Shown: piece after piece, positions 1 through 64,000 of the stretch
How the letters are laid out: every line of letters starts with the position of its first letter
How positions within the stretch are numbered: the stretch's first letter is position 1
Source of the DNA: Gammaproteobacteria bacterium
Lineage (GTDB): Bacteria; Pseudomonadota; Gammaproteobacteria; Eutrophobiales; Eutrophobiaceae
NCBI GenBank assembly: GCA_012103475.1
Contig: WLWS01000002.1
Coordinates: 618,081-682,080 of the forward strand
Direction of reading: 5' to 3'
DNA: 64,000 nt
Program-made: the position numbers and the translations under genes
Notes under the pieces: model-generated
What the model saw: the letters and a program-made list of their open reading frames with translations, nothing else
The model's database searches: none
Told to the model about the DNA's origin: nothing

Positions 1-488
1 CCGTAGAACCAGTTGGCTACGTAGATATGTTTGATTTTACGTTTCAGGATTGTGCCAAAAAAGACTATCGCATAACTGACCCAGACAACGGCAATAAGAA
101 TGTCTATCGGCCATTCCAACTCGGCATATTCTTTCGAAGTGGTAATCCCGAGCGGAAGCGTTATTGCGGCTGAAACGATAACGGCCTGCCAGCCCCAGAA
201 GGTGAACGCCGCTAGTTTGTCACTGCACAGGCGAACGTGACAGGTTCGCTGTACAACATAATAGGAAGTAGAAAACAATGCACATCCGCCGAATGCAAAA
301 ATAACTGCATTCGTATGCAGAGGCCGGAGTCGCCCGAAACTCAGCCAGGGCAGGTCAAAATTCAGCGCAGGCCAGGCCAGTTGAGCGGCGATGAACACAC
401 CAACTGCCATGCCAACAACACCCCAGACGATCGTCATGATCGCAAACTGCCGCACGACCTTGTAGTTATAGGTATTAGATTCGGTCAT
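1..488 (-). CDS. ccoN: cbb3-type cytochrome c oxidase subunit I (CcoN), N-terminal part; the gene runs off the left edge
   Basis: Not in the ORF track because there is no stop in the window. The reverse strand from the ATG at 488-486 reads [68 protein letters not shown]...[10 protein letters not shown] with no stop down to position 1. This is typical of the CcoN N-terminal TM region. ccoI/ccoS and an FNR box lie next to it. Confidence 0.85.
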
Positions 489-587
489 CAAATACACACC
501 TTTGTATCAAAAGAAGTTTATCCCCAGTTCCCGGTTAAACCTTGATTTAACCGGAAGCGATTATCACATTTGCCGTTCAGTAGAATC

Positions 588-601
588 TTGATCTCGATCA
601 A
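588..601. promoter_or_regulatory. Perfect FNR/CRP-family box TTGAT-N4-ATCAA in the ccoN/ccoI divergent region
   Basis: TTGATCTCGATCAA read directly. It lies about 100 bp upstream of the ccoN ATG (488) and about 120 bp upstream of the ccoI ATG (720). An fnr gene is present in the window. Confidence 0.6.
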
Positions 602-719
602 GTAATAAATGTTTACAGGCTTTATTGTTGATGTGAAGCGAGATTCTCATATTCAGCTAGGCACCGTAGAGTCAGGCGCTTACAATATTCAGCCAAAATT
701 TTTTCTTCTGGAGTTTTAA

Positions 720-3221
720 ATGCAATCCGCTGACGCAATCGAAATTCGTGATGGGGCGTCCAGTGATTCCACTTCCGCAATTCTTATTGAACCTTGTTTT
801 CATTGCGGAGAGCCAGTGCCGGAGTCGTTTGAGCTCTTTACTGAAATTGATGACGTAAAAAGGCCTATGTGCTGTTCTGGTTGTCAGGCTGTTGCTGAAG
901 CCATAGTTCAATATGGATTGGGTGACTATTACCTTTTTCGTGAGCAGAAGGCGCATAAACCAGAGCAGTTGATACCTGAAGAATTGCAGCGTCTTGAAGC
1001 TTACGATAATCCGTTATTGCAGAATGAGTATGTAAAATCGCAGAATATAGAACACAATTCAGCATCTTTTCTGCTCGCCGACATGACTTGCCCGGCATGT
1101 GTCTGGTTAATTGAGACACGTCTGCGACAGACGACTGGTATTACTAATGTCGATGTGAATTTCTCGTCGCATAAAGCGTCGATTAGCTGGATTCCAGAGC
1201 AAATACAGATGAGTCGCATTCTCAAAATCGTCAATGCTCTGGGATATAAGATTCAACCCTATGAAGCCAATGCAGCAAGCCAACAGCTTGATGAGGAGCA
1301 AAAGGAACAGTTACGTCGTTTGGGGGTTGCAGGGGTTTTAGGTATACAGGTCATGATGCTCTCGGTTGCACTTTATGTAGGCGAATGGTCGGGTATTCAT
1401 GAGAACTTCAGAAGTTTTTTCTCATGGTTATGTTGGCTTCTGACTACGCCGGTGATGCTTTACTCGGCAAGGTCTTTTTTTGTCAGAGCCTGGCGTGATA
1501 TCAGTCTATTGCAAACCGGCATGGATGTGCCGGTTGCGCTTGGCCTGTTGATCGCCTACCTCAGCAGCAGCTGGGCCACTACGACAAATAACGGCCAGAT
1601 TTACTACGATTCGATAGTCATGTTTGTCTTTTTTCTACTTTGCGGACGCTATCTGGAATTTCGTGCACGCAGACAATCCAGTCAGATAATGGAATCTATT
1701 GGTCAGTCGCTGCCTGTTATCGCTACGAGAAAAGTCGGGCAGGGGCGCGATTCAGAATTGGAAACAATACCTGTTGAGTCATTAAGGCGCGGGGATGTCG
1801 TTTTGGTTCGAAGCGGCGATGTTATCCCGACCGACGGTATAGTCAGCGAAGGTGATACCAGCGTTAATGAGTCACTTCTTACCGGTGAGAGCAGAGCCGT
1901 TTCAAAGGGGGTTGGAGATTTTCTTATTGGTGGAAGCAGCAATATAGACCAAACTGTTTACATGACTGTGACTAAAACCGGCAAAGACACCGTGAGCTCA
2001 CATATTTATCGTCTTATGCAGCAGGGGCAGAAGCAGAGACCAACTCTAGTCGCTATCTCTAACAAAGTTAGTGCTTTCTTTGTATTGTTTGTGCTGATTC
2101 TGGCGACTGGGACTGCCATTTATTGGATAAGCAATGATCCTGCAATCTGGGTGCCGGTCACCATAGCCACTCTGGTAGTTACTTGCCCCTGCGCATTATC
2201 ACTTGCCACACCTCTGGCTCTCGCTGCCGCCTCTACAGCCTTGATGAAAAAAGGACTCATTCTGGTTGACTCATCTGCACTCGAGATATTGAACAAGGTT
2301 GATACAGTCGTTTTTGATAAAACCGGAACATTGACTGCAGGGGAGCTCCAGATTACCGAGGTAAAGATGTTTTCATCTTTTCCTATGGAGTCTTGTTTAT
2401 CAATTGCCCGCGCAATGGAATTGAATTCTCTGCATCCTGTTGCAAAAGCATTTCAAACGACGGATCCAAGTAGTAGTGAAATGTATGCCGAAAACATTCG
2501 TAATTTTCCGGGCTCAGGAATCGCAGGGTTTGTTGGAGAGAATGAATGGTACCTGGGAAACAGAAAATTTATAAAGGACAAAACCGGGCTGCAGCTTGTT
2601 GACGATAAGTCGGATTTGTCAATGGATAAATCGACTAGCGAAATAGTGTTGGCGAACAGAGAGCAAATCCATTGCTGTTTTTATCTGACAGATGTGGTTA
2701 GAGAAGGTGCAGAAGAGACGATTCGATTTCTGAATATTAATAAATTGAAACATATGATTCTAAGCGGCGATGCCCTGGCTCCAACCCGGTTGTTATCTGC
2801 GAAAGTGGGGATAGCAGAATTTCACGCTGAACAATCACCGACTTGCAAAATGTCGAAAATTACAGATATGCAGAAAAATGGGGAGATCGTAGCGATGGTG
2901 GGAGATGGTGCGAATGATGTCCCTGTTCTGGCTACGACAAACGTATCAATTGCAATGGGAGAGGGTGCCGCTCTGGCTAACACCAATGCGGCAGTTATTT
3001 TATTGAAAGGTCGTCTTGATAAACTGATCACGCTCATTAAAACGGCCAAGCACAGTCGCTCGATAATAAAACAAAATATGATCTGGGCAATAGCTTACAA
3101 CATTACAGCTTTGCCATTGGCAATGACGGGGAATATTGAACCGTGGATTGCAGCTATTGGAATGTCTCTGAGTTCTTTACTTGTCGTTGTCAATTCTGGT
3201 CGCCTGAATCAGGGAGACTGA
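720..3221 (+). CDS. ccoI: Copper-translocating P1B-type ATPase of the cbb3 oxidase maturation set (CcoI/FixI)
   Basis: 833 aa. N-terminal Cys motifs CFHCGE...CCSGCQ, HMA-like MTCPAC, membrane CPC (VTCPCALSLATP), phosphorylation site DKTGTLT and hinge GDGANDVP. Its stop overlaps the ccoS start. Confidence 0.9.
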   Translation: MQSADAIEIRDGASSDSTSAILIEPCFHCGEPVPESFELFTEIDDVKRPMCCSGCQAVAEAIVQYGLGDYYLFREQKAHKPEQLIPEELQRLEAYDNPLLQNEYVKSQNIEHNSASFLLADMTCPACVWLIETRLRQTTGITNVDVNFSSHKASISWIPEQIQMSRILKIVNALGYKIQPYEANAASQQLDEEQKEQLRRLGVAGVLGIQVMMLSVALYVGEWSGIHENFRSFFSWLCWLLTTPVMLYSARSFFVRAWRDISLLQTGMDVPVALGLLIAYLSSSWATTTNNGQIYYDSIVMFVFFLLCGRYLEFRARRQSSQIMESIGQSLPVIATRKVGQGRDSELETIPVESLRRGDVVLVRSGDVIPTDGIVSEGDTSVNESLLTGESRAVSKGVGDFLIGGSSNIDQTVYMTVTKTGKDTVSSHIYRLMQQGQKQRPTLVAISNKVSAFFVLFVLILATGTAIYWISNDPAIWVPVTIATLVVTCPCALSLATPLALAAASTALMKKGLILVDSSALEILNKVDTVVFDKTGTLTAGELQITEVKMFSSFPMESCLSIARAMELNSLHPVAKAFQTTDPSSSEMYAENIRNFPGSGIAGFVGENEWYLGNRKFIKDKTGLQLVDDKSDLSMDKSTSEIVLANREQIHCCFYLTDVVREGAEETIRFLNINKLKHMILSGDALAPTRLLSAKVGIAEFHAEQSPTCKMSKITDMQKNGEIVAMVGDGANDVPVLATTNVSIAMGEGAALANTNAAVILLKGRLDKLITLIKTAKHSRSIIKQNMIWAIAYNITALPLAMTGNIEPWIAAIGMSLSSLLVVVNSGRLNQGD

Positions 3222-3406
3222 TGCAGATGGAAGTTATTTATCTGTTGATTCCAATTTCTCTGATACTTGTCGGGGTAATAATCTATTTTCTGTTTTGGGC
3301 TATTCGTTCCGGACAATTTGATGACATGGAAGGCTCAGGTTTTCAAATTTTGATGGATGATGATAAGGCAAAGGTGGTGGAGGAAGCTGACGAGAGCACA
3401 AAGTGA
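3221..3406 (+). CDS. ccoS: cbb3 oxidase maturation protein CcoS/FixS
   Basis: 61 aa starting at an ATGA overlap with the ccoI stop. MQMEVIYLLIPISLILVGVIIYFLFWAIRSGQFDDMEG is the typical single-TM CcoS pattern. It lies inside track ORF 3143..3406, in the same frame. Confidence 0.85.
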   Translation: MQMEVIYLLIPISLILVGVIIYFLFWAIRSGQFDDMEGSGFQILMDDDKAKVVEEADESTK

Positions 3407-3427
3407 ATTATAAATGGCAGCTTTACT

Positions 3428-5194
3428 TTACACTGTACCTGATTTCTTTCGTTTCGCGGATTTTTTGTTTTTATTGGCTTTAACTTGTTTTTTCTTGCGT
3501 TTTTTAACACCGTTTTCATCCCGCTTAGAATGCTTATGCTTGTGTTTAGTTGATACTGCGGATTTGTCTTGAGTAATATTGAGTTTATGTCCGTGCACTT
3601 TTTCGTGGCGTAAAGATTCGTACACCTCTTTCGGTATTCCTTCTGGTAGCTCGAGGGAGGTGGATTGTTCTGATATATCGATTTCACCAATATGTTTTGC
3701 ATTAAGACCTGCTTCACGGGCGAGGATGCCGATAATATCAGAAACAGTGATTTTGTGTTTCTTTCCAACTGCAATCTTGTAGCGAACCATTCTGGCTTTA
3801 CGCAGATTCGGCTTGTCTTGCTTAGACTTATCCTGCTTATTCTTCTGATTCGACTTGTCTTTGTTGGGTTTACTGAACTGAACTTTGAGAGGGCGTTTTT
3901 TCTGATGCAGGTAGGCAAGAGCGGCCGCAATATCCTCCGGAGCAATATCGTGTTCATGACTGTATTCAGCAAGCAATTCGTCAAAAAAACTCAAATCCTG
4001 ATTGTTTATGGTTTCCGAAAGAACCTGTTTAAATTGATCAATACGTTGCTTGCTGATGCTCTCACCAGTCGGCAGTTCCATTCTTGTCAAGGATTGACCA
4101 GAGGCTTTTTCCATCGTGTGTAAAAGCCGTTTTTCTCGAGGAGCAACGAATAAAATCGCTTTGCCCTGACGGCCAGCACGACCAGTGCGGCCGATTCTAT
4201 GGATATAGGCTTCGCTGTCATGAGGTATATCGTAATTCAGAACATGGCTGATGCGGGATACGTCTATCCCTCTGGCAGCAACATCGGTAGCAACCAGAAT
4301 GTCCAGTTTTTTATTTCGTAAACGATCAATGGTTCGTTCACGAATCTGTTGGCTCATGTCGCCATTGAGCGCCGAAGCTGGATAGCCTCGTGCTTCCAGT
4401 TTTTCTGCCAGTTCAACAGTGGCCGTTTTTGTACGCACAAAAATCAGCATAGCATCAATACTTTCTACTTCGAGGATTCTGGTCAGAGCATCAAGTTTAT
4501 TGGTGCCACCGACCATCCAGAAATGTTGGTCTATGTTTTCTCCAGTCGAAGCTTTCGATGCAATCTTAACTTCACAGGGGTCTTTCAGGTACTTGCGGGC
4601 CACCTTCCGGATTGCCGTTGGCATGGTTGCGGAAAATAAAGCAGTTTGATGATTCTCCGGAGTGTGTTCCAGAATCCATTCGACATCTTCAATAAAGCCC
4701 ATCCGCAGCATCTCATCCGCCTCATCAAGAACTAGGCACTTCAATGATTCCAATTTCAAAGTTTTTCGTCTCAGATGATCCATAACTCTGCCAGGTGTTC
4801 CAACAACGACATGAGGACCACGCTTGAGTTGACGCAATTGAGTTGCATATTCCTGTCCGCCATAGATAGGGAGGACATGAAACCCTGAAAGTTTTGCCGC
4901 GTATTTCTGAAAAGCTTCAGCGACCTGGATGGCAAGTTCTCTAGTTGGCGTAAGTACTAGAACCTGAGGGGATTTAACACTTAGTTTAATAGATGAAAGC
5001 AGAGGCAGGGCAAAGGCCGCAGTCTTGCCGGTACCGGTTTGAGCCATTCCAATCAGATCCTGACCGCCTAGCAGGGGTGGGATGCTCGCTTCCTGAATAG
5101 GGGTGGGCAGTTCATAGCCAATCGCTTCAATTGCCTGAAGGACGGGTTTGGCAATGGCCATTTGCTTGAAGCTAATAGTAATTGGGCTAGACAT
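3428..5194 (-). CDS. deaD: DEAD-box ATP-dependent RNA helicase (DeaD/CsdA-like) with a Lys-rich C-terminal tail
   Basis: 588 aa. Q-motif region, AQTGTGKTAAF (motif I), DEADEML, SAT, HRIGRTGRAG, and a basic KKRKKK-type tail. Confidence 0.9.
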   Translation of the reverse strand: MSSPITISFKQMAIAKPVLQAIEAIGYELPTPIQEASIPPLLGGQDLIGMAQTGTGKTAAFALPLLSSIKLSVKSPQVLVLTPTRELAIQVAEAFQKYAAKLSGFHVLPIYGGQEYATQLRQLKRGPHVVVGTPGRVMDHLRRKTLKLESLKCLVLDEADEMLRMGFIEDVEWILEHTPENHQTALFSATMPTAIRKVARKYLKDPCEVKIASKASTGENIDQHFWMVGGTNKLDALTRILEVESIDAMLIFVRTKTATVELAEKLEARGYPASALNGDMSQQIRERTIDRLRNKKLDILVATDVAARGIDVSRISHVLNYDIPHDSEAYIHRIGRTGRAGRQGKAILFVAPREKRLLHTMEKASGQSLTRMELPTGESISKQRIDQFKQVLSETINNQDLSFFDELLAEYSHEHDIAPEDIAAALAYLHQKKRPLKVQFSKPNKDKSNQKNKQDKSKQDKPNLRKARMVRYKIAVGKKHKITVSDIIGILAREAGLNAKHIGEIDISEQSTSLELPEGIPKEVYESLRHEKVHGHKLNITQDKSAVSTKHKHKHSKRDENGVKKRKKKQVKANKNKKSAKRKKSGTV

Positions 5195-5408
5195 ACGATA
5201 CTCGGTGATAAAGCTATGGAAACAAAAGATCTGGGTTGAATTGAAACGATACTGGCAAATGCTGCACTCGTGCTATCAAAGCGAGAGCGCGGATTATAGG
5301 GTATTTTTCTATTCAATGCTTGTCAATCAGACCTCCGCGGAAGAATTTTCGCAATAAGCCGGATTGCATGATAAATTTATACCTGTTTACTTATCTGAGA
5401 GCCAGAAT

Positions 5409-6008
5409 ATGTCGAAATCAAGCCATCGCGATCCACTATCGGATACACAATTGCGTGTTAAAGCGCTCGAGTCAGTATTACTGGAAAAGGGTGTAGTCAA
5501 ACAGGAAACGCTAGACGCAATTATCGACAACTACGAAAACAAAGTTGGCCCTCACATTGGTGCTTCAGTCGTCGCTAAGGCCTGGACCGATCCTGATTTT
5601 AAGTCAAGATTGCTTGAAAATGCCTCCGACACTCTGGCTGAAATGGGGCTCTCGGGCATTGAAGGCACTCACGTAGAAGTAAAAGAAAACACCGCTGAAT
5701 TACATAATATGGTTGTCTGCACACTGTGCTCTTGCTACCCATGGACTCTGCTTGGACTCCCACCTACCTGGTATAAAAGTACGCCCTATCGCGCTCGTGC
5801 AGTTCGCGATCCAAGGGGCATTCTGGCCGAATTTGGCGTTAAAATGAGCGAAAATGTTGAAGTGCGCGTTTGGGACAGTAATGCGGAAATTCGTTATCTG
5901 GTATTACCCATACGACCGGCTGGCAGCGAAGGACTTGGAGAGGATGAGCTTGCTGAGCTGGTCACGCGAGACTCCATGATTGGAACAGCCGTTGTCGAGA
6001 TGAACTGA
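5409..6008 (+). CDS. nthA: Nitrile hydratase alpha subunit, cobalt-type
   Basis: The metal centre motif VCTLCSCYPW has Thr in CTLCSC, the Co-type signature, rather than CSLCSC of Fe-type. I prefer the ATG at 5409 (MSKSSHRDP...) to the TTG at 5364 given in the track. Confidence 0.9.
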   Translation: MSKSSHRDPLSDTQLRVKALESVLLEKGVVKQETLDAIIDNYENKVGPHIGASVVAKAWTDPDFKSRLLENASDTLAEMGLSGIEGTHVEVKENTAELHNMVVCTLCSCYPWTLLGLPPTWYKSTPYRARAVRDPRGILAEFGVKMSENVEVRVWDSNAEIRYLVLPIRPAGSEGLGEDELAELVTRDSMIGTAVVEMN

Positions 6009-6029
6009 TAGAAAGGCGAGAATATTACT

Positions 6030-6698
6030 ATGAATGGCATACATGATCTTGGTGGGATGGACAATTTCGGAATCATAAATCGAGAGGAAAATGAACCGGT
6101 TTTCCATGATGACTGGGAGAGGCAGATTTTTGCGCTGACGATTGCAGCATTTCCAGCGGGTTATTGTAATGTTGATGAAATGCGCCGAACCACTGAATGC
6201 ATAGAACCAGCCGTCTATCTTCGCGCTAAATACTACCAAAAATGGTTGTTAACGCTTGAAAGCATCGTTCTCGAAAAAAACATTTTGACTCAGGAAGAGC
6301 TGGACTCGGGGCGTTCAATTCGAACCGAGGGCGGCAATCTACTTCCGGCCGTCCCGGATGAGATGATTCAGTATGCAATGAGCAACCCTGTTTCTGCCCG
6401 GGTTGAAAAAGAAATCGAAGCTAAATTTCAAACTGGCGATAAAATCCTGGCCAAAAACCTGAATCCACTTCATCACACACGAATCCCTAGGTTTATCAGA
6501 GGTAAGAGAGGTGAGATAATTCAGGATCATGGAGTCTTTTTGCTGGCTGACACGAATGCTCACGGTGGTCAGGATAAGCCCCAGCACGTCTATTCAGTGA
6601 AATTCACAGCGCGCGAGTTGTGGGGAGAGGAGGCAGCAGCGAAAGATACTGTATGTATAGACTTACACGATGATTATATGGAACATCTGCCAAATTAG
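6030..6698 (+). CDS. nthB: Nitrile hydratase beta subunit
   Basis: 222 aa beginning MNGIHDLGGMDNFG, the canonical beta-subunit N-terminus. It sits immediately downstream of the alpha subunit. Confidence 0.9.
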   Translation: MNGIHDLGGMDNFGIINREENEPVFHDDWERQIFALTIAAFPAGYCNVDEMRRTTECIEPAVYLRAKYYQKWLLTLESIVLEKNILTQEELDSGRSIRTEGGNLLPAVPDEMIQYAMSNPVSARVEKEIEAKFQTGDKILAKNLNPLHHTRIPRFIRGKRGEIIQDHGVFLLADTNAHGGQDKPQHVYSVKFTARELWGEEAAAKDTVCIDLHDDYMEHLPN

Positions 6699-6709
6699 CG
6701 GATAGAAAC

Positions 6710-7051
6710 ATGACGACACCTGATCTGAAAATCCTACCTGAATTGCCCGTTGACGAGGACGGTCCCGTGTTTAAAGCACCATGGCAAGCTCAGGCATTTG
6801 CACTTGTGCTCAGCTTGCAAAAAGAAGGGGTTTTTAGCTGGCAGGAATGGGCCGAGGAACTGGGCGCGAGCATCAATAAAGCTCGGCAGGCGGGTGACTC
6901 CGACCTTGGCGATACCTATTACGATCACTGGCTTGCTGCACTTGAAAAAATCAGCGTGGATAAAGGCCTGGCCAGTGTAAATAAACTGATTGAAAGAAAA
7001 CAGGAAGTTCACGAGACCCACCAGAAATTACATCACGGGCATTCGCACTAA
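6710..7051 (+). CDS. Nitrile hydratase accessory/activator protein (beta-subunit-like chaperone)
   Basis: 113 aa. PVFKAPWQAQAFALVLSLQKEGVFSWQEWAEEL resembles the beta-homologue activators of Co-type NHases. It has a His-rich C-terminus (HHGHSH) and is third in the operon. Confidence 0.7.
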   Translation: MTTPDLKILPELPVDEDGPVFKAPWQAQAFALVLSLQKEGVFSWQEWAEELGASINKARQAGDSDLGDTYYDHWLAALEKISVDKGLASVNKLIERKQEVHETHQKLHHGHSH

Positions 7052-7078
7052 TCAAATAAGTAAAACTGTTTTTAGTAA

Positions 7079-7810
7079 TTAGTGGTGGTCATGATGGCTG
7101 TTCAGCTCACTAAAAAAAGCCGCCTCGGTGTGAAAATAAAACAAAGACAAACCGATCATTACAATAATTGCACCTGCAATTTTTCTTAACTTAACAGACC
7201 TGGCAAGCGTTATTATTCTGCCACCTGCGAATCCGGTAAGTATCATTGAGGGCAGGGTGCCAAGACCGAACATAAACATATACATAGCGCTAAGCACAGG
7301 GGCATTCGCCGAGCTTGCCCACAAAAGCACGGAGTAGACCAGACCACAGGGTAACCATCCCCAAATGGCTCCAAGAGCAAAAGCTTTCGGGGCTGTTGTC
7401 GCTGGCACAAAACGTTTGCCAAAGGGTTGAATATGAGCCCACAGGCTAAGTCCAAGTGACTCAATTTTCTTCAGGCCAGGCAGGTAGCCTGATATATGAA
7501 TTCCAAGGCAGATTAAAAACAAGGCCGCCAGGCTTTGAAGTGCGAAGTAGAAAAATGAATTCCCACCAACTGAGGGAAGCAAGCTAACGACCAAACCAAA
7601 TAATCCGCCAATTGCAGAATAACTGGCTATCCGCCCTATATTGAATGCGCTCATTAACAAAAGCAGACTGGAGCTCCGCGATTTAGTGGTTTCGGGTAGG
7701 CTTAGACTCAGAGCGCCCATTATGCCCCCACACATTCCAAGGCAATGAAAGCTACTGCTCAGGCCGATGATAAATGCTGCAGCGAGAGTTAGTTGGCTGT
7801 TTGTGTCCAC
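7079..7810 (-). CDS. Polytopic membrane protein of the DsbD_2/TauE-like (COG2836-type) family with a His-rich C-terminus; possible metal or redox transporter
   Basis: 243 aa with multiple TM helices, an FHCLGMCGG motif and a C-terminal HHDHH. It has a GTG start and a perfect FNR box 34-47 bp upstream. From memory, members of this family commonly sit near ccoS/fnr. Confidence 0.6.
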   Translation of the reverse strand: MDTNSQLTLAAAFIIGLSSSFHCLGMCGGIMGALSLSLPETTKSRSSSLLLLMSAFNIGRIASYSAIGGLFGLVVSLLPSVGGNSFFYFALQSLAALFLICLGIHISGYLPGLKKIESLGLSLWAHIQPFGKRFVPATTAPKAFALGAIWGWLPCGLVYSVLLWASSANAPVLSAMYMFMFGLGTLPSMILTGFAGGRIITLARSVKLRKIAGAIIVMIGLSLFYFHTEAAFFSELNSHHDHH

Positions 7811-7843
7811 GACAAAACGAACAAATCTTAAATCTGTGTTTTA

Positions 7844-7857
7844 TTGATCTAAATCAA
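7844..7857. promoter_or_regulatory. Perfect FNR box TTGAT-N4-ATCAA upstream of the His-tailed membrane protein gene
   Basis: TTGATCTAAATCAA read directly. It lies just upstream of the GTG start at 7810 on the minus strand. Confidence 0.6.
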
Positions 7858-8034
7858 AATAAAATGGACGATAAGGCATAGTATGACTCACGGTTTTGAA
7901 AAAGGATTATTGAAAAATCTAAAAAACGTCATTGACCTGATTGCCAGTGTTCAATACAAGCAGACTGACACCGCCTCACACTACCTTGAGTGTCCTCACC
8001 ATTGTATCACCCCCAGTTGTGAGGTGGTGTTTTT

Positions 8035-8769
8035 TTAATTCCTCAAGCCCCCACAAGCATTTTGAATTGCCTTACGATCAATAATTTGAATATGCTTATT
8101 GTTTATACTGATGTGCTTGTTCTTCTGAAATCGACTGAATATTCTACTTACAGTTTCTATGGTTAAGCCCAGATAGTTACCGATTTCCTGTCTGGACATA
8201 CTTAATTTAAATTCATCTGCGGAAAAGCCAAGCTGACGAAATCGAATTGAGAGGGAAATAAGGAATGTGGCAATACGTTCTTCCGCATTTTTCTTGCCAA
8301 TTGTCAGTAACAATGTATTCTCATGAGAAATTTCTCTTCCCATAATCCGGAACATTTGATCCTGCAAGGCCGGGATTGTCTTGCAAACATCCATTAATTG
8401 AGTATGGGGAAAATTGCATAGACTGCTGGTTTCCAAAGCGACTGCAGAGCAACTGTGAGTCAAACTATCAAAGCCATCAAGACCAACGATTTCGCCGGGT
8501 AAGTAGAAGCCGATTATCTGCTCGTCACCATTGTCGCTATTTGTGAATAATTTAATGCTACCTGAGCGGACGGCATAAAGAGAGCTTAATGGGTCACCCG
8601 AGCGAAACAGATAGTCTCCTTTTTGGAGGGGACGATTCTGCCTCACAAGCTTTTCCAATTTGACCATTTCTTCTGAGTTTAGCCCATGCGGTAAGCACAG
8701 CTCAGCAAGATTGCAGTTTTCGCAAGACGCTTTGAATTTCTGAATATCAATAGCCTGCATTAGACTCAT
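8035..8769 (-). CDS. fnr: Oxygen-sensing Crp/Fnr-family transcriptional regulator (FNR/ANR type)
   Basis: 244 aa. An N-terminal Cys cluster (CENCNLAELC) plus a central Cys ligate the 4Fe-4S cluster. It has a cNMP-like beta-roll and a C-terminal HTH (RQEIGNYLGLTIETVSR). Confidence 0.9.
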   Translation of the reverse strand: MSLMQAIDIQKFKASCENCNLAELCLPHGLNSEEMVKLEKLVRQNRPLQKGDYLFRSGDPLSSLYAVRSGSIKLFTNSDNGDEQIIGFYLPGEIVGLDGFDSLTHSCSAVALETSSLCNFPHTQLMDVCKTIPALQDQMFRIMGREISHENTLLLTIGKKNAEERIATFLISLSIRFRQLGFSADEFKLSMSRQEIGNYLGLTIETVSRIFSRFQKNKHISINNKHIQIIDRKAIQNACGGLRN

Positions 8770-8917
8770 TGTCCTGTTGAAAAATAGCTTGGTACCGTTA
8801 GTCTACTTTTTTGTATATAGGAAGTAAAAGCAGTAATCTCGATATTCTATGATAGAGGGATTGTACTTTTCGCCCTGGCTTTTAAACTGATCGTACTATT
8901 TTACAGGAGATGCTGAT

Positions 8918-10549
8918 ATGCAGGGTTTAATTATGGATGTCCCCCTGACCATAACGTCGATTATGCAACATGCAGATTGTAACCATGGCGATCAGGAAAT
9001 AGTTTCGATAACGACTGACAATCCTCGGCATCGTTATACTTATGCGGAAGCTTTTCGCCGTACTCGTAAACTGGCAAATGCATTGAGTGAATACGGTATA
9101 AAGCCCTCAGATCGTATTGGCACTCTGGCCTGGAACGACTACAGGCATTTTGAACTGTATTTCGGAGTTGCCGGTATTGGGGCAATAACGCATACCATTA
9201 ACCCCAGACTTTTCCCCGAGCAGATAATTTACATAATCAATCACGCTGAAGATCGCCTAATTTTTGTTGATCCCTTTATTCTGCCTACTCTGGAAGCTAT
9301 TGCTGATCAGCTGATCCCTGTTGAAGCCTTTATCGTATTAACAGACGATGAAAATCTACCTTCATCGACACTCAAAAACATCATGAGTTACGAACATTTT
9401 ATCGGAACCTGTAAGGATGAATATTCCTGGCCAGATTTGGATGAGCGCAGTGCCAGTAGTCTGTGCTACACATCGGGGACGACCGGCAACCCGAAAGGTG
9501 TTCTTTATAGTCACAGGGCGAATGTCCTGCATTCTTATGCTTCCAATACCCCGGATGTCTTCAATTTTTCGACGGGTGATGCCGCAATGCCTGTTGTGCC
9601 AATGTTCCACGTCAATGCCTGGGGCATTCCCTATGCCAGTCCGATGGTCGGCGTAAAACTGGTTTTCCCGGGGCCTAAAATGGGCGACGGTGCCTCACTA
9701 CAGGCTCTAATTGAAGAAGAAAAGGTTACGTTTAGTGCTGGTGTCCCTACTGTGTGGCTGGCATTGCTAAATTATCTGAACGAATCGGGTAAATCTGTCG
9801 ATTCCTTAAAAAGAGTGATTATCGGTGGAGCAGCGTGTCCGGAGATGGTGATGCGTCAGTTTCTGGATAACTACGGAGTACATGTTCATCATGCCTGGGG
9901 AATGACCGAAACAAGCCCTCTTGGGACAGTCAACACCTTGAAAGCCCATATGGAAGATTTGCCGGATACGGAGCTGTATCGCATGAAGTTAAAACAGGGG
10001 AGAGCCTTGTATGGCATAGAAATGAAGATAGTCGATGATGATAATATTGAGCTAGCACGTGATGGAAAATCCTCTGGATTGTTGAAAGTAAGGGGGCCGT
10101 GGGTCTGCAGCGACTATTTCAAAATGGAAGGCAAGAATGATGTGCATGATCAGGATGGCTGGTTTGCGACCGGAGACGTCGCAACAATCGATTCCGATGG
10201 CTATATGCAGATTACCGATCGTTCAAAAGATGTGATCAAATCCGGGGGAGAGTGGATTAGCTCTATGGACCTCGAAAACGCAGCAGTTGGCCATCCGGAC
10301 GTGGTGGAGGCCGCCGTTATAGGGATATCTCATCCGAAATGGTCAGAGAGGCCTCTTCTGGTTATAGTCCGTAATCCAAACTCTGATTTGCAGGCAGAAG
10401 AGATAATTGACTGGCTCAAAGACAAAGTGGCTAAATGGTGGCTGCCAGACGCCGTTGAATTTGTTGATGAAATCCCTCATACCGCTACCGGAAAAATTCT
10501 GAAACTTGAATTGAGAAAACAATTTTCAGACTTTACATTCGATATATAA
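8918..10549 (+). CDS. AMP-dependent acyl-CoA synthetase (fatty-acid--CoA ligase family)
   Basis: 543 aa. AMP-binding motif [19 protein letters not shown], and a C-terminal GKILK. AGGAGA Shine-Dalgarno 7 nt before the ATG. Confidence 0.85.
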
Positions 10550-10600
10550 AATATAGAAAGTACTTTATCTAAATAACATAATATATTGTTATATATGAAA

Positions 10601-11026
10601 TTAAAGGTTTTTTAATTGTTCTCTGCATGACGTTTCAAAAGCATCCAGTTCAGTCATAGTCAACTTCAAATCGTCAAGTTGTTGTTCCAGGCTTTGCCGC
10701 CTTTGTCTGGCTTTGACAAGAGCTACCTCCAGTTGAGCCTTTTCTCCCGGCTCAGAATCGTACAAATTCAACATATCGGCTATATCAGCCAGAGTAAAAC
10801 CCAATCGTTTACCTCTGAGAATCAGTTTCAATCGGGTGTAGTCTCGACCGGAATAAATCCTCTGGCGGCCAATTCGTTCAGGGCTGATTAGATGCTCATC
10901 TTCATAGAATCTGATAGCTCTTGTCGTTATGCCAAACTCTTTGGCTAATTCGGAGATCGTATAAGTCAGATCTTGGGTTTCTCCGTCATTTGCAATTTCA
11001 GGTTTTACAGGATTCAGTTTGAGCAT
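10601..11026 (-). CDS. MerR-family transcriptional regulator (LiuR-like)
   Basis: HTH YTISELAKEFGITTRAIRFYEDEHLI plus a C-terminal coiled coil. I prefer the ATG at 11026 (MLKLNPV...). The 25 extra codons in the track ORF are encoded by the palindrome/promoter region. Confidence 0.8.
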   Translation of the reverse strand: MLKLNPVKPEIANDGETQDLTYTISELAKEFGITTRAIRFYEDEHLISPERIGRQRIYSGRDYTRLKLILRGKRLGFTLADIADMLNLYDSEPGEKAQLEVALVKARQRRQSLEQQLDDLKLTMTELDAFETSCREQLKNL

Positions 11027-11033
11027 AATATGA

Positions 11034-11055
11034 TTGACGTTTACGTAAACGTCAA
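11034..11055. promoter_or_regulatory. 22-bp perfect palindrome TTGACGTTTACGTAAACGTCAA; candidate operator overlapping the icmF promoter
   Basis: Read directly and self-complementary over all 22 nt. Its left arm TTGACG (11034-11039) is followed after 16 nt by TATAAT (11056-11061), giving a near-consensus sigma70 promoter facing icmF. Confidence 0.55.
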
Positions 11056-11103
11056 TATAATAACCTAGTCTGAAACATTTGCAAATACTTCCGGAGAGCA
11101 ATT

Positions 11104-14100
11104 ATGTCGGCAACCTTATCAGTGCAGCCAAGTTCACCATTTGCCAGTGAGCAAAAAACCGAAAATATCAGGTTCATAACAGCAGCCAGTCTCTTTGATG
11201 GACATGATGCTGCAATCAATATTATGCGCAGGATACTGCAAGCATCTGGTGCAGAGGTCATACACCTGGCTCACAACCGTTCAGTCTCTGAAGTTATCGA
11301 CGCCGCCTTGCAGGAAGACGTACAGGGAATCGCCATTAGTTCTTATCAGGGTGGTCATATGGAGTATTTCAAGTACATGATAGATATGCTGCGAGAAAGT
11401 GGGGCCGCGCATATTAAGGTTTTCGGTGGTGGGGGAGGAGTCATCGTTCCAACCGAAATCGAGGAACTGCACAATTATGGGGTGACGAAAATATTTTCTC
11501 CGAATGACGGCCAGAAATTAGGACTTCAGGGTATGATTGATTCAATGCTGGAGCAGTGTTCTTTTGATTCTGATCTGCTTGTGCCTAAAACACTCAAAGA
11601 ACTAGGTTCGGGAGACAGATGTACCCTTGCTCGTGAAATAAGTGCTCTGGAAAATGATCATGTTGTTCAAACTGTGCGTGACGAAATCAGTAAAAGTGTA
11701 ACAGAATCAAGCAAAAAAACGCCTGTTTTAGGGATTACCGGCACCGGCGGGGCAGGCAAATCATCGCTTACTGACGAAATCATTCGACGCTTTCGAATTG
11801 ACGCTGAAGATCAGCTCAGAATTGCAATACTCGCTATAGACCCAACACGACGCAAAACCGGTGGGGCATTACTCGGTGATCGTATTCGAATGAACGCGAT
11901 CTATCATGAGAACATTTTTATGCGTTCGCTGGCAACGCGTGATTCAGTTTCGGAAGTTCCACCTTATCTACCAGACGTAATCAATGCCTGCAAGCTCTCT
12001 GGCTTTGATTTGATAATAGTAGAGACACCGGGTATTGGTCAGGGCGATGCGGGTATTGTCCCGTTTGTCGATACTTCATTATACGTAATGACACCTGAAT
12101 TCGGAGCGGCAAGTCAATTAGAGAAAATTGATATGCTTGATTTTGCCGATGTAATTGCGATCAACAAGTTTGACCGGAAAGGAGGAGAAGATGCTTTACG
12201 AGATGTAAGTAAACAGTTGCAGAGAAATCGTATGGCTTTTGAGCAATCCGTCGAAGAAATGCCGGTTTTTGGCACTATTGCGTCTAAATTTAATGATGAT
12301 GGCGTAACGGCCTTATATCAGGAAACACTCAGAACGCTACAATCCAAAGGACTTAAAGATTTTGATAACATACTACCCGTCCAGAGCGTAAAAACTTCCA
12401 GCGAAACCACGATTATTGTTCCTGCCGCAAGACAGCGTTATTTGGCGGAAATTGCCAGCTGCGTACGCGATTATCACGTCACTGTTAAAGAACAAGTGGT
12501 ATTTGCTAGAGAACGGCAGCAATTACAGGAAAGCCGGAGAATGCTGGCAAGCGAATCGAGTACGATAATCGATGAACTAGATAAGCTTATTGAAAAACGC
12601 TCGAATCAACTGGATTCTCGTGCCAGTAAACTTCTTGAAAACTGGCCACAGCAAAAAAAGGATTATAGTGGAGAGTTTTTTTTCAGCCAGAGTCGCGACA
12701 AAAAAGTCCGAACAAATTTGATAACGACGACTCTTTCGGGGACCAAAATCCCCAGAGTGATTTTGCCTGAGTATGAGGATGATGGAGAAATCTTGAAGTG
12801 GCTATTACTGGAAAACGTGCCTGGACGATTTCCTTTTACAGCTGGCGTATTTCCCTTTAAGCGAGAAGGTGAAGATCCGACACGCATGTTTGCCGGCGAA
12901 GGCGATCCCTTCCGTACGAATAAACGCTTTAAAAAATTATCCGAACATTCCAGTGCTAAACGACTGTCAACGGCATTTGATTCTGTAACACTCTATGGTT
13001 TCGATCCAGATGAACGTCCTGATATCTACGGCAAGGTAGGCAATGCCGGGGTCTCGATAGCAACGCTGGACGATATGAAAGCACTTTATGATGGCTTCGA
13101 TCTCTGTTACCCGGCAACATCTGTTTCGATGACGATAAATGGTCCGGCTCCGACCATACTGGCAATGTATCTCAATACTGCCATCGATCAACAAGTCGAA
13201 AAATTCATAGAAAAAAATGAATCAGAACCATCGGAAACTGAGCTTAAAGAAATCAGAGATTTTGCCTTAAGGAATGTTCGAGGAACGGTACAGGCTGATA
13301 TTTTAAAAGAAGATCAGGGGCAGAATACATGCATCTTTTCAACTGAATTCAGTCTGAAAATGATGGGCGATATCCAGCAGTATTTTATTGATGAGCAAAT
13401 CAGAAACTTTTATTCAGTTTCAATCTCCGGATATCACATTGCAGAGGCGGGGGCCAACCCAATCTCGCAATTGGCGTTTACGCTGGCTAATGGCTTTACT
13501 TTTGTCGAAGCTTATCTGGCCCGAGGTATGGATATTAATGATTTCGCTCCTAATCTGTCGTTCTTTTTTTCCAATGGTATGGATCCTGAGTACACAGTTC
13601 TTGGGCGCGTGGCGCGGCGCATCTGGTCGACTAGCATGCGATTTAAGTATGGTGCCAATGAAAGAAGCCAGAAATTGAAATACCACATACAAACATCCGG
13701 ACGGTCGCTGCATGCACAGGAAATGGCGTTTAACGATATTCGCACAACACTGCAAGCTTTGATCGCGATATATGATAATTGCAATAGCCTTCATACTAAT
13801 GCCTATGATGAAGCCATTACTACTCCAACTGAAGAATCTGTTCGTCGGGCGATGGCTATACAATTAGTTATAAATAAGGAATGGGGGCTTACCAAGAATG
13901 AAAACTCCAATCAAGGGGCTTTTATTATTGAAGAATTGACCAAGCTTGTTGAAGAGGCAGTATTGCAGGAATTTGAGAGGATATCTGAACGAGGAGGCGT
14001 TTTAGGCGCAATGGAGACCGGCTATCAGCGTGGCAAAATCCAGGATGAGTCGATGCTTTACGAACACAAAAAACACGACGGCAGCCTACCTGTTATTGGT

Positions 14101-14376
14101 GTGAATACTTTTCTTAATCCAGCTGAGCCTGAAAAATTCGAAATTGAACTGGCGCGTTCAACAGATTCCGAAAAACAAAGCCAGATTAAACGACTAGAAC
14201 AATTTAAAGATAAACATTCTGAATCATCTGTATCTGCGTTAGGTAAACTGCGTCAGGCAGCCATAAGTAATGATAATATTTTTGACGAATTAATGAACGC
14301 AGTACGCTGTTGCAGTCTGGGACAGATCACAGATTTGTTTTTTGAAATAGGCGGACAATATCGCCGAAATATGTGA
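11104..14376 (+). CDS. icmF: Fused isobutyryl-CoA mutase IcmF (B12-binding domain, MeaB-like G-protein, mutase catalytic domain)
   Basis: 1090 aa. N-terminal B12 domain ([10 protein letters not shown]), central P-loop GTGGAGKSS with INKFDRKG, and a C-terminal methylmalonyl-CoA-mutase-like barrel. Length and domain order match IcmF. Confidence 0.9.
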
Positions 14377-14391
14377 ACCAGTCTTGGTCGT

Positions 14392-15576
14392 TTATTTTAC
14401 CAGCGAACCGAGATCGGCGAAGGCAGCAATAATCTTCTCTATTTGCTCGTCTGTGTGAGCAGCACTAACACTGCACCTGACCAGGCATTTTTTTCCAGGC
14501 GCTGCAGGAGGAAATACAAGGTTCACATAAACCCCGTGTTCCAGCAGGCCACGCCAGAAAGCAAGAGCTTGTTCTTTGGTATCCAGCATTACAGCAACAA
14601 CTGTGCTGATTTCAGGTCCTAGTTCATAATTCAGTTCGCTCAAACCCTCATACAGTTTTTGAGCATTGTTCCATAATTTCTTGCGTAGATGCTTTCCATC
14701 TCTAAGTATAGGCAGAGCCGCTCGCGTCGATGCAATTACCGAGGGTGAGGGGGATGCTGTAAAGACATAGGGTCTGCTGGCATAGCGTAGAAAATCAAGT
14801 TCAGGATGATTACTTGCACAATATCCACCTATGCTACCAAGACTTTTACTAAAGGTCCCAACCACGAAATCCACTTCATTCAGAACCCCACATTCTTCTA
14901 TGAGTCCCTGACCAGTCTCACCAAGCACACCCAACGAATGAGCCTCGTCAACCACAAGCAAACTGGAATATTTTTTCCTTACCTCTATTATCTCTTTTAA
15001 CGGAGCTCGATCACCGAGCATACTGTAAATTCCTTCAATAATGATGAGGGCATTGTTGGCGCGCTCGCCAAGGCGGGCAAGTCTTTTATCAAGATCTTCC
15101 GCGTTATTGTGGCGAAAACGGACAACATCCGCACCGCTTAGTTTACAACCGTCATAGATACTCGCGTGACAGTCAGAATCAATAACGATAACATCCCCAG
15201 CCTGCGTCAAACCTGAAATTACTGCGAGGTTAGCCTGATAACCTGTGGTAAATACAATGGCAGAACGCATCTGGTAAAACTCGGCCAGTTCTTTTTCAAG
15301 AGCCCGGTGTCCTGCGAAACTTCCGTTAGCCATTCGTGAGCCAGTGGTTCCCGTTCCCTGCTCATCAATAGCTTTGTGGGCAGCCTGCAGACATTCTGCA
15401 TTAAAAGTTAACCCTAGATAATTATTGGTACCGGCAAGTATGATTCGTCGCCCATCAATGCGAGCTTCTGTAGGAGAGTAAACTTCTTCTATGGGTGTGC
15501 CAAATGGATCAAAGCCGACTGATAACAACGCCTCTCTATCACTTGCCAGTGAGGAAAACTTATCGAAAAGGCTCAT
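14392..15576 (-). CDS. PLP-dependent alpha-oxoamine synthase, serine-palmitoyltransferase-like
   Basis: 394 aa. PLP-lysine region GTFSKSLGSIGGY and DEAHSLGVLGETGQG resemble bacterial SPT (GTFSKS.G..GG, DEAHS.G) more than BioF or Kbl. ATGA overlap with the upstream ACP gene. Confidence 0.85.
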   Translation of the reverse strand: MSLFDKFSSLASDREALLSVGFDPFGTPIEEVYSPTEARIDGRRIILAGTNNYLGLTFNAECLQAAHKAIDEQGTGTTGSRMANGSFAGHRALEKELAEFYQMRSAIVFTTGYQANLAVISGLTQAGDVIVIDSDCHASIYDGCKLSGADVVRFRHNNAEDLDKRLARLGERANNALIIIEGIYSMLGDRAPLKEIIEVRKKYSSLLVVDEAHSLGVLGETGQGLIEECGVLNEVDFVVGTFSKSLGSIGGYCASNHPELDFLRYASRPYVFTASPSPSVIASTRAALPILRDGKHLRKKLWNNAQKLYEGLSELNYELGPEISTVVAVMLDTKEQALAFWRGLLEHGVYVNLVFPPAAPGKKCLVRCSVSAAHTDEQIEKIIAAFADLGSLVK

Positions 15577-15827
15577 TCTGCTTTTGGTCCGAGTTCATGA
15601 ATTCGTTTGGCCATATCTGCGACTGTGCGGACATCAGCTAGCACATTCATAGGTATAGAAATATCAAATTCATCTTCAACTTCGAGCAGAAGATCCAATA
15701 CCTTAAAAGAGTCAAGGCCGAGACCATCAACCAGCTCGGTTGACTCATCAAATTCGGCATTGAGCTCGGCGACAGTTTCAAGTTGCTTGTTTAAGCGTCG
15801 AAGAACTTCATCATAACTTGCAGACAT
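15573..15827 (-). CDS. Dedicated acyl carrier protein
   Basis: 84 aa, acidic, with phosphopantetheine site LGLDSFKVLDLL. Translationally coupled to the SPT-like gene. Confidence 0.85.
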   Translation of the reverse strand: MSASYDEVLRRLNKQLETVAELNAEFDESTELVDGLGLDSFKVLDLLLEVEDEFDISIPMNVLADVRTVADMAKRIHELGPKAE

Positions 15828-15843
15828 ACAGTATTTTTCTTTT

Positions 15844-16761
15844 CTATAATTGCAATAAATCAGGTGTATTCATGGCATCCGCTAATGTTATTGTGGGCGA
15901 CCAGCCCAGTGTGTTTGTCAGTGGGTGATTGTCACACACCCAGTTTAAATGAGTAATTTCCCTGACTTTACCCGGAGTCAGCATCGGTGAGTAACCGAGC
16001 AGTCTGGACATCTTTAAGTTAATTTTCGCGAATACCTCTAACAGTGGAACAGGAATAGGAATTCTGACCACTGATTTCCCCCAGACCTGATTTGTTAATT
16101 GAATCAGGGTCTCCCAATTATAACCATTCAGACTTCCATCATCCAATTCATAAATTCCTCCTGGGAAAGATTTCTGTTCGAGCCACATTCTAATAGCCAC
16201 GACTAAATCATCTATATGCAGCAAACTGAATTGCGATTGCGTATCCGGGGCAGGCAAAAAACCAGCTTTTAGTGATTTCAGTAAAGGTTTTATTTCTTTA
16301 TCCCCGGGACCATATATGGCAGTCGGCCGAAAAATTGTGGTCAAAACATTATTCTTTCGGGTAATCAATTCCGCCTCTGCCAGTCTTTTGCTTTTTGCAT
16401 ACCAGGAAAGTTGTGGCTCTCTTGCCGCGAGTGAAGATATGTGCAGAAGACGAATACGGGTGTTCTTAGATTGACAGGCGTTTAACAAATTAATACTGCC
16501 TGTGTTGTTGATTGAAACGAATTCCTTCAGTGAACTACCACGTACCGCCCCGGCACAATGAATGACGGTATCGACATTTTCTACGAGAGCATTTAATTGG
16601 GGTAAAGAGTGGAGGTCTCCGACTATCCAGTGAAGATTTTCTGTATCTTGCTGTTGTTTTCTACTAAGGGCTTTTACCCGAAATCCATGCTGAAGTAGGT
16701 CAGCGAGAATGGTTTTGCCTATGAATCCCGTGGCTCCGGTAAGTGCCACATATCCGGGCAT
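15844..16761 (-). CDS. NAD(P)-dependent epimerase/dehydratase-family reductase (extended SDR; CerR-like candidate keto-reductase)
   Basis: 305 aa with an N-terminal Rossmann motif TGATGFIGK. It sits between the FAAL and ACP genes. Confidence 0.8.
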   Translation of the reverse strand: MPGYVALTGATGFIGKTILADLLQHGFRVKALSRKQQQDTENLHWIVGDLHSLPQLNALVENVDTVIHCAGAVRGSSLKEFVSINNTGSINLLNACQSKNTRIRLLHISSLAAREPQLSWYAKSKRLAEAELITRKNNVLTTIFRPTAIYGPGDKEIKPLLKSLKAGFLPAPDTQSQFSLLHIDDLVVAIRMWLEQKSFPGGIYELDDGSLNGYNWETLIQLTNQVWGKSVVRIPIPVPLLEVFAKINLKMSRLLGYSPMLTPGKVREITHLNWVCDNHPLTNTLGWSPTITLADAMNTPDLLQL

Positions 16762-16765
16762 GTGC

Positions 16766-18523
16766 TCAGGAACTAACCAAGCTCAGCTTGTGGTTTGCTT
16801 CCTGATTCCAGTCCGCTCTTTCCATAAAGCCCTTTCGTGCGGCTACCCGTGAGAGCTTACCTGAGGATGTTCTTGGCAGTGTATGTTGCTTAACGAGTTC
16901 GACAACACAGTGTATACCAAAGCTTTCATAAACAAGTCTCTGCAATATGGAAATCAACGATTGTCTTTCAGAGGTTTTTGAAATTCTGCACTCGACGACC
17001 AGAACGACAGTTTGTTCTTCTTCTGTATCTTCTATTCCAAAAGCAGAGGCATCGCCCATTCGAATCTCGGGTTGCTGTTCTGCAAGTTCTTCAAGATCCT
17101 GAGCTCTGATATTGCGTCCATTAACGATAATTACGTCTTTTCGGCGTCCGCTTAAATAGAGATTTTCTTTGAAGATGTAGCCCAGATCACCAGTATCCAG
17201 CCATCCGTCTGCGCAAAGTACGCTATCTGTGGCTTCCTGATTGTTGAGATATCCTTCCATCAGACTCGGCCCACGCATCAGCACTCGTCCAATACGTAGA
17301 TCAGGTTGCAGTTCACCTGCATCGTTAACAATTTTGATTTCATGTTCAGGAAGCGCTTTACCGCAATTAACAATAGAGTTAATTTTTCTATTGTCAGATT
17401 GCACTCGTACAGCAACGCCTCGTTCTGCCAGAGCAAGTGCATCAATTACCATGACATCAAGACCTTCGCCAAGCGGAGAGAACGAGGCTGCAAGTGATGC
17501 CTCCGCAAGACCATAGCAAGGCAAAAAGGCCTTATCACTAAAATCTGCTGGTTTCAGGACAGAAGCAAAGTTATCAAGAATGCTGGGGCGAATCATTTCA
17601 GCACCAACACCGGCGACACGCCAACAACTAAGATCCAATTCGGCAAAGTCAGACTCTCTAACACGACGAGCACACAGTTCGTAGCCAAATGGCGGGCTGA
17701 AAGCGATGGTACATCGATTACGACTGATTAACCTGAGCCACTGCAAGGGTCGGATCGCGAAATCTCGTGTACGGATATAATCGACGGTCAACTGCGATAC
17801 GATTGGCCCTAAAACGAAGCCAACCAGACCCATATCGTGATAGAAGGGCAACCATGAAGCACATCTATCCCCGTCTTGCACTTCCAGGCCGCTACGAACA
17901 ATACCCTGCAAGTTACTCATAATAGCCCGTTCGCTGATAACTACACCTTGCGGGAATCGGGTACTACCAGAGGTAAACTGTAAATAGGCAGGCTCGTCAG
18001 TGGAGTTCACAGTAAACTCGACGTCCGCTTTTTCGAGTTCTTCTAATTGTCTTGCAGTACCAACCCATTTGATGTGATCTACATCTGCAGCAGCTTCCTG
18101 AAGAAAACCCTCGAATTCTTCCGGTGCGATTGCAATTGATGCTTCACCGCCGCGAAGTAAGCCGGTTAATTGTTGTACATAAATTTTATGACTGCCTAAA
18201 TTGACCGGAACAGGCATCGCGTATGGTAATAAGCCTGCGTAGCGGCAGGCAAAAAACAATACAATAAAATCGGCTTCTGTATCTGCAATTAAGGCCACAC
18301 GTTCGCCTTTTGTAAGACCTAATTTTAAAAGTCTTTGTGCAGAATCTTGAGCCCTTTGCTGAAGTTTTTTATAGGTGAGTACGTCTCTAAGCTTTCCCCG
18401 TGCATCAAAAAAATTGCAACCGGTTACACCTGAGGCCGCGTAATCTAAAGCTTCAGTGAGCGTATCGAAATCTGCTAATCGCCTCGGCAGAGTATTTATA
18501 GTTTTTGTTACGTCTTCAATCAC
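16766..18523 (-). CDS. Fatty acyl-AMP ligase / acyl-ACP synthetase
   Basis: 585 aa with FTSGSTRFPQGVVISE (a FAAL-type variant of the AMP-binding motif), GWLDTGDLG and a GTG start. First gene of the four-gene operon. Confidence 0.85.
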   Translation of the reverse strand: MIEDVTKTINTLPRRLADFDTLTEALDYAASGVTGCNFFDARGKLRDVLTYKKLQQRAQDSAQRLLKLGLTKGERVALIADTEADFIVLFFACRYAGLLPYAMPVPVNLGSHKIYVQQLTGLLRGGEASIAIAPEEFEGFLQEAAADVDHIKWVGTARQLEELEKADVEFTVNSTDEPAYLQFTSGSTRFPQGVVISERAIMSNLQGIVRSGLEVQDGDRCASWLPFYHDMGLVGFVLGPIVSQLTVDYIRTRDFAIRPLQWLRLISRNRCTIAFSPPFGYELCARRVRESDFAELDLSCWRVAGVGAEMIRPSILDNFASVLKPADFSDKAFLPCYGLAEASLAASFSPLGEGLDVMVIDALALAERGVAVRVQSDNRKINSIVNCGKALPEHEIKIVNDAGELQPDLRIGRVLMRGPSLMEGYLNNQEATDSVLCADGWLDTGDLGYIFKENLYLSGRRKDVIIVNGRNIRAQDLEELAEQQPEIRMGDASAFGIEDTEEEQTVVLVVECRISKTSERQSLISILQRLVYESFGIHCVVELVKQHTLPRTSSGKLSRVAARKGFMERADWNQEANHKLSLVSS

Positions 18524-18752
18524 GGCCTTAATAACTCCGGACCAGATAAGAGTTCAAAATAGTGTGTATTCCTAATCCACATGAAACCCTTAGACCCAGT
18601 CTATTCTATAAATTTAAATTATCCTTCGCTTGAAAAATCCGCTGACCACAGGCAGTGGTCGAGCTCGCTTTCCCCCCCGGGAGGCGATCGCGACGCATCC
18701 TACACAATATCCAGCAAAAATGCATCAAAATCATGAAAATACCTGTTTTTCG

Positions 18753-19214
18753 TCATTTCCAGTTTGCAGGCAAAAAATCAGTAATCTTTTGATTCATTGC
18801 CTCACTTGTCTCATTTTTGCAGGCAAGGTCCGGAGGACCCGGCCAGGCTTTGTCTTCAAACTCAACCCCTTCAAAAACTTTTTTGTCTGCGTACCTCGGG
18901 ATAACATGAAAATGGACATCCGGATCGACCATCATTAGCATCAAGTAGTTCAATTTGTCGTAGTCGAATGTCTTTTTCAAACAAGTTTCAATATCAACCG
19001 TTACCTGTCCAAGTTCAGCAAAGCTGGCTGCACTTAAATCAGAGAAGGCTTTTACAGGCTCCAAAGCCGCTAAAACCAAGGCACCCAGAGTCGCTTGTTG
19101 AGGTCTTAACATGACAAGCCAGTGCTGATAGTGGTAAATACAGCTATCTGGCGCACCAAACTTCAACATTGTTGCGTTCAATGCTTGCGTGTCAAGATTA
19201 AGATTATCTGCCAT
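18753..19214 (-). CDS. HIT-family nucleotide hydrolase/transferase
   Basis: 153 aa. The histidine-triad region reads DVHFHVIPR: the first His is replaced by Asp, and the nucleophile-position His is retained. Confidence 0.75.
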   Translation of the reverse strand: MADNLNLDTQALNATMLKFGAPDSCIYHYQHWLVMLRPQQATLGALVLAALEPVKAFSDLSAASFAELGQVTVDIETCLKKTFDYDKLNYLMLMMVDPDVHFHVIPRYADKKVFEGVEFEDKAWPGPPDLACKNETSEAMNQKITDFLPANWK

Positions 19215-19454
19215 CTATATGAATAATATAATAAAAAAAATGGATTGCACTCAAATATTTTAAACACCTTTTAGCCTGCATTGCGGCGGAAACTTCATCC
19301 GTTCATTTGTCTTGAACCCGATTACCCTGGAACTGTGCTAACGTCGCTATTGTTCAGCGAGCCTGACATCGAGTCAGGGTTGGATAATATCTTTGTGGTA
19401 AAGTGTGATGCTTCGTCGGTAATATTGATAAATATAATAAGAACAAGGACTTAA

Positions 19455-20306
19455 GTGAATAGTAAAATGAACACTGGGGTTGACGAACAGAAATTTGTAG
19501 CCATCGTATTGGCGGGCGATCGTAGTAATGCTGACCCGGTTGCAGCTCATTCCGGGACAAGTTGTAAGGCGGTGGCCGATATATACGGAAAACCGATGGT
19601 GACTCGAGTGCTCGATGCTCTCCAGGCAAGTGGCAGAGTTAAATCGATAATTCTGTGCGGTCCAGCTCAGACTGGGCTGGACGAGTGCCCCGAGTTACTC
19701 AATCGTATAGAAACAGACGGTATTCAATGGCTTCGGAATTCGGAATCCCCGAGTCGCAGTGTCGAAACGGCGCTCGAGCTTGTCGATGAGTCAGAACCGG
19801 TTTTTCTCACGACTGCCGATCATGCTTTGTTGTCGGCTGATATTGTCAGGTATTTCTTAAGTGAAGCTCTTGATAATCAAGTGGATTTTAACGTCGGGCT
19901 GGTTGATTACTCTACAGTACAGAGCGCCTACCCGGAGGTAAAACGTACTGTCATCAAGCTTAAAGAAAAAGGAGTTTGCGGTTGTAACCTGTTTGCCATA
20001 ATGACTCTTGAGGGACGGAAACTAGTCTCGTTCTGGCGCAATGTGGAACAATCTCGTAAAAAGCCCGCAAAAATGCTTGCAGGCGTGCTGGGTGTAGGTG
20101 GTGTCTTGTCTTATCTGTTGCATAGACTGACTATTGAAGGTGCGCTTGAAAAAGTCTCGAGTAGACTGGGTGTCAAGGTAAAGCCCGTGATTCTGCCCTT
20201 TGCCCGGGCCGGAATTGATGTTGATACCGTCAAAGACAAACTTCTGATAGAAAAAATACTCGCTAATGACTCAGTGACAGTTTCAAGTGAAAAACCTGCT
20301 AACTAG
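19455..20306 (+). CDS. MobA-like (NTP_transf_3-type) nucleotidyltransferase with a C-terminal extension
   Basis: 283 aa. FVAIVLAGDRS...GKPMV pattern. AAGGA lies 5 nt upstream of the GTG at 19455; an alternative ATG is at 19467. Confidence 0.65.
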   Translation: MNSKMNTGVDEQKFVAIVLAGDRSNADPVAAHSGTSCKAVADIYGKPMVTRVLDALQASGRVKSIILCGPAQTGLDECPELLNRIETDGIQWLRNSESPSRSVETALELVDESEPVFLTTADHALLSADIVRYFLSEALDNQVDFNVGLVDYSTVQSAYPEVKRTVIKLKEKGVCGCNLFAIMTLEGRKLVSFWRNVEQSRKKPAKMLAGVLGVGGVLSYLLHRLTIEGALEKVSSRLGVKVKPVILPFARAGIDVDTVKDKLLIEKILANDSVTVSSEKPAN

Positions 20307-21040
20307 CTAATATTTGAAGGGGCGAGAATTTCCTGAGCGGATTCCAAATCATGGATGAAGTCAATTTCTGCCCAGCGATGCCCGGATATTGAGCAAGACG
20401 TGACTTTTCCATCTCGTGCCATAGCATCGACAACTGACAGAAACCAGGACTTTAAGCCTGAGGGTTTACGCATAGCATTTTCGACCGAATTTCTAAATTG
20501 GCGTGGGCCGTCACCACGGAAATAGAGCATGCCGATCGATTCCGCGTGAGTTTGCTCTGGACTGAGGATTTTGCTGACCCCTTTGACTTGCCTGTCTTCT
20601 AATGTGACTTTCATATCATCTTCATCGTACTTTTCCTTGAAATCTATCGTCAGGGTTACCGGGGCAGACTCTGATTTTAAAACATGTTCCAATAAAGATG
20701 TTTCATACACGGTGTCGCCATTAATTAGGAGAAAATCCTCATTCATCTCCTGGCGAGCAAGCCAGCAACTTGCCAGATTGTCTGAAACATTGAAGAAAGG
20801 GTTAAAAACAAATCCTATTTGAGGTTTATCCGCATAGTTTGAATCGAGTAAGTTCTCGACTTGTTCACTATGAAATCCGGTAATAATGCTGATTTCTGTA
20901 ACATTACAGGCAAGAAGCGCATCCAATTGCCACTGCAGCACTGATTTGCCTGCAATTTCCAACATGCATTTCGGACAGTTTTCGGTCAGAGGTAAAAGCC
21001 TGCGCCCTTGCCCTGCGCTAAGTATTATCGCTTTAGTCAT
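20303..21040 (-). CDS. Sugar/alcohol-phosphate nucleotidyltransferase (LicC/IPCT-like cytidylyltransferase fold)
   Basis: 245 aa. N-terminal AIILSAGQGRRLLPLT...PKCML signature. Its 3' end overlaps the convergent gene by 4 nt. Confidence 0.8.
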   Translation of the reverse strand: MTKAIILSAGQGRRLLPLTENCPKCMLEIAGKSVLQWQLDALLACNVTEISIITGFHSEQVENLLDSNYADKPQIGFVFNPFFNVSDNLASCWLARQEMNEDFLLINGDTVYETSLLEHVLKSESAPVTLTIDFKEKYDEDDMKVTLEDRQVKGVSKILSPEQTHAESIGMLYFRGDGPRQFRNSVENAMRKPSGLKSWFLSVVDAMARDGKVTSCSISGHRWAEIDFIHDLESAQEILAPSNIS

Positions 21041-21170
21041 AGTCAGGCTTTATCGGGTGATTCATACTCATAATTTTGAAAAGATAACTTGCTGAATTTC
21101 AGCTGCGTATAATACATGCTGATAATTATTATACCATTCACAGCGGAGCTGAATTTACAGACTAAGGTAA

Positions 21171-22244
21171 ATGACCAAGATAGAACGTTACATATTCCTT
21201 GAGGTACTTAAGCCTCTTGCCGCAGTCCTAGGAATTCTGGTTGGATTATTTGCCTGTTTTAGCAGCGCTCGCTATCTGGCTGAAGCAATAACGGAAACTC
21301 TTGGTTTGGCGCTTATGCTCAAGCTGGTGTTTTTGAAAACAGTCATTGCACTTGAAGTTCTGGTTCCGGTGGCGCTCTATGTCTCAATTATTATCGGTCT
21401 TGGACGTATGCATCGTGATCAGGAAATAATTGCCATGCGTGCAGCTGGCATTCGTGGCACCCGGATAATCCGGGCTATCCTCTGGGTCGCGATTCCTGTA
21501 GGACTAATTGTTGGCTTATTGTCCGTGATAGGCAGGCCCCTGGCTTATGCCGATAGTTATTTACTGGACGCCAGAGCCAATGCGGAATTAAATACGGATA
21601 GATTCCAGGCCGGTCGTTTCTACGGAAATGAGGACAGCGGCAGAGTAGTCTACATTAACAAAAAGAACGAATCTTCAGGGCAGATGAGTGAGATATTTCA
21701 TTACATTGACAAGCACGATGCGAAGGAGATTATCGTTTCAACTCGTGCTACCCAACAAGCTGCGCAAGACGGGCTTCGCAATGAACTTCATCTCTTTGAT
21801 GGCACCATCCACAGGTTGATGTACGGAGAAGAAAAGGATGAAGTGATTACTTTTGAAAAACTGGTTTTGTATATCGACAATGCCGAAGAGGATATTGGTT
21901 ATAAAAGAAAAGCCGCCGCAACCGTCGACTTGATCCATTCGGAAGAAGCCAATGATGTGGCGGAATTGCAATGGCGTCTGTCAAGGCCCTTAGCTACGCT
22001 CTTACTAGCTCTGATAGCTGTGCCACTAAGCAAATCTTCTCCTCGACAGGGCCGGAACGAGAAAATATTCACCGCAGCGATGATATTTGCTCTCTATTAC
22101 AATATAAGCGGGCTTGCTCGCACCTGGGTGGAGCAGGGAGTAGTAGGGAGTTTTCCGGGAATTTGGTGGCTGCAAGTAGTACTTGTTGTTCTTGTCGCGA
22201 TAATGTTACTGCCTGAATTCAGAACTGGGAGACGTGTCCCATGA
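21171..22244 (+). CDS. lptF: LPS export ABC permease LptF
   Basis: 357 aa. MTKIERYIFLEVLKP... N-terminus and YjgP/YjgQ-type topology (3 TM, periplasmic domain, 3 TM). ATGA coupling to lptG. Confidence 0.85.
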   Translation: MTKIERYIFLEVLKPLAAVLGILVGLFACFSSARYLAEAITETLGLALMLKLVFLKTVIALEVLVPVALYVSIIIGLGRMHRDQEIIAMRAAGIRGTRIIRAILWVAIPVGLIVGLLSVIGRPLAYADSYLLDARANAELNTDRFQAGRFYGNEDSGRVVYINKKNESSGQMSEIFHYIDKHDAKEIIVSTRATQQAAQDGLRNELHLFDGTIHRLMYGEEKDEVITFEKLVLYIDNAEEDIGYKRKAAATVDLIHSEEANDVAELQWRLSRPLATLLLALIAVPLSKSSPRQGRNEKIFTAAMIFALYYNISGLARTWVEQGVVGSFPGIWWLQVVLVVLVAIMLLPEFRTGRRVP

Positions 22245-23305
22245 CTCTCCTGGAAAATTATATTGTCCGCCAAATTGGAGCAGGGCTCGCCATATCTGCA
22301 GCGGTTTTAATACCTTTGTTCAGTTTTCTTGACCTTATTGAACAGCTCGATGATGTCGGAGAAGGCTTCTATCGAACTAGAGATGCCTTTATTTATGTGA
22401 TCTACCTTCTCCCAAGACGATTTATTGAATTGGCGCCTTTTATTGCATTATTGGGAACCGTGATCGGTCTTGGAAGGTTGGCTGTTAATCTGGAGTTAAT
22501 TACCATGCGTGCGGCTGGTCTGTCACCCATGCGAATTAGTCTGGTTGTGCTCAAAGTGGGTTTTTTCCTACTCATTTTATTGACTGTGCTGGAACAATAT
22601 GTCGCACCAAAATACCAGCAAAAAGCGATATCTCATCGTGCTGAAGCACTGGCGCAAAGTGCAGAGTTAGGAAGTGATCTCGGCACCTGGACTCGCGATA
22701 AGAGTCAGGTTTTACGAATTGGAGAGAGTGCGCCGGGAAGTCTGATGCGTGATATTGAGATAATGACCTTTGATCAAGATGGATCTTTGAGGGAACACCT
22801 AAATGCGGAATACGCTGAAATAGTTACCGCAAGTGAATGGGAGCTCTCAAACGTCACTCGCAGAAAATTTTCCAAAAGAAGTCTCGAGACCAGCCATTTT
22901 GAGAATATTCTCTGGAGACCTTTTCTTAATTCTGAGCAGATGGCGACTTTAAACAGACCAGCTGAAAGTTTGTCACCGGTGGAGCTATATCAATACGTTA
23001 GCTATTTGAAAAAAACCGGACAGAAGTCCGATGCTTATGAACTGGCTCTTTGGCGTAAATTCGGCGGCGGACTGGTCACCATTGCCATGCTCTTACTTTC
23101 TGTACCCTTCGTATTCGGTTCGGTGCGAGGTGGCATTGCTAACAGACTGGTCCTGGCAGGAATTACCGGGATTTGCGTTTATTTGCTTGACCAGATTGCA
23201 GCAAACGTTGGCTTACTACTGGATCTTAGCTTTCCTCTTGTTGCCCTTGCGCCAGGATTGATCCTGATCTGGATAGCGGTGGCGTGGCTACAACGTATCG
23301 CCTAG
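22241..23305 (+). CDS. lptG: LPS export ABC permease LptG
   Basis: 354 aa. LENYIVRQI..., LELITMRAAGLSPMRI, and the same topology as LptF. Confidence 0.85.
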   Translation: MTLLENYIVRQIGAGLAISAAVLIPLFSFLDLIEQLDDVGEGFYRTRDAFIYVIYLLPRRFIELAPFIALLGTVIGLGRLAVNLELITMRAAGLSPMRISLVVLKVGFFLLILLTVLEQYVAPKYQQKAISHRAEALAQSAELGSDLGTWTRDKSQVLRIGESAPGSLMRDIEIMTFDQDGSLREHLNAEYAEIVTASEWELSNVTRRKFSKRSLETSHFENILWRPFLNSEQMATLNRPAESLSPVELYQYVSYLKKTGQKSDAYELALWRKFGGGLVTIAMLLLSVPFVFGSVRGGIANRLVLAGITGICVYLLDQIAANVGLLLDLSFPLVALAPGLILIWIAVAWLQRIA

Positions 23306-23327
23306 TCCGGGCCGGTGTTCCTGCTTG

Positions 23328-24320
23328 TCAGGCGGCCGGAAGATTAAGTTCAAATTCTTTAAGCACAGAATATGATTCTGCCTCGATTTCCAATCGGCGC
23401 GACTGAACTCGCAGGCTCCACCCTTCAGGAATTCTTTCAATTTCATATAGATTATAACCGGATCGTTTACTCGTTGAAGTTGAGAGAACTGAGGCAGAAG
23501 CAGCCCCAATCACAGGTATTTTCAATTTATCACTCTGCAGAAAATCCCAAACCGGATAGTGGCCATGTCCATGAACAATCAACTCCGCGCCATGGGAGAC
23601 AATTGATTGTCGAAATTCATGAGCATCTCTGAGTCTTTTTCTAAACTTATTACTAGTCTGCAAAGGACCGTGATGAAGCATCACAATTCTGAACAGGCCC
23701 ATTTTTTTTGTTTTCACCAGTAATTGCTCAAGGTCCTGAATTTGTTTTTGGCCCAACTCACCGGTAGCAAAAAAAGGCGAAGTTGGCAGTGCTGTGGACA
23801 GACCAATTATTGCCAGCGGTCCACGTTGTCTAAAGCTGGGGAAAAGCGGGGGCTTATGATTGTCAGAATTGACACTGTCACTTGCTATATAGTCTGACCA
23901 CAGGCCAAAAGTCCGGCTTATATCATCTTTTGTGTAGTAATCGTGATTTCCGGGAATAAGCGAGATATTTTCCGCTGTGCCAAGATCCGACAACCAGCTT
24001 CTGACCTGTCGACATTCTGCAGCAGTTCCGATGTGAGTAAGATCTCCACTGATGAGCAAATGCCCAAGCTCATTGGAACTGAGATCGTTAAGTAACTTGT
24101 CTAGAATATCCAGACGTTGAATATGTCGGCGCGAAAACCTCCAGGACAAATAACCCAGTATTCGTTTGCTCAGTAACTGCTGCCAGCTTACACCGCTCAG
24201 ATCACTTAAATGCGGATCAGAAATATGGGCTATACGGACGGGGCCGACGCCATTATTAGCAGATGGGGGTAAAAATTTCATCATGCCTGTATCATATCGT
24301 CCGAATTTACCAATAGCCAC
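23328..24320 (-). CDS. Calcineurin-like metallophosphoesterase
   Basis: 330 aa. Motifs ISDPH, GDLTH, GNHDY, MLHH and GHGH. The track start at 24320 is GTG; an ATG at 24284 (MMKFLPP) is a plausible alternative. Confidence 0.8.
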   Translation of the reverse strand: MAIGKFGRYDTGMMKFLPPSANNGVGPVRIAHISDPHLSDLSGVSWQQLLSKRILGYLSWRFSRRHIQRLDILDKLLNDLSSNELGHLLISGDLTHIGTAAECRQVRSWLSDLGTAENISLIPGNHDYYTKDDISRTFGLWSDYIASDSVNSDNHKPPLFPSFRQRGPLAIIGLSTALPTSPFFATGELGQKQIQDLEQLLVKTKKMGLFRIVMLHHGPLQTSNKFRKRLRDAHEFRQSIVSHGAELIVHGHGHYPVWDFLQSDKLKIPVIGAASASVLSTSTSKRSGYNLYEIERIPEGWSLRVQSRRLEIEAESYSVLKEFELNLPAA

Positions 24321-24352
24321 AATGTGAGCCGAGAAGAAAGTTAGAAGCTGCT

Positions 24353-25561
24353 ATGAATACATTATATGTTTACCTGCTGAAAGATACGGAGACGGTTTTG
24401 TGGGGTTTGAGTGGGAAATCCCGACTCGTTCGCATGCTCGAATCAAAAGCAGGGATGGTTCTTGTAGAGTCCCTGGATGAGATTCCGGATGAATCCTGTG
24501 TTCTATTGTTGCTCAGTGATTACCTGTATGACCCGCGTATTTTGAGCAATTTGATGTCTGGTTCTGAGCAACTTGCCCTTAAGGCAAGTACTGAAGAAAA
24601 CATTGTGGCGGCAAAGGTTGTTGTAATTAATGCCCGCCAGGCCAGTCTGGAGTTGTCAGGAAAATCGGAATTCAGTTTGCTTTCTGAATTACCGTCTGTA
24701 CTGCCTGAAGAACTTGTTAAAGCATATGATGCGAAGTTACTTAAATACGATCCCCCAGAAATATTAGCAATCAATGAACAAAACAAAACTCAGCTCGAAA
24801 ATGAATTATTCAATGGTTCTTACAAGGGTATCACCGATATCGTTACCAAATGGCTTTGGCCCTTACCGGCAAAGGCAGCTGTCAAATTCTGTGTCAAACA
24901 GGGTCTTTCTGCAAATCAGGTAACATTATTCAGTTTTGTTTTGGCGCTTCTGGCAGGTTTCGCTTTTGCTTATGGATTTTTCATTTCCGGCCTGATGATG
25001 GGTTGGTTAATGACTTTCCTGGATACTGTGGATGGTAAATTGGCTCGAGTGACTGTCAGTTCAAGCAAAATCGGCGATATACTTGATCATGGACTCGACC
25101 TCGTTCATCCACCACTATGGTATCTGGCCTGGGCCCTTGGAATAGCAGGTGTCTGGATGTCACCGACTCTGGTGATGCCTATGTTCTGGATTATTCTACT
25201 GGCCTACATTGGTGGTCGTTTTTGCGAAGGCGCTTTTGATCTCTGGATAGCACCTTTTCGTTTATTCCTCTGGCAACCATTTGATTCATACAATCGTCTG
25301 ATCACAGCCCGACGCAACCCTAACATGATTTTATTAACAGCCTCATTATTTTTTGACCGCCCGGATCTTGGACTTTACTCAGTTGCAGCCTGGCACGTTT
25401 TCTCCACAATAATTCTTTTCATCAGAGTTATTATGGCTATGAAAGAGAAAAAACGGGTGGGTGAACTGGAAACATGGCTCAACACTATTGACCCGGTAAA
25501 TGATCTCGGCCGTCTTGAAGTTCGCCTGTTTACGCGGCTTTCCAAATCCAGTCTGGTGTAA
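24353..25561 (+). CDS. CDP-alcohol phosphatidyltransferase with an N-terminal extension of about 150 aa
   Basis: 402 aa. The family motif D-G-x2-A-R-x8-G-x3-D-x3-D is seen as DTVDGKLARVTVSSSKIGDILDHGLDLVHP, with multiple TM helices after residue 170. Confidence 0.8.
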   Translation: MNTLYVYLLKDTETVLWGLSGKSRLVRMLESKAGMVLVESLDEIPDESCVLLLLSDYLYDPRILSNLMSGSEQLALKASTEENIVAAKVVVINARQASLELSGKSEFSLLSELPSVLPEELVKAYDAKLLKYDPPEILAINEQNKTQLENELFNGSYKGITDIVTKWLWPLPAKAAVKFCVKQGLSANQVTLFSFVLALLAGFAFAYGFFISGLMMGWLMTFLDTVDGKLARVTVSSSKIGDILDHGLDLVHPPLWYLAWALGIAGVWMSPTLVMPMFWIILLAYIGGRFCEGAFDLWIAPFRLFLWQPFDSYNRLITARRNPNMILLTASLFFDRPDLGLYSVAAWHVFSTIILFIRVIMAMKEKKRVGELETWLNTIDPVNDLGRLEVRLFTRLSKSSLV

Positions 25562-25566
25562 ATAGT

Positions 25567-26556
25567 ATGACTGAGTATACGCAACAGCGATTCCGTAAAA
25601 TCGGAATTCTGTGCAATCCGAAAGCGGGCAGGGTCAAAAACAAAACCGGAGAGATAAGAGCCCAATCAGAATCGCTTCCCGGTGTCGCTTATCGCGAAGC
25701 GCGAGTCCCTGAAGAATTTGCAATAGTGATTAAGGAATTCGTTGCGTTAGAAATTGATTTGTTTGTAATTATTGCCGGTGACGGTACTATTCACGCGGTA
25801 CTGACACAAATTTTCAACGCGCACCTTTTTCAAACCACCCCTGTCTTGTCATTTGTTCCTGCGGGAACAACGAATATGACAGCACTCGATAGTAAGATGA
25901 ATGGCAAGCCCGAATTAGTTTTGGCCAGATTAATTCAACAGTTAAAAGAAGGTAGTCAGCCTCAGATAAAAACGCAGAAACTAGTCAAAGTGCAATGTGG
26001 TAAAACAGAAAGCCAGTACGGCTTTTTCCTCGGGATCGGTGTAATCGCAGAGGCGGTAGCTTATTTTCAGAACAATATTAAAAAAACCGGGTTGACAGGC
26101 GAGGGGGCTTCGGCAATTGTTTTTATTCGTTTTCTGTTAATATTGGTTTTCAATCGACGTCAAATAAACCAATCAATAATCGAGCTTCACTCGGATGATT
26201 TCCAATTCAATCAAGGTCCCTGTCTTGTCTTGCTCATTAGTTCTTTACACAGACTTTTGTTCGGAATGAGACCTTATTGGGGGTCTGAAACTGGGGCACT
26301 TCATATGACCCTTGTCAGTGAACCACCACGAAGATTATGGCGTTCGTTGTTTGCCTTATTGAATGGCAAAGGACATCAACTATCTGAAGAAGATGGCTAT
26401 TCGAGTCACAATGTGAACAAAGTGTCTATTAAGATGAAAGGTAAATACGTTATTGATGGAGAGATATATTCGGTATCACCCGACGCAATGGGGATTGAAG
26501 TAAGTGCCGATACCTCTGTGTCAATTTTACAGCCTGAGGAGCTCCTCCGTGCCTGA
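25567..26556 (+). CDS. Lipid kinase of the DAGK catalytic / LCB5 family (diacylglycerol, sphingosine or ceramide kinase-like)
   Basis: 329 aa. Motifs ILCNPKAGR, VIIAGDGTIHAVL and PAGTTNMTA. Confidence 0.8.
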   Translation: MTEYTQQRFRKIGILCNPKAGRVKNKTGEIRAQSESLPGVAYREARVPEEFAIVIKEFVALEIDLFVIIAGDGTIHAVLTQIFNAHLFQTTPVLSFVPAGTTNMTALDSKMNGKPELVLARLIQQLKEGSQPQIKTQKLVKVQCGKTESQYGFFLGIGVIAEAVAYFQNNIKKTGLTGEGASAIVFIRFLLILVFNRRQINQSIIELHSDDFQFNQGPCLVLLISSLHRLLFGMRPYWGSETGALHMTLVSEPPRRLWRSLFALLNGKGHQLSEEDGYSSHNVNKVSIKMKGKYVIDGEIYSVSPDAMGIEVSADTSVSILQPEELLRA

Positions 26557-27511
26557 TGCTGTCAATAACCTGGCCCCACCTGCGGCTCTGGTTGCAGAAA
26601 AAGCATCTGAATGTGCGCGAGTCGTACCTGGTGGCTTTCATGTTTTTGTCGGAGCTCTGGAGAAACATTTCGGAGAATCGCTGCAAGCGGTGCTTTTGTA
26701 TGGTTCCTGTCTCCATAGCTATGATCTTAAAGACAGTGTGGTCGACCTCTATGTGTTGGTTGACGATTATGACAAAGCCTACACTAGCTCATTATTCTCA
26801 TACTTGAACAAGATTGTTCCACCAAACGTGTTTTATCTTGAATTGGAACATGAAGGAATGACCCTGCGTTGTAAGTATGGAGTAATAACACTGAGTGATT
26901 TCGAAAAGGGTGCATCTTCATGGTTTCACTCTTATATCTGGGGCAGATTTTCACAACCGGTCCGATTACTTTATTTTCGAAATGAAGACGCAAGATTAAA
27001 AGTGTTAGAGACACTGGCTCAGGCTACTATTACGTTTTTGCGCGCCACTGTGCCAGCTCTTGGAAGAAGTGTCGTAGATACTGAAACAATCTGGAGTCGC
27101 GGTCTCGCGCTTTCATATAATGCAGAGCTTCGTCCTGAGCAAAAAAACAGGGCGCGGCAACTAACACATCTGAACATGGGTGATTATATTCGTCTTACTG
27201 CTTATTCACAGGAAATGATTGAACTGCTTGAAGCTTTACCACATGACAGATACAACTGTACAGCAAATGAAAAAGAGTGCCTTCGGGCATTACGTAAATG
27301 GCGTTTTCGAAGATGGCAGGGCAGAGTGTTGTCTGTTATGCGCTTAACTAAAGCAGTATTTACTTTCAGAGACTGTGTCGACTATGCCGCGTGGAAAATA
27401 GAAAGACATACAGGAATAAAAATTGAGCTTACTACCCGACTACGTAATCATCCGATCTTATTCGGTGGGAAAGTGCTGTGGCAGTTGATAAGGCAAGGAG
27501 TAATGCACTGA
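26504..27511 (+). CDS. Tam41/Mmp37-like nucleotidyltransferase (phosphatidate cytidylyltransferase-like)
   Basis: By eye, its blocks align with yeast Tam41 blocks. LLYGSC matches GYGSG, VDLYVLVDD matches IDIILGV, NVFYLE matches GVYFNPF, RCKYGVITLSDF matches VKYGVVSMETL, SYIWGRFSQPVRLL matches FYLAGRLQKPVKIL, and LSYNAELRPE matches LSYAGDIRY. The start is uncertain: GTG at 26504 gives a 53-nt overlap, while GTG at 26549 gives an 8-nt overlap with the kinase stop. Confidence 0.65.
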   Translation: MPIPLCQFYSLRSSSVPDAVNNLAPPAALVAEKASECARVVPGGFHVFVGALEKHFGESLQAVLLYGSCLHSYDLKDSVVDLYVLVDDYDKAYTSSLFSYLNKIVPPNVFYLELEHEGMTLRCKYGVITLSDFEKGASSWFHSYIWGRFSQPVRLLYFRNEDARLKVLETLAQATITFLRATVPALGRSVVDTETIWSRGLALSYNAELRPEQKNRARQLTHLNMGDYIRLTAYSQEMIELLEALPHDRYNCTANEKECLRALRKWRFRRWQGRVLSVMRLTKAVFTFRDCVDYAAWKIERHTGIKIELTTRLRNHPILFGGKVLWQLIRQGVMH

Positions 27512-27532
27512 TGAACTTTCAATTATTTCATT

Positions 27533-28285
27533 ATGCAGACTGAAGCACCAAATAAGAAAAAACGCAAGCACCGCACGAGTGTGGCTGCTGGTTTGTGGCT
27601 GATTAAGCGAATAGAAAAATTTCTAATGCGCTATTCCGAGTTTCAGGATCAACCCTTTCTCGACGTGCAGAAGTTTAAATGGCATGAGTCATTAGAAACG
27701 GACTGGAAAAAAATAAGACTGGAACTGGACAACATCCTCCAGCACCCGGAAACAATTCCAAACTTTCAGGATATTTCTAAAGATCAGACAAATCTGACTA
27801 AGGACAATCACTGGAAATCATTCTTTCTATTCGGTTATGGCTATAAGTTTGAGCCAAATTGCGAATTGTGTCCGGAAACGACAAAACTGGTTGAATCAAT
27901 ACCCGGAATGTTCACGGCTTTTTTTTCAATACTATCCCCAGGCAAACATATACCCAGACATCGGGGGCCGTACAAAGGTTTATTGCGTGGTCACCTGGGA
28001 CTCATTGTCCCCGAACCAAAAGAAGAATGCTGGATACAGGTGGGAGAGGAAAAGGCGAACTGGCAGGAAGGTAAGTGTTTGGTTTTTGATGACACCTATA
28101 AACATCAGGTCCAGAACAATACAAATGGAACGCGAGTTGTCTTGTTTCTTGATGTTCTCAGACCGCTTCGTTTCCCGGGATCTGTGGTCAACAAACTGAT
28201 CCTTCAATTAATCAGAATGTCACCTTTTATTCAGGATGCCAGACGAAATCAAATTGCCTGGGAGAAGCGACTAGGTGATGATTGA
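27533..28285 (+). CDS. Fe(II)/2-oxoglutarate aspartyl/asparaginyl beta-hydroxylase family protein (LpxO/OlsC-like lipid acyl hydroxylase)
   Basis: 250 aa. Motifs ILSPGKHIPRHRGPYKGLLRGHLGLIVP, W.EGKCLVFDDTYKH and TRVVLFLD. Last gene of the plus-strand lipid operon. Confidence 0.8.
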   Translation: MQTEAPNKKKRKHRTSVAAGLWLIKRIEKFLMRYSEFQDQPFLDVQKFKWHESLETDWKKIRLELDNILQHPETIPNFQDISKDQTNLTKDNHWKSFFLFGYGYKFEPNCELCPETTKLVESIPGMFTAFFSILSPGKHIPRHRGPYKGLLRGHLGLIVPEPKEECWIQVGEEKANWQEGKCLVFDDTYKHQVQNNTNGTRVVLFLDVLRPLRFPGSVVNKLILQLIRMSPFIQDARRNQIAWEKRLGDD

Positions 28286-28293
28286 TCTCGTAT

Positions 28294-28506
28294 TTATGGA
28301 ATGACCAGTTTCACGATTGTGAATATAGTGAGATGAAAAACAATCACTAGAAAAATCCCCATAAATATATACGGTTTTATTCCTTTTTTTTCGATGTATG
28401 CGTTATCACGCTCGAAGTTTCTTTTGTTTTGAACGCCTACGAAAGAGGCCAGCATGCTCCATAATATCTGTAAAGCATTCGGGTCTTTGCTATTTTCATT
28501 TTCCAT
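28294..28506 (-). CDS. Small membrane protein (DUF2970-like)
   Basis: 70 aa. FVGVQNKRNFERD followed by one TM helix. The family assignment is from memory only. Confidence 0.45.
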   Translation of the reverse strand: MENENSKDPNALQILWSMLASFVGVQNKRNFERDNAYIEKKGIKPYIFMGIFLVIVFHLTIFTIVKLVIP

Positions 28507-28597
28507 CTTTAAATATATATCGTCGGTAAAAGTACACTATCGATTATTCCTGATGTCTTGTAAAGCCTAACCAATATGTTTGTAAGTCTCCCATAAG

Positions 28598-28611
28598 TTG
28601 ATCGAAATCAT
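28598..28611. promoter_or_regulatory. FNR/Dnr-like box with one mismatch (TTGAT-CGAA-ATCAT) upstream of the cytochrome c' gene
   Basis: Read directly. The box centre is about 64 bp upstream of the ATG at 28669. Confidence 0.4.
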
Positions 28612-28668
28612 GTTTTTTTTAATTTATATACGTACTCTGATAATTCAATAACAAACCGGAAGCACAAG

Positions 28669-29118
28669 ATGTTTTCTCATTATGGGTTTTTGCGATTATT
28701 CTTTTACATATTATTGTTGGTTTTTTGCCTGAATACAGGCGCCGAAACCCAGCCTTCTGCAAAAAAAACTGTGATGCAATGGATGATGCAGGAAATCGTG
28801 CCACAAAGTACATTGCTGTGGGGTGCTGATAATCCTGAATCGGACGAAGAGTGGAGCCAGCTTTTGTCGGCGGCTGAAAAAATAATCAGGGCTGCGAAAG
28901 CCATGCAAAAAAATGCCTTGAGTGATCAAGGAACGGACTGGTCGAAGCAGTCCGACTGGCAAACTTATAACTCTGAAATGAAAGCAGCCGCAGATCACGC
29001 CAAAGAGGCAATTTTAGAGAAAAATCTGGACAAACTATTTAAAGCGGGAGATGACTTGTATCCTCCTTGTGAAGGCTGTCATTTGCAATTTAATCCTGCG
29101 GTTTCCGAGGATAGCTAG
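28669..29118 (+). CDS. Class II c-type cytochrome (cytochrome c'-like), periplasmic
   Basis: 149 aa. Signal peptide, a predicted four-helix-type sequence, and a single CEGCH haem site near the C-terminus, as in cytochromes c'/c556. Confidence 0.7.
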   Translation: MFSHYGFLRLFFYILLLVFCLNTGAETQPSAKKTVMQWMMQEIVPQSTLLWGADNPESDEEWSQLLSAAEKIIRAAKAMQKNALSDQGTDWSKQSDWQTYNSEMKAAADHAKEAILEKNLDKLFKAGDDLYPPCEGCHLQFNPAVSEDS

Positions 29119-29124
29119 ACAGGT

Positions 29125-30282
29125 TTAAGAGTTCAGTGTTTGCCTGGCAATTATTAATTTCTGTACTTCGGATGCACCTTCATAAATTCGCAGAGCGCGA
29201 ATTTCTCGATACAACTCCTCAACTTTCTCTCCTGATTTAACCCCGCGACCACCGAATAGCTGGACTGCCTGATCGATCACTTTTTGCGCAGCCTCTGTCG
29301 CATGTAGCTTGGCCATAGCAGCTTCTCTGGTTACGCGATCGGCTACGCAGTCTTTGGTCCAGGCGGCACGATAGATAAGCAGTGCGCTGGCATCTATAGC
29401 CAGAGCCATCTCGCCGAGTGAGGCTTGCGTCAATTGCAGGTCGGCCATCGGAGCACCGAATAAGTGACGTTGCTTGACTTGTTTCAATGTCTCGTCAAGC
29501 GCCCGTCTCGCAAAACCTAAGGCAGCGGCCCCAACTGTAGAGCGGAAAATATCCAGTGTAGACATCGCTATCTTGAAACCGTCTCCCCGATTACCCAATA
29601 AACTCAGGTCGCTGACTTTGCAATCACTAAACTCAATTGTCGCCAAAGGGTGGGGCGCTATGACATCTATACGTTCCTTGATACTAAGACCCGGATTATC
29701 GGCGTCTACTACAAAGGCACTGAGTCCTTTGGCACCAGATGCCTCACCCGTACGCGCGAAAACAATATAAAAATCTGCGATGCCTCCGTTGGATATCCAG
29801 GTTTTTTCACCGTTGAGAACGTAAGTGTCCTTGTCCTTAGTGGCATTTGTAGTCAGCGCTGCTACATCTGACCCAGCATCCGGTTCAGATAAGGCGAAGG
29901 CGGCAATCTTTCGACCTTGTCGAACATCGTCAAGATAGTTGTCTTTTAGCAAAGCTGATCCAAATAGTGTAATTGGCCCACTGCCAAGGCCTTGCATGGC
30001 AAAAGAAAAATCTGCCAGTCCTGAATAATAGGCGAGCGTTTCACGAATGATACAGAGTGCGCGCACATCAAATGCCTGACCATTTTCGGAATGTCGCTCA
30101 GGTGAACAGTATTGGAGAAAACTTGTCTTTGCCAAAGCTGACACGAGTTGTCTACAGCTTTCATCAACATTGTTATGTTGAAACTCAGCACAATGAGTTT
30201 CCGCCCAAAGTGAAACCTCTTCAGAGAGAGACCTATGTTGCTCTGAAAAGAAAGGCCAGCTTAAAAAAGTTTTATCGTTCAT
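29125..30282 (-). CDS. Acyl-CoA dehydrogenase
   Basis: 385 aa. Typical ACAD pattern ([21 protein letters not shown]). Confidence 0.9.
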
Positions 30283-31091
30283 TAGTCACCTTTGAACTTC
30301 GGTTTCTCTTTGCTAACGAAAGCCTGATAGGCTAGTTTAAAGTCTTCGGTCTGCATGCATATGGCCTGAGCCTGAGCTTCCGATTCGATAGCCTGTTCAA
30401 TCGACATGTCCCATTCCTGTCGCAGCATGGTTTTTGTCATTGAATGGGCGAAAGTGGGGCCGGTGGCAAGCCTGTTGGCACATTCCATCGCTTCTTTCAG
30501 CAAGTCATCGACTGCGCAAAGCTTATTATAGAAACCCCACTTCAGGCCTTCATCTGCGCTCATACTCCTGCCTGTGAAGAGTAAGTCTGCAGCACGCCCC
30601 TGACCGATAATGCGAGGTAAGATTGCGCAGGCACCCATGTCGCATCCAGCAAGACCAACGCGGGTAAACAGAAAAGCCGTTTTGGCATTTTCTGTCGCAT
30701 AACGCATATCGCTGGCCATCGCGATAATGGCTCCGGCACCGACACATACACCATCAATTGCTGAGATGACAACTTGTGGTGCATTGATCATTGCTTTCAC
30801 AAGATCGCCTGTCATTCGGGTAAACTCAAGGAGTCCTTTCATGTCTTTTTTGGTTAGCGCTCCGATAATTTCATGAACATCACCGCCGGAGCAGAAGTTA
30901 CCTCCTTCACCACTGAAAATGACAGCATTGACATCTTCTGCATAAACCAGATTTCTGAATAGATCCCTGAGTTCAGCATAAGAATCAAAAGTCAGCGGAT
31001 TTTTTCTTTCAGGTCGGTTAAGAGTGATGAGTGCAACCTTATTTTCACATTGCCAGTTAAAATGCTGAGCAGAATAGTCTTGAAATTTCAT
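30282..31091 (-). CDS. Enoyl-CoA hydratase/isomerase (crotonase) family protein
   Basis: 269 aa. Motifs FCSGGDV and GVCVGAGA. Start-stop overlaps with both neighbouring genes. Confidence 0.9.
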
Positions 31092-31567
31092 TGTTTGAGA
31101 TTCTCGATAGTCATTTTCATTTGTTCGCCTGCCTCACTTAATAACTCTGTGAGTTCCTGCATATTTGTAGTGCCAATTCCTTCAAAAATTTCGCGCACCC
31201 AGTTTTCATGAGCTTCAGCCATCAACCTGAACTCTTTTCCACCTTTTTTGCTCAGGGATATTAACTGTACTCGTCGATCATCTGGCGCTGCCAGACGTTC
31301 AACCAATCCATCACGAACTAAACGATCAACCACACCGGTAATGTTGCCATTGGAGACCATTAAGTGATTTGACAGCTCAGACATAGTCAGAGGTGATTTC
31401 ATATAGTCTAGTTTGGCCAGCACATCAAACTGGGGCAGGGTAATGGAATAGTGCACACGCAATCTGGCCCGTAAAAGCTGCTCAACCATCGATTCGCAAT
31501 TGAGCAATCTGAGCCACATTCGTAGAGCATCTTTTCCCTTTGTATCTGACTGTTTTTTCGAGGACAT
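31088..31567 (-). CDS. MarR-family transcriptional regulator
   Basis: Winged HTH ([30 protein letters not shown]...DDRR). I prefer the ATG at 31567 (MSSKKQ) to the GTG at 31594, which would overlap the upstream SDR gene. Confidence 0.8.
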
Positions 31568-31574
31568 AACTGGC

Positions 31575-32351
31575 TCAGGCCTGTGAGCCGCCACCGGTTA
31601 TTGGTACAGACTGCCCGTTGACTCCCTCACTGCCGGGCAGGCACAACCAGGCCACACTGGCCGCAACTTCTTCAGGCTCAATAAAACGATTTTGTGGATT
31701 ACTACTTTTCAATTGTGTTTCAGCTTCTGCCTGGGAAAGACCGGTTTTTGCCATGATGTTATTAAGCGCTCCATCCAGAAGCTCGGTATTTGTGTAGCCA
31801 GGGCAAAGTGCATTTACCGTTATACCCTTGGTTGCCAATTCCATTGCCAGAGCTCGCGTTAGGCCAATGACACCATGCTTCGCGGCACAATAGGCAGAGA
31901 TATATGCTGCTCCTGATAGACCTGCGATACTGGCAATGTTGACGATGCGGCCCCAGTTATTGTCACGCATGGCCGGTGTTACTTCCCGGCAACAGTAAAA
32001 AGTACCGCTTAAATTTACATCCAGCATGTATTGCCAGTCTTTTGTATCGGTTCTATGAAGCGGGACACTCAGTGCCGCACCGGCGTTATTGATAAGAATG
32101 TCAACGGGACCCAGCTGTTTAGTAGCCATACTGAAAGCCTGAATAACAGAATCTTCCGAGGTAACATCAACTTGTTGTGCCTGGGCCCTATTCAGGGTTT
32201 TTACCTTTAAATCCAAGGTTTCCTGAGTACGACCCATTAAAGTAATGCTGGCACCTTCGGCATCGAGTCTATCTGCAATCGCCGCTCCAATCCCCTTCGC
32301 AGCGCCTGTGATCACCGCGTGACATCCTTCAAGATTATGATTTTTATACAT
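31575..32351 (-). CDS. Short-chain dehydrogenase/reductase (3-hydroxyacyl-CoA dehydrogenase-like)
   Basis: 258 aa. TGAAKGIG, NNAG and YCAAK (YxxxK). Confidence 0.85.
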   Translation of the reverse strand: MYKNHNLEGCHAVITGAAKGIGAAIADRLDAEGASITLMGRTQETLDLKVKTLNRAQAQQVDVTSEDSVIQAFSMATKQLGPVDILINNAGAALSVPLHRTDTKDWQYMLDVNLSGTFYCCREVTPAMRDNNWGRIVNIASIAGLSGAAYISAYCAAKHGVIGLTRALAMELATKGITVNALCPGYTNTELLDGALNNIMAKTGLSQAEAETQLKSSNPQNRFIEPEEVAASVAWLCLPGSEGVNGQSVPITGGGSQA

Positions 32352-32505
32352 TATTCTTATTAGGTATTTTTCGTAGAGTGCTTCAAAAGATATTTCCTCA
32401 ATTTATTTTATCAGTAAATATTTTAATGTTAAAATAGTTTTCAGCGACATTGAGCACTGTCGATTTCTTTATTGTAAATTCAAGCTGAATAATAACGGAA
32501 ACCTA

Positions 32506-34887
32506 ATGAGTAATTTAAAGATTGTTTGTCTGGGCGGAGGACCTGCATCGCTTTATTTCGCTATTTTAATGAAAAAACAAAACCCGGAACATCAGATTAC
32601 GGTTTATGAACGCGGACCACGGGATGCCACCTGGGGTTTTGGAGTCGTGTTTTCCGACGATACTTTACATGGTTTTATGGAAGCCGACGCCGTTAGCTAT
32701 AAGAGAATCGTTGAGCAGTTCGCTTACTGGGACACGATAGATACTTTTATACACGATAAAAAAGTAAGTAATTCAGGTCATGGATTCTGTGGAATGTCGA
32801 GATTGAAACTCTTGAATACTCTCCATGATCGATGTGACGAACTTGGTGTGGATTTACGCTTTGAGTCAGACATTAGTGATTTGGGGCAACTGGAGATTGA
32901 CTCTCAGGATCTGGTCATTGCAGGCGACGGCGTGATGTCGATGCTCAGAGAAGAATTTAAAGAGGATTTTGGTACCACGATTGATGTTCGCCCAAATCAT
33001 TTTTGCTGGCTGGCCACCACACTGCCTCTTGATTCTTTCGTGTTTATTTTCAAGGAAAACGAACACGGCTGGTGGTGGGTACACGGCTATGCCTATGAGG
33101 AGGGAATGGCCACCTGGATTGTTGAATGCAGCCATCAGACCTGGCTGAATGCGGGCATGGACAAAGCCAGTGAAGCCGACACCGAATCGCTGGTCGCTGA
33201 ATTATTTAAAGACGAACTGAAAGGACATAAACTGATTACCAATCGCTCCGTTTGGCGAGAATTTCCGGTAGTTCGAAACGAAAGTCTGATACACAAAAAC
33301 ATCGTACTCCTGGGCGACGCTGGTCGATCAGCTCATTTTTCCATCGGTTCCGGAACTAAGCTGGCTATGGAAGACGCGATTAAGCTGAGCGAGTGTTTTT
33401 CAAATGAGCAGCAAGTATCAGAAGCGCTGCAAGATTATCAGAACCTGCGTAAGCCCGAAGCAGACAGACTGCAAAGAACAGCAGTGACCAGCCTGAGCTG
33501 GTTTGAAAACGTCGACAGATATGCCCGACAGGATCCGGAGCAATTCACTTTTAATATGATGGCACGAGCCAAACGCATCACTTATGAGAATTTACGCCTA
33601 CGCGATCCGGAATATGTCCGTACGCTTGATCAATGGTTCGCAAGCAACGCTCGAAAAACGACCGCTTATGATGATATTAAGATCGATGACGCTGTCGTGC
33701 CGATGTTTCAGCCGTTTAAAATCGGCAATATGCGTGTAGAGAACAGGGTGTCCCTTTCAGCTATGTGCCAATACAGTGCCGAAGACGGTATGACAAACGA
33801 CTGGCATCTTGTTCATTATGGTGCGAGGGGAATCGGAGGCGCTGGATTGATCAATACTGAAATGCTTTGTACTTCGCCTGAGGCACGTATTACACCGGGA
33901 TGTGCGGGTTTGTGGAATCAGCAGCAAACTGAAAAATGGAAACAGATAGTCGACTTCATTCACACGAATAGCCAAGCTAAAGTCTGCGCACAAATCGGCC
34001 ACGCCGGTCGCAAGGGCGCCACCTGTATTCCCTGGATCGGAGGCATTGATCAACCTTTGCACGAAAATGACTGGAAGATTTATTCCGCTTCTTCTATCCC
34101 TTATCTGGAAAACAGTCAGGTTCCTCAGGAAATGACCGAAGCTGATATGGACAGAGTCTGTTTCGAGTTTGAAAACACCGCTAAAAATGCCAATGCTGCG
34201 GGTTTTGACATGCTTGAACTACACATGGCGCACGGCTATTTGCTTTCCTCTTTCATAAGCCCCTGTACGAATAGACGCAGCGACGAATATGGTGGAAACA
34301 TCGGTAAACGAATGAAATTTCCCTTGGCCGTATTGTCACAGATAAAAAAAGTCTGGCCGGCTGATAAACCAATCTCAGTCAGAATTTCTGCAACGGACTG
34401 GATAAAGGGAGGTCTTGCTGAATGTGACATGCTGGCTATGTGCGAATTGTTGAAACAAAACGGGGTGGACGTTATTAATGTTTCAACCGGACAGGTAGTG
34501 AAAGAAGAAGATCCTATGTACGGAAGGATGTTTCAGGCGCCTTTTGCCGATCAGATACGCAATGAGGTCGGAATTCCAACAATAGTCGCCGGAAATATTT
34601 CGACTGCCGATCAAGTCAATACTCTGGTAGCGGCGGGTCGCACGGACATTGTCGCTCTGGCCCGGCCGATCATGAACGATCCCCATTTCGTACTGAACGC
34701 TGCAGCTCATTACCAGCACACCAATGAGAAATGGCCAGCACAATATATACCCGGGAAATTTGCAGCTGAAGCAAAAGCTGTAAAAGAAAATGAAGAAGAA
34801 CTGGAGCTTAGACTGAATGCAAAACCACCGAATCCGGTTGACTCACTGGCCATCGCAATGGCAAAAGGAGATTTACTTTCCGACTGA
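32506..34887 (+). CDS. Fusion of an FAD aromatic monooxygenase and an Old-Yellow-Enzyme-type reductase (2-aminobenzoyl-CoA monooxygenase/reductase or salicylyl-CoA 5-hydroxylase type)
   Basis: 793 aa. N-terminal GGGPAS dinucleotide fold with GDAGRSAHFSIGSG, and a C-terminal OYE barrel (HMAHGYLLSSFISP, ARPIMNDPHF). Confidence 0.85.
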   Translation: MSNLKIVCLGGGPASLYFAILMKKQNPEHQITVYERGPRDATWGFGVVFSDDTLHGFMEADAVSYKRIVEQFAYWDTIDTFIHDKKVSNSGHGFCGMSRLKLLNTLHDRCDELGVDLRFESDISDLGQLEIDSQDLVIAGDGVMSMLREEFKEDFGTTIDVRPNHFCWLATTLPLDSFVFIFKENEHGWWWVHGYAYEEGMATWIVECSHQTWLNAGMDKASEADTESLVAELFKDELKGHKLITNRSVWREFPVVRNESLIHKNIVLLGDAGRSAHFSIGSGTKLAMEDAIKLSECFSNEQQVSEALQDYQNLRKPEADRLQRTAVTSLSWFENVDRYARQDPEQFTFNMMARAKRITYENLRLRDPEYVRTLDQWFASNARKTTAYDDIKIDDAVVPMFQPFKIGNMRVENRVSLSAMCQYSAEDGMTNDWHLVHYGARGIGGAGLINTEMLCTSPEARITPGCAGLWNQQQTEKWKQIVDFIHTNSQAKVCAQIGHAGRKGATCIPWIGGIDQPLHENDWKIYSASSIPYLENSQVPQEMTEADMDRVCFEFENTAKNANAAGFDMLELHMAHGYLLSSFISPCTNRRSDEYGGNIGKRMKFPLAVLSQIKKVWPADKPISVRISATDWIKGGLAECDMLAMCELLKQNGVDVINVSTGQVVKEEDPMYGRMFQAPFADQIRNEVGIPTIVAGNISTADQVNTLVAAGRTDIVALARPIMNDPHFVLNAAAHYQHTNEKWPAQYIPGKFAAEAKAVKENEEELELRLNAKPPNPVDSLAIAMAKGDLLSD

Positions 34888-34901
34888 ATAGTTGAGTTGC
34901 T

Positions 34902-35861
34902 ATGACAACATCATTGCTATGCGCTTCACATTCGCCTTTGCTCTTCTGCTATGCAAAGCCTCCTGCGGAACTTGATCAGCTGAATCAGGTTTTCGCAGAA
35001 CGAGCTGAAGCGATAAAATCTTTTGACCCTGAATTAGTTCTTGCTTTTGGTTCTGATCATTACAATGGTTTTTTTCTCAAGACCATGCCTGCTTTTTGCG
35101 TCGGTTTAAAAGCGCAAACTGAAAATGATATTGGTGGCTTCAGCGGGGATTTAAACGTTCCTGCAGATATTGCTTTGCAATGCATCGAACATCTCCGAAA
35201 TCACGATGTCGATCCGGCAGTATCCTATGAAATGCTCGTCGATCATGCTTTTTCCCAGACCATTCAACTGGCACTGGGTGGTCTGGATAAATTTCCAGTA
35301 ATTCCGGTATTTATCAGCTGTCTTTCTGCTCCATTCGTTCCCTTTAGACGTTCCCGCAAACTCGGTGAAGCAATTGGAGAGTTTATTTCCAGCTTTGATA
35401 AAAGAGTTTTACTGTTGGCCTCTGGCGGTATGTCGCATCACCCTGCACGTTACTATCCTGGACACGGTGAAGGGGAGGAGGACGTTGAACGCTGGAAATT
35501 GTCTGGAGACACAGATTCTCAATCTATGTCACGTACTGATTGGCTGACACGTTTACACGACATGCATCACGAGGGGGCAGAAATGATTGCCAGAGGCCTA
35601 CGAACTGCAAAGGACATGCGCCTGAACGCAGAATCCGATCGACGGTTTCTGGATATTCTGTGTAATAATAATCTTGAAGAATTTGATGACTGGAACCTTG
35701 ATGTTCTGGTTGAAGAAGCCGGCATTGGTTCATTGGAGTTACACACCTGGATTGCCGCCGTCGCCGCTCATCGGGCAGCGGGTGGAGATATGCCAACAGA
35801 AGGTATCTATACACTTGCACCGGAAATTGGCATCGCTGCCGGCATTGTTCACGCCGACTAA
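34902..35861 (+). CDS. Class III extradiol ring-cleavage dioxygenase (LigB/MhpB family)
   Basis: 319 aa. Motifs ASHSPL, GSDHYNGFF, VDHAF and GGMSHH, which are typical of LigB-type enzymes. Confidence 0.75.
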   Translation: MTTSLLCASHSPLLFCYAKPPAELDQLNQVFAERAEAIKSFDPELVLAFGSDHYNGFFLKTMPAFCVGLKAQTENDIGGFSGDLNVPADIALQCIEHLRNHDVDPAVSYEMLVDHAFSQTIQLALGGLDKFPVIPVFISCLSAPFVPFRRSRKLGEAIGEFISSFDKRVLLLASGGMSHHPARYYPGHGEGEEDVERWKLSGDTDSQSMSRTDWLTRLHDMHHEGAEMIARGLRTAKDMRLNAESDRRFLDILCNNNLEEFDDWNLDVLVEEAGIGSLELHTWIAAVAAHRAAGGDMPTEGIYTLAPEIGIAAGIVHAD

Positions 35862-35897
35862 TTCAGTCGCGGCATTAAAATAAAAGGAAGCAGATCT

Positions 35898-37190
35898 ATG
35901 AAACCAGGATTATCTAGCATTGAACAATTTCAGAGCGTACTTTTTGTCGTCAGCCTTTTCATCCTTAGCGCTTGTTCGACAAGTATGAAGGACGAAAATG
36001 CAGGACAAAAGACGAATGCTCTTCCAGAAATCACTTTCTGCCAATCGCCTAATCCACAAGCCCCCTCAGACGCATTCAATTTCCGTCGCTCAGAAAATCA
36101 GGGGGCAAGCGGGTATTGGGTCAATTATTCCTGTAAAAAGACCTGTAGTGACTGGCGGAGTTGTTTCGTACCAGCCTATTCAGCTGACAACGGCAAACTA
36201 CTGGTGAATGGACGTGCGCCTTCAGTCGCCAAGCAATCTCTGGCTTTCGTGGTGGATGGCATGGCCGGACACATTGCCCTGAGCCGTGATGGCGAAAAAA
36301 ATGTCTTTATTCACACCGGCGCCGGTGGCACACGTTATTACGCCAAGCCTGCAGAGACACTTGAGAAAAACTCCTCGGCGAAAACGGTGATGATGCGCTG
36401 GGAGAAGGGTTATGTTTCAGAGATTGTGCAATCCCCCTTTAGTAATAAGATTGGCTGGGGCTGGTATTCACGTACCTCTGCCGATGAAACCAACATCAAA
36501 GATTTAAACAAACGGGTGGCAAGCGTGATTGCCTGGAGCCACGATAATCTGTCTTCCGGCACAATGTTCGGTACGTTAGGCTGCAGTATGGGCACCAATG
36601 CCACCTTTGGCCCTGTACTCTGGCACGGCCTGGATTCGATTGTAGACTACCAACTCTTCGTAGGCGGCCCAAATATGTGGGATCTGAACGCCCAATGTAA
36701 ACGACGCTCTTATGGAGAGGGTTATTGTGATTATGATGGTAGTACGGCCTGCCAGACTGATACAGACTGTAAAAATCTTGATTCCAAAGCCAGATGCTCT
36801 ATTCCATCGAATTACACCACAATTGACCGGCTCTTTAATCAGCTTCCCAATCATATCCATACGACAGATGCCTGTGATATCGCAGCTGCGAATGAGTCAA
36901 CTCGGCCGTATCCAGGCTTCGACAGAAGCAGTATGGCTTTCGCAGAGGGTGCAGACTGGGAAATTGACCATAAGATGGATTTTCTGGTGAATCTGGGTGT
37001 AGAGCAGGGTGCCACACGCCAATTAGGTTTAGGAGGTGATGAATACTGGGCTCTGGGCCACTTCCCGCCTATTTACAACAAGATTAAGCCAGACAGTAAT
37101 AAAAGCTGGCGGGCCATCCCGGAAAGTCATCATTGTGATGCAATGTTTGACGAAGCACTTGACCTTATCAAGCAACAAATGGCGCTGTAA
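35898..37190 (+). CDS. Cys-rich lipoprotein, possible alpha/beta-hydrolase (function unknown)
   Basis: 430 aa. Lipobox LSAC, candidate nucleophile elbow GCSMG, and a Cys-rich insert CKRRSYGEGYCDYDGSTACQTDTDCKNLDSKARC. I recognise no named family. Confidence 0.5.
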   Translation: MKPGLSSIEQFQSVLFVVSLFILSACSTSMKDENAGQKTNALPEITFCQSPNPQAPSDAFNFRRSENQGASGYWVNYSCKKTCSDWRSCFVPAYSADNGKLLVNGRAPSVAKQSLAFVVDGMAGHIALSRDGEKNVFIHTGAGGTRYYAKPAETLEKNSSAKTVMMRWEKGYVSEIVQSPFSNKIGWGWYSRTSADETNIKDLNKRVASVIAWSHDNLSSGTMFGTLGCSMGTNATFGPVLWHGLDSIVDYQLFVGGPNMWDLNAQCKRRSYGEGYCDYDGSTACQTDTDCKNLDSKARCSIPSNYTTIDRLFNQLPNHIHTTDACDIAAANESTRPYPGFDRSSMAFAEGADWEIDHKMDFLVNLGVEQGATRQLGLGGDEYWALGHFPPIYNKIKPDSNKSWRAIPESHHCDAMFDEALDLIKQQMAL

Positions 37191-37199
37191 GCGTGTAAA

Positions 37200-37970
37200 T
37201 CAGTGTGGAGTGGATATTACCAACCAGTCCCAGGGATAGGGCGCTGACATTGTCGCGGGTGGATTTGCAAATTCCGTCTTCCATGAATACTCAACCTTCT
37301 TAATATCGCAAACGCGATGTCCATGTGAGCTGATAAGCAGTTCAAGCTCTTCTTTTATATAGTGTTTTGTTGGAGTACCACCCTTATTTACCATGCCATC
37401 CCGTATATAGCGGGCGCTGAAACCTAGCTCGTTATTTGCCGCTGCTGCGGCTTGTTTATAGTTGGCGTGTTCTTCCAGGTTCCACAAAATAAGACGGTGT
37501 AGAGTAAGAAGCACAGATTCCAAAGATGGCACCAGCAGTAAAAGGCGCCCTTTAGGCTTGATTAAGCTTGTGATGTTCTGCAATAAACGCTGTCTGGTTT
37601 CAAATGACTGCATCATCACAACATTGAGACACAGTCCCAGATCGGCTTTTTCTACATCAGTAACACACTGAGATAAATCTAACTGTCGGCATTCTACGCT
37701 TTGCCGAGATTTAAACTGCTCACTGGCTAGCTGCAGACAGTCTGGCGAAATATCAATTCCTAGTACCGTTTTAAATTGTAGGGAAAGTGACCCTAGGTTG
37801 CGTCCGTTGCCACACCCTATATCAATTGCGGTGTGTTGTGGATGACTGAATTTTTCAATGGATGAGCGGATAACCTTATTCAAATCGTTTTTGACCGGAT
37901 CAAAGACTTCATCGTCAAAAGTTTCAGACAAACCATCCCAATACGCTTGTTTCATAACTAACCATAACAA
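37200..37970 (-). CDS. Class I SAM-dependent methyltransferase
   Basis: 256 aa. Motif I AIDIGCGNGRN, plus an LLLLVPS post-I region. Confidence 0.75.
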   Translation of the reverse strand: MLWLVMKQAYWDGLSETFDDEVFDPVKNDLNKVIRSSIEKFSHPQHTAIDIGCGNGRNLGSLSLQFKTVLGIDISPDCLQLASEQFKSRQSVECRQLDLSQCVTDVEKADLGLCLNVVMMQSFETRQRLLQNITSLIKPKGRLLLLVPSLESVLLTLHRLILWNLEEHANYKQAAAAANNELGFSARYIRDGMVNKGGTPTKHYIKEELELLISSHGHRVCDIKKVEYSWKTEFANPPATMSAPYPWDWLVISTPH

Positions 37971-38045
37971 GACGGGGAGTAATGCCCAAATCTGTCCTGA
38001 AAACGGCTATGTGTTGACCTGGGCATCTAATCCAATATTTAACAT

Positions 38046-38073
38046 AATATACATTATGCGCATAATGTATATT
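38046..38073. repeat. 28-bp perfect palindrome AATATACATTATGCGCATAATGTATATT
   Basis: Read directly. It abuts the stop codon of the MBL hydrolase gene (38074) and lies 76-103 bp upstream of the methyltransferase start (37970). Confidence 0.8.
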
Positions 38074-39063
38074 TCAGTCCCATGTATCTAAGCCACTCCC
38101 GCCTTTGGTAATATCACCCTGTTTGCCTTCAAGTACTTGTTTTGAAGTCGTAAATTCAATCTCATCGACTCGCAGAAATGAACGAGTCGTTGTAAGCTCG
38201 CCGATAAAATCGCCAGAACGCAGTTTGCGGAATGCGGCTTTGACTTTAGCTAGTCGACCAGTATCCACTCTGGCGGAAACATGAGCGCCAAGTAGATACT
38301 TGACCTTATTTTCGATATCGACCAGTCGGGAAATCGCACGATCATAATCGTCGAGGTTCGTCTCTGGAACGAATAACCAGATTTCCGCATCGTAAAATGT
38401 ATCTCCGGTGAAAAGCAGACCCTTATCAGCATCTAGCAAAGCTGTGGCATCTGGTGTGTGCCCCGGGACATGCAAAACCTCAAGTCGGCGACCGCCCAGA
38501 TCCAGTATCTCTCCGTCCTTCACATAACGTGAAGCCTTCCAGGGCTTTGTGTGGAAGCTGCTCAAGTCAACACCAGTAGGTGGATCAATGCAGAATGCCT
38601 CTTCTCCAAAATCTTCTGAGATTGTGGCGTGGTCAAAACCAGCCATATTTGCCCGCGTGTAGTCCGAGTCAATCGCCAGAATGGATGAAAATTCTGCATT
38701 TCCCCCAACATGGTCATAATGCGTGTGCGAATTCAAGACCGTTACAGGTAAATCGGTAATTCGTTCTACCACCGGTCGTATGGGCAATAAGCCAATACCT
38801 GTATCAAACAAGAGAGCACGATCTCTCCCTACGATAAGGTGAGAAATTGTCCCCTGGATATGAAAAGGCTCTACGATGGAAAAGACACCTTCTGAGGCTT
38901 CATAAACCTGAAACCAGTCATCAGAGGCCTCTGATAACGGCAACTTGGCATTTTCCTGGTTAGGCAATGCTTTGCAGACCGCGGCGAAGTCATAAGGTGA
39001 TACCTGTTGGGTCTGACACCCTGTAAGAAATAGTATTGTAAGGATTCCAATTATCGTCTTCAT
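38074..39063 (-). CDS. Metallo-beta-lactamase-fold hydrolase, lipoprotein
   Basis: 329 aa. Lipobox LTGC and HTHYDHVGG (HxHxDH). Confidence 0.8.
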   Translation of the reverse strand: MKTIIGILTILFLTGCQTQQVSPYDFAAVCKALPNQENAKLPLSEASDDWFQVYEASEGVFSIVEPFHIQGTISHLIVGRDRALLFDTGIGLLPIRPVVERITDLPVTVLNSHTHYDHVGGNAEFSSILAIDSDYTRANMAGFDHATISEDFGEEAFCIDPPTGVDLSSFHTKPWKASRYVKDGEILDLGGRRLEVLHVPGHTPDATALLDADKGLLFTGDTFYDAEIWLFVPETNLDDYDRAISRLVDIENKVKYLLGAHVSARVDTGRLAKVKAAFRKLRSGDFIGELTTTRSFLRVDEIEFTTSKQVLEGKQGDITKGGSGLDTWD

Positions 39064-39106
39064 AGTCCAAGCTCCTTCGATTTGATGCTTGGGGCCCCCA
39101 CAAAAC

Positions 39107-39862
39107 CTATTGTTCAGCTATTAAAAACTCATTGGGCCAGAGTGCTTCCTGATCATTTATAGAGTCTGTGATGGGAAACCAGATATTAAAAATGTAACTG
39201 CTACGATCGAATGTTTTTTCAGCTCCTGAGAGTAGTTCCGAATTATCGCTTATATGGGGAATTGAATTAAGTTGTGAAAATACAGTCTTGCTATCCGGGT
39301 TCGATTGACACATTTCTGGTCGAAAAGTCGTAATGAGGGAAAGTTTGCGCATTTCATCATCGTGCAATAACCAGATGGCTGAATAACCTGCACCACTTGC
39401 TTGTTCAAGGAGCCTGTCCCACTCAGTAACAAGTTGCTCACGCGTACAGGCGGCGGGTGCCTGCCAATCTTCCACACGCATGATGGTTTGTTGTGTATAT
39501 AAATCTTTAAGATTATGCGCACCAACGACATGCCAGGCCGAACTGGACATTTCCAGTAATATCTCACGCTCTGTATAAGCTACTCCGTCTGTGACAAGCT
39601 CCTGCATTAACCATTTATCGAAAGCCAAAGCATTTTCATAGGTGTCGAATAAATAGGCGCCACCAGTCTTGACTGCGGACGTATCGGAGTCCATATACAG
39701 AGGCAGAAGCTTGAGAAACAAACCAGGGTGTCTAGCCATGATTTTCCGGTCGCTATCGATTAAATCGATCACTTGGTCGGGCGGAGACGGTTCTAATAGC
39801 ATTACCGACGTCCTGCAGGCTGCTACATCTATGGGACCAATATCGTATTTTGCGTTGACCAA
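39107..39862 (-). CDS. Hypothetical cytoplasmic protein
   Basis: 251-aa ORF filling the gap, with no recognisable motif. Confidence 0.45.
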   Translation of the reverse strand: MVNAKYDIGPIDVAACRTSVMLLEPSPPDQVIDLIDSDRKIMARHPGLFLKLLPLYMDSDTSAVKTGGAYLFDTYENALAFDKWLMQELVTDGVAYTEREILLEMSSSAWHVVGAHNLKDLYTQQTIMRVEDWQAPAACTREQLVTEWDRLLEQASGAGYSAIWLLHDDEMRKLSLITTFRPEMCQSNPDSKTVFSQLNSIPHISDNSELLSGAEKTFDRSSYIFNIWFPITDSINDQEALWPNEFLIAEQ

Positions 39863-39973
39863 GTTAATTATTCCCGGATTCTCTCAAGACCCAATCAATA
39901 TTGTCGCCTGTTCCCTGTTTCATGTACATTATTCATAGTTTAACGGGGATTTTGCTCGCTTTCTCTAACTCCT

Positions 39974-41308
39974 ATGAATGATCAAAGGTTGCTTATGAAC
40001 ATTAGAATATTAAATGCTGTGGCTTTATTGTTGCTTTCTCATCAAGTGTCGGCCGATACTGAATTGAAGATGGCGGTTGAGCGGGATTATCAATATCTTG
40101 AGTCTCTTTATCACTATTTGCATCGAAATCCTGAATTATCCTTTCATGAGAAAAAAACGGCGGCTCGAATCAGCAAAGAATTGAAGCAGGTCGGGTTTGA
40201 TGTGACAGAAAAAGTGGGTGGGCATGGAGTGGTGGGCGTAATAAAGAATGGAGCGGGTCCAACAGTGATGCTTCGAACTGACCTCGACGCCCTCCCCGTT
40301 GAGGAAAAAACCGGTCTGGACTACGCCAGTAAGACTCAGGTCACTGATGATCTTGGCAATACCGTAAATACGATGCATGCTTGTGGACACGATATTCATA
40401 TGGCGGTGTTTGCGGGTACAGCTCGGCGACTGGCCAGTATGAAAGATAAATGGAAAGGCACTCTGGTGATGATTGGTGAGCCTGCTGAGGAACGTGGTGC
40501 CGGTGCCCGGGCGATGCTTGCTGATGGCCTTTATACCCGTTTTCCGAGGCCAGATTACGCAATGGGACTGCACGCCAACGCGGTTTTACCAGCCGGACAG
40601 ATTGGTTATGTTGAGGGCTACGCTCTAGCGAACGTCGATATGGTCGATATTCATCTGCCGGGAATAGGCGGTCATGGTGCTTACCCGCATACAACTAAAG
40701 ATCCAATTGTACTTGCAGCCCAGATTATCAACGCCCTGCAAACTCTGGTGTCACGCGAGCTCTCCCCGCTTGATCCGGCGGTTGTGACTGTGGGCTCAAT
40801 TCACGGTGGCACAAAACATAATATCATTCCAGATCAAGTGCATATGCAACTTACGGTTCGTTCTTATACGGATGAGAACCGGGAAGCCTTGCTGACAGGA
40901 ATCAAGCGAATTGCCAAGGCTCAGGCCCAGGTTATGGGCTTTCCGGCAGAGAAAATGCCTGTCATCAAGGTGCGTGATGAGTTTACACCGGCGCTTTATA
41001 ACAATCCGGAGTTGACCGCACGTGTAGCGGGTGTCTTCAAAGAGAGATTTGGTGCCGAGCGCATAGTCAAAGTCCAGCCTGTGATGGGCGGTGAGGATTT
41101 TTCAGAATATGGCCGGGTCGAGCCAAAAGTACCCAGTTTTTTCTTCTGGCTGGGTGCTGTCAATCCGCAAGCTATTGAAATAGCAGAGAAAAAAGGTGAA
41201 AGCCTGCCATCATTACATTCCGCCTATTTTGCTCCCCTGGCCAAGCCTACTATTCAGATGGGTGTTGAAGCTATGACTGCGGCTGCTCTGGATTTATTTA
41301 ACAAGTAA
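39974..41308 (+). CDS. M20-family amidohydrolase (aminoacylase/hippurate hydrolase-like), secreted
   Basis: 444 aa. Signal peptide, MHACGHD, GEPAEE and GGEDF motifs. Confidence 0.85.
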   Translation: MNDQRLLMNIRILNAVALLLLSHQVSADTELKMAVERDYQYLESLYHYLHRNPELSFHEKKTAARISKELKQVGFDVTEKVGGHGVVGVIKNGAGPTVMLRTDLDALPVEEKTGLDYASKTQVTDDLGNTVNTMHACGHDIHMAVFAGTARRLASMKDKWKGTLVMIGEPAEERGAGARAMLADGLYTRFPRPDYAMGLHANAVLPAGQIGYVEGYALANVDMVDIHLPGIGGHGAYPHTTKDPIVLAAQIINALQTLVSRELSPLDPAVVTVGSIHGGTKHNIIPDQVHMQLTVRSYTDENREALLTGIKRIAKAQAQVMGFPAEKMPVIKVRDEFTPALYNNPELTARVAGVFKERFGAERIVKVQPVMGGEDFSEYGRVEPKVPSFFFWLGAVNPQAIEIAEKKGESLPSLHSAYFAPLAKPTIQMGVEAMTAAALDLFNK

Positions 41309-42253
41309 TTAACTGGAAAAACGTTTTTTAAGATAGGTCGCTGAGTCATCGAGTGCGGTCAGAGCGGTATTAATGAAGCCAGGCATGGCGATAAAACCGT
41401 GTATCATCCCTTCATAGCACAAATATTCTACTTCACCGCCCTCCTCTTCGAGTTTGTCGGCGTAAGCCTTACCCTCATCTATCAGAGGGTCAAACCCTGC
41501 TGTCAATATCAGTGCCGGAGGCAAATTTGCGTGGCTCTCTGCCATCAAGGGTGAAGCACGCATATCGTTCATGTCCTCACCATTCCGCAGATAGCCACAC
41601 ACGAACCAGTTAATGAGCGTACGCGTGAGTCGATAATCGTCACCGTTGCTGACGTGCGACGGAAATCTCATTAGCATATCTGTTGCCGGATAAATCAAGA
41701 GCTGACTATGAATTTTCACCTTGCCTTCATCGCGCGCCAAAAGGCAGACCACGGCAGATAGATTACCACCGGCACTGTCTCCACCGACCGCAATGCGCGC
41801 GGGATCCAGTCCCAATTCAATCGCGTGCTCAAAAATCCAGCAGGTGGCCTGATAAGCATCGTCTACAGCAGCAGGAAATTTGTGCTCTGGTGCAAGACGG
41901 TAATCGACCGAAATGACGATGGCTTCTGATTTCTTTGCTAACCAGCGACAGACATGATCATGACTGTCAATATTGCCAATGCACCAGCCACCCCCGTGAA
42001 AGTAAATTAAGGCTGGTTGTGGATCTTTTCGCAACTCAGGGCTCCTGTAGATTCTTGCCGGTAAAGGAAAAGAAGTCTCTAGAATGATGTTTTCAATATC
42101 TACGTCCTGAGGAGGTTCTCCCGCTCCCGTCTCGCTGCTAGAATTGTAAAAATTACGCGCCTGTACATAGCCCATGTCGTGCATAGGGGGAATTCCGCTC
42201 TCCTCAATTTTCTGGAGCAATTCCGCTACCTGAAGATCCAGTTTTATCGCCAT
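41309..42253 (-). CDS. Alpha/beta hydrolase, hormone-sensitive-lipase-type esterase
   Basis: 314 aa. HGGGW oxyanion motif and GDSAGGNL nucleophile elbow. Confidence 0.85.
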   Translation of the reverse strand: MAIKLDLQVAELLQKIEESGIPPMHDMGYVQARNFYNSSSETGAGEPPQDVDIENIILETSFPLPARIYRSPELRKDPQPALIYFHGGGWCIGNIDSHDHVCRWLAKKSEAIVISVDYRLAPEHKFPAAVDDAYQATCWIFEHAIELGLDPARIAVGGDSAGGNLSAVVCLLARDEGKVKIHSQLLIYPATDMLMRFPSHVSNGDDYRLTRTLINWFVCGYLRNGEDMNDMRASPLMAESHANLPPALILTAGFDPLIDEGKAYADKLEEEGGEVEYLCYEGMIHGFIAMPGFINTALTALDDSATYLKKRFSS

Positions 42254-42410
42254 ATCACTTAATTCTTATCTTTACACATCAGAGTTTGCCCATTTTTTTA
42301 CGGGCTTTGTATAATCATGGATGAAATTTTAAGTGTCAATCAGGGTCAGATTAGCATGCCTTAAGCTTTCCCTGCTCTAAGGAGAACACCAGTTAAGTCG
42401 GATTCAACAA

Positions 42411-42788
42411 ATGTTTAAAAAAACTGTCATATTTGTAGTGGTCATTTTCTGCGCTCAATTCAGTCAGGCAGAACGCTGCGCGACACCTCAGGAAGTTAAA
42501 GAAAGGCTGATATCACCTGATTATGACTGGTCGGTGAGTGAAGGCGTGACTCTTGAAGAAATTTTGTCAGTCGAAAAGCTTTATGCTGCATCTATAGAAA
42601 ACTATGGCGAATTTATCGCCTGCAGTTATGAGGCAAAGCAGAAATACATCAGAATGGACGGCGTTCCTAAAGAGAGCTCCTGTGCGATACAGACAGCGTC
42701 GGATAACTGGTTCTCGAGCGAGGCGGGAAAATCTGTGTGCGAGGAAGATGATGTCACTCTATGTCGCTTCAATCACGGCTGCTTGTGA
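42411..42788 (+). CDS. Small secreted Cys-containing protein, function unknown
   Basis: 125 aa with a signal peptide ending FSQAERC and several Cys residues. Confidence 0.5.
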   Translation: MFKKTVIFVVVIFCAQFSQAERCATPQEVKERLISPDYDWSVSEGVTLEEILSVEKLYAASIENYGEFIACSYEAKQKYIRMDGVPKESSCAIQTASDNWFSSEAGKSVCEEDDVTLCRFNHGCL

Positions 42789-42796
42789 AAAAGTTT

Positions 42797-43348
42797 TTAC
42801 TCAGCCGCTATGTTTGCTACATGCAGATAACCATGCTGAGCCAGACGGCGGCCTGAAGCCTGATGAAATTGCGCTGTGTTTTCCACACCATAGCCTTGAA
42901 GTAGGCGGTTAAAGAGATTAAACATGCCGCAGATCATCACCGCGAAATGAAACGACTTTTCTTCCCAACCAGCCTCAAACACTTCATCAGCATCCCGTTT
43001 TGTCATCTGCTCTGGTGTTTCCGTCAATTTTTTTACATAGCGTAAAACAGGCTTTAGTTTGCCCTCGACAGGTGCACTATCGATATCTTTAAGCAGACTC
43101 TCAAATACAGAAGCGTCGATGCCCAGCGTTTCGGCCGTGGCCTGATGGGTGCGTGCAGCGTAAGTGCAGGCATTCAGATCGGACACAAAGGTCGCGATCA
43201 ATTCCCGTTCGGCCAGCGAAAACTCGACATCCTCACTTCGCATTATAAACTCAGTCATCATGCTAACGGCGCCGGCTACGTCAGGATAGGGTTTGAGAAT
43301 GGCAGACATTGACTCCTGTTCTTTGGATATGCTTGCTACAAAGCTCAT
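42797..43348 (-). CDS. Carboxymuconolactone decarboxylase/AhpD-like family protein
   Basis: 183 aa. LAERELIATFVSDLNACTYAARTH resembles the AhpD-family core. Confidence 0.65.
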   Translation of the reverse strand: MSFVASISKEQESMSAILKPYPDVAGAVSMMTEFIMRSEDVEFSLAERELIATFVSDLNACTYAARTHQATAETLGIDASVFESLLKDIDSAPVEGKLKPVLRYVKKLTETPEQMTKRDADEVFEAGWEEKSFHFAVMICGMFNLFNRLLQGYGVENTAQFHQASGRRLAQHGYLHVANIAAE

Positions 43349-43448
43349 TTCGTCTGTTCTCCGTTTATTGCGTGGTAAGCTAGGAAGATTATATTGTTGT
43401 TTGAATCACTACACCAGTTAAATAGCAGACCGTGACTCCCATATCATT

Positions 43449-44168
43449 ATGCTAAAAATCGTACTTCTATTAATAGTGGTGTTGTCAGCTTGTGAAAAGG
43501 CCGATTTTGAAACCGCACACAAGGAATTCAAGGCTGGTAACTACGACGACGCACTGTCCCAGCTGAAAATACTAGCTGAAAAAGGTGATGCCAAAGCGCA
43601 AAACAATCTTGGTTATATGTATCTCAAGGGTATTGGAGTTGAGATTAATCACAGGAAAGCCTTCAACTGGTATCGCAAGGCTGCTATGCAGGATGTCGCT
43701 GAGGCTCAACATAGTCTCGGTTATATTTACGCCGAGGGGCTTGGTACGGCAGCTGTTCCGGCACTCGCGCTAAAATGGTATCGATTTGCTGCAGAACAAG
43801 GTCTGGCGGAGGCACAATTTAACCTCGCCTATATGTACGAAAACAATATTGGTATCCGCAGGAATAATCGTGAAGTCCTGTTTTGGTATGAACAAGCTGC
43901 TCATCAGGGCAGTCTGGCAGCCCAGCACAAACTTGGGAGCATGTATCTGGAAGGAAACGGTGTGGAACAGAACCTTTTAAAGGCTTATGCCTGGTTCGGA
44001 GTTGCGGTTGCGGGAGGACATGAGCAGGCACTTAGTGCCAGAGAAGCGATTGCCGTCCAGTTCGACTTTGACCAACTCGAACAGGCCAGAACCATGGCGC
44101 GCGAGATCTGGATTAAATCCGGGCTCAAGGATATTAGAGAAAACGAGCTTGAAAGAGAGACTCTATGA
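43449..44168 (+). CDS. Sel1-repeat (SLR/TPR-like) lipoprotein
   Basis: 239 aa. Lipobox LSAC and at least four repeats of the A.AQ..LG.MY..G.GV......A..WY..AA pattern. Confidence 0.85.
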   Translation: MLKIVLLLIVVLSACEKADFETAHKEFKAGNYDDALSQLKILAEKGDAKAQNNLGYMYLKGIGVEINHRKAFNWYRKAAMQDVAEAQHSLGYIYAEGLGTAAVPALALKWYRFAAEQGLAEAQFNLAYMYENNIGIRRNNREVLFWYEQAAHQGSLAAQHKLGSMYLEGNGVEQNLLKAYAWFGVAVAGGHEQALSAREAIAVQFDFDQLEQARTMAREIWIKSGLKDIRENELERETL

Positions 44169-44863
44169 CGAAAATCAAATTGTATGAGCTGGTTGGATTA
44201 GATGAACGCTACATGAGTCCTTTTTGCTGGAGAGCAAAAATGGCGCTTGCGCACAAAAAGCTCGATTTCGAAATTGTACCAATCAAATTCACTGAGAAAC
44301 ATAAGCTGAAGTTCTCCGATCAGGAGCAGGTTCCTGTCATTGTCGATGGCGAACAAGTAGTGGCAGATTCCTGGTCCATCGCCTGCTATCTCGAAGATAC
44401 ATACTCGGATGCCGCGTCCCTGTTCACTTCTGAGGATCAGCGTCGTTTACTTCGTGTATTTAATCACTGGTTTGACGAAATAATTACGCTGAAACTGTTT
44501 CCGCTGGTATTGCCAGACAATTTTGATGTCGTGTATCCGGAAGATATGGATTACTACATTGAATCTCGAAGACAATGGACCGGAAAAACCCGTGAAGAGT
44601 TGACGCAGGATCGCAGTGAAGATGATTTTATTGCCTGGAGAGCCAGTCTGGCACCACTTCGGGAACAGCTAAACGGCTTTGATTACTTTGGCGGCATTTC
44701 GCCGAACTTTCAGGATTATATCGTTTTTTCGACTTTCATGTGGGCCAGAGCGGTTAGTCCCTGGCCGATTATAAAGCCCGGTGACATTATTCATGACTGG
44801 CGTGAAAGAATGCTTGGTTTATACGATGGCCTGGCGGGCAAGACGACCGGCTATCACTATTAA
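44165..44863 (+). CDS. Glutathione S-transferase-like protein (thioredoxin-fold N-domain with SPFC motif)
   Basis: 232 aa. N-terminal SPFCWRAKMAL...VPVIVDG...DSW pattern. ATGA coupling to the Sel1 gene. Confidence 0.7.
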   Translation: MTKIKLYELVGLDERYMSPFCWRAKMALAHKKLDFEIVPIKFTEKHKLKFSDQEQVPVIVDGEQVVADSWSIACYLEDTYSDAASLFTSEDQRRLLRVFNHWFDEIITLKLFPLVLPDNFDVVYPEDMDYYIESRRQWTGKTREELTQDRSEDDFIAWRASLAPLREQLNGFDYFGGISPNFQDYIVFSTFMWARAVSPWPIIKPGDIIHDWRERMLGLYDGLAGKTTGYHY

Positions 44864-44873
44864 AATTGTAGAT

Positions 44874-45467
44874 TCAGGGTTGCTTCTGTTTTTCGTAGTA
44901 GCGATTAATATGGACAGAGCCGGAAAATAGAAGCGGCGTCAGTTTCAGTTCAACATGTAAGAGCAGTTGCCCTTCGCTCGATTTTTTCAGGGTATAGACT
45001 TCGTTGGTTCTGCCGCCATCTCTGGGGCGTGCTTCCACGAAGAGCTTATTGGGGCCTGACCAGCTGGCGAAAGCGAAATCTTCTCTTTCTCCCCTCGGTT
45101 TTCCTCGCGCACTGACCGAACGCCGCCTTCCATCGGAGTGAAATACCCGCTGAAAACCTTCTTCATAAATTAATTTGAATTCGGGTGTATCATACTGAAA
45201 AGTAAGAGTTTCATCATAGGAGATGTGATCATACATGGCTTGTTCCGGCGGCCCGCCTTTGTATCGACCTTTACCCTTTTTCTTGGTTCGGCCAACCTTG
45301 CCACCGGAATCTTTAATCGCTTTCTCCACCTGTTTATCTGTGTCGTCACTAAGCTCTTCGTTGATTACCCAAACACCATTGAAGGCGGGGTTGCCCTGCT
45401 CTGCATATAAATTCGTGCTTATAAATGTCGTTAACAGGGCAATAAGTGCAGTCAGTTTGATAGTCAT
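44874..45467 (-). CDS. Secreted hypothetical protein
   Basis: 197 aa with a signal peptide and a Lys/Gly-rich patch GRTKKKGKGRYKGG. Confidence 0.5.
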   Translation of the reverse strand: MTIKLTALIALLTTFISTNLYAEQGNPAFNGVWVINEELSDDTDKQVEKAIKDSGGKVGRTKKKGKGRYKGGPPEQAMYDHISYDETLTFQYDTPEFKLIYEEGFQRVFHSDGRRRSVSARGKPRGEREDFAFASWSGPNKLFVEARPRDGGRTNEVYTLKKSSEGQLLLHVELKLTPLLFSGSVHINRYYEKQKQP

Positions 45468-45679
45468 TTTTATAAGTAAATCATTGTTTTATTTTGCCTA
45501 CGTTCATAGACAGCAATTATCCCGAGCAATTCAGAAAGTAGCTCATACAGTCAATTCAAGGCATATATATTTATTACATAATCGTCTAAAAAACATACGA
45601 TTAATTCTTTTATTGCAGGAAGAAAACACTACAATGCATTATACAACTTATAACAGAACGGCTGATTTTCGACAAAACC

Positions 45680-46318
45680 ATGACTTCTGCTGCACCAAAA
45701 TTACCAGACAACTTCGATCAGGAACTGCAATCCCCGCAGGAGATTGTTGAGTGGGTGGTTGCGCAGGATAAAAATGCGATAGTCACCACCAGTTTTGGCC
45801 CTTTCTCGGCAGTCATGTTACATCTGGCAAGCCAAATCAAAAGCGATATTCCAGTTGTCTGGGTGGATACGGGTTATAACACGCTGGAGACCTACACCTA
45901 CGCCGAACAATTAATCCAGGATTTAAATCTCAATATTCAGGTGTTCACCCCTGAAATGACGGCAGCCAGGCGTAATGCTCTGATGAACGGCATACCTGCT
46001 GTTGATAGCGAATTACACACCGAGTTTACCCGTCAGGTAAAGCTAGAGCCTTTTCAACGTATGCTTGGATCCGTCAAACCGGACTATTGGCTGACAGCAA
46101 TTCGTAAAGATGAAACTGAATTCAGAAAAAGTCTTGATGTTTTTAGTGATGGTCCGGGTGATATTGTCAAAGTAGCACCTTTTCTGAACTGGACAGAGGT
46201 GGATATGGAAGGATATTTGTATGAGCACGATTTGCCGCAGGTAGGTAAATACAAAGATCCAACCAAAGCAGAAGAAAACCGTGAATGTGGTCTGCACACG
46301 ATGGACTATTCAATATAA
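45680..46318 (+). CDS. cysH: Phosphoadenylyl-sulfate (PAPS) reductase
   Basis: 212 aa. PP-loop-like SFGPFSAV, DTGY, and the diagnostic C-terminal ECGLH. It lacks the Fe-S Cys pairs of APS reductases. Confidence 0.85.
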   Translation: MTSAAPKLPDNFDQELQSPQEIVEWVVAQDKNAIVTTSFGPFSAVMLHLASQIKSDIPVVWVDTGYNTLETYTYAEQLIQDLNLNIQVFTPEMTAARRNALMNGIPAVDSELHTEFTRQVKLEPFQRMLGSVKPDYWLTAIRKDETEFRKSLDVFSDGPGDIVKVAPFLNWTEVDMEGYLYEHDLPQVGKYKDPTKAEENRECGLHTMDYSI

Positions 46319-46343
46319 AACAGCTGCAGTCCTTACCTTTGTT

Positions 46344-46601
46344 CTAACCCGTTGTTCCATTATAGCCCCGCGTCGTGTCGTCGGAGACCGTCATCAGGTT
46401 TCTTATCAGCATTTTGGCTTCGTTTATTTCACTACTGCTATCTGAGCTATCTACTTCGACTTCGGCGCAGTTTAGTAAAATAGCGATTTCATCTTTCGTT
46501 AAAATCTGCTTTTTTTCCATAATATCCAGCAAGACCTTAACCATTGCCAATGCGGCAACGCCGTTGCTGTCATTAGTAGAATTATTTTTCGAAAAAATCA
46601 T
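46344..46601 (-). CDS. Hypothetical small acidic protein
   Basis: 85-aa ORF divergent from the SprT-like gene, with no motif. Confidence 0.35.
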   Translation of the reverse strand: MIFSKNNSTNDSNGVAALAMVKVLLDIMEKKQILTKDEIAILLNCAEVEVDSSDSSSEINEAKMLIRNLMTVSDDTTRGYNGTTG

Positions 46602-46722
46602 TAGTAGTTACTCCGCGTGTGCTGTTGATCTTACAGCATCTGATTAATTTATTGTCCTGAATAGTCGGAAGATTTGAACAAAAAGCATCTGATATTTTTA
46701 TATCGTACGATATAATTTATAT

Positions 46723-47496
46723 ATGAATGATAGAACTGGCAGAAATAGTGAACCAACGACGGAGTTTTATCGTTTACTTAGCCAGGCTTTTGAACATTTT
46801 AACGCAGGCTTATTCGGTGGCACCCTTCCCGCTTGCCTCCTTACCGTGCAAAGAGAAACAAATACCATGGGGTATTTTTCACCAGAACGCTGGGGTAATC
46901 GTCGCGGAGAGAGGGTTCATGAAATCGCAATAAACCCGGCCTATTTTGCCTCTCATTCACTTGTGGAAGTATTACAGACACTGGTACACGAGCAATGCCA
47001 TTTATGGCAACAGGTATTCGGTCAAAGGAAAAGCCAATATGGCTACCACAACCGTGAGTGGTCTGGAAAAATGGAATCAATCGGCCTGATTCCAAGCAGA
47101 ACAGGTGCGCCCGGCGGCAAAAAGACCGGCCAGCAAATGTCGGACTATCCACTTTCGGGCGGTCCCTTTCTGAAAGCCTGTGAAGACCTGGTAGCAAAAG
47201 AATTTGAATTGAGCTGGATTGACCGGATTCCCGCCAGTAGAGAATCCAGTCAGATCAGAGAATCAATGGAATTGTCTGAGGTGAATTTCAGCCTTCCCTC
47301 AAACGAAGAAATTTTAGGCGCAAAAATTGAAGCCCTTGTACCGGACATTACTCCTCTGGCTATTGTTGTTGAAGAGAGAGCGCGAAAGAATAAAACCAAA
47401 TACAACTGTCCTTCATGCCTGAACAATATATGGGGTAAACCTGAGCTCAGAATAAAGTGTCTGGACTGTAACCGCGTTTTCGAAGAACACGCTTAG
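46723..47496 (+). CDS. SprT-like zinc metalloprotease domain protein with a C-terminal zinc ribbon
   Basis: 257 aa. HEQCH (HExxH), the YHNREW...GLIPSRTGAPGGKKTGQQMS block, and C-terminal CPSC...CLDC. Confidence 0.75.
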   Translation: MNDRTGRNSEPTTEFYRLLSQAFEHFNAGLFGGTLPACLLTVQRETNTMGYFSPERWGNRRGERVHEIAINPAYFASHSLVEVLQTLVHEQCHLWQQVFGQRKSQYGYHNREWSGKMESIGLIPSRTGAPGGKKTGQQMSDYPLSGGPFLKACEDLVAKEFELSWIDRIPASRESSQIRESMELSEVNFSLPSNEEILGAKIEALVPDITPLAIVVEERARKNKTKYNCPSCLNNIWGKPELRIKCLDCNRVFEEHA

Positions 47497-47499
47497 TAA

Positions 47500-48207
47500 T
47501 CACTTGTTGCGCTGATAAGCAAATTCCCTGTGCATTGCGTGATGAGTACTGTAACCATATTCCTGGAAGTGAGAACTATCCTCTTTGGCAGCCGCAAGCA
47601 CGTCTTCGGTTGCTAAAGCGGCTTTCAACGACGCCAGATCATCGAATACGACCTCATTTCCAATAATGAGTCTTTTGTCTGTCACTTCCCCGGATTCTCG
47701 CCAACCTAGCGGCAGATAACAAAGAACATTGCGAATGTTCGGGAATTTACTGAGTATTGGCGGATGATTTTTGTAGTAGAAATCAGCGAATTGCTGGCCA
47801 TTTGCGACGGGGCCATAGTAGCGAACAACGAATGACAAAGGAGCCGTTCGTGCAGGCGCTTCGGTCATACCGGGTAATCCGAAATTCATGACTTCTGTGA
47901 TTTCCAGCTTAAGTTCATCTATACCAGGACCGATTTCCTTTTTGTTTAAAAACTGTTGCTTAAAACTGGCAGATTCCGTCAAGGCTTTAGCCTCCTCGAC
48001 GTCATTGAGATCAATCTGAACAATGATTGAAGGCGAAGGCACATCATCCCATACCGGAACATCTCCAGGTTCAGGAGTATAAATTTCAACCGAACTTACT
48101 GAATCGTTAGTCCTAAGACTGTCCAGTGGCACGCCTCTGAAGTAGCTATCTAAATCAGTGACGGACATACCAGTCGACCATATGGTCACAAAGATGGCTA
48201 TTTTCAT
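47500..48207 (-). CDS. Hypothetical protein (possibly a tandem EthD-like alpha/beta barrel)
   Basis: 235-aa ORF. The family suggestion is weak and from pattern only. Confidence 0.45.
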   Translation of the reverse strand: MKIAIFVTIWSTGMSVTDLDSYFRGVPLDSLRTNDSVSSVEIYTPEPGDVPVWDDVPSPSIIVQIDLNDVEEAKALTESASFKQQFLNKKEIGPGIDELKLEITEVMNFGLPGMTEAPARTAPLSFVVRYYGPVANGQQFADFYYKNHPPILSKFPNIRNVLCYLPLGWRESGEVTDKRLIIGNEVVFDDLASLKAALATEDVLAAAKEDSSHFQEYGYSTHHAMHREFAYQRNK

Positions 48208-48431
48208 TTACTCTCCTCCGCAGGGTTTTTATTGAGTCTTAAGATTCCCGACTATAACGAAGATGGTTACTGCAACCAAGTAATTACCAAATTTACTGTC
48301 TGTATTTAGAGTCTTGACACTAATAAAAAGAATTCCTCAGCAAGTAGGCCATTGGAAGCTAAATGATAACTTGTATACTGGCGCCCAAATTTTAACAAGC
48401 AACAATACACAATAGATTTTTCGAGTTATCG

Positions 48432-48689
48432 ATGAAATTACCTGCATTACATCTGAACAGAAAGACCATGGTTGAACTGCTGCGACTGTCATTGCCGATG
48501 GTCGTATCTCAGGGTGCCTTCGCTGTGATGATTTTTACTGATCGCTACTTTATGTCACAGATCGAACCGGTGCAGATGGCCGCCGCACTCGGAGGCGGTG
48601 TCGCCTCGTTTTTTTCTATTTCACTCTTTTTGGCTATGTCATGCTCTGCTCTTCGATTCATTATACTCGACTCCTTTATAGCTCAATAA
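48432..48689 (+). pseudogene. Remnant of a MATE-family efflux transporter gene (N-terminal ~70 codons only)
   Basis: LRLSLPMVVSQGAFAVMIFTDRYFMSQIEPVQMAAALGGGVASFF matches the first two TM helices of NorM-type MATE proteins. The reading frame then degenerates and stops after 85 codons, against the roughly 450 aa expected. Confidence 0.6.
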
Positions 48690-49140
48690 CAGTATAAACT
48701 GTCTACCTAAGTCGAGATTTTCATACAGCCTGGATAACAGATGGGCTACGAATTCAGGCTCATCTTTATACAGCTTAACCGGTTCAAATGATGACCCCGC
48801 CTTTCTGAGTGAAGATTTTCTGAATTCCGGTATATTTCGCGACGGTCAGGAAGTTGCCGTGGATACGGGTAGTTCATCGACGACTTTACTCAATAGCAAC
48901 TTAACCTCATTTGGCACAACTGCAACCAGCATTACTTTTGGTCTCGATGTGACAGGCACTTCTCTTCAGGGAGCCAGCTCCATTGGTCTGCACTGGGGTA
49001 TGACTTGTGGTAATGACACAATTGAAGGCGCCTATGACGTGCCGGAACCAGCCAGCATTATTATGATTCTATTAGGCCTGGTATGTCTGTTCAGCTTCAC
49101 CCAACGACGCAGACTAACAGCGACGAGTAATGTTTCATAA
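48682..49140 (+). pseudogene. Remnant of a PEP-CTERM protein gene (C-terminal part, no signal peptide or ATG)
   Basis: The C-terminus VPEPASIIMILLGLVCLFSFTQRRR is a PEP-CTERM sorting signal. The frame is open from 48682 but has no ATG and no N-terminal signal sequence. The track start is a GTG at 48859. Confidence 0.55.
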
Positions 49141-49160
49141 AGCTTAGCTAAACTAGTACT

Positions 49161-49190
49161 AAAAAAGGCCGTCATTGACGGCTTTTTTTT
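49161..49190. terminator. Bidirectional rho-independent terminator
   Basis: AAAAAA-G-GCCGTC-ATT-GACGGC-TTTTTTTT. It lies between the PEP-CTERM remnant (+) and the EAL-HDOD gene (-), which are convergent. Confidence 0.7.
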
Positions 49191-49220
49191 CACCCGAAAA
49201 ACTCCACCCCTTATCAGTTA

Positions 49221-50459
49221 TTAATTCCCCAGGCTTCCCTGTGATTCCCGAGACCAGATTATCGCTTCCATATGAATCCTGTTGATTGAATTTGCGTCGA
49301 TATCCGGATTCCAGCCGGCAGGCGTGTTTTTGTCAAAGGCAATACAGTATTCAAGGATTTTCCCCAACTCACCTTGCCTGTTTATCAGCCCATCCAGCAT
49401 TTCCTCACTGACGGGTAGTCTATCCAGGATTTCCGGCATAGGTCTGTCCAGTAAGGCATCAAGAATTGAAAACATGCCAAGCATAAAGAAACGTTCACTG
49501 TCTGGATAGGCTAGCTCAATGGCAAGTAACTCACACATTTTCGCTCTGATTAATCCGGTTGTGAGTAATTCAGAGGGCTTGTCACCAAGGTCCGTCATTG
49601 CCAACAAAGTAACCCAGTTTTTCAGTCGTTGTAATCCAAAATAAACTACCACCTGACGAATTGAGTTGACCTTTTTCGGTAAAGATAAAGAAGCAGAATT
49701 AATGTATCGAAGCAGCTTATAACTCAGCGTCACATTCTGTGCGACCAGAGACTCAATTTCGCTAACATCGATTTCAGGATCCTGTAAGCGTGCAATCAGA
49801 TTCAATAGGGCAACTTGATTATCTGGCATCTTGTTACCTGAAACTACTTTAGGTTTTTCAAAAAAATAGCCCTGGTAGTAATCAAATCCCAGCGCTTTCA
49901 AGTGTTCAAATTCCTCGTGCGTTTCAACTTTCTCCGCGAGCAGCTTGAGATCGTATTGTTTCACGTGCTCAAGCTCCCTATCCAGCGCGGAAAGACCAAG
50001 GCTCATCACATCAAACTTGATAATATCTGCCAAGGGTATGATGGGATCCCAATGCGGACTGTATTCAAAATCATCCAGCGCAATGATATAGCCTAACCCG
50101 GATAGCTTTTCAATTTCCTGTATCAGTTTTTCGTCGACAAGCATGTCTTCGAGAACTTCAACAACGATTCTCTCTGTTGGCAGCATATGCACTGTATCGT
50201 TAAGGAGCGAGTCTCGTGTAAAGTTAACAAAGGCGAGTTTCTCCCCTACGAGTGAATCAAGCCCTATATCAACCAGAGAATTTATGAGCACTTGAGCTGT
50301 CGCTCGATTGCCATCAAGAATTTCGGCGGCATTTTCCTGCCCAGAGCGAAACAGCAATTCATAGGCATAAGTATTTCCATGCGTATCAAGAATGGCCTGC
50401 CTGCCAACAAATATTTGAGCGTCTGACTCTTGTTCGAGCTTCAATACCGATTCCCCCAC
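49221..50459 (-). CDS. EAL plus HDOD domain signalling protein
   Basis: 412 aa. N-terminal EAL-type domain (YELLFR variant) and a C-terminal HDOD-like region. Confidence 0.8.
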   Translation of the reverse strand: MGESVLKLEQESDAQIFVGRQAILDTHGNTYAYELLFRSGQENAAEILDGNRATAQVLINSLVDIGLDSLVGEKLAFVNFTRDSLLNDTVHMLPTERIVVEVLEDMLVDEKLIQEIEKLSGLGYIIALDDFEYSPHWDPIIPLADIIKFDVMSLGLSALDRELEHVKQYDLKLLAEKVETHEEFEHLKALGFDYYQGYFFEKPKVVSGNKMPDNQVALLNLIARLQDPEIDVSEIESLVAQNVTLSYKLLRYINSASLSLPKKVNSIRQVVVYFGLQRLKNWVTLLAMTDLGDKPSELLTTGLIRAKMCELLAIELAYPDSERFFMLGMFSILDALLDRPMPEILDRLPVSEEMLDGLINRQGELGKILEYCIAFDKNTPAGWNPDIDANSINRIHMEAIIWSRESQGSLGN

Positions 50460-50644
50460 ATCTTCTCTCCTGATTATCTCCTATGTGTTTCGGCCTCTTC
50501 CCTCCAAAACTTTATTATTAACAATCTCTTATACTCTAACTAATAATTTAAAGATTACGACCCCGGATGCCGATACATCATTAGTGATGACTATAAGGTG
50601 AGGACCTTTGAGTCTTTCAATAAGCTGGCTTTTTAAGGATATAA

Positions 50645-52165
50645 ATGCAGATTATGAATGACCAAGCCACAAAAGAAATCCAGATAGAGTTCAAAACTCT
50701 CGCTGAAGATGCGCCGGTAATGTTGTGGCTAACGGATATCAATGGAGAAATAATTTATTCGAATAGCAGATGGAAAGAGTTTATCGGCGCGGAAAAAGTT
50801 AAGGCAGATGGCGGCAATGCCTGGTACCAAGCTCTCCATCCTGAAGATCAAGAGCGTTGTCTTGAAGTATTTAAACGCTCATTCTCGTCTCATCGGCCTT
50901 TCGAAATGGAGTATCGTCTAAAGCGTCTCGATGGACAATTTCGCAATATGCTGGATACAGGTGAACCTTATATCTCTGAAGATGGTAAGTTTTCAGGATA
51001 CATCGGTTCCTCTGCCGATATAACTGAACAGAGGTGCTCTGAGCAACGACTGCAGCAGTCGCATCAGGAAATGGAGCTTCATAATATCGAAATGGCTTTA
51101 GTGAATAAACTAAACTCATTCTTGCAGATATGCCGCACACTCGAAGAGACCTACCCGGTAATGCTCCACTATGCTCAGGAACTATTCCCGGACTGTGCCG
51201 GTTCCATCTATCTTCTAAATGAGTCGAAGACCACTGTTGAGTCCGTCGTGTCCTGGAGTCCGAACAACGAAGTGCAAATTCCAGTAATTATTCCAGATGA
51301 ATGCTGGGCACTTCGACAGGGTAAACCTCATGTAGTATTAGAATTCGAACACGCATTGAATTGCCAGCACCTGCAGAAAGTTCCCGAATTTGGTTATATG
51401 TGTGTGCCGATCATTGCCCAGGGTGACATGCTGGGAATGATCCATCTGCAGTTCCCGGAGATTACAGACAAAAGTCTTAATGTCACCGAACGCAGCAAAC
51501 TACTTGAGTCCAGACGAAGACTCGTCTACATGACCGCTGACAATCTGGCTTTGTCTCTTGTCAGTCTGAAGTTGCGTGAGGCACTGAAAACTCAGTCCAT
51601 TCGAGATCCTCTGACAGGATTGTACAATCGTCGATACATGGAAGAGTCACTGGAACGGGAATACTCTCTCTACATTCGGAATGAGAAAAGCCTCGGTGTT
51701 ATCATGCTCGATATCGATCACTTCAAAAAGTATAACGATAAATTCGGGCACGACGTGGGTGACAAAATTCTTTCAGAATTAGGAAACCTTCTTAAAAATC
51801 GTTTAAGAAAGAGTGATATTTCCTGTCGTTATGGTGGAGAAGAATTCATTTTGATTTTACCTACTGCACCAGTAACAATACTCGAACAAAGAGCCGAAGA
51901 AATTCGTAATGACATCAGCAACTTATCTATATCTTTTCAGTGTGAGATATTCAATGAAATCACTGTATCACTGGGAGTTGCGGTTACTCCAATGCATGCT
52001 GATTCTGCGACGCAACTTGTAAAAGCCGCCGACGAAGCCCTTTATCAAGCCAAAAATACTGGCCGAAATAAAGTTGTTATTGCAAAGGACCTTTGTCAGC
52101 GAAGCCCGAAAAATGTGACTATAAAGAAAAAAACAAACAACAAACCTGGTGTTGTCTCTGCCTGA
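50645..52165 (+). CDS. PAS-GAF-GGDEF diguanylate cyclase
   Basis: 506 aa. PAS (WLTDINGEIIYSN...), a central GAF-like region, an active-site GGEEF, and an RKSD I-site five residues upstream. Confidence 0.85.
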   Translation: MQIMNDQATKEIQIEFKTLAEDAPVMLWLTDINGEIIYSNSRWKEFIGAEKVKADGGNAWYQALHPEDQERCLEVFKRSFSSHRPFEMEYRLKRLDGQFRNMLDTGEPYISEDGKFSGYIGSSADITEQRCSEQRLQQSHQEMELHNIEMALVNKLNSFLQICRTLEETYPVMLHYAQELFPDCAGSIYLLNESKTTVESVVSWSPNNEVQIPVIIPDECWALRQGKPHVVLEFEHALNCQHLQKVPEFGYMCVPIIAQGDMLGMIHLQFPEITDKSLNVTERSKLLESRRRLVYMTADNLALSLVSLKLREALKTQSIRDPLTGLYNRRYMEESLEREYSLYIRNEKSLGVIMLDIDHFKKYNDKFGHDVGDKILSELGNLLKNRLRKSDISCRYGGEEFILILPTAPVTILEQRAEEIRNDISNLSISFQCEIFNEITVSLGVAVTPMHADSATQLVKAADEALYQAKNTGRNKVVIAKDLCQRSPKNVTIKKKTNNKPGVVSA

Positions 52166-52173
52166 TCAGCCCT

Positions 52174-53064
52174 TCAGGTGTTTTGTTGCAGGAATCTAAT
52201 AGCCGTTGAGCCAAACCATGAAAATGATTCTCCATCAACAATTGCGCTGGGATAGTTCAAACTTTTAAGTTCTTCTGTTTTTTTATCAAAAGGAAAAGGT
52301 TCGCTGGAAAAAAGCAGCAAAGTACTCTTTTCATCGTAATCTTCAAGTACTATTTTCGGGTATTTCGTTTCGAATTTCGGAATTAGGCCGGGAAATCCAA
52401 GATAATCAAACATGGATCCTATAAAAGTATCTACAGATACGCACATCCAGGGATCTCTCCAGATCATATACAATATCTTATTGACCTCTTGTTCCGGTTG
52501 CTTTAACCACTCGATTACCCCTGGTAATTTTTCCAGACCAAAAGAGCGTTGAGGACGAGCAAGCATCGTATCCAGTTCAAAAATTAAAGTGTTGAGCTTT
52601 TTACTTTTTAAAAGAATGTTCAGACGTATGAGTTCGCTGAGCAAACTTTCCAGACTGATAACATCACTACTGAATATGGGTAGTTCTAACTGTTCAAGGA
52701 ATTCGAATGGATTTTCCTGCTTATCCAGAATGGCCAAATCAGCATTGAGACCAGCGAGTTTTTCAGCTTTAAGAGTTTTCGTTCCACCCACTACAGGAAT
52801 ATCTGCAATTTTTTCTGCGGGATTTATACAGAATCGGGTTCGTCCGACTACTTTAACATCGCATTCGAGCAGAGTATCCGTCCAGGAAGGTACCAGGCTG
52901 ATTACCTTCTTATCATTGCTAAAATCGTAGGGGCAATTCCGACAGTCATTGTCACAGCAGTAACCGCGCTCCTGCAAATAATATTTCGTCCATACATAGA
53001 GCCCGTTTTCAATGGTGTAGTGTTCTCCCTCAACCAGATCGATGTTGTTTGTGCTCGACTTCAT
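52174..53064 (-). CDS. Fusion of a Cys-rich DUF5522-like N-terminal motif with a TroA/BtuF-like helical-backbone metal/cobalamin receptor domain; no signal peptide
   Basis: 296 aa. YCCDNDCRNCPY is followed by VISLVPSWTDTLLE...VVGRTRFC...VGGTK...LNADLAILD, a BtuF/TroA-type pattern. Confidence 0.55.
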   Translation of the reverse strand: MKSSTNNIDLVEGEHYTIENGLYVWTKYYLQERGYCCDNDCRNCPYDFSNDKKVISLVPSWTDTLLECDVKVVGRTRFCINPAEKIADIPVVGGTKTLKAEKLAGLNADLAILDKQENPFEFLEQLELPIFSSDVISLESLLSELIRLNILLKSKKLNTLIFELDTMLARPQRSFGLEKLPGVIEWLKQPEQEVNKILYMIWRDPWMCVSVDTFIGSMFDYLGFPGLIPKFETKYPKIVLEDYDEKSTLLLFSSEPFPFDKKTEELKSLNYPSAIVDGESFSWFGSTAIRFLQQNT

Positions 53065-53068
53065 TCGA

Positions 53069-55063
53069 TCAGGGTGTATACCAGATTGGTGATGACCAGG
53101 CTCGCTCCTGAATGCTGGCTTCGACGTTATCGAAAAGAGCTTTATTCTCCCTTATTGCTTCATAAGTACTCCAGCGACAACTGGGGTTTTCCAACACTCG
53201 CAAATAATAAAGAGCCTGCTCTTTCAATTCGAACTCTGGATCGCGCCATCTTCCGATCAATTCACTCGCTCCTTTGTCACTGCTGACACTACAATCATCG
53301 AGATTCACCTTTGCACCATTGTCTGGACATCTCAATGTTTCCGCATCTGGTACCAGTCCATCTGCGCAGGCGACGTCATAGGTCAACTCTTGTTTGGTTC
53401 CGTTTTCATTTACCCAGGCTTTGACAATCTGTACACGTTGCAAGCGGTTTCCATCGCCGGCCTGCATCGCCCAGAACAAAAATTCTGGTGCCTCGATTCC
53501 GGATGGTGCAGGCAGGTCAGCGCCCATTGGCACACCTTTCTGATAACCGACATTCACAATATTCTCAGCAGTATCAGTGTCGCCAGAGAAATCCCAGCCT
53601 CCGAAAAACCTCAGAATCATCCTGGTACCGCTGGTTGCGAAGGTTTCCTTCCGTTTAAGCGCTGAGAAAATACTATCACGGGTATTTTCCTCCGCCCAGA
53701 CTCCGGCCAGACCACCCGAACCTTTCATTCGATGTGCGCTGAATTCCTTTACTGCCGGGAGTTCTTCCCTCACTTCCGGGCTACCATCTTCGGCGCCATG
53801 ATGACCTACATAGTTTCTCTCATCCGTAGCTCCCGGGGTGCCATTATGAGTGTCCGTACTGCCTATCAAGCCGAATTTGTAAGGATTAGTGCCATGCTTT
53901 TGTTGATACTGCAATCCTGTTTTTAGCGCATTGCGAATATAGCTGTTTTCCCAGATACATCCTTGCGGTTTGCCACTCGCATCACAAACTTCATAGCAGT
54001 TCGATTCTGCTTCTATCTCGTCTTCTGTACAGATCTTACGGCGATTAAGTTTCTCATAAGCACAAAACTCGTCATTAGTTGCAACGCCGGTATGACATTC
54101 TGATTCGCCTTTCGCCTGAATTATTTCTGCGAGCGGTTCAAGTCGGCCGCGCAGTTTTGCCAGTTCAAGAGTTTCAGGCTGACCGTCAAGTTCTGGAAAT
54201 TGCTGCCCATTACTTTGATTTGAATTGTGCGGTATTGCCAGAAGCTCACAGGGCGGATTACATTGTGAGTCGAGTGCTTGCCAGAGTAGTTCAGGTGTAT
54301 TGGCATCATAATGACTCACTGGTAGCTCAAGCACATTTTTATTACGAAAAATTATATTTCGGTGCAGATTGTTCCCCAGAGGGTTACCGGTCCATTCATA
54401 AGCAACAAAAGTTGTAAACTCACCGTCAATATTATGTGTATTTGATATCTCCTGTAATTCCTGCCAGACGCTACGTGCTCGTTGCAGGCATTGCTTACCG
54501 CCTTCCGGACAGATACTCGTATTACGCTGCGGATCAACTGCGAGCACACTGGGAATAATCAGTTTCTTGAATACTTCTGATACCAGTGAGCGTTCCTGTT
54601 TTTCGTTTCGAATATCGCGACATAAGGGGATGTTATATTGCGCAGTACTCTCATCCAGACACAAAGAAAGCTCACCAAGGTACTCACCATGTTCCGTCAC
54701 GGCAGCAAAATCAAGAGGAGTAGTCAGTTTGAGTTTACGACCACCGGAAATAGTTACTTCTTCGCCTTTCGCAAAGCGATAAGCCTTGTCCGGATCGACC
54801 GGATTGAAATTGATATAACTGTCGAGCGAATAGGCAGCGTGTACGTGAAGATCGCCAAAGTAGGGATTACGCGAAGGTGGGTTTGAAAGTTTTTCATTCG
54901 CGTTTTTATCGACAATTGCGGGAGAAGGATCTGCTGCTCCATTTGTAGTAGGCGCCTGCTCATCGCTACATGACAGGAGTACACTTATAAACATTAAGCT
55001 TATCAGTCTGAAAAAGTATTTTTCAGTCAGGGAGTCCGCTGAAAGCCAGTAACTTTTATTCAT
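53069..55063 (-). CDS. DUF3604-family lipoprotein (PHP-like metal-dependent hydrolase fold, function unknown)
   Basis: 664 aa. Lipobox LLSC and N-terminal YFGDLHVHAAYSLDSY. The family assignment is from memory. Confidence 0.65.
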   Translation of the reverse strand: MNKSYWLSADSLTEKYFFRLISLMFISVLLSCSDEQAPTTNGAADPSPAIVDKNANEKLSNPPSRNPYFGDLHVHAAYSLDSYINFNPVDPDKAYRFAKGEEVTISGGRKLKLTTPLDFAAVTEHGEYLGELSLCLDESTAQYNIPLCRDIRNEKQERSLVSEVFKKLIIPSVLAVDPQRNTSICPEGGKQCLQRARSVWQELQEISNTHNIDGEFTTFVAYEWTGNPLGNNLHRNIIFRNKNVLELPVSHYDANTPELLWQALDSQCNPPCELLAIPHNSNQSNGQQFPELDGQPETLELAKLRGRLEPLAEIIQAKGESECHTGVATNDEFCAYEKLNRRKICTEDEIEAESNCYEVCDASGKPQGCIWENSYIRNALKTGLQYQQKHGTNPYKFGLIGSTDTHNGTPGATDERNYVGHHGAEDGSPEVREELPAVKEFSAHRMKGSGGLAGVWAEENTRDSIFSALKRKETFATSGTRMILRFFGGWDFSGDTDTAENIVNVGYQKGVPMGADLPAPSGIEAPEFLFWAMQAGDGNRLQRVQIVKAWVNENGTKQELTYDVACADGLVPDAETLRCPDNGAKVNLDDCSVSSDKGASELIGRWRDPEFELKEQALYYLRVLENPSCRWSTYEAIRENKALFDNVEASIQERAWSSPIWYTP

Positions 55064-55066
55064 TTG

Positions 55067-56089
55067 TTAGTACCCACCTATTCGTTCAATTAACCAAAAA
55101 GATGCCAGACTACCGATGGCATAAGCGCTTATTCGTTGCAGCCCTTCCTGTGCGTTCGTCAGCACTCGTCGGACAAAACTCATTACCAATAAAGCCAGTG
55201 CCACAAAAGCCAGTTGCCCGGCTTCGACGCCCAGATTAAACATTAGAAGTGCCAAAGGAATTTCACTTTCCGGCAAGCCAATCTCTGACAAACCTCCGGC
55301 AAAACCCAGTCCGTGAACCAGACCGAATATCGCCGCCACCAGCCAGGGAATGCGCCTGCTCAATCCTGCTTGCGTATCAGCCACAATCTCGCGAGCCAGA
55401 AAGACAATGCTAAGCGCAATAACGGCCTCGACAGGCGCAGAAGGTACATGTACATAACCCAGTATTGCTGCCGCGAGCGTGACACTGTGTGCAAGGGTAA
55501 AGGCGGTGATGGTTTTCAGCAGATTCATCAGACCCTGAATCAACAGCAGTAAACCGAGTACAAAAACCAGATGATCAATACCGCCTGCAATATGTTCAAG
55601 GCCGAGTCTGAAATAGTAAGGCGCGATACTCTTAATTTCGGCACTTGTTCTGGTAAAGTCAAAATCCGGATTCTTCCGATTCAGAACCTGCGTTCGTAAC
55701 TCGCCATGTTCATTTTCAAATCGCATGAGCACATCACTAATCACATTATTCAGACCTTCTATACTGACCTTTCCTGTGCTTAACAAAGATGAGTCACAAG
55801 TGAGCTGCCAACGCTCATGCATGACAGCATTCATTTCAAGCTTTGTTCTGTTGCCCAGAATTTCACATGATTCTGGAAAAACAGGATGGATGGCCAGCAC
55901 CCTTCCATCTCGTATGGGGCGGGTCCAGTTGATGTTCAATCTGCCTGTAGGGTTTTCCTTGACTTCAAGATAGGCCGGTCTTGCTTCATGAGCCCCGCTG
56001 TATTGTGGTAAAAACAGGTTCAGGAAAAGCACAAGAGAAAGCCATAACTTCGGCGATAACAAAAATCTCTGGGGCAAAAATGTAGTCAT
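55067..56089 (-). CDS. HupE/UreJ-family membrane protein with an N-terminal periplasmic domain
   Basis: 340 aa. Signal peptide ending in AHEARPAYLEV, then GLEHIAGGIDHLVFVLGLLLL and further TM helices. Confidence 0.7.
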   Translation of the reverse strand: MTTFLPQRFLLSPKLWLSLVLFLNLFLPQYSGAHEARPAYLEVKENPTGRLNINWTRPIRDGRVLAIHPVFPESCEILGNRTKLEMNAVMHERWQLTCDSSLLSTGKVSIEGLNNVISDVLMRFENEHGELRTQVLNRKNPDFDFTRTSAEIKSIAPYYFRLGLEHIAGGIDHLVFVLGLLLLIQGLMNLLKTITAFTLAHSVTLAAAILGYVHVPSAPVEAVIALSIVFLAREIVADTQAGLSRRIPWLVAAIFGLVHGLGFAGGLSEIGLPESEIPLALLMFNLGVEAGQLAFVALALLVMSFVRRVLTNAQEGLQRISAYAIGSLASFWLIERIGGY

Positions 56090-56940
56090 CAGTTCTCAGG
56101 CAGGGAAGTATTTATTCTGACTTGATAAGTCTCTCGCAAGGCCTGATAGCTCTCGTCCTTCAGTTTTTGAAGACTTTCCCGGGTTAAATCGTTATAAACT
56201 TTATCCTTCACTGCAGCGAAAGCAGGAACATGAGCAGGCTGGATACTGTGAATTCTGATTAAATGCGCACCGTATTCAGACAGAAGAGGTCCTTGCCACT
56301 TGGCAGCAGGAAGTTCAAACAAATCTTTTGCAAAACTCTCTCCGAATATTCTTGCTACCTGGTCGACTGAACGCAGGTTATAGTCATACTGCAATATGAA
56401 ATTATCGCCCTGCTCTGCAAGTCTGGAACTAGATTCAGACTGCTTTATCTCCTCTAACAAACGACTTGCATCATCAAGCATCCTCTCACCACGTCTGTCC
56501 CGGCTAAAGTAAATATGAGTAAAGCTGCGTTTTTCCTCAATGGCATACTGTTTTGAGTTTTCGTCATAATAAGCAAGTAACGAGCTTTCATCGGGAATTC
56601 TTAACTGCGCGAGATTAGAGGAAAGAAATTCCATTTTCTGGACCAGACGGCGGCGAATAATAGTGTCGTTGATATCCAGACCAAGTCGCGATGCTTCCCT
56701 GAACATCACTTCCTGATACACCAGTGATTCAATCAATTCAGAAAGTGTGTCCTGATTCGCTTCCTCACCATGTTGCCTTAGCCATTGTTCCTGTAAGCCC
56801 TCGATATCTTGTGTGCTGATGCTTATCACATCATCATTCGTCCTATCGCTATCAGATCTTGTCAACTCATACAGGACAAAAAGCAAGGTCCCGATAACAA
56901 GAAAGTGAAAAAAAGGCTCCCGAAGTATTTTAGAGATCAT
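56089..56940 (-). CDS. Membrane-anchored parvulin/rotamase-like peptidyl-prolyl isomerase family protein
   Basis: 283 aa. N-terminal TM anchor and a SurA-N/PpiC-like pattern. One-nt overlap with the HupE gene. Confidence 0.55.
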   Translation of the reverse strand: MISKILREPFFHFLVIGTLLFVLYELTRSDSDRTNDDVISISTQDIEGLQEQWLRQHGEEANQDTLSELIESLVYQEVMFREASRLGLDINDTIIRRRLVQKMEFLSSNLAQLRIPDESSLLAYYDENSKQYAIEEKRSFTHIYFSRDRRGERMLDDASRLLEEIKQSESSSRLAEQGDNFILQYDYNLRSVDQVARIFGESFAKDLFELPAAKWQGPLLSEYGAHLIRIHSIQPAHVPAFAAVKDKVYNDLTRESLQKLKDESYQALRETYQVRINTSLPEN

Positions 56941-56964
56941 AACTGGATAGCTTCTGCTTTATGG

Positions 56965-58311
56965 CTACTCATAAACCAGTAGACTGCTGATACTGATTGC
57001 TTTACCACTTGAGCCCGGATAGCTTTCACCACGGACTTTCAAAGTCAATTCATGCTTACCCTCGGCCAGATCGAAACGATGCCACAAGCCTTCCTGCGGC
57101 TTGGCATTGTCTTCGTCTGAATACACATCCACAGTTTGTATGAGTTTGTTATCCAGCAGCACATCAAGCTTACCCCCGTCTGGCAGGAGAATACCTTTAA
57201 TAACAACACCACTACCCTCAAAAGCGATTGTCGCCTTCGCACCTTCCGTCTCACTGATCATGCTTTCATGTGTATAACGCCAGATTTTCATTGGACTGGC
57301 TCGCCATTGTCCCTGCCACTGCCAACGTTGATCCGTAAAAGGGATCTCCTCCTTCACTGAAGCGAGAGCCATAGAGTATTGTAAGTCAGCTGCTTTTGCT
57401 TTCTGAACAGGCACATATACATTCTTCTCGTCAGCATGGCCTCCTTCCTGTCTGACTAAATTCAGCGCCCGACGAAAACTGCTGTCAACAATGTCATTAT
57501 ATGAATAAGACGTATAAGAGAATTTCTTATCGGCAATTGATTCCAGAGCGCTGGTAAACTTGGGCGGAATGCCATCAAAACCCAGAACCACGCCGAGAAT
57601 ACCGAGTGCATTAGAAGGATTACAATCAGAATCCTGACCGGCACGAGTACTGATTAGCATTGTCTGCTCGAAGTCCCCTTTGCCGTAGAGCAGACCCAAA
57701 GCAACATAAGCTCCGTTTATGCTGGCGTCGATATTAAAAGGCTGTAACACGCCTTCCGGGCACATCTCTCCCCGGTTCCATTTATCGTGAATACGTTGCC
57801 AGTTAAGTTGCCAGTCTTCAGGGTATTCCTGCCACCAGGCAACTACATCTGCTATCAAACTGGCGTAGTCACTTTCAGGTGGTAAGACTGCAAGCCCGGC
57901 TTTAACAATATCAACAGGTTCATTCGAAAAAAAGGCCGACGCGTACATGGCACTGATAAACATTCCACCGTAAATACCGTCGCCGTGATTCACTACGCGT
58001 CCGGCTCTCAGCGCAAGTTCATTACTGGCCGCAGGCAGACCCGGACTCATCAAGCCAATAAAGTCTGACTCGATCTGAAAATCGATATCGTGAGCGTGTA
58101 TATTGTATTGAGGTAAACCACTCAGCGTGGCCGGCACACCCCGGCGTAAGGCACGGCGAGCGGCAAGATTCGCATGCCAGAGTGGGTATTCAGCCTCTTT
58201 TAAAAGCGCCGCAAAGTCCTCTGAACTTGCCTGTAAACCATGTTCATCAAGAACCTGGGCAAAGGTAATATCAACATAGAGATCATCCTGACTGAGCGCG
58301 GTTTCAATCAT
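56965..58311 (-). CDS. ADP-ribosylglycohydrolase-family protein with a C-terminal beta-sandwich-like extension
   Basis: GQDSDCNPSNALGILG matches the C-terminal metal motif (GGDTDT type) of the ARH family. I prefer the ATG at 58311 (ATGATTGA overlap with the deaminase stop). I did not see the N-terminal GDAxG-type motif. Confidence 0.65.
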   Translation of the reverse strand: MIETALSQDDLYVDITFAQVLDEHGLQASSEDFAALLKEAEYPLWHANLAARRALRRGVPATLSGLPQYNIHAHDIDFQIESDFIGLMSPGLPAASNELALRAGRVVNHGDGIYGGMFISAMYASAFFSNEPVDIVKAGLAVLPPESDYASLIADVVAWWQEYPEDWQLNWQRIHDKWNRGEMCPEGVLQPFNIDASINGAYVALGLLYGKGDFEQTMLISTRAGQDSDCNPSNALGILGVVLGFDGIPPKFTSALESIADKKFSYTSYSYNDIVDSSFRRALNLVRQEGGHADEKNVYVPVQKAKAADLQYSMALASVKEEIPFTDQRWQWQGQWRASPMKIWRYTHESMISETEGAKATIAFEGSGVVIKGILLPDGGKLDVLLDNKLIQTVDVYSDEDNAKPQEGLWHRFDLAEGKHELTLKVRGESYPGSSGKAISISSLLVYE

Positions 58312-59644
58312 CTCGGCCTGCCAGAAAACTGTAGCTAAGCGCATTACGGGAATACATTTTCAATTCCTCGTAACCGAGATCGTAGGTTTCTACTGCGCGC
58401 TGATATTCGTGACTCAGATCTATACGCGACACACCTTCGTCATCAGTCGAAAAAGCCATTGGTACGCCATATTTCCGGTAGGCCGGAAAGGGATGATTCT
58501 GGTTTTTAACACCGAGAATAACATCGTTACTGGTCAGATTGATTTCCACCATGACTTTTTCCTTTGCCATTGCCTGCATAAGCTGCAGCGACTCGCTGTC
58601 ATAAGTGACATCTATGCCATGACCAATACGGCGTGCACCGGCAATTTCTATTGCTTCACGAATATGCCAGCCCAAATCCTCCGGTGGCACCAGACCCATT
58701 GTCAATTCACCGGCATGAAGAGTAATGCCCTTTTTAGCCACCGGAATCAAATCAGCCAACTCTCCAATCATTTGCATCTGCCAATGGTAGTCTCGAAGGG
58801 CCACTGGATTATCTTCCGGAGCAACGAAATTCAGGCCAACTATGCGCGGATCCTGTTCAATTAACTTAAAGGCAAGTAAGGTCTGCGCAAGCACTTGATC
58901 ACGTGGAAAAACCCTGATCACCTGAGCAAGGTAGCGTACCGGTACATCACAACCAGACTTAGCCTGAGCGGTCTCACAGGAGAGTTTCTCACGCCATTGC
59001 TGCTCAATCTTGTCCAAATTGCTGATAGTCGCTGTCACAAGTTGTTTCACAGCGGAATTGGCAAGAAGATCGTCAAAAGATGTCTCAATCTCAAAGGCCT
59101 TGTCATTCTTTGCCAGCTCCCGCGCCTCCGTCATACCCCATGACTGCATAAGTTCGAGATAGACAATATTTTGTTTTGCAGCCCGCGTAGTGACTTCCGC
59201 CAGCATATGACCTTCATGACCAATCCCGGCAGGAAAGAAACGCCTGAAGGTGGAAAAAAACTGATTGTGTCCGGATACAGGGCGTCGCTCATAATTTCGA
59301 ACCGACAGAGCGTCGATAATTCGATTAACGATATCCGCGTTATTTTGTATGTCTTTCAAGGCCGGTCTAGCCAGTTCGGCATCACAGGGTGGCATTAATA
59401 TATGGTAAGTCTGCAGATCAATACACTTACCGTCCATTGCACCCCAGGCAATAAAATTTTCTGCGTAGATTGCACCGTCAAGATGATTATGTAAGTCGCC
59501 TCCTTTGGGAAACTTAAACATAAAGTTCCTCAACAAAGCAGGTTCACTCCTTATCTTTTCGAAGTACCTTTTTGCCTGCCGTTCACCCGCGACAGACAGG
59601 TTTGGTAAAAGCAGTAAACATAACAGAAGAATATTTAGTCTCAT
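58304..59644 (-). CDS. Secreted adenosine deaminase-family protein
   Basis: Motifs GDLHNHLDG, HAGE and STDDEG. The ATG at 59644 gives the signal peptide MRLNILLLCLLLLPNLSVAG and avoids overlap with the upstream gene. The track start at 59746 is unlikely. Confidence 0.8.
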   Translation of the reverse strand: MRLNILLLCLLLLPNLSVAGERQAKRYFEKIRSEPALLRNFMFKFPKGGDLHNHLDGAIYAENFIAWGAMDGKCIDLQTYHILMPPCDAELARPALKDIQNNADIVNRIIDALSVRNYERRPVSGHNQFFSTFRRFFPAGIGHEGHMLAEVTTRAAKQNIVYLELMQSWGMTEARELAKNDKAFEIETSFDDLLANSAVKQLVTATISNLDKIEQQWREKLSCETAQAKSGCDVPVRYLAQVIRVFPRDQVLAQTLLAFKLIEQDPRIVGLNFVAPEDNPVALRDYHWQMQMIGELADLIPVAKKGITLHAGELTMGLVPPEDLGWHIREAIEIAGARRIGHGIDVTYDSESLQLMQAMAKEKVMVEINLTSNDVILGVKNQNHPFPAYRKYGVPMAFSTDDEGVSRIDLSHEYQRAVETYDLGYEELKMYSRNALSYSFLAGRDD

Positions 59645-59648
59645 CGTA

Positions 59649-60656
59649 TTATCCCGATCCGGTAAGCAGACTGACCAGATGCTTTTCAAAAGCAGGTTTA
59701 TCTTTCCACGCACTTGCACAACGCACCATGCGTCCGTTTTCCTCATCTATTACTGTAAAACCCTCATCGTTAACACGCAGAGGCAGATTCTCCATATGCA
59801 GATAATCTTCAGTTTGTAGAAGATGTACTGCAAGCGTGTCAAACAGAGTGGAACTCATTTTTTCAAAATCCGGCAAAGGATCGAGCCAGGTAACTTTCGG
59901 TAGCCATAGACGATAGTTGTCCATCAGTATTTTCATCCAGTCATCCTTGCTGGAGTAGATTTTCTGATAATCGTCACCCTTCAGCTTTATCAAGCCACAG
60001 GTATCAAGCGGGGTGATAGTGCATTCCCACGGCGCGGCGAAAACTTCCTGCAAAGACTGCGGGTCTACTTTCACATTCCATTCTGCCGCCGGTTTTTCTT
60101 CACCGTCATAGCCAATACGAATCGAACCATACATTCCGACGAAACGTGCATTTCCGGCAATCGCGGGTTGCCGCCGCAGCGCTTCGGCAACATTCATAAG
60201 TGGTCCGATACAAAGTAGAGTGACCGGTTCCGGGGAAGACATAATGGAATCAATCAAAGCCTGAACTCCATCTTCGTGAACTTTTCCCGGATAACTTTCC
60301 AGCTGGTAGTCACCCAGCCAGACACTCTGGTTGCCGGGTTTATCCTCTGGATCCAGTCCGATTCCAAGTGGAATATCGTCCTTTCCCAGACTCTGCAGGA
60401 GTTTTGCCAGCAAGCGGGTACGATAACGGGTATTCCCAAAATCTGTGGTAATGAGCCGGAGATCAATGTTCTGCATTCGTAATAGCATCATCAAAGCCCA
60501 GGTATCGTCGATATCATCACCGATGTCCGTGTCCAGAATAAGCGGCAGGGCATGCGAAGACGTGTTTTCTTCAGCCAGACTGCCCCGCGAAAAAGCCGGG
60601 GCGGAAGATAGGATTGCTAAAGCGATTTTATGAAAATGTCTTCTGCTCAGTTTCAT
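59649..60656 (-). CDS. Nucleoside hydrolase (IU-NH family) with a twin-arginine signal peptide
   Basis: 335 aa. SRRHFHKIALAILSSAPAF is a Tat-type signal, and DTDIGDDIDDTWAL is the N-terminal Asp cluster of nucleoside hydrolases. Confidence 0.85.
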   Translation of the reverse strand: MKLSRRHFHKIALAILSSAPAFSRGSLAEENTSSHALPLILDTDIGDDIDDTWALMMLLRMQNIDLRLITTDFGNTRYRTRLLAKLLQSLGKDDIPLGIGLDPEDKPGNQSVWLGDYQLESYPGKVHEDGVQALIDSIMSSPEPVTLLCIGPLMNVAEALRRQPAIAGNARFVGMYGSIRIGYDGEEKPAAEWNVKVDPQSLQEVFAAPWECTITPLDTCGLIKLKGDDYQKIYSSKDDWMKILMDNYRLWLPKVTWLDPLPDFEKMSSTLFDTLAVHLLQTEDYLHMENLPLRVNDEGFTVIDEENGRMVRCASAWKDKPAFEKHLVSLLTGSG

Positions 60657-60791
60657 TGGAGTTCAATTCAAAATCTATATCAATATGGACAGGAGTAATA
60701 TAAACCAAGCATAATTGGATGAATAGTTATAATAAAAATTCAGGCAATCTTTGATGTCACAGCGCCATTCCCTCAATACACACAACTATTC

Positions 60792-61724
60792 ATGAAACCA
60801 CGTATCTGTGTCATCGGCAGTAGTAACTGGGACATGAGCATGCAACTTCCCAGTCTACCTTCGGCTAAAGAAACGGTCAGCGGCGGTACATGTAGCTTCT
60901 GCCTGGGAGGAAAAGGGGCCAATCAAGCCGTGGCCGCGGCTCGTGCCGGCGCTGAGGTGATTTTCATTTCCTGTGTCGGTTCTGATCAAACCGGCAGAGA
61001 AGTTTTGCGGGAGCTTGAACGAAATAACATCAGTCCTGAAGGAATAATCACCAGTGAGCTCAGCGAAACCGGTAAAGCTATGATTTTTGTTGACCGCCTG
61101 GGAGAAAATTGTATTGGTGTGGCTGACGGCGCCAATGCTGATTTAAGCCCTGATAAATTACGTAAATATGATGAACAGATAAGTCAGGCGGATGTCGTCC
61201 TGCTGCAAATGGAAATTCCCATAGAGACGGTCAGAGCTGCCGCAAGCAGATCTTTCAAAAACGGACAGAAGGTGATACTCAACCCTGCCCCCGCTACCAA
61301 CTTCGATAAAAACCTGCTCGCTCACGTTTCCATTTTCACACCGAATCAGGTCGAAATGGAGCAGATTTCCGAGAGCAGGCTCGACGACGAACTTTCCTTG
61401 AAAAAAGCGGCTCTGGCCTTACTCGATCAGGGACCAGAGGCTGTTATTGTTACTCTCGGCGAGGCTGGCGTGTATCTGGTTTCTGCCCACCAGCAAATAC
61501 GGCTGCCGGCTTTCAGCGTAGTCGTCAAAGACACTACCGCGGCGGGCGATGTTTTCAACGGGGCATTGGCTTTTGCCATCGCTGAAGATATGCAAATTGA
61601 TGATGCGGTAGAATTTGCTATGGCAGCGGCGGCCATCTCCGTTCAGAGTGCCGGTGCCATACCTTCTGTGCCCGCTCATAAGGAAATTGAAAAATTACTT
61701 GCCGCACAAATTAAACGTCATTAG
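60792..61724 (+). CDS. rbsK: Ribokinase
   Basis: 310 aa. GGKGANQAVAAARAG and DTTAAGDVFNGAL. Confidence 0.9.
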   Translation: MKPRICVIGSSNWDMSMQLPSLPSAKETVSGGTCSFCLGGKGANQAVAAARAGAEVIFISCVGSDQTGREVLRELERNNISPEGIITSELSETGKAMIFVDRLGENCIGVADGANADLSPDKLRKYDEQISQADVVLLQMEIPIETVRAAASRSFKNGQKVILNPAPATNFDKNLLAHVSIFTPNQVEMEQISESRLDDELSLKKAALALLDQGPEAVIVTLGEAGVYLVSAHQQIRLPAFSVVVKDTTAAGDVFNGALAFAIAEDMQIDDAVEFAMAAAAISVQSAGAIPSVPAHKEIEKLLAAQIKRH

Positions 61725-61727
61725 ATA

Positions 61728-62722
61728 ATGAAAATCATGTTGAAGCGTCCTGTACTGAAAATAATATTATCGGCCTTGTTATTACTTGCTATTACTGCCT
61801 GCGAGCAGGAAAAATCGCAGGAAAATGCCTCCCCGGCCAAACCACGAATTGCATTAGTCATGAAATCTCTGGCGAACGAATTTTTTATCAATATGGCTGA
61901 GGGCGCAAAAAGTCACCAGAGCAAAAATCAAGACGATTATGAACTGTTGATTAATGGCATTAAGGATGAAAGCGATCTCACGCAGCAGGTTGCTCTGGTA
62001 GAACAAATGATCGCCAGTCAGGTCGATGCCATAGTTATCGCTCCCGCAGATTCGCAAGCCCTGGTGCCGGTATTAAAACGTGCCCGCAAAGCGGGTATTG
62101 TCGTTATCAATATTGACAACAAACTGGATAAAGAGGTACTGAAAGATGTCGGGATTAAAGTTCCTTTTGTCGGTCCTGACAATCGCGAAGGTGCAAGAGA
62201 AGTAGGCGATTATCTGGCCGCCTCGCTGTCAAATAAGGATAAAGTCGCCATTATAGGTGGCATCAGTACCGCGTTTAATGCGCAACAAAGACAACTAGGT
62301 TTTGAGGATGCCATGCAGGCGGCTGGAATGACTGTTGTCAGCATTCAGTCGGGCGAATGGCAACAGGCCAGGGCCAGTGTGGTGGCAGCGGCGCTGATAA
62401 ACGAACATCCCGATTTGAAAGCACTTTTATGTAGCAACGACAATATGTATGTAGCAACGACAATATGGCAATCGGTGCGGCAGCAGCGGTCAGGCAGGCC
62501 GGCAAAAGTGATGATATCCTGGTGGTCGGCTTTGATAACATCAGCGCCAGTCACGACTTACTGCGTAAAGGTAGCATGCTTGCAACCGCGGACCAGTATG
62601 GTGCTAAACTCGCTGTGTTTGGTATTGAACACGCCTTGAAAGTGTTAAGTGGAGAAGGTCTGCCAGACGATCTAAAAACACCGGTTGATCTGGTGACAGT
62701 CAATAATCTGATTAGCCCCTGA
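61728..62722 (+). pseudogene. rbsB: Ribose-type ABC transporter periplasmic binding lipoprotein, frameshifted by a 20-bp tandem duplication
   Basis: Track ORFs 61728..62639 and 62465..62722 are the two halves. Deleting one 20-bp copy restores ...ALLCSNDNMAIGAAAAVRQAGKSDDILVVGFDN..., the canonical NDxMAxGA region of RbsB-type proteins. Lipobox ITAC. Confidence 0.8.
62428..62467. repeat. Perfect 2 x 20-bp tandem duplication (TATGTAGCAACGACAATATG) inside rbsB
   Basis: Read directly: 62428-62447 is identical to 62448-62467. Confidence 0.95.
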
Positions 62723-64000
62723 ATGTTGCCTGTCTCTCTATCCTTTGAAAACATCTCAAAGGCCTACGCCTCCCCCGTACTCAGAAGTATTAATATAGAG
62801 TTCAAAGCCGGCAAAGTGCATGCGCTGATGGGTGCTAACGGTGCCGGTAAATCGACTCTCTGCAAAATTATTTCCGGTCTGGCTGCTGTCGACAAGGGCA
62901 GCATGCTGTATCAGGGACAGCTCTATGCGCCGACATCGATTCGGGACGCTGAATCGGCGGGTATACAAATCATGATGCAGGAATTGAACCTGCTTGATGA
63001 TCTGAGTGTCGCTGAAAATATTTATCTGGGCCAACTTCCCTGTCGTTATGGCTTTGTGGATTACAGGCAAATTGAGCGGGAATCGACAAAGCTGCTAAAC
63101 AAATTGGGTATCAGCGATATTGATCCACGACGTAAAACTGCAAGTCTGGGTATCGGTCACAAACAGCTGATCGAACTGGCCAGGACTCTTGTCAGGCCAT
63201 GTAAGGTTCTGATACTCGACGAACCCACCGCCGCTCTCAGTGCTGCACAGTCAAACATCCTGTTCGAAGAAATTGAGCGACTGAAACAGACAGGTGTCGC
63301 CATTATTTATGTTAGTCATCGGATGGATGAAATAGAGCGAATCGCCGATTGCATCAGTGTTCTCAGAGACGGTAATGTGACGGCAAGTGAAGAATCAGGA
63401 GTTCTGACTCAGGAGGAAATAATTCGCTCTATGACTGGTAAAACGATCAGTACTGACAGGCGTTTCAATAAACGGCAAAGAAGTAAAATCGCCGTGCGTC
63501 TGGAAAATTTGTCTGCCGGAGATTTCCTGCAGGATATAAACCTGGATATTTATCATGGCGAAATCCTCGGTATAAGCGGTTTAATGGGCTCCGGCAGGAC
63601 GGAACTCCTGAGATGTATTTACGGTGCCGATCCGCATAGCAAGGGCCACGTCGAATTGACAAAGACATCTAAAGATTCACCAGGCCATTCGCCGCAAAGC
63701 TCGGTAAAAAATGGTCTTGGTTTTATTTCCGAAGACCGTAAAAAACTGGGTTTGCTGCTCGAGCATTCCGTGCAAACCAATATGAGTCTGGCCAATCTCC
63801 TGAGTTATAGTGCCCATTCAGGCTGGCTGAACAAAAGCCGTGAAGCTGCTGACGTCGACAGATTGATTGAGCAATTAGCCATTGATTGTTCCGGTTGCGA
63901 TCAAACGATAAAAGAGCTGAGTGGAGGAAATCAACAGAAAATCCTGATTGCCCGCTGCCTCTTGACTGAATGCGATGTGTTACTCTTCGATGAACCCACA
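62723..64000 (+). CDS. rbsA: Ribose/sugar ABC transporter ATP-binding protein, two-cassette type; runs off the right edge
   Basis: Not in the track because there is no stop. The ATG at 62723 directly follows the rbsB stop. Walker A GANGAGKST, signature LGIGHKQLIEL, Walker B ILILDEPT, then the second cassette (GLMGSGRTE, LSGGNQQK, LLFDEPT). Confidence 0.85.
   Translation, partial: MLPVSLSFENISKAYASPVLRSINIEFKAGKVHALMGANGAGKSTLCKIISGLAAVDKGSMLYQGQLYAPTSIRDAESAGIQIMMQELNLLDDLSVAENIYLGQLPCRYGFVDYRQIERESTKLLNKLGISDIDPRRKTASLGIGHKQLIELARTLVRPCKVLILDEPTAALSAAQSNILFEEIERLKQTGVAIIYVSHRMDEIERIADCISVLRDGNVTASEESGVLTQEEIIRSMTGKTISTDRRFNKRQRSKIAVRLENLSAGDFLQDINLDIYHGEILGISGLMGSGRTELLRCIYGADPHSKGHVELTKTSKDSPGHSPQSSVKNGLGFISEDRKKLGLLLEHSVQTNMSLANLLSYSAHSGWLNKSREAADVDRLIEQLAIDCSGCDQTIKELSGGNQQKILIARCLLTECDVLLFDEPT

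Follow-up and report, generated by a model that had tools for sequence, protein, structure and literature searches.

The window, a 64-kb stretch of a 758-kb gammaproteobacterial contig, carries an island of 14 consecutive genes. All 14 are present at full length in the ORF check, with neither frameshift nor stop codon, and no foreign gene interrupts the run, as the initial annotation had stated. The families which this annotation had assigned to the 14 genes were each backed by Pfam and NCBIfam profile matches. Gene equivalences below refer to the cluster for synthesis and transport of ceramide and ceramide-(di)phosphoglycerate (CPG/CPG2) defined in Caulobacter crescentus, CC_1152-CC_1165 (PMC11324152; PMC12275187; bioRxiv 10.64898/2026.04.12.717747), and family matches were judged against the S1 Text of PMC11324152. 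A Roseomonas plasmid cluster with Caulobacter-like order served as alphaproteobacterial reference in BLASTP and tblastn searches; orthology to the Caulobacter genes rests on this proxy, published tables and synteny.

The sphingoid-base genes lie on the minus strand. spt (14392..15576; CC_1162 equivalent) encodes a serine palmitoyltransferase (Aminotran_1_2, 190 bits), and the earlier SPT-like call was confirmed by the NCBIfam equivalog NF047599 with 626 bits (cutoff 500). Its best solved relative is the Sphingomonas wittichii SPT (2x8u, 449 bits; KBL 229, AONS ~165), and the PLP lysine is found in a TFSK motif at residue 244. The dedicated acyl carrier protein AcpR (15573..15827; CC_1163 equivalent; PP-binding, 42 bits) carries an LDS phosphopantetheine site; its role as dedicated carrier is taken from PMC9386255. 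cerR (15844..16761; CC_1164 equivalent; Epimerase, 81 bits) encodes an NAD(P)-dependent reductase that acts on the 3-oxo group and has GATGFIG and YAKSK motifs. The fourth gene, aasR (16766..18523; CC_1165 equivalent), had been called a FAAL, which is correct for the family (fatty acyl-AMP ligase, NF006624, 831 bits) and not for the function: AasR is a specialised acyl-ACP synthetase that supplies Spt by charging the dedicated AcpR (PMC9386255). These backbone proteins are 43-57% identical to those of the E. coli B/UTI89-type locus (yghO, aasR, cerR, acpR, spt, lptG, lptF; PMC9386255), with 57% for Spt, 46% for AcpR, 43% for CerR and 48% for AasR. The E. coli locus keeps the ceramide synthase bCerS (yghO) and is devoid of cpg head-group genes.

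In the window, the head-group genes are present in full. A HIT-family protein (18753..19214, minus strand; CC_1157 equivalent) scores barely over the Pfam HIT cutoff (22.6 bits), contains the motif DVHFHVIPR and shares the DPDVHFHVIPRY motif with the HIT protein of the Roseomonas cluster; its gene occupies the same position in Pseudomonas luteola, and it is possibly a hydrolase or transferase of nucleotide intermediates. The MobA/CofC-like nucleotidyltransferase NT3 (19467..20306, plus strand; CC_1153 equivalent; NTP_transf_3, 53 bits) almost certainly starts at ATG 19467 and not at the called 19455, since this start yields the 279 aa of the called protein P0241. Genetic data show that CC_1153 is needed in Caulobacter for the conversion of CPG to CPG2 (PMC11324152). 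The adjacent COG1213 cytidylyltransferase CpgD (20303..21040, minus strand; CC_1152 equivalent; NTP_transferase, 54 bits) has a GQGRR motif and LicC as its best PDB match, and it is probably the CTP:phosphoglycerate cytidylyltransferase making CDP-glycerate, an enzymology described in PMC12275187.

Downstream of the lptFG pair, a metallophosphoesterase gene of the CC_1158 type (23328..24320, minus strand; Metallophos, 47 bits; DPH and GNHD motifs) points away from cpgA, an arrangement shared with the alphaproteobacterial layout, and its Roseomonas counterpart (E = 1e-52) has the same divergent position. This type of enzyme is reported in the literature as missing in Beta- and Gammaproteobacteria, and its presence in the window is a local peculiarity with respect to that report; among its 304 relatives, the best 80 all come from gammaproteobacterial MAGs. 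The plus-strand operon starts with cpgA (24353..25561; CC_1159 equivalent; CDP-OH_P_transf, 32 bits), a CDP-alcohol phosphotransferase with an N-terminal cytoplasmic domain, a complete catalytic motif (D224xxDGxxAR...G...D...D, residues 224-249) and 46% identity to a Pseudomonas plasmid homologue; CpgA is proposed to transfer phosphoglycerate from CDP-glycerate. It is followed by the lipid kinase gene cpgB (25567..26556; CC_1160 equivalent; DAGK_cat, 48 bits; AGDGT motif), probably coding for a ceramide kinase in line with the enzymology in Caulobacter (10.1101/2023.05.01.538943); its full-length match to the Roseomonas kinase has E = 9e-27. The Tam41-like cpgC (26549..27511; CC_1161 equivalent) likely starts at GTG 26549 rather than at the listed 26504, which would give 320 aa, a length as in relatives. 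The Tam41-like call held up, with 27 bits for Tam41_Mmp37 against a cutoff of 24, and a profile of eight CpgC homologues matched only Tam41 in the PDB (6ig2/6ig4, E = 4e-5). CpgC probably turns ceramide-1-phosphate into CPG through nucleotide activation. For CpgA, CpgC, CC_1153 and CC_1158, mechanisms are still only proposed in Caulobacter itself.

Full-length identities to the Roseomonas cluster are 48% for the HIT protein, 47% for CpgD, 40% for NT3, 36% for CpgA, 34% for the metallophosphoesterase, 32% for CpgC and 26% for CpgB, which are the levels reported for Pseudomonas or Azotobacter versus Caulobacter. The identity of CpgD also bears on the nature of the head group. If a LicC/IPCT-like transferase made CDP-inositol for the CDP-alcohol phosphotransferase, the lipid would carry inositol or another alcohol phosphate; the best NCBIfam matches of CpgA are indeed archaetidylinositol-phosphate and PIP synthases, and the cytidylyltransferase matches the IPCT/DIPPS model. 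Both matches are weak, however, with scores far under the cutoffs (49 vs 180 and 64 vs 580), an inositol-phosphate synthase gene is absent from the island, and the full set of cpgA-D, CC_1153 and CC_1158 is present, so that we regard this head group as highly improbable.

The last gene of the cpg operon encodes an Fe(II)/2-oxoglutarate hydroxylase (27533..28285, plus strand; Asp_Arg_Hydrox, 185 bits). It had been labelled LpxO-type, but with 150 bits to the LpxO model (cutoff 500) and 262 bits to the OlsC model (cutoff 450) it falls below both and represents a cluster-specific subfamily instead. LpxO (lipid A 2-hydroxylase), OlsC (ornithine-lipid 2-hydroxylase) and the window protein have the Asp_Arg_Hydrox dioxygenase fold family in common, and each of them has acyl chains of outer-membrane lipids as its known or predicted substrate. 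Close homologues of the window hydroxylase are not found beside lpx or ols genes, but within cpg/sphingolipid clusters in every context examined: in six MAG loci the homologue immediately follows the Tam41-like gene, and on the Pseudomonas plasmid it immediately follows cpgA. The protein is highly conserved, the 120 best homologues being 63-90% identical. Its conserved operon position alone suggests that it acts on the sphingolipid acyl chain.

Between the nucleotidyltransferase and metallophosphoesterase genes lie lptF (21171..22244, plus strand; LptF_LptG, 224 bits) and lptG (22241..23305, plus strand; 229 bits), functional equivalents of LptF2 (CC_1156) and LptG2 (CC_1155). Both exceed the NCBIfam LptF and LptG equivalog cutoffs, and no further LptF_LptG gene was detected among the window ORFs scanned. 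They could thus be the only, housekeeping LPS permeases of the organism, placed in the island on account of a shared envelope function and serving both LPS and sphingolipid, as is proposed for a single pair in Sphingomonas, Bacteroidetes and Myxococcus; S. wittichii has no lptFG other than the cluster copies. We consider this rather unlikely. The second copies of E. coli, which adjoin spt, are also named LptF/LptG by PGAP, hence the models do not discriminate. By similarity, the window pair sides clearly with accessory copies, every canonical LptF/G of Gammaproteobacteria being far more distant. In phmmer searches, LptF scored 409 bits with the Nitrosomonas cluster copy, 200 with the second E. 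coli copy and 58-118 with canonical LptF, and LptG 413, 207 and 119-161, respectively; overall, demonstrably accessory copies (the second E. coli pair and the IncP plasmid pair) reach 200-220 bits and canonical ones 58-161. LptF is 37% identical to the copy on the Pseudomonas IncP plasmid. Moreover, identity to the Nitrosomonadaceae cluster copies is 51-58%, while a housekeeping helicase reaches only 51-60% over the same taxonomic distances. The initial annotation described an island wrapped around lptFG; the pair, which groups with accessory copies, instead belongs to the system as its sphingolipid exporter. Similarly, many sphingolipid loci of Alpha- and Gammaproteobacteria contain lptF2/lptG2 (Uchendu et al. 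2026, bioRxiv 10.64898/2026.04.12.717747). With the alphaproteobacterial cluster copy, LptF shares only ~24% identity, and the beta- and gammaproteobacterial cluster lptFG were therefore perhaps recruited independently.

Comparison with the larger Caulobacter locus CC_1152-CC_1168 (ccna_01210-01226; also PMC9393093) revealed common protein families for 13 of the 14 window genes, covering sphingoid base synthesis, kinase, Tam41-like enzyme, CDP-alcohol transferase, two nucleotidyltransferases, metallophosphoesterase, HIT protein and the LptFG pair. The window differs in having no bCerS and no equivalents of LptC2, the flippase and CC_1167, the latter three already noted for Beta- and Gammaproteobacteria, and it appends the Asp_Arg_Hydrox dioxygenase, whereas Caulobacter uses the unlinked DesA-type CC_0202. 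The gene order equals that of the contiguous clusters of two other Gammaproteobacteria, P. luteola (FOB45_16280-16340) and Azotobacter vinelandii (Avin_44240-44370; Olea-Ozuna et al. 2024, PMC11324152, Fig 7, S2E and S2F tables): spt, acp, cerR, aasR, HIT, [bCerS], CC_1153, cpgD, lptF, lptG, cpgA, cpgB and cpgC, as spelled out for P. luteola. These two clusters contain bCerS, the CC_1158 metallophosphoesterase is reported missing and a hydroxylase is not reported, while the window shows the opposite pattern for all three. Beyond these species, bCerS-NT3-LptF-LptG-CpgA-CpgB-CpgC form a linked set in 60-80 of the 87 loci taken from Nitrosomonadaceae and gammaproteobacterial MAGs, some 80 genomes of Nitrosomonadaceae and of uncultured Gammaproteobacteria share the cluster core, and the whole 14-gene layout is found in gammaproteobacterial MAGs with different flanks. 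The adjacency is therefore not an accident of synteny, in support of the earlier grouping. The supposition that the route had not been described in Gammaproteobacteria had to be given up: it corresponds to the CPG/CPG2 pathway of Caulobacter (cpgA-D, CC_1153, CC_1158), whose cluster the island matches gene by gene and with conserved order.

The lack of bCerS, already remarked upon in the initial annotation, was confirmed by tblastn and BLASTP of bCerS homologues, which gave no match in the whole 64-kb window. Six of six relatives examined at this position (L002, L006, L007, L008, L170, L172) have a bCerS of 380-393 aa (~1.16 kb) in this slot; here, a gap at 19215..19466 is left in which tblastn of bCerS gave no signal and a gene remnant is absent. 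The closest relative (~80% DNA identity) keeps bCerS directly upstream of NT3, and DNA homology to it begins only at window position 19483. bCerS has been cleanly removed from its usual slot. bCerS is essential for ceramide in Caulobacter, and its loss may have cut the pathway, leaving a decaying remnant that makes no ceramide-based lipid and whose remaining genes are heading for loss. Decay is conceivable given a second nearby deletion, a 3.5-kb segment adjoining the cluster that is missing in comparison to four relatives. Against this stand the intactness of all 14 genes with their catalytic motifs, kept in Spt, CerR, CpgA, CpgD and the metallophosphoesterase, and a protein identity to the closest relative (77-90%) equal to or higher than the DNA identity, which fits continued purifying selection. 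Furthermore, relocation of bCerS has precedent, the gene being distant from spt in N. eutropha, G. oxydans, Z. mobilis and S. wittichii (PMC9386255), and the search covered 64 kb of the 758-kb contig. We thus judge decay to be quite unlikely; as bCerS is not encoded in the island, it must be encoded at another genomic locus or have a substitute.

Taken together, the island is very likely the gammaproteobacterial form of a locus type known from Caulobacter, which makes an anionic phosphosphingolipid and exports it. Of the original functional reading, the sphingolipid island, the phospho-head-group module and the outer-membrane destination stand, in contrast to the novelty of the route, and there is no need to invoke a related amino-lipid instead. 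What sets the locus apart from described clusters is the loss of the ceramide synthase gene from its normal position and the gain of an additional lipid hydroxylase.

The following pathway is proposed by homology to steps for which genetic or biochemical evidence exists in Caulobacter only or, for some of them, in E. coli as well. AasR would load a fatty acid onto AcpR, and Spt would condense serine with the acyl-AcpR to 3-oxosphinganine. A bCerS encoded elsewhere, or its replacement, would N-acylate this product and CerR reduce it to dihydroceramide. CpgB would then phosphorylate ceramide to ceramide-1-phosphate, from which the Tam41-like CpgC would produce ceramide phosphoglycerate, probably by way of an intermediate activated with a nucleotide. 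CpgD would make the CDP-glycerate that CpgA uses to add a second phosphoglycerate, assisted by the CofC-like nucleotidyltransferase and the metallophosphoesterase. The hydroxylase, placed here by operon position, would modify the acyl chain. Finally, the cluster LptF/LptG, powered by the housekeeping LptB, would pull the lipid out of the inner membrane so that it can be delivered to the outer one. Our literature search found no chemical demonstration of such a lipid in any beta- or gammaproteobacterium.

Next to the hydroxylase gene, a small DUF2970 protein is encoded on the minus strand (28294..28506; Pfam DUF2970, 48 bits). The gene is located at the same position in three relatives (L002, L005, L007) and is a conserved neighbour of the cluster, its membership being uncertain.

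The anionic sphingolipid CPG2 (ceramide diphosphoglycerate) can stand in for LPS in Caulobacter crescentus and is a determinant of polymyxin sensitivity. [quoted passage not shown] The head-group part comprises cpgB (ceramide kinase), cpgC (Tam41-like), cpgA (CDP-alcohol phosphotransferase), cpgD (CTP:phosphoglycerate cytidylyltransferase), CC_1153 (CofC/MobA-like nucleotidyltransferase) and CC_1158 (metallophosphoesterase), and the locus also contains the HIT protein CC_1157 together with second copies of LptF, LptG and LptC needed for export of the anionic sphingolipid. The AasR, AcpR and Spt steps were shown experimentally in Caulobacter and E. coli, and the CpgB kinase and CpgD cytidylyltransferase of Caulobacter in vitro. 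In organisms other than the host of the window, a genetic requirement was shown for CpgA, CpgC, CC_1153 and CC_1158, and an interaction for LptF2-LptG2-LptB.

We assign the island of 14 genes at 14392-28285 with high confidence to this Caulobacter-type CPG/CPG2 system, an assignment made, like all others in this genome, by homology and synteny. The 14 reading frames of the initial annotation were reproduced in our ORF list, and each family is backed by Pfam and NCBIfam. GC content showed no break across the island, and a promoter and terminator scan revealed no enrichment over shuffled sequences. The initial annotation had supposed a route undescribed in Gammaproteobacteria, which did not hold: contiguous orthologous clusters are already listed for A. 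vinelandii and P. luteola, and the gene order of P. luteola FOB45_16280 to 16340 is exactly that of the window (Olea-Ozuna et al., 2024, PMC11324152). The kind of system is therefore known, and new here is a member whose island lacks the ceramide synthase and has an accessory hydroxylase; current understanding is not overturned by any of these results. That this genome is still making the final lipid is reasonably likely, with a lower confidence than for membership in the system, because bCerS must come from elsewhere.

The call of a serine palmitoyltransferase-like enzyme turned out to be strong. Spt reaches the NCBIfam equivalog NF047599 (626 bits, cutoff 500), scores far higher against the Sphingomonas SPTs in the PDB (412-449 bits) than against KBL (229) or AONS (~165), and retains the PLP lysine at residue 244 (TFSK). 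Adjoining spt are an ACP with a PP-binding domain and a FAAL-type acyl-ACP synthetase (NF006624, 831 bits), which probably represent the dedicated AcpR/AasR pair of a Rhodobacterial-type ceramide-backbone module. CerR, encoded in the same operon, matches Epimerase with 81 bits and has intact GxxGxxG and YxxxK motifs. The "FAAL" was shown to be a specialised acyl-ACP synthetase and yghO to be the bCerS homologue of E. coli (Padilla-Gomez et al., PMC9386255); compared with the E. coli sphingolipid locus, the window proteins are 57% (Spt), 46% (AcpR), 43% (CerR) and 48% (AasR) identical.

For the head group, the DAGK_cat kinase, the Tam41-like protein and the CDP-alcohol phosphotransferase share one operon, and the COG1213 cytidylyltransferase (CpgD), the MobA/CofC-like nucleotidyltransferase (NT3) and the metallophosphoesterase are all found in the island. 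CpgA has a complete CDP-alcohol phosphotransferase signature, and the catalytic motifs of the COG1213 transferase and the metallophosphoesterase are intact. The Tam41-like call is weak and yet specific: the Pfam score is 27 bits (cutoff 24), and a profile built from eight homologues matched only Tam41 in the whole PDB (6ig2/6ig4, E = 4e-5). By analogy, the product would be ceramide (di)phosphoglycerate. A PDB search with CpgD found no deposited CpgD. A function of the LicC-like transferase in MurU/AmgK peptidoglycan recycling was rejected (57 bits, cutoff 250), and an inositol-phosphate head group is also counted among the rejected readings. Two starts were set during this analysis, that of NT3 at ATG 19467, since the 279-aa product then equals the called protein, and that of the Tam41-like gene at GTG 26549, because this gives 320 aa, as in relatives.

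For a comparison with Alphaproteobacteria, we used Roseomonas marmotae plasmid p1318-4, which has the cluster in Caulobacter-like order, as a proxy for Caulobacter; the link to the Caulobacter proteins runs via published identity tables and this proxy. Full-length identities between window and Roseomonas cluster were 47% for CpgD, 40% for NT3, 36% for CpgA, 34% for the metallophosphoesterase, 32% for CpgC and 26% for CpgB, and they mirror the published Pseudomonas-to-Caulobacter values. A search of genome contigs with exact CpgA peptides yielded only a Nitrosospira relative at 48%.

The HIT protein (18753-19214, minus strand) is 48% identical over its full length in the same comparison and is thus better conserved than CpgA, CpgB and CpgC. 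Its motif reads DVHFHVIPR. The corresponding motif of Fhit is HVHVHVLPR, so that, of the triad histidines, the first is substituted and the two closest to the Pro-Arg are retained. In the literature, CC_1157 is treated as probably unrelated to the pathway. The metallophosphoesterase of the window is of the type found in the alphaproteobacterial cluster. Among the 304 relatives of this type, the best 80 all belong to uncultured Gammaproteobacteria, including Thiogranum, Thiohalobacter, Ectothiorhodospiraceae, Competibacteraceae, Halieaceae and Cellvibrionales; its counterpart CC_1158 has been reported as lacking in beta- and gammaproteobacterial examples (Olea-Ozuna et al., PMC11324152). The retention of both genes from Alpha- to Gammaproteobacteria is a lead for specialists.

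To survey synteny, bCerS-like proteins of relatives were used as queries, 80 genome loci were taken and the island proteins were placed by tblastn. The genes for bCerS, NT3, LptF, LptG, CpgA, CpgB and CpgC are linked in 60-80 of 87 loci (Nitrosomonadaceae and gammaproteobacterial MAGs). Several Gammaproteobacteria MAGs have the complete arrangement, with spt-acp-cerR-aasR-HIT, CpgD and the metallophosphoesterase as well, which bears out the conserved gene neighbourhood that the initial annotation had proposed as a check. The CPG2 system is widespread in uncultured environmental Gammaproteobacteria and Nitrosomonadaceae, its own LptFG pair travels along, and plasmid copies exist.

The LptF_LptG pair sits inside the sphingolipid locus, and this linkage is kept in 81 of the 87 loci. 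Both window proteins score above the NCBIfam LptF/LptG cutoffs. The second copies of E. coli pass them as well, so these equivalog models do not separate accessory from housekeeping copies. In phmmer comparisons, window LptF and LptG scored 409 and 413 bits against the Nitrosomonas cluster copy, 200 and 207 bits against the E. coli sphingolipid-locus copy, and 58-118 and 119-161 bits against canonical gammaproteobacterial proteins of known structure. In addition, the LptF of a cpg module on a Pseudomonas IncP plasmid, which has its own lptFG, is 37% identical to window LptF. Judged by this ranking and the plasmid copy, the window pair falls into a beta/gamma group of permeases associated with such clusters, some of which are clearly accessory copies. 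Identity to the LptF of the alphaproteobacterial cluster is only 24% (52 bits), so that the "LptF2/G2" pairs may not all share one origin. Annotation can profit from the distribution of these lptFG pairs, since the permeases are labelled as ordinary LptF/LptG by PGAP and NCBIfam. As an example, PGAP names the sphingolipid-locus permeases of E. coli NZ_CP019455.1 (11384-13530 of locus L088) plainly "LptF" and "LptG".

The gene that is missing from the island is bCerS. In agreement with the first reading of the sequence, no match to bCerS was found anywhere in the 64 kb. Six relatives (loci L002, L006, L007, L008, L170 and L172) have a GNAT-like gene of 380-393 aa between the HIT gene and NT3, and the bCerS of relatives is 52.5% identical to E. 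coli YghO and 44% to the Roseomonas homologue. At this slot (19215..19466), all that the window contains is some 250 bp of unrelated intergenic sequence. In GCA_025491055.1, the closest relative at about 80% DNA identity, the final 144 residues of bCerS lead directly into NT3, and DNA homology between the window and this genome begins only at position 19483. An unannotated ORF of 430 aa at 35898-37190 was considered as a hidden bCerS and rejected. A degenerate DNA pattern based on the motif KEVEMSW of bCerS was too strict, matching only 28 of 332 loci. The genome may be a natural bCerS-minus variant and as such is a lead for specialists.

One reading takes this finding further: bCerS would be truly lost and the 13 other genes would be under selection. 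We consider it improbable. Ceramide could then be made by an unrelated N-acyltransferase, or the kinase, Tam41-like and CDP-transferase enzymes could use the free sphingoid base, yielding a non-acylated (lyso-type) phosphoglycerate sphingolipid; with either option the cluster-specific Fe/2OG dioxygenase would be a sphingolipid hydroxylase not recognised before, in place of the DesA-type enzyme that Caulobacter has.

Beyond the other end of the cluster, the window has 187 bp (28569-28755) where the closest relative (L169) and loci L002, L005 and L007 have 3.46 kb with a Peripla_BP_2 gene and a TonB-dependent receptor. The missing segment represents a second deletion in this lineage, next to the cluster.

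The last gene of the cpg operon encodes an Asp_Arg_Hydrox dioxygenase. Of the initial label "LpxO-type hydroxylase", the domain stood (185 bits), whereas the family did not: LpxO scored 150 against a cutoff of 500, and OlsC was likewise below its cutoff (262 against 450). The best 120 homologues of the protein show 63-90% identity, a much stronger conservation than that of the neighbouring enzymes, and in every locus examined the gene lies in a cpg/sphingolipid gene cluster. It is located directly 3' of the Tam41-like gene in six MAG loci (L002, L005, L014, L169, L170 and L171) and directly 3' of cpgA on the Pseudomonas plasmid. Going by its operon position alone, the hydroxylase appears to be part of the pathway. 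In Caulobacter, hydroxylation of the N-acyl chain is carried out by an unlinked DesA-type enzyme (PMC11324152). A literature search for LpxO/OlsC-type hydroxylases together with bacterial ceramide or sphingolipid clusters found no paper linking the two, and such an accessory hydroxylase appears to be undescribed. This highly conserved Fe/2OG enzyme is a further lead for specialists.

To place the host, we used a housekeeping DEAD-box helicase. Its identity is 70% to the helicase of MAG Dive96_bin10.122 (Gammaproteobacteria), which carries the island with bCerS (L008), and 51-60% to the helicases of Ectothiorhodospiraceae, Chromatiales, Methylococcaceae and other groups; this places the host among the true Gammaproteobacteria, as an uncultured member. 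The divergence of the island from its nearest relatives is about that of housekeeping genes, in line with vertical inheritance in this lineage following an earlier transfer. Directly after the cluster lies a 70-aa DUF2970 gene (28294-28506, minus strand), as in L002, L005 and L007, with or without the hydroxylase, and it may be a further cluster member. Both flanks (8918-14376 and 29125-35861) consist of acyl-CoA metabolism genes that are absent beside the cluster in the relatives examined. The upstream flank encodes an acyl-CoA ligase, a MerR regulator and a 1090-aa fused IcmF-type mutase (B12-binding, MeaB and mutase domains), the downstream flank an acyl-CoA dehydrogenase, an enoyl-CoA hydratase, a MarR regulator, an SDR, a salicylyl-CoA 5-hydroxylase-like enzyme and an extradiol dioxygenase. 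Further downstream (52174-60656, minus strand), genes for DUF5522, DUF3604 (667 bits), HupE/UreJ, a PPIase, an ADP-ribosylglycohydrolase, an adenosine-deaminase-like protein and a nucleoside hydrolase are co-oriented.

Several variants of the cluster were observed in other genomes. Two gammaproteobacterial MAGs (L170, 5885-10617; L171, 5614-10888) contain CpgA, the Tam41-like gene and the hydroxylase, and no DAGK kinase gene is interposed. Immediately downstream are CofD and F420-ligase (CofE-like) genes, which is intriguing, since NT3 of the cluster is CofC-like. The complete Cellvibrionales genome CP121321.1 (L331, 2092-18903) contains another variant with LptF, LptG, an MsbA-like ABC transporter, an Elm1-like protein, Spt, an EPSP-synthase-family enzyme, a metallophosphoesterase, NT3, bCerS (48% identical), AasR, CerR, two LpxL-like acyltransferases and an FA_hydroxylase, which suggests that the chemistry of head group or acylation differs.

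The IncP plasmid pPNP1 of Pseudomonas sp. JS425 carries head-group and transport genes of the cpg type as one module (L333, 65.7-77.8 kb of the record), flanked by IS5, IS6100 and a class 1 integron (sul1). The module is made up of a CpgD-like gene, CpgA, the hydroxylase, an ELM1/GtrOC1 glycosyltransferase, a metallophosphoesterase only 21% identical to that of the window, a kinase, lptG, lptF and NT3; neither spt nor bCerS was found in the stretch examined. The bCerS homologue on Roseomonas marmotae p1318-4 (L334, 7497-8648), 44% identical to MAG bCerS, bears the RefSeq label "dATP pyrophosphohydrolase", probably a misannotation. Homologues of CpgA are present on thirteen Roseomonas plasmids.

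Follow-up and report, generated by a model that had tools for sequence, protein, structure and literature searches.

The genes for ceramide synthesis, for the CPG/CPG2 head group, and for LptF2/LptG2/LptC2 are found in Caulobacter crescentus at CC_1152-CC_1168 (CCNA_01210-01226). Of the 17 Caulobacter genes, about 13 form one contiguous ceramide/CPG2 region in Azotobacter vinelandii and Pseudomonas luteola, both gammaproteobacteria; CC_1166-1168 are not among them (PMC11324152). CC_1167 and CC_1168 (LptC2) are reported to be absent from other beta- and gammaproteobacterial clusters, LptC2 being restricted to Caulobacter (PMC11324152; bioRxiv 10.64898/2026.04.12.717747). Escherichia coli B/BL21(DE3) has the arrangement yghO / aasR-epi-acpR-spt / lptG-lptF (ECD_02850-02854), and its AasR, AcpR, and Spt have been biochemically characterized (PMC9386255). 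AasR acylates only AcpR (PMC9386255). When assayed with L-[14C]serine, the serine palmitoyltransferases (SPTs) from E. coli BL21, S. wittichii, and C. crescentus showed a preference for acyl-AcpR (PMC9386255). The gene of the bacterial ceramide synthase bCerS (cerS, yghO, or aca) is a separate transcription unit in every described case (PMC11324152).

We analyzed a 64-kb stretch of DNA (the window) from a sponge-associated gammaproteobacterium. Four open reading frames (ORFs) on the minus strand at positions 14392-18523 are separated, from 5' to 3' of the operon, by 4 nt, by 16 nt, and by a 4-nt ATGA overlap; the ORF listing of the window and direct reading of the sequence agree here with the preliminary description. 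This spacing suggests that the four genes may be translationally coupled, and strong Shine-Dalgarno sequences are not evident in the operon. The genes, in the order aasR-cerR-acpR-spt, are the already-described operon of alpha-, beta-, and gammaproteobacteria. The same four genes are found in the same order on a single strand in 28 of 66 related loci and in E. coli, so the arrangement is not a product of chance. The window proteins share 48, 43, 46, and 57% identity with AasR, Epi, AcpR, and Spt of E. coli, whose gene order is identical, and 46-47, 32-35, 34-35, and 54-55% identity with AasR, CerR, AcpR, and Spt homologues from Caulobacter species. All motifs quoted earlier for the PLP enzyme (GTFSKSLGSIGGY and DEAHSLGVLGETGQG), the ACP (LGLDSF), and the ligase (FTSGSTRFPQGV) are present in the translations.

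The first gene, aasR (16766-18523, minus strand), has a GTG start and encodes a specialized acyl-ACP synthetase of the fatty acyl-AMP ligase type (585 aa), which scores 831 bits with model NF006624 (cut-off, 600) and aligns with E. coli AasR over 559 aa. The cerR (epi) product (15844-16761, minus strand; 305 aa) is an NAD(P)-dependent extended SDR with matches to Pfam Epimerase, 3Beta_HSD, and NAD_binding_4 and is the putative 3-keto reductase of the ceramide pathway; it carries GATGFIG at residue 9 and YAKSK at residue 121, and there is no room for a signal peptide. The dedicated acyl carrier protein gene acpR (15573-15827, minus strand; 84 aa), whose stop codon overlaps the start of spt in the ATGA, gives a PP-binding match with an E value of 8e-11, and the LGLDSF serine falls in the same alignment column as the serine conserved in AcpR homologues from E. 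coli and Caulobacter. Protein models and orthology thus agree with the original identification of a FAAL-like acyl-ACP synthetase, an SDR, an ACP, and an SPT of the bacterial ceramide-backbone pathway.

The last gene, spt (14392-15576, minus strand), encodes a 394-aa serine palmitoyltransferase, a PLP-dependent alpha-oxoamine synthase with a Pfam Aminotran_1_2 match. It passes the NCBI curated equivalog model for serine palmitoyltransferase, NF047599 (626 bits; cut-off, 500), and has its best score on the NCBI model named SerpalmtaseBetaP. The models for BioF, Kbl, ALAS, and CqsA each scored below their own cut-offs. SPT structures rank well above those of Kbl, BioF, CqsA, and cysteate acyltransferase in a PDB comparison, the best match being the S. 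wittichii SPT (449 bits, against 229 bits for Kbl). The placement of the PLP enzyme with SPTs rather than with BioF, Kbl, or CqsA, proposed previously, is therefore upheld. The catalytic residues H159, D231, H234, K265, and R390 (S. paucimobilis numbering) are kept. At the position of Arg378 of the Sphingomonas SPTs, the window protein has Phe; the E. coli sequence and the Caulobacter-genus sequence examined have Leu. This arginine is not a defining residue, as there are assay data for the SPTs of both E. coli and C. crescentus.

The preliminary description held that the amino-acid substrate cannot be read from the sequence. Certainty indeed does not come from sequence, but serine is better supported than that wording allows, because the window enzyme is 57% identical to the SPT of E. 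coli and 55% identical to that of a Caulobacter species, and the enzymes of E. coli and C. crescentus were assayed with L-serine (PMC9386255). A synthase using glycine, alanine, or cysteate, which would lead to 1-deoxy bases or sulfonolipid-type products, might be argued for from the Phe in place of Arg378. The E. coli and Caulobacter-genus homologues likewise do without this arginine, however, and the passed SPT cut-off, the failed rival models, the lower score of the cysteate acyltransferase structure (203 bits, against 449 for SPT), and the synteny of the locus with ceramide-specific head-group genes make a non-serine enzyme highly improbable.

The operon sits within a sphingolipid locus of about 14 kb (window 14.4-28.3 kb), where, of the 14 Caulobacter genes CC_1152-CC_1165, 13 have homologues (CC_1152, CC_1153, and CC_1155-CC_1165); only CC_1154, encoding bCerS, is missing. 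Directly upstream of aasR is a HIT-like gene (CC_1157 homologue; 18753-19214, minus strand) with a weak Pfam HIT match and a constant position; its product shares 52% identity with the Caulobacter homologue and 57-59% with those of gammaproteobacterial relatives. It is followed by a gene for an NTP_transf_3 protein (NT3; PF12804; 19455-20306, plus strand), the syntenic homologue of CC_1153, with 32-34% identity to the Caulobacter protein and 40-47% to those of gammaproteobacterial relatives. CPG2 formation requires CC_1153 (PMC11324152). The nucleotidyltransferase encoded at 20303-21040 (minus strand; Pfam NTP_transferase) is 41-47% identical to Caulobacter-type homologues of CpgD (CC_1152/CCNA_01210), a CTP:phosphoglycerate cytidylyltransferase (PMC13228409), and its best PDB match is a CTP:phosphocholine cytidylyltransferase. 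The genes lptF2 (21171-22244) and lptG2 (22241-23305), both on the plus strand and with Pfam LptF_LptG matches, encode sphingolipid-locus paralogues of the LPS export permeases, with 312 bits each for TIGR04407 and TIGR04408 and 34-35% identity to the lptF/lptG pair beside E. coli spt; their role is taken from bioRxiv 10.64898/2026.04.12.717747.

The remainder of the locus continues with a metallophosphoesterase gene (23328-24320, minus strand; Pfam Metallophos), syntenic with and 34-37% identical to CC_1158 homologues of Caulobacter; CC_1158 contributes to CPG2 formation (PMC11324152; PMC13228409; bioRxiv 10.64898/2026.04.12.717747). Next come genes for a CDP-alcohol phosphatidyltransferase-family protein (24353-25561, plus strand; Pfam CDP-OH_P_transf; 34-36% identity to the Caulobacter homologue of CC_1159, whose pathway role is taken from PMC11324152 and PMC13228409) and a DAGK_cat lipid kinase (25567-26556, plus strand), homologous to CC_1160 (CpgB, bacterial ceramide kinase). 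The kinase shares just 23-28% identity with syntenic genes of Caulobacter sp., Rhodothalassium, and others (L025, L029, L030, and L014), so the case for a ceramide kinase is weak on sequence grounds and draws support from the position of the gene. A Tam41/Mmp37-like gene (26504-27511, plus strand) gives a weak Pfam Tam41_Mmp37 match and 35-36% identity to the Caulobacter homologue of CC_1161, which is required for ceramide phosphoglycerate formation (PMC11324152; PMC13228409). From a constant offset of 58 between CC and CCNA gene numbers, CC_1159 would be CpgA and CC_1161 CpgC. At the locus edge lies a gene for an Asp/Asn beta-hydroxylase-family dioxygenase (27533-28285, plus strand; Pfam Asp_Arg_Hydrox, E = 1.4e-54). 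With 262 bits on the OlsC model (cut-off, 450) and 150 bits on the LpxO model (cut-off, 500), this OlsC/LpxO-like protein is a candidate lipid acyl 2-hydroxylase; homologues adjoin spt loci in L008, L010-L013, L016, L021, and L031.

The only unusual point of the locus is that the ceramide synthase gene, which adjoins the operon in nearly all close relatives, is missing. The preliminary description had singled out the lack of a ceramide synthase in the operon. This is no peculiarity, because the literature always places cerS outside it and an operon without the gene is the norm, as also in Nitrosomonas eutropha (PMC9386255). The absence as such is real and extends to the entire window: tblastn with eight bCerS sequences gave nothing significant (best E = 0.04), nor did a 198-sequence HMM in six frames (best E = 0.4; positive controls, 637 and 102 bits). 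In database searches with the relatives' bCerS, which evolves fast (L069 and L041 share only 56% identity), no protein from the 758,660-bp contig of the window was among the 120 best matches listed.

In L002, L018, L041, L069, and the P0016-carrying contig, a cerS of 377-390 aa lies between the HIT-like gene and NT3, and in L068 the first 77 aa of cerS are found at the same site at the end of its contig. Three of these are close relatives of the window by SPT identity (L068, 93%; L069, 82%; P0016-carrying contig, 81%), and cerS is present in 18 of the 19 beta- and gammaproteobacterial loci with enough upstream sequence. In the window, the site is a 240-bp noncoding junction (19215-19454) without a cerS remnant. 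Homology to L068 ends about 49 bp upstream of the HIT start, and the other roughly 190 bp match nothing. A clean deletion has removed bCerS from the place it held ancestrally, with the HIT-like gene on one side and the CC_1153 homologue on the other. Since L068, the closest relative with data, still has the gene, the deletion postdates the split from L068. The window is metagenome-derived, and a collapsed or misjoined contig could produce such a gap. However, an independent Logan contig of 40.6 kb from run X1 matches all of 18000-20600 with 0 differences, and contigs from X2 (1,131 bp) and X3 (215 bp; a different study) cover the junction exactly, again with 0 differences. With the junction reproduced in three sponge-metagenome runs from two studies and no alternative joints reported, there is almost no chance of an assembly artifact.

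The loss of cerS after the split from L068 could also mean that sphingolipid synthesis has ended and that the other genes are relics not yet decayed. All 14 remaining locus genes are nevertheless intact ORFs, and those eight that could be compared with recorded lengths in relatives are full length. Against L068, dN/dS is 0.033 for aasR, 0.112 for cerR, 0.032 for acpR, and 0.037 for spt at a dS of about 1, as low as in housekeeping neighbors (0.057 for the neighboring IcmF gene), although these values average both lineages and a very recent loss of function could escape them. The operon is under strong purifying selection, and the arrangement persists across different sponge samples. A dead pathway is thus very unlikely.

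By orthology to the assayed enzymes, AasR would adenylate a free fatty acid and transfer it to the phosphopantetheine arm of AcpR, and Spt would condense acyl-AcpR with L-serine to 3-oxosphinganine and CO2. CerR would then reduce the 3-keto group before or after N-acylation. Two published models dispute whether its substrate is the free base or an N-acylated intermediate, the Geiger-lab model having CerR act on free 3-oxosphinganine. The reduced long-chain base proposed in the preliminary description accordingly fits one model and not the other. A free sphingoid base is no longer the expected end product, because the wider locus, overlooked then, encodes homologues of the ceramide kinase, of the CPG head-group proteins (CpgA-D, CC_1153, and CC_1158), and of the LptF2/LptG2 exporter, along with the OlsC/LpxO-like hydroxylase, which points to a complex phosphosphingolipid. 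The expected product would be an anionic phosphosphingolipid of the outer membrane.

N-acylation would most likely come from elsewhere in the genome, from a relocated cerS or an analogue, given that no other part of the locus is damaged and that purifying selection acts on the operon. Alternatively, N-acylation may be truly lost, and the module, together with the kinase, head-group, and LptF2G2 genes, would yield long-chain-base lipids of the non-acylated (lyso) type, for instance sphinganine phosphate or phosphoglycerate, or the free sphinganine first suggested. The DAGK_cat family contains sphingosine kinases in addition to ceramide kinases, so the lipid kinase would fit this possibility too. 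So would the clean absence of cerS from its conserved site and from the window, a junction stable across runs and studies, the lack of a bCerS from this clade among the best database matches listed, the continued selection on the four genes, and the reduction of the free base in the Geiger-lab model. A lipid with a single chain, however, is poorly suited to building an outer membrane and is unlikely to be the cargo of an LptFG-type extractor, and the putative acyl-chain hydroxylase suggests an acylated product. The window searches also covered 64 kb, whereas the contig is at least 758 kb long, and cerS is normally far from spt in N. eutropha and sphingomonads, so that absence from the locus does not equal absence from the genome. 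We regard a true loss as possible but unlikely. Taken together, the gene content very probably represents a sphingolipid long-chain-base operon within a locus of about 14 kb from which bCerS was deleted, with N-acylation likely supplied from elsewhere.

Among known systems, E. coli matches the window in the order, strand, and tight spacing of the four genes and in the lptF/lptG paralogue pair adjoining the operon, and the window spt found a match in 3,527 of 5,426 complete E. coli genomes. The E. coli locus differs in that its cerS homologue, yghO, lies upstream of aasR in divergent orientation, and in having YtfJ-, YghQ-, YghR-, and YghS-type genes instead of the HIT-like and CpgA-D-type genes. 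As described, N. eutropha C91 has the same operon (Neut_0458-0461) with no adjacent ceramide synthase, but its aca/cerS (Neut_1100) is known elsewhere in its genome (PMC9386255). The A. vinelandii and P. luteola clusters are also alike by description, with the reverse on two genes: they have cerS and lack CC_1158 (PMC11324152). The Caulobacter region shares the same predicted chemistry, with 23-55% identity between the window proteins and those of Caulobacter-species loci. It has CC_1154 and a different gene order, and no homologue of E. coli yghQ, a probe matching the CC_1166 position in Caulobacter-species loci, was found in the window. The DesA-family enzyme reported from Caulobacter (CC_0202) is encoded elsewhere in that genome, whereas the window has its OlsC/LpxO-like hydroxylase gene within the locus.

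The operon consists of four minus-strand genes, aasR for a FAAL-like ligase (16766-18523, 585 aa, GTG start, Pfam AMP-binding), cerR for an SDR (15844-16761, 305 aa, Pfam Epimerase type), acpR for an ACP (15573-15827, 84 aa, Pfam PP-binding), and spt for a PLP enzyme (14392-15576, 394 aa, Pfam Aminotran_1_2). We recovered the same coordinates and spacings as the preliminary description, with gaps of 4 nt and 16 nt and an ATGA stop/start overlap, and all the motifs it quoted were found in the translations of the four ORFs. The translational coupling that it proposed is suggested only by the spacing, and no strong Shine-Dalgarno motif was seen upstream of the starts.

The main question left was whether the PLP enzyme is a serine palmitoyltransferase (SPT) or another alpha-oxoamine synthase, and the curated NCBIfam scores settle it. 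The enzyme passes the serine palmitoyltransferase model NF047599 with 626 bits (cut-off, 500), while it falls below the cut-offs of the models for bioF (337 bits; cut-off, 426), Kbl (328 bits; cut-off, 460), 5-aminolevulinate synthase (242 bits; cut-off, 339), and CqsA-type autoinducer synthase (221 bits; cut-off, 428). The PDB scores agree, the best matches being the SPTs of Sphingomonas wittichii (449 bits) and Sphingomonas paucimobilis (413 bits), followed by Kbl (229 bits), cysteate-C-fatty acyltransferase (203 bits), BioF-type 8-amino-7-oxononanoate synthases (at most 174 bits), and CqsA (134 bits). We therefore rejected the four alternatives that have a model, and cysteate acyltransferase as well, whose chain scores far under the SPT chains.

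The enzyme keeps His159, Asp231, His234, the PLP lysine Lys265, and Arg390 (S. paucimobilis numbering). At position 378 it has Phe (...NLVFPPAAP...). Both Sphingomonas structures have the serine-carboxylate-binding Arg378, as do two further alphaproteobacterial loci, L029 (a Sphingomonadaceae MAG) and L030 (Rhodothalassium). In the Escherichia coli, Caulobacter-genus, and all the beta- and gammaproteobacterial sequences examined, the position is Leu, Phe, or Met. We considered the Phe as a mark of a changed substrate and rejected this, since the examined E. coli and Caulobacter-genus SPTs also lack the Arg. With Leu in these sequences and assays on record for the SPTs of E. coli and Caulobacter crescentus, Arg378 is neither discriminating nor family defining.

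The other three genes fit the same assignment. With 831 bits, the ligase is above the cut-off (600) of the fatty acyl-AMP ligase model NF006624, and the cerR product has a Rossmann GATGFIG motif at residue 9 and YAKSK (YxxxK) at residue 121. The dedicated ACP gene lies directly upstream of spt, with the ATGA overlap, and the phosphopantetheine-attachment serine of its DS motif aligns with those of the E. coli and Caulobacter AcpR homologues. Sequence identity to the E. coli proteins is 48% for AasR, 43% for Epi, 46% for AcpR, and 57% for Spt.

Such an operon has been described. Padilla-Gomez et al. (2022, PMC9386255) found spt accompanied by a specialised ACP, AcpR, and an acyl-ACP synthetase, AasR, in alpha-, beta-, and gammaproteobacteria. 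Only AcpR is acylated by AasR, and in assays with L-[14C]serine the SPTs from C. crescentus, S. wittichii, and E. coli BL21(DE3) showed a preference for acyl-AcpR. The order aasR-epi(cerR)-acpR-spt is also found in E. coli BL21 (ECD_02851-02854) and Nitrosomonas eutropha (Neut_0458-0461) (PMC9386255). The E. coli locus starts with yghO on the minus strand, followed by the FAAL, epimerase, ACP, and spt genes on the plus strand and then lptG and lptF. A match to spt was found in 3527 of the 5426 complete E. coli genomes, and it carries the RefSeq name serine palmitoyltransferase among the genomes listed. The finding of the preliminary description is thus real and rightly named, and it belongs to a known and experimentally characterised operon type: by its sequence, the operon is a Rhodobacterial de novo long-chain-base operon, aasR-cerR-acpR-spt. 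The lack of a ceramide synthase, which the preliminary description had highlighted, is the rule rather than a variant, since according to the literature on the position of cerS (Olea-Ozuna et al.) the gene is always outside the operon.

The assayed orthologues suggest how the window proteins would work. AasR would convert a fatty acid via acyl-AMP to acyl-AcpR, and Spt would condense acyl-AcpR with L-serine to 3-oxosphinganine; as in the orthologues, AasR presumably acylates only its cognate AcpR, and Spt presumably prefers acyl-AcpR and L-serine. CerR would carry out the keto reduction, the order of which relative to N-acylation is disputed. The Klein laboratory places CerR after the ceramide synthase bCerS, in the periplasm (PMC11087976), whereas the Geiger laboratory proposes that the free base is reduced first, noting that the periplasm does not have NADH. 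The CerR of the window, like its homologues, has the Rossmann motif right at its start and lacks a signal peptide.

The operon forms one end of a larger sphingolipid locus, in which spt to aasR (14392-18523, minus strand) correspond to the long-chain-base synthesis genes CC_1162-CC_1165 of Caulobacter. Published roles for the other genes come from PMC11324152, PMC13228409, and a 2026 preprint (bioRxiv 10.64898/2026.04.12.717747). Next to aasR is a gene for a HIT-like protein (18753-19214, minus strand), homologous to CC_1157, which the literature considers probably unrelated to sphingolipid synthesis. Then come an NTP_transf_3 gene, NT3 (19455-20306, plus strand; CC_1153, needed for CPG2), a nucleotidyltransferase gene (20303-21040, minus strand; CC_1152/CpgD, a CTP:phosphoglycerate cytidylyltransferase), lptF and lptG (21171-22244 and 22241-23305, plus strand; LptF corresponds to CC_1156, LptF2, and LptG to CC_1155, LptG2), and a metallophosphoesterase gene (23328-24320, minus strand; CC_1158, contributing to CPG2). 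The plus strand further encodes a CDP-alcohol phosphatidyltransferase-family protein (24353-25561; CC_1159, needed for CPG2), a DAGK_cat lipid kinase (25567-26556; CC_1160/CpgB, a ceramide kinase), a Tam41-like protein (26504-27511; CC_1161, needed for CPG), and, at the locus edge, an OlsC/LpxO-like hydroxylase (27533-28285).

Scanning a genome collection with the window SPT gave 66 loci, with which the window proteins were compared by tblastn. The loci of Caulobacter species (L025-L028 and L063) have homologues of almost all the locus genes in one region. Homologues of the head-group genes (CpgA-D, CC_1153, and CC_1158) are clustered with spt, with tblastn identities of 23-47%, a conserved neighbourhood, and matching Pfam families; the kinase match to CpgB is weak (23-28% identity). 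The lptF/lptG pair matches the spt-adjacent pair of E. coli, and sphingolipid export requires the LptF2/LptG2 of the sphingolipid locus, a pair that is common among such loci of alpha- and gammaproteobacteria (bioRxiv 10.64898/2026.04.12.717747). Altogether, 13 of the 14 genes CC_1152-CC_1165 have window homologues, the missing one being CC_1154, which encodes the N-acyltransferase bCerS (YghO/Aca). On these sequence comparisons, we regard the identity of the four operon genes and of the locus as highly probable.

Several further genes in and around the locus deserve mention. The HIT-like protein (153 aa) is the best-conserved accessory gene product, with 52% identity to the CC_1157 homologue and 57-59% to gammaproteobacterial relatives, and in the gammaproteobacterial lineage its gene is always directly upstream of aasR. 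Because this synteny is kept in a pathway using CDP-glycerate, a nucleotide-linked role is suggested as possible. The OlsC/LpxO-like Fe/2-oxoglutarate hydroxylase scores 262 bits with the OlsC model (cut-off, 450), and its homologues adjoin spt loci in several beta- and gammaproteobacterial MAGs (L008, L010-L013, L016, L021, and L031). As a candidate sphingolipid acyl 2-hydroxylase, it differs from the enzyme reported for Caulobacter, which is of the DesA family. Abutting the spt end is a block (8918-14376) with genes for an acyl-CoA ligase (MTP-CoA ligase-like, 805 bits, just below the cut-off of 822), a MerR-family regulator, and a fused isobutyryl-CoA mutase, IcmF (1928 bits). The block is kept in two related loci, L068 and L069, and on the contig carrying P0016, a protein from the database searches; it may supply branched-chain acyl precursors or be a mere neighbour. 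Nitrile hydratase alpha and beta subunit genes (5364-6698, plus strand) are also found in L068.

The absence of cerS concerns a conserved site. The nearest relatives from the genome collection (L041, L018, and L002; 70-77% SPT identity) share the order metallophosphoesterase, lptG2, lptF2, nucleotidyltransferase, NT3, and cerS, followed in the divergent direction by HIT, aasR, cerR, acpR, and spt. Closer still, L069 (82% SPT identity) and the P0016 contig (81%) have a cerS of 387-390 aa between the HIT-like gene and NT3, and they also share the outer flank of the window with IcmF, the MerR-family regulator, and the acyl-CoA ligase. L068 (93% SPT identity) stops 434 bp upstream of the HIT-like gene, where it encodes the first 77 residues of a protein matching the N terminus of bCerS; this fragment scores 102 bits on our home-built bCerS HMM and has 50-63% identity to the bCerS N termini of L002, L016, L018, L041, and L069. 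The cerS of the closest relative is on contig JAOQFC010000433.1 of GCA_025491055.1. Among the 19 beta/gamma-type loci with at least 2.5 kb upstream of aasR, 18 have cerS within 3 kb. The exception is L006 (a MAG labelled Nitrospiraceae, PBSN01000008.1); no beta/gamma-type locus other than this one and that of the window lacks cerS upstream of aasR. Downstream of its spt, at a distance of about 3 kb, L006 carries another, divergent spt-like gene (34% identity).

In the window, the HIT-like gene and NT3 are only 240 bp apart. Similarity to L068 extends to about 49 bp upstream of the HIT start; the remaining ~190 bp resemble none of the loci and no other part of the window, and they show no promoter or terminator signal that stands out convincingly from chance. 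As Pfam and NCBIfam offer no model for bCerS, which gives only a faint Acetyltransf_1 match, we searched for it directly. No cerS or remnant of it was found in the 64-kb window by tblastn with eight bCerS sequences (best E = 0.04) or in all six-frame window segments with the 198-sequence HMM (best E = 0.4; positive controls, 637 and 102 bits), which bears out the earlier statement that the operon contains no ceramide synthase. Pfam analysis of 50 window ORFs (nearly all those above 150 aa) found no GNAT or other acyltransferase. Another protein from the searches, P0217 (651 aa, JGI metagenome), is a natural fusion of a bCerS-like part, which matches the L041 bCerS with 59% identity across 99% of the query, and an NTP_transf_3 domain (PF12804). 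The gene that directly follows cerS in such loci, the CC_1153 homologue, belongs to this family, and the fusion is a hint that ceramide synthase and CC_1153 are functionally linked.

An assembly artefact as the cause of the missing cerS was rejected, as three independent Logan contigs, each from a different sponge-metagenome run, cover the junction without any difference from the window. They are 40.6 kb (covering 18000-20600), 1131 bp (19139-20269), and 215 bp (19267-19481) long, the last coming from a different sample and study. The window sequence was found in one sponge-metagenome run at 100% of the sampled words and partly in runs from two further sponge samples, so the organism is a sponge-associated gammaproteobacterium known only from metagenomes.

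The long-chain-base module beside the deletion is under purifying selection. Computed between the window and L068, at a dS of about 1 and as averages over both lineages, dN/dS values are 0.033 for aasR, 0.112 for cerR, 0.032 for acpR, and 0.037 for spt, compared with 0.057 and 0.043 for the neighbouring genes for IcmF and the acyl-CoA ligase. The other locus genes are intact, with lengths that agree with those on record for relatives. Low dN/dS and intact genes argue against a decaying relic, and we consider a dead pathway very improbable. A search for RNA runs that could show transcription gave none. A clean, population-stable deletion of cerS beside a module under selection is in itself a modest curiosity.

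We lean towards N-acylation being supplied from elsewhere in the genome. Precedents are N. eutropha and the sphingomonads, in both of which cerS is far from spt (in the sphingomonads these genes are scattered over the genome), and the acyl-chain-type hydroxylase and LptFG-type exporter of the locus fit a two-chain lipid. However, the closest relative has cerS at exactly this site, so that its deletion here would have had to go together with a move to another place. When the bCerS of L041 and of L069 were used as queries, no protein from the window's own 758,660-bp contig was among the best 120 of ~7-8 thousand matches. No protein more than 67.5% identical to the L068 fragment was among the 313 matches listed in three protein searches, and a JGI metagenome scan with this fragment gave nothing closer than 74%. 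The evidence from the protein searches is weak because only the best 120 matches were listed and bCerS evolves fast; the L069 and L041 proteins share 56% identity, while SPT identity among the same relatives is 72-82%. A true loss of cerS, with lyso-type or free-base products, seems to us distinctly less likely. Deletion of cerS, purifying selection on the long-chain-base module, and intact head-group and LptF2/G2 genes would together point to a lineage without cerS that makes lyso-type phosphosphingolipids or uses an N-acyltransferase unrelated to bCerS, a proposal we put forward tentatively.

If the genome truly does not have bCerS, either a second, unrelated bacterial ceramide synthase is still to be found or single-chain sphingoid lipids are used and exported. 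Either outcome, if true, would be a new form of bacterial sphingolipid synthesis and would bear on the dispute over the order of reduction and N-acylation. The locus adds an uncultured, sponge-associated gammaproteobacterium to the known range of a well-described pathway, and the whole Caulobacter-type anionic sphingolipid locus, export genes included, is conserved there. Contiguous clusters of this kind have already been described in two other gammaproteobacteria, Azotobacter vinelandii and Pseudomonas luteola (PMC11324152).

Follow-up and report, generated by a model that had tools for sequence, protein, structure and literature searches.

Three co-directional genes on the plus strand of a 64-kb stretch of DNA (hereinafter, the window) from a gammaproteobacterium encode, in this order, a CDP-alcohol phosphotransferase, a DAGK_cat kinase and a Tam41-like protein, as determined by ORF analysis, Pfam searches and motif search. 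A preliminary description of this locus raised the question of whether the three genes represent a CdsA-independent, mitochondria-like CDP-lipid route to phospholipids. The comparisons reported here give a different answer: the trio is of the already known cpgABC type, which provides ceramide with an anionic phosphoglycerate head group, and is not a new CdsA-independent phospholipid route. It is likely, in our assessment, that a proteobacterial phosphosphingolipid locus is present here, with these genes as its cpgA-cpgB-cpgC module, to be read with the whole scheme of the pathway for ceramide phosphoglycerate (CPG) and CPG2.

Organization of the operon

The three genes are the following:

24353-25561, plus strand: cpgA-like CDP-alcohol phosphotransferase, 402 aa (PF01066, 32.2 bits; AF2299 fold match; Nitrosomonas eutropha homolog)
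25567-26556, plus strand: cpgB-like lipid (putatively ceramide) kinase, 329 aa (PF00781, 47.8 bits; AGDGT and PAGTTN motifs)
26549-27511 (longest ORF from 26504), plus strand: cpgC-like Tam41-fold nucleotidyltransferase, 320 aa (PF09139, 27.2 bits; Foldseek matches to Tam41)

The ORF check confirmed the row of three plus-strand genes and the 5-nt gap between the first two genes. The overlap of the third gene with the kinase gene is real as well, but amounts to 53 nt for the longest ORF only; the likely start of cpgC is GTG 26549 (320 aa, MPDAVNNL...), on which the homologs and the database gene call agree, with GAGGAG located 8 nt upstream, and from this start the overlap with the end of the kinase gene is 8 nt. 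The motifs originally reported for the phosphotransferase (DGKLAR...G...D...D) and the kinase (GDGT, PAGTTN) were found again, together with the respective Pfam matches. The extent of the operon, described as three genes, has to be revised: a gene for an OlsC/LpxO-like hydroxylase begins 21 nt past cpgC, follows cpgC in seven related loci as well, and is probably transcribed together with cpgABC, its likely product being a ceramide acyl hydroxylase.

The surrounding sphingolipid locus

In domain searches against the published Caulobacter cluster, the neighborhood of the trio matches the CC_1152-CC_1165 set family by family (Spt, ACP, CerR, acyl-ACP synthetase, HIT, MobA-like nucleotidyltransferase, CpgD-like nucleotidyltransferase, LptF/G, phosphoesterase, CpgA, CpgB and CpgC). 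The genes outside the trio are:

14392-18523, minus strand: ceramide backbone operon (Pfam AMP-binding, Epimerase/NAD-binding, PP-binding and Aminotran_1_2), comprising acyl-ACP synthetase (16766-18523), CerR-like reductase (15844-16761), ACP (15573-15827) and serine palmitoyltransferase (14392-15576)
18753-19214, minus strand: HIT-family protein, CC_1157-like, with the variant motif DVHFHVIP (PF01230, 22.6 bits vs. cut-off 21.5)
19455-20306, plus strand: MobA/CofC-like NTP_transf_3 protein, CC_1153-like (PF12804, E 7e-14)
20303-21040, minus strand: cpgD-like sugar-phosphate-type nucleotidyltransferase, candidate CTP:phosphoglycerate cytidylyltransferase (PF00483, PF12804)
21171-22244 and 22241-23305, plus strand: lptF and lptG (PF03739; TIGR04407 and TIGR04408, ~312 bits each)
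23328-24320, minus strand: calcineurin-like metallophosphoesterase, divergent from cpgA, of the superfamily of Caulobacter CC_1158 (PF00149, E 5.9e-12)
27533-28285, plus strand: Asp/Asn beta-hydroxylase family protein, OlsC/LpxO-like (PF05118, E 1.4e-54; NCBIfam OlsC 261.8 and LpxO 150 bits, both under cut-off)

The gene order of the ceramide backbone operon is that of Caulobacter CC_1165-CC_1162, and the accessory families of the CPG2 pathway (CpgD-type, MobA/CofC-like, HIT, phosphoesterase and LptFG) are all present between 18753 and 24320. The cpgD-like protein, with its GQGRRL loop, Lys in PKCML and Asp in INGDT, finds its best PDB match in LicC, a CTP:phosphocholine cytidylyltransferase (E 4e-13); Neut_0268, the corresponding protein of N. 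eutropha, shares 44% identity with CC_1152. The NTP_transf_3 protein is 49% identical to the product of the gene that immediately precedes lptF in N. eutropha (Neut_1101, the CC_1153 ortholog). In other loci, the HIT gene accompanies cpgD-like genes and cpgA, the lptF/lptG pair lies between the NTP_transf_3 gene and cpgA (61-65 of 80 loci), and the phosphoesterase is kept at the same position in gammaproteobacteria; in Caulobacter, LptF2/G2 are needed for sphingolipid transport and a role of CC_1158 in CPG2 formation has been described (PMC11324152). Genes for bCerS, LptC2 or a flippase were not found within the 64-kb window. With bCerS missing, ceramide has to be supplied with the help of a gene located outside the window; in the closest MAGs, bCerS is located between the HIT and NTP3 genes.

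Of 80 close loci, 59 retain the order cpgA-cpgB-cpgC, and the longer array NTP3-lptF-lptG-cpgA-cpgB-cpgC is common to Nitrosomonadaceae and gammaproteobacterial loci, including that of N. eutropha (L045, L046). Because this gene order is kept in dozens of genomes, the arrangement is far beyond chance. Alpha-, beta- and gammaproteobacteria all have such genes within spt/ACP/cerR loci, and linkage to ceramide synthesis (spt, dedicated ACP, cerR and acyl-ACP synthetase) is also seen in loci L039, L063, L072 and L081-L099. The proposal that the trio is a functional unit is borne out by the co-occurrence check: since the three genes occur together widely outside this genome, the lack of co-occurrence that was to count against the proposal is not observed. 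Neut_1101-1106 are published orthologs of CC_1153, CC_1156, CC_1155, CC_1159, CC_1160 and CC_1161. For CpgA, CpgB and CpgC, the identity between the window and N. eutropha is 48, 31 and 50%, and that between N. eutropha and Caulobacter 41, 25 and 32% (E 5e-75, 2e-22 and 2e-38), the window being compared with Caulobacter only through N. eutropha; a primer-based search for the Caulobacter locus yielded chance matches only.

CpgA, a phosphotransferase accessory to the module

The cpgA-like protein exceeds the PF01066 (CDP-OH_P_transf) cut-off of 22 bits and carries the complete signature DTVDGKLARVTVSSSKIGDILDHGLD, with the pattern D(x2)DG(x2)AR(x7-8)G(x3)D(x3)D, which is invariant across the family. 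In the AF2 model (pLDDT 86.7), an N-terminal cytoplasmic domain of ~170 aa is predicted to precede the membrane domain that harbors DxxDGxxAR...GxxxDxxxD, with helices at residues 163-369. The N-terminal domain has no counterpart in Pfam and resembles IPCT weakly by fold. With Foldseek, the model aligns over its full length to AF2299 (E 6e-11, TM 0.58/0.68); AF2299 and IPCT-DIPPS, also the best PDB matches by sequence, belong to the phosphotransferase branch with soluble CDP-alcohol donors. The best NCBIfam matches are the archaetidylinositol-phosphate and DIPP synthase models, far under their cut-offs, and none of the PgsA, PssA or Cls equivalog models is matched. The identification as PgsA, the name given in many databases, was accordingly rejected, as this protein, which possesses an additional N-terminal domain, has 402 aa vs. 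~180-200 aa for PgsA. The N. eutropha homolog (48% identity) is, by position, Neut_1104, the published ortholog of CC_1159.

In the locus comparison, CpgA is often absent beside kinase/Tam41-like pairs and travels as a separate module with the cpgD-like, HIT and NTP3 genes. CpgA is an accessory to the kinase and Tam41-like core.

The kinase and the Tam41-fold protein form the core

The kinase is classified by the general DAGK_cat domain alone (Pfam, NCBIfam); the cut-offs of the YegS/DgkB models are not reached (TIGR00147, 39 bits vs. 118.65; DgkB/YegS models, 19-27 vs. >270). Its gene immediately precedes the Tam41-like gene in ~95% of 185 loci overall (73+5/80, 16/25 and 71/78 loci), and five Nitrosomonas assemblies encode both as one fusion protein of 664 aa. 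The kinase and Tam41-like pair is the conserved core of the module.

For the longest ORF of cpgC, the match to PF09139 (Tam41_Mmp37) exceeds the cut-off of 24 bits but is confined to positions 68-178 of the 322-position profile; among 13 diverse members of the CpgC family, five reach this model unaided. The profile of the family matches Schizosaccharomyces pombe Tam41 (6IG2) with E 1.3e-4. With the AF2 model (pLDDT 89), the top five Foldseek matches are all Tam41 (E 1e-8 to 1e-7, TM 0.47-0.59), followed by the next family at TM ~0.27, and the predicted fold consists, as in Tam41, of a nucleotidyltransferase domain and a winged-helix/helical domain. The Pfam and Foldseek matches uphold the Tam41-like assignment, but the accompanying characterization of Tam41 as the mitochondrial enzyme is outdated, bacterial homologs being known (PDB 7ECD; PMC11646218). 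Clustered at 50% identity, the CpgC family comprises more than 1100 representatives; its members are almost always encoded beside the ceramide kinase and sometimes fused to it. The nucleotidyltransferase motif takes the form YGS-x12-D66, with YGS and D66-x-Y68 invariant and without a second invariant acidic residue; Tam41 itself keeps one of the three canonical carboxylates and is still active (PMC11646218).

Proposed pathway

The scheme draws on the published genetics and biochemistry of Caulobacter (PMC9393093, PMC10331486, PMC11324152, PMC12275187). Ceramide would be made by the products of the adjacent spt, ACP, cerR and acyl-ACP synthetase genes together with the N-acyltransferase bCerS encoded outside the window. 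By analogy with Caulobacter CpgB, a proven ceramide kinase (PMC10331486), the kinase would phosphorylate ceramide, and the Tam41-fold protein would participate in the conversion of ceramide-1-phosphate to CPG, a step for which Caulobacter genetics has revealed a requirement for CpgC. Ceramide, as suggested by the sphingolipid context, is the one of the two substrates initially considered that can be retained, to the exclusion of diacylglycerol.

The linear kinase/cytidylyltransferase/transferase relay envisaged in the preliminary description is not supported: the Caulobacter cpgA deletion mutant still makes CPG, with CpgA acting one step later (PMC12275187), and in the loci compared here CpgA is often missing beside the kinase/Tam41-like pair. 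CpgA would make no use of a CDP-lipid and would instead transfer a second phosphoglycerate, giving CPG2, from soluble CDP-glycerate produced by the cpgD-like enzyme (20303-21040); the step follows Caulobacter genetics, and the CDP-glycerate donor, made by CpgD, is itself a proposal in that system (PMC12275187). The downstream hydroxylase probably modifies an acyl chain, and export of the lipid to the outer membrane is the probable role of the lptFG pair.

The CpgC-dependent conversion of ceramide-1-phosphate to CPG is the pathway's one step without known chemistry; up to May 2026, the literature describes its action as proceeding "via an unidentified mechanism." CpgC is a candidate CTP:ceramide-1-phosphate cytidylyltransferase, with CDP-ceramide as a real intermediate, a tentative assignment to which we give somewhat less than even chances. 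From putative CDP-ceramide, a further enzyme would then pass ceramide-phosphate to glycerate or phosphoglycerate. The idea of a CDP-activated sphingolipid, presented as new in the preliminary description, had already been put forward by Olea-Ozuna et al. (2024), who drew attention to the Tam41/Mmp37 InterPro domain of CC_1161 and suggested that ceramide is activated as its NDP derivative ("NDP-ceramide"). The term "CDP-ceramide" was found in no paper of the literature searched.

Alternative explanations

A glycerophospholipid route would have the kinase convert diacylglycerol to phosphatidate, the Tam41-like protein replace CdsA as a CDP-DAG synthase and the phosphotransferase make a phospholipid from CDP-DAG, the substrate of most PF01066 enzymes. 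Although Caulobacter CpgB phosphorylates diacylglycerol in vitro about as well as ceramide and a Firmicute Tam41 makes CDP-DAG (PDB 7ECD; PMC11646218), we regard this route as highly improbable: the genes sit in spt/ACP/cerR loci in three proteobacterial classes, and the Caulobacter counterpart of the operon makes CPG, not glycerophospholipids (PMC9393093, PMC11324152), with phosphatidate unchanged in the cpgB deletion mutant and sphingolipid species, not phospholipids, lost in cpg mutants. The unmatched PgsA, PssA and Cls models, the soluble CDP-alcohols used by the nearest structures of CpgA and the many kinase/Tam41-like pairs without adjacent CpgA point in the same direction. If the acceptor is ceramide, the same architecture might still install another head group, such as phosphoglycerol or phosphoinositol, with the cpgD-like enzyme activating another phospho-alcohol. 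The best matches of the latter to LicC and IPCT-type enzymes, the substrates of which vary, the inositol-phosphate transferase models as the strongest matches of CpgA, the moderate identity to the Caulobacter enzymes, known via N. eutropha, and the extra hydroxylase and phosphoesterase of this lineage are compatible with such a deviation; it is nonetheless quite unlikely, considering that the accessory set (HIT, MobA/CofC-like and CpgD-like) is complete, that CpgD and the N. eutropha counterpart share 44% identity and that the window contains no inositol-phosphate synthase gene.

The assignment of CpgC as a lipid-phosphate cytidylyltransferase faces a more specific alternative, namely, that the Tam41-like fold of CpgC serves a different reaction, such as the direct transfer of a glycerate-containing group to ceramide-1-phosphate, or that CpgC is a non-catalytic partner of the kinase, a scaffold role with which the fusion to the kinase would also fit. 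Two of the three canonical nucleotidyltransferase carboxylates are missing, the most invariant block of the family, DYAAWK[IL]ERHTG, and the long C-terminal helix fall outside the stretches aligned to Tam41 by sequence, the TM-scores against Tam41 are only ~0.5-0.6, and no transferase is known for the step after CDP-ceramide. However, Tam41 is active with one carboxylate, more than 1000 cluster representatives invariantly have the GS motif, Asp66 and, as in Tam41, the block W..Y.W.RF.QP, and the formation of a phosphodiester requires an activated intermediate, so that we consider this alternative somewhat unlikely.

Implications

Anionic sphingolipids such as CPG2 can partly replace lipid A in the Caulobacter outer membrane and set polymyxin sensitivity. 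The window shows the same machinery, near-complete and contiguous, in an uncultured marine-type gammaproteobacterium, and the collected loci indicate that it is widespread in Nitrosomonadaceae, other Gammaproteobacteria and Sphingomonadales. Because databases name the proteins "phosphatidylglycerophosphate synthase," "hypothetical protein" or "mitochondrial phosphatidate cytidylyltransferase," the finding is mostly an annotation correction. Should the tentative assignment of CpgC prove true, CDP-ceramide would be to sphingolipids what CDP-diacylglycerol is to glycerolipids, and no nucleotide-activated sphingolipid would precede it.

Comparison with known systems

AF2299 and IPCT-DIPPS of Archaeoglobus share with the cpgA-like protein an N-terminal cytoplasmic domain, a six-helix membrane domain and the DxxDGxxAR...GxxxDxxxD motif, with a full-length structural match; the identity is ~15%, and the proposed acceptor and donor of the cpgA-like protein are a sphingolipid and CDP-glycerate. 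The Tam41/Mmp37 CDP-DAG synthases (S. pombe 6IG2/6IG4; Firmicutes 7ECD) and CpgC have in common the nucleotidyltransferase and helical/winged-helix fold, a single active-site carboxylate and the W..Y..GRF.(K/Q)P block, whereas the identity is 13-17%, the Pfam match is partial, the invariant C-terminal block DYAAWKIERHTG is CpgC's own, and the genomic context indicates ceramide-1-phosphate rather than phosphatidate as the substrate.

Caulobacter crescentus cpgA-cpgB-cpgC (CCNA_01217-01219, CC_1159-1161) and the window show the same gene order and the same three families, along with the same accessory families (CpgD [CCNA_01210], CC_1153, CC_1157, CC_1158 and LptF2/G2) and linkage to spt, ACP, cerR and acyl-ACP synthetase. 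Unlike Caulobacter, the host of the window is an uncultured gammaproteobacterium with ~45% GC, the operon includes an OlsC/LpxO-like hydroxylase where Caulobacter has an unlinked DesA-type enzyme, and lptFG looks canonical, not divergent. The array NTP_transf_3-lptF-lptG-cpgA-cpgB-cpgC is collinear with Neut_1100-1106 of N. eutropha, mostly at 45-52% identity (~31% for the kinase); there, bCerS lies ahead of the block, with spt and cpgD/HIT at distant loci, whereas in the window all genes but bCerS are contiguous and the phosphoesterase and hydroxylase have been added.

Organization of the gene cluster

The genes for a CDP-alcohol phosphotransferase, a lipid kinase and a Tam41-like protein, denoted here cpgA, cpgB and cpgC after their Caulobacter counterparts (CC_1159, CC_1160 and CC_1161), are embedded in a sphingolipid locus of the window with the following gene content.

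Genes of the sphingolipid locus (window coordinates)
14392-18523, minus strand: serine palmitoyltransferase, 84-aa ACP, CerR-like reductase and acyl-ACP synthetase
18753-19214, minus strand: HIT protein
19455-20306, plus strand: MobA/CofC-like nucleotidyltransferase (NTP_transf_3)
20303-21040, minus strand: LicC/IPCT-like nucleotidyltransferase (cpgD-like)
21171-23305, plus strand: lptF and lptG
23328-24320, minus strand: calcineurin-like phosphoesterase
24353-25561, plus strand: CDP-alcohol phosphotransferase (cpgA-like), 402 aa, PF01066
25567-26556, plus strand: DAGK_cat kinase (cpgB-like), 329 aa, PF00781
26504-27511 (longest ORF), plus strand: Tam41-like protein (cpgC-like), PF09139
27533-28285, directly downstream of cpgC after a 21-nt gap: OlsC/LpxO-like Fe/2OG hydroxylase

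The cpgA product matches PF01066 with 32.2 bits (cut-off 22) and contains the complete CDP-alcohol phosphotransferase signature DTVDGKLARVTVSSSKIGDILDHGLD; the kinase matches PF00781 (DAGK_cat) with 47.8 bits and possesses the AGDGT and PAGTTN motifs; and the third protein aligns with only part of the PF09139 (Tam41_Mmp37) model, at 27.2 bits (cut-off 24). The preliminary description of three consecutive plus-strand genes is borne out, including the exact 5-nt gap between cpgA and cpgB, with two small corrections, namely a revised start of the third gene and the addition of a fourth. The start of the Tam41-like gene is most likely GTG 26549, which is used in the database gene call and in all homologs of the protein, is preceded by GAGGAG 8 nt upstream, and gives a 320-aa product with an 8-nt overlap with the kinase stop. 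The fourth gene, encoding the hydroxylase, is probably co-transcribed with cpgABC and is retained downstream of cpgC in seven homologous gammaproteobacterial loci (L001, L004, L017, L039, L063, L072 and L078). Scans for promoters and terminators yielded counts near those of shuffled sequences and hence are uninformative.

The HIT protein, the counterpart of CC_1157, carries a variant triad, DVHFHVIP, with Asp in place of the first His. In Caulobacter, CC_1157 has been set aside as probably unrelated to the pathway; the HIT gene accompanies the cpgD-like gene and cpgA in the window and in many other loci. Two queries, run with an E limit of 50, detected no ceramide synthase (bCerS) gene of the CC_1154/Neut_1100 type in the 64 kb of the window. 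In the closest metagenome-assembled genomes (L001:1689-2840, L002 and L017), bCerS is located between the HIT and NTP_transf_3 genes; the same position in the window is a 240-bp spacer (19215-19454) in which no bCerS remnant was found. Thus, either ceramide synthesis here relies on a gene outside the window or the pathway is incomplete.

An anti-phage assignment of the phosphoesterase was dropped, since an NCBIfam score of 57 bits is not meaningful where the cut-off is 420. Unrelated neighbors in the window include an IcmF-like fused B12-dependent acyl-CoA mutase with a MeaB GTPase domain (11104-14376), the alpha and beta subunits of nitrile hydratase (5364-6698), and an EAL/HDOD protein adjoining a PAS-GAF-GGDEF diguanylate cyclase (49221-52165).

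Two gene modules

Database homologs of the Tam41-like protein number 3513, and clustering at 50% yields 1140 representatives, 343 of them with E ≤ 1e-30. The co-occurrence of the three families across genomes, put forward as a check in the preliminary description, was assessed by iterated profile searches of all ORFs in 184 loci and the window, and the kinase is present at ~95% of the loci. Among 80 close loci, the kinase gene is directly upstream of the Tam41-like gene in 73 and fused to it in another 5, and CpgA is encoded within ±10 kb in 68 (directly upstream of the kinase in 59). The kinase gene occupies the same position in 16 of 25 distant gammaproteobacterial loci, none of which encodes CpgA within ±10 kb, and in 71 of 78 Sphingomonadales loci, 13 of which do.

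The fusions, single ORFs of ~664 aa, come from five Nitrosomonas assemblies, including that of the isolate N. supralitoralis APG5 (L061:8969-10963, L065:8942-10939, L069:8942-10939, L076:8945-10939 and L079:8945-10939). Residues 16-332 correspond to the kinase and residues 353-663 to CpgC; the same fusion is found in the representative library (protein P0122). Such fusions link the two steps functionally.

In Sphingomonadales that possess CpgA, the HIT, cpgD-like and NTP_transf_3 genes accompany it. In Novosphingobium and Croceicoccus (L126, L138, L141, L143, L145, L147, L155, L165, L171 and L177), a cpgD-like-HIT-cpgA block is divergent from cpgB-cpgC-NTP_transf_3, and most other Sphingomonadales loci contain cpgB-cpgC alone within 10 kb. 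These layouts suggest that the modules for ceramide phosphoglycerate (CPG) and ceramide diphosphoglycerate (CPG2) are separate. Because the kinase is nearly constant and CpgA variable in the co-occurrence counts, the locus is divided into two modules, a core of kinase and CpgC for CPG formation and an accessory set of CpgA and nucleotidyltransferases for CPG2.

This division fits the genetics of Caulobacter, where deletion of cpgC leads to the accumulation of ceramide phosphate and the absence of CPG, and deletion of cpgA abolishes CPG2 with CPG retained (PMC9393093). Together, these observations disfavor a linear three-enzyme relay in which CpgA acts directly downstream of the Tam41-like enzyme, as originally proposed.

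Structural relationships of CpgC and CpgA

For the AF2 model of CpgC (pLDDT 89, pTM 0.87), the five top-ranking PDB folds (E 1e-8 to 1e-7, TM 0.47-0.59) are all Tam41 structures, from Schizosaccharomyces pombe (6IG4, 6IG2) and Firmicutes (7ECD); aminoglycoside nucleotidyltransferases come next, at TM ~0.27. A single-sequence search of the PDB yielded no more than weak matches to Tam41 (E 0.06-0.2), and the family profile retrieved 6IG2 by sequence (E 1.3e-4), with an aligned block W..Y.W.RF.QP in CpgC and W..Y.aGRFqKP in 6IG2. In the nucleotidyltransferase motif of CpgC, YGS is retained together with one invariant Asp (D66), and the second carboxylate is replaced by a Tyr that is itself invariant. 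For Tam41, too, just one acidic residue of the canonical three is reported to remain (PMC11646218), so that the two proteins are alike in keeping a single acidic residue of this motif.

Structural alignments to AF2299 (E 6e-11, TM 0.58/0.68) and to IPCT-DIPPS extend over the entire CpgA model (pLDDT 86.7), whose N-terminal 170 residues match no Pfam family and show a weak match to IPCT. AF2299 and IPCT-DIPPS belong to what we take to be a branch of CDP-alcohol transferases with soluble CDP-alcohol donors and, in agreement with this placement, we infer that CpgA uses CDP-glycerate. The same donor has been proposed in Caulobacter, where CpgD (CCNA_01210) makes it from CTP and phosphoglycerate (PMC12275187), and where CC_1153 and CC_1158 have a part in the formation of CPG2 as well (PMC11324152). 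No solved CpgD structure was found in the PDB copy searched.

Proposed pathway and alternatives

[quoted passage not shown] The hydroxylase is predicted to modify an acyl chain, and it may stand in, as a non-orthologous enzyme, for the DesA-type protein that hydroxylates ceramide in Caulobacter. LptFG, which may be either the sole such pair of the cell or a copy dedicated to sphingolipids, would export the lipid.

As of May 2026, the mechanism of CpgC is described as unidentified. Olea-Ozuna et al. noted the Tam41/Mmp37 InterPro domain in CC_1161 homologs of alpha-, beta-, gamma- and deltaproteobacteria and proposed an NDP-activated ceramide; the term 'CDP-ceramide' is absent from the literature library searched. 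The fold, the fusions and energetic considerations point, with a likelihood that we place slightly short of even, to CpgC being a CTP:ceramide-1-phosphate cytidylyltransferase that makes CDP-ceramide. Ceramide phosphate could then possibly be transferred to glycerate or phosphoglycerate by a housekeeping CDP-alcohol transferase, a redundant CpgA or CpgC itself. A role of CpgC other than cytidylyl transfer is a serious rival for this step alone, albeit a rather unlikely one, and a different head group in the lineage of the window appears improbable.

The CdsA-independent glycerophospholipid route that headed the preliminary description is very improbable. CpgB (CCNA_01218), biochemically proven to be a ceramide kinase, does phosphorylate diacylglycerol in vitro (PMC10331486), but the genomic context is a sphingolipid locus, no PgsA or Pss equivalog match was found, and phosphatidate is unchanged in the Caulobacter cpgB deletion. 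What survives of the initial interpretation is the ceramide substrate, the idea of activation by the Tam41-like enzyme and the conserved gene association.

Relationship to characterized systems

The genomes nearest by the Tam41-like protein are uncultured gammaproteobacterial MAGs (72-74% identity), followed by Nitrosomonadaceae (~50%), and the 80 closest loci, those of N. eutropha (L045 and L046) among them, share with the window a collinear NTP_transf_3-lptF-lptG-cpgA-cpgB-cpgC block. The window was tied to the characterized Caulobacter proteins through this species: Neut_1101-1106 are published orthologs of CC_1153, CC_1156, CC_1155, CC_1159, CC_1160 and CC_1161, the last three being matched at E 5e-75, 2e-22 and 2e-38, respectively. 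The genome-matching 21-mer of a primer published for the deletion of cc_1161, searched exactly against contigs, hit three unrelated ones that lack cpg homologs; a homology scan with a high-GC representative (P0129) led to Arhodomonas, Salinisphaera, Thiogranum and a few Sphingomonadales; and an Erythrobacter-led profile scan retrieved no Caulobacterales among the best 80 of at least 591 relatives, all 80 being Sphingomonadales loci.

The system belongs to a known, recently characterized kind and bears on the mechanism of CpgC. Its gene set matches that of CC_1152-CC_1165 of Caulobacter crescentus family for family. Sphingolipid export in Caulobacter requires the LptF2/G2 paralogs, which are very divergent, whereas LptF and LptG of the window each score ~312 bits, above the NCBIfam equivalog cut-offs for the canonical proteins.
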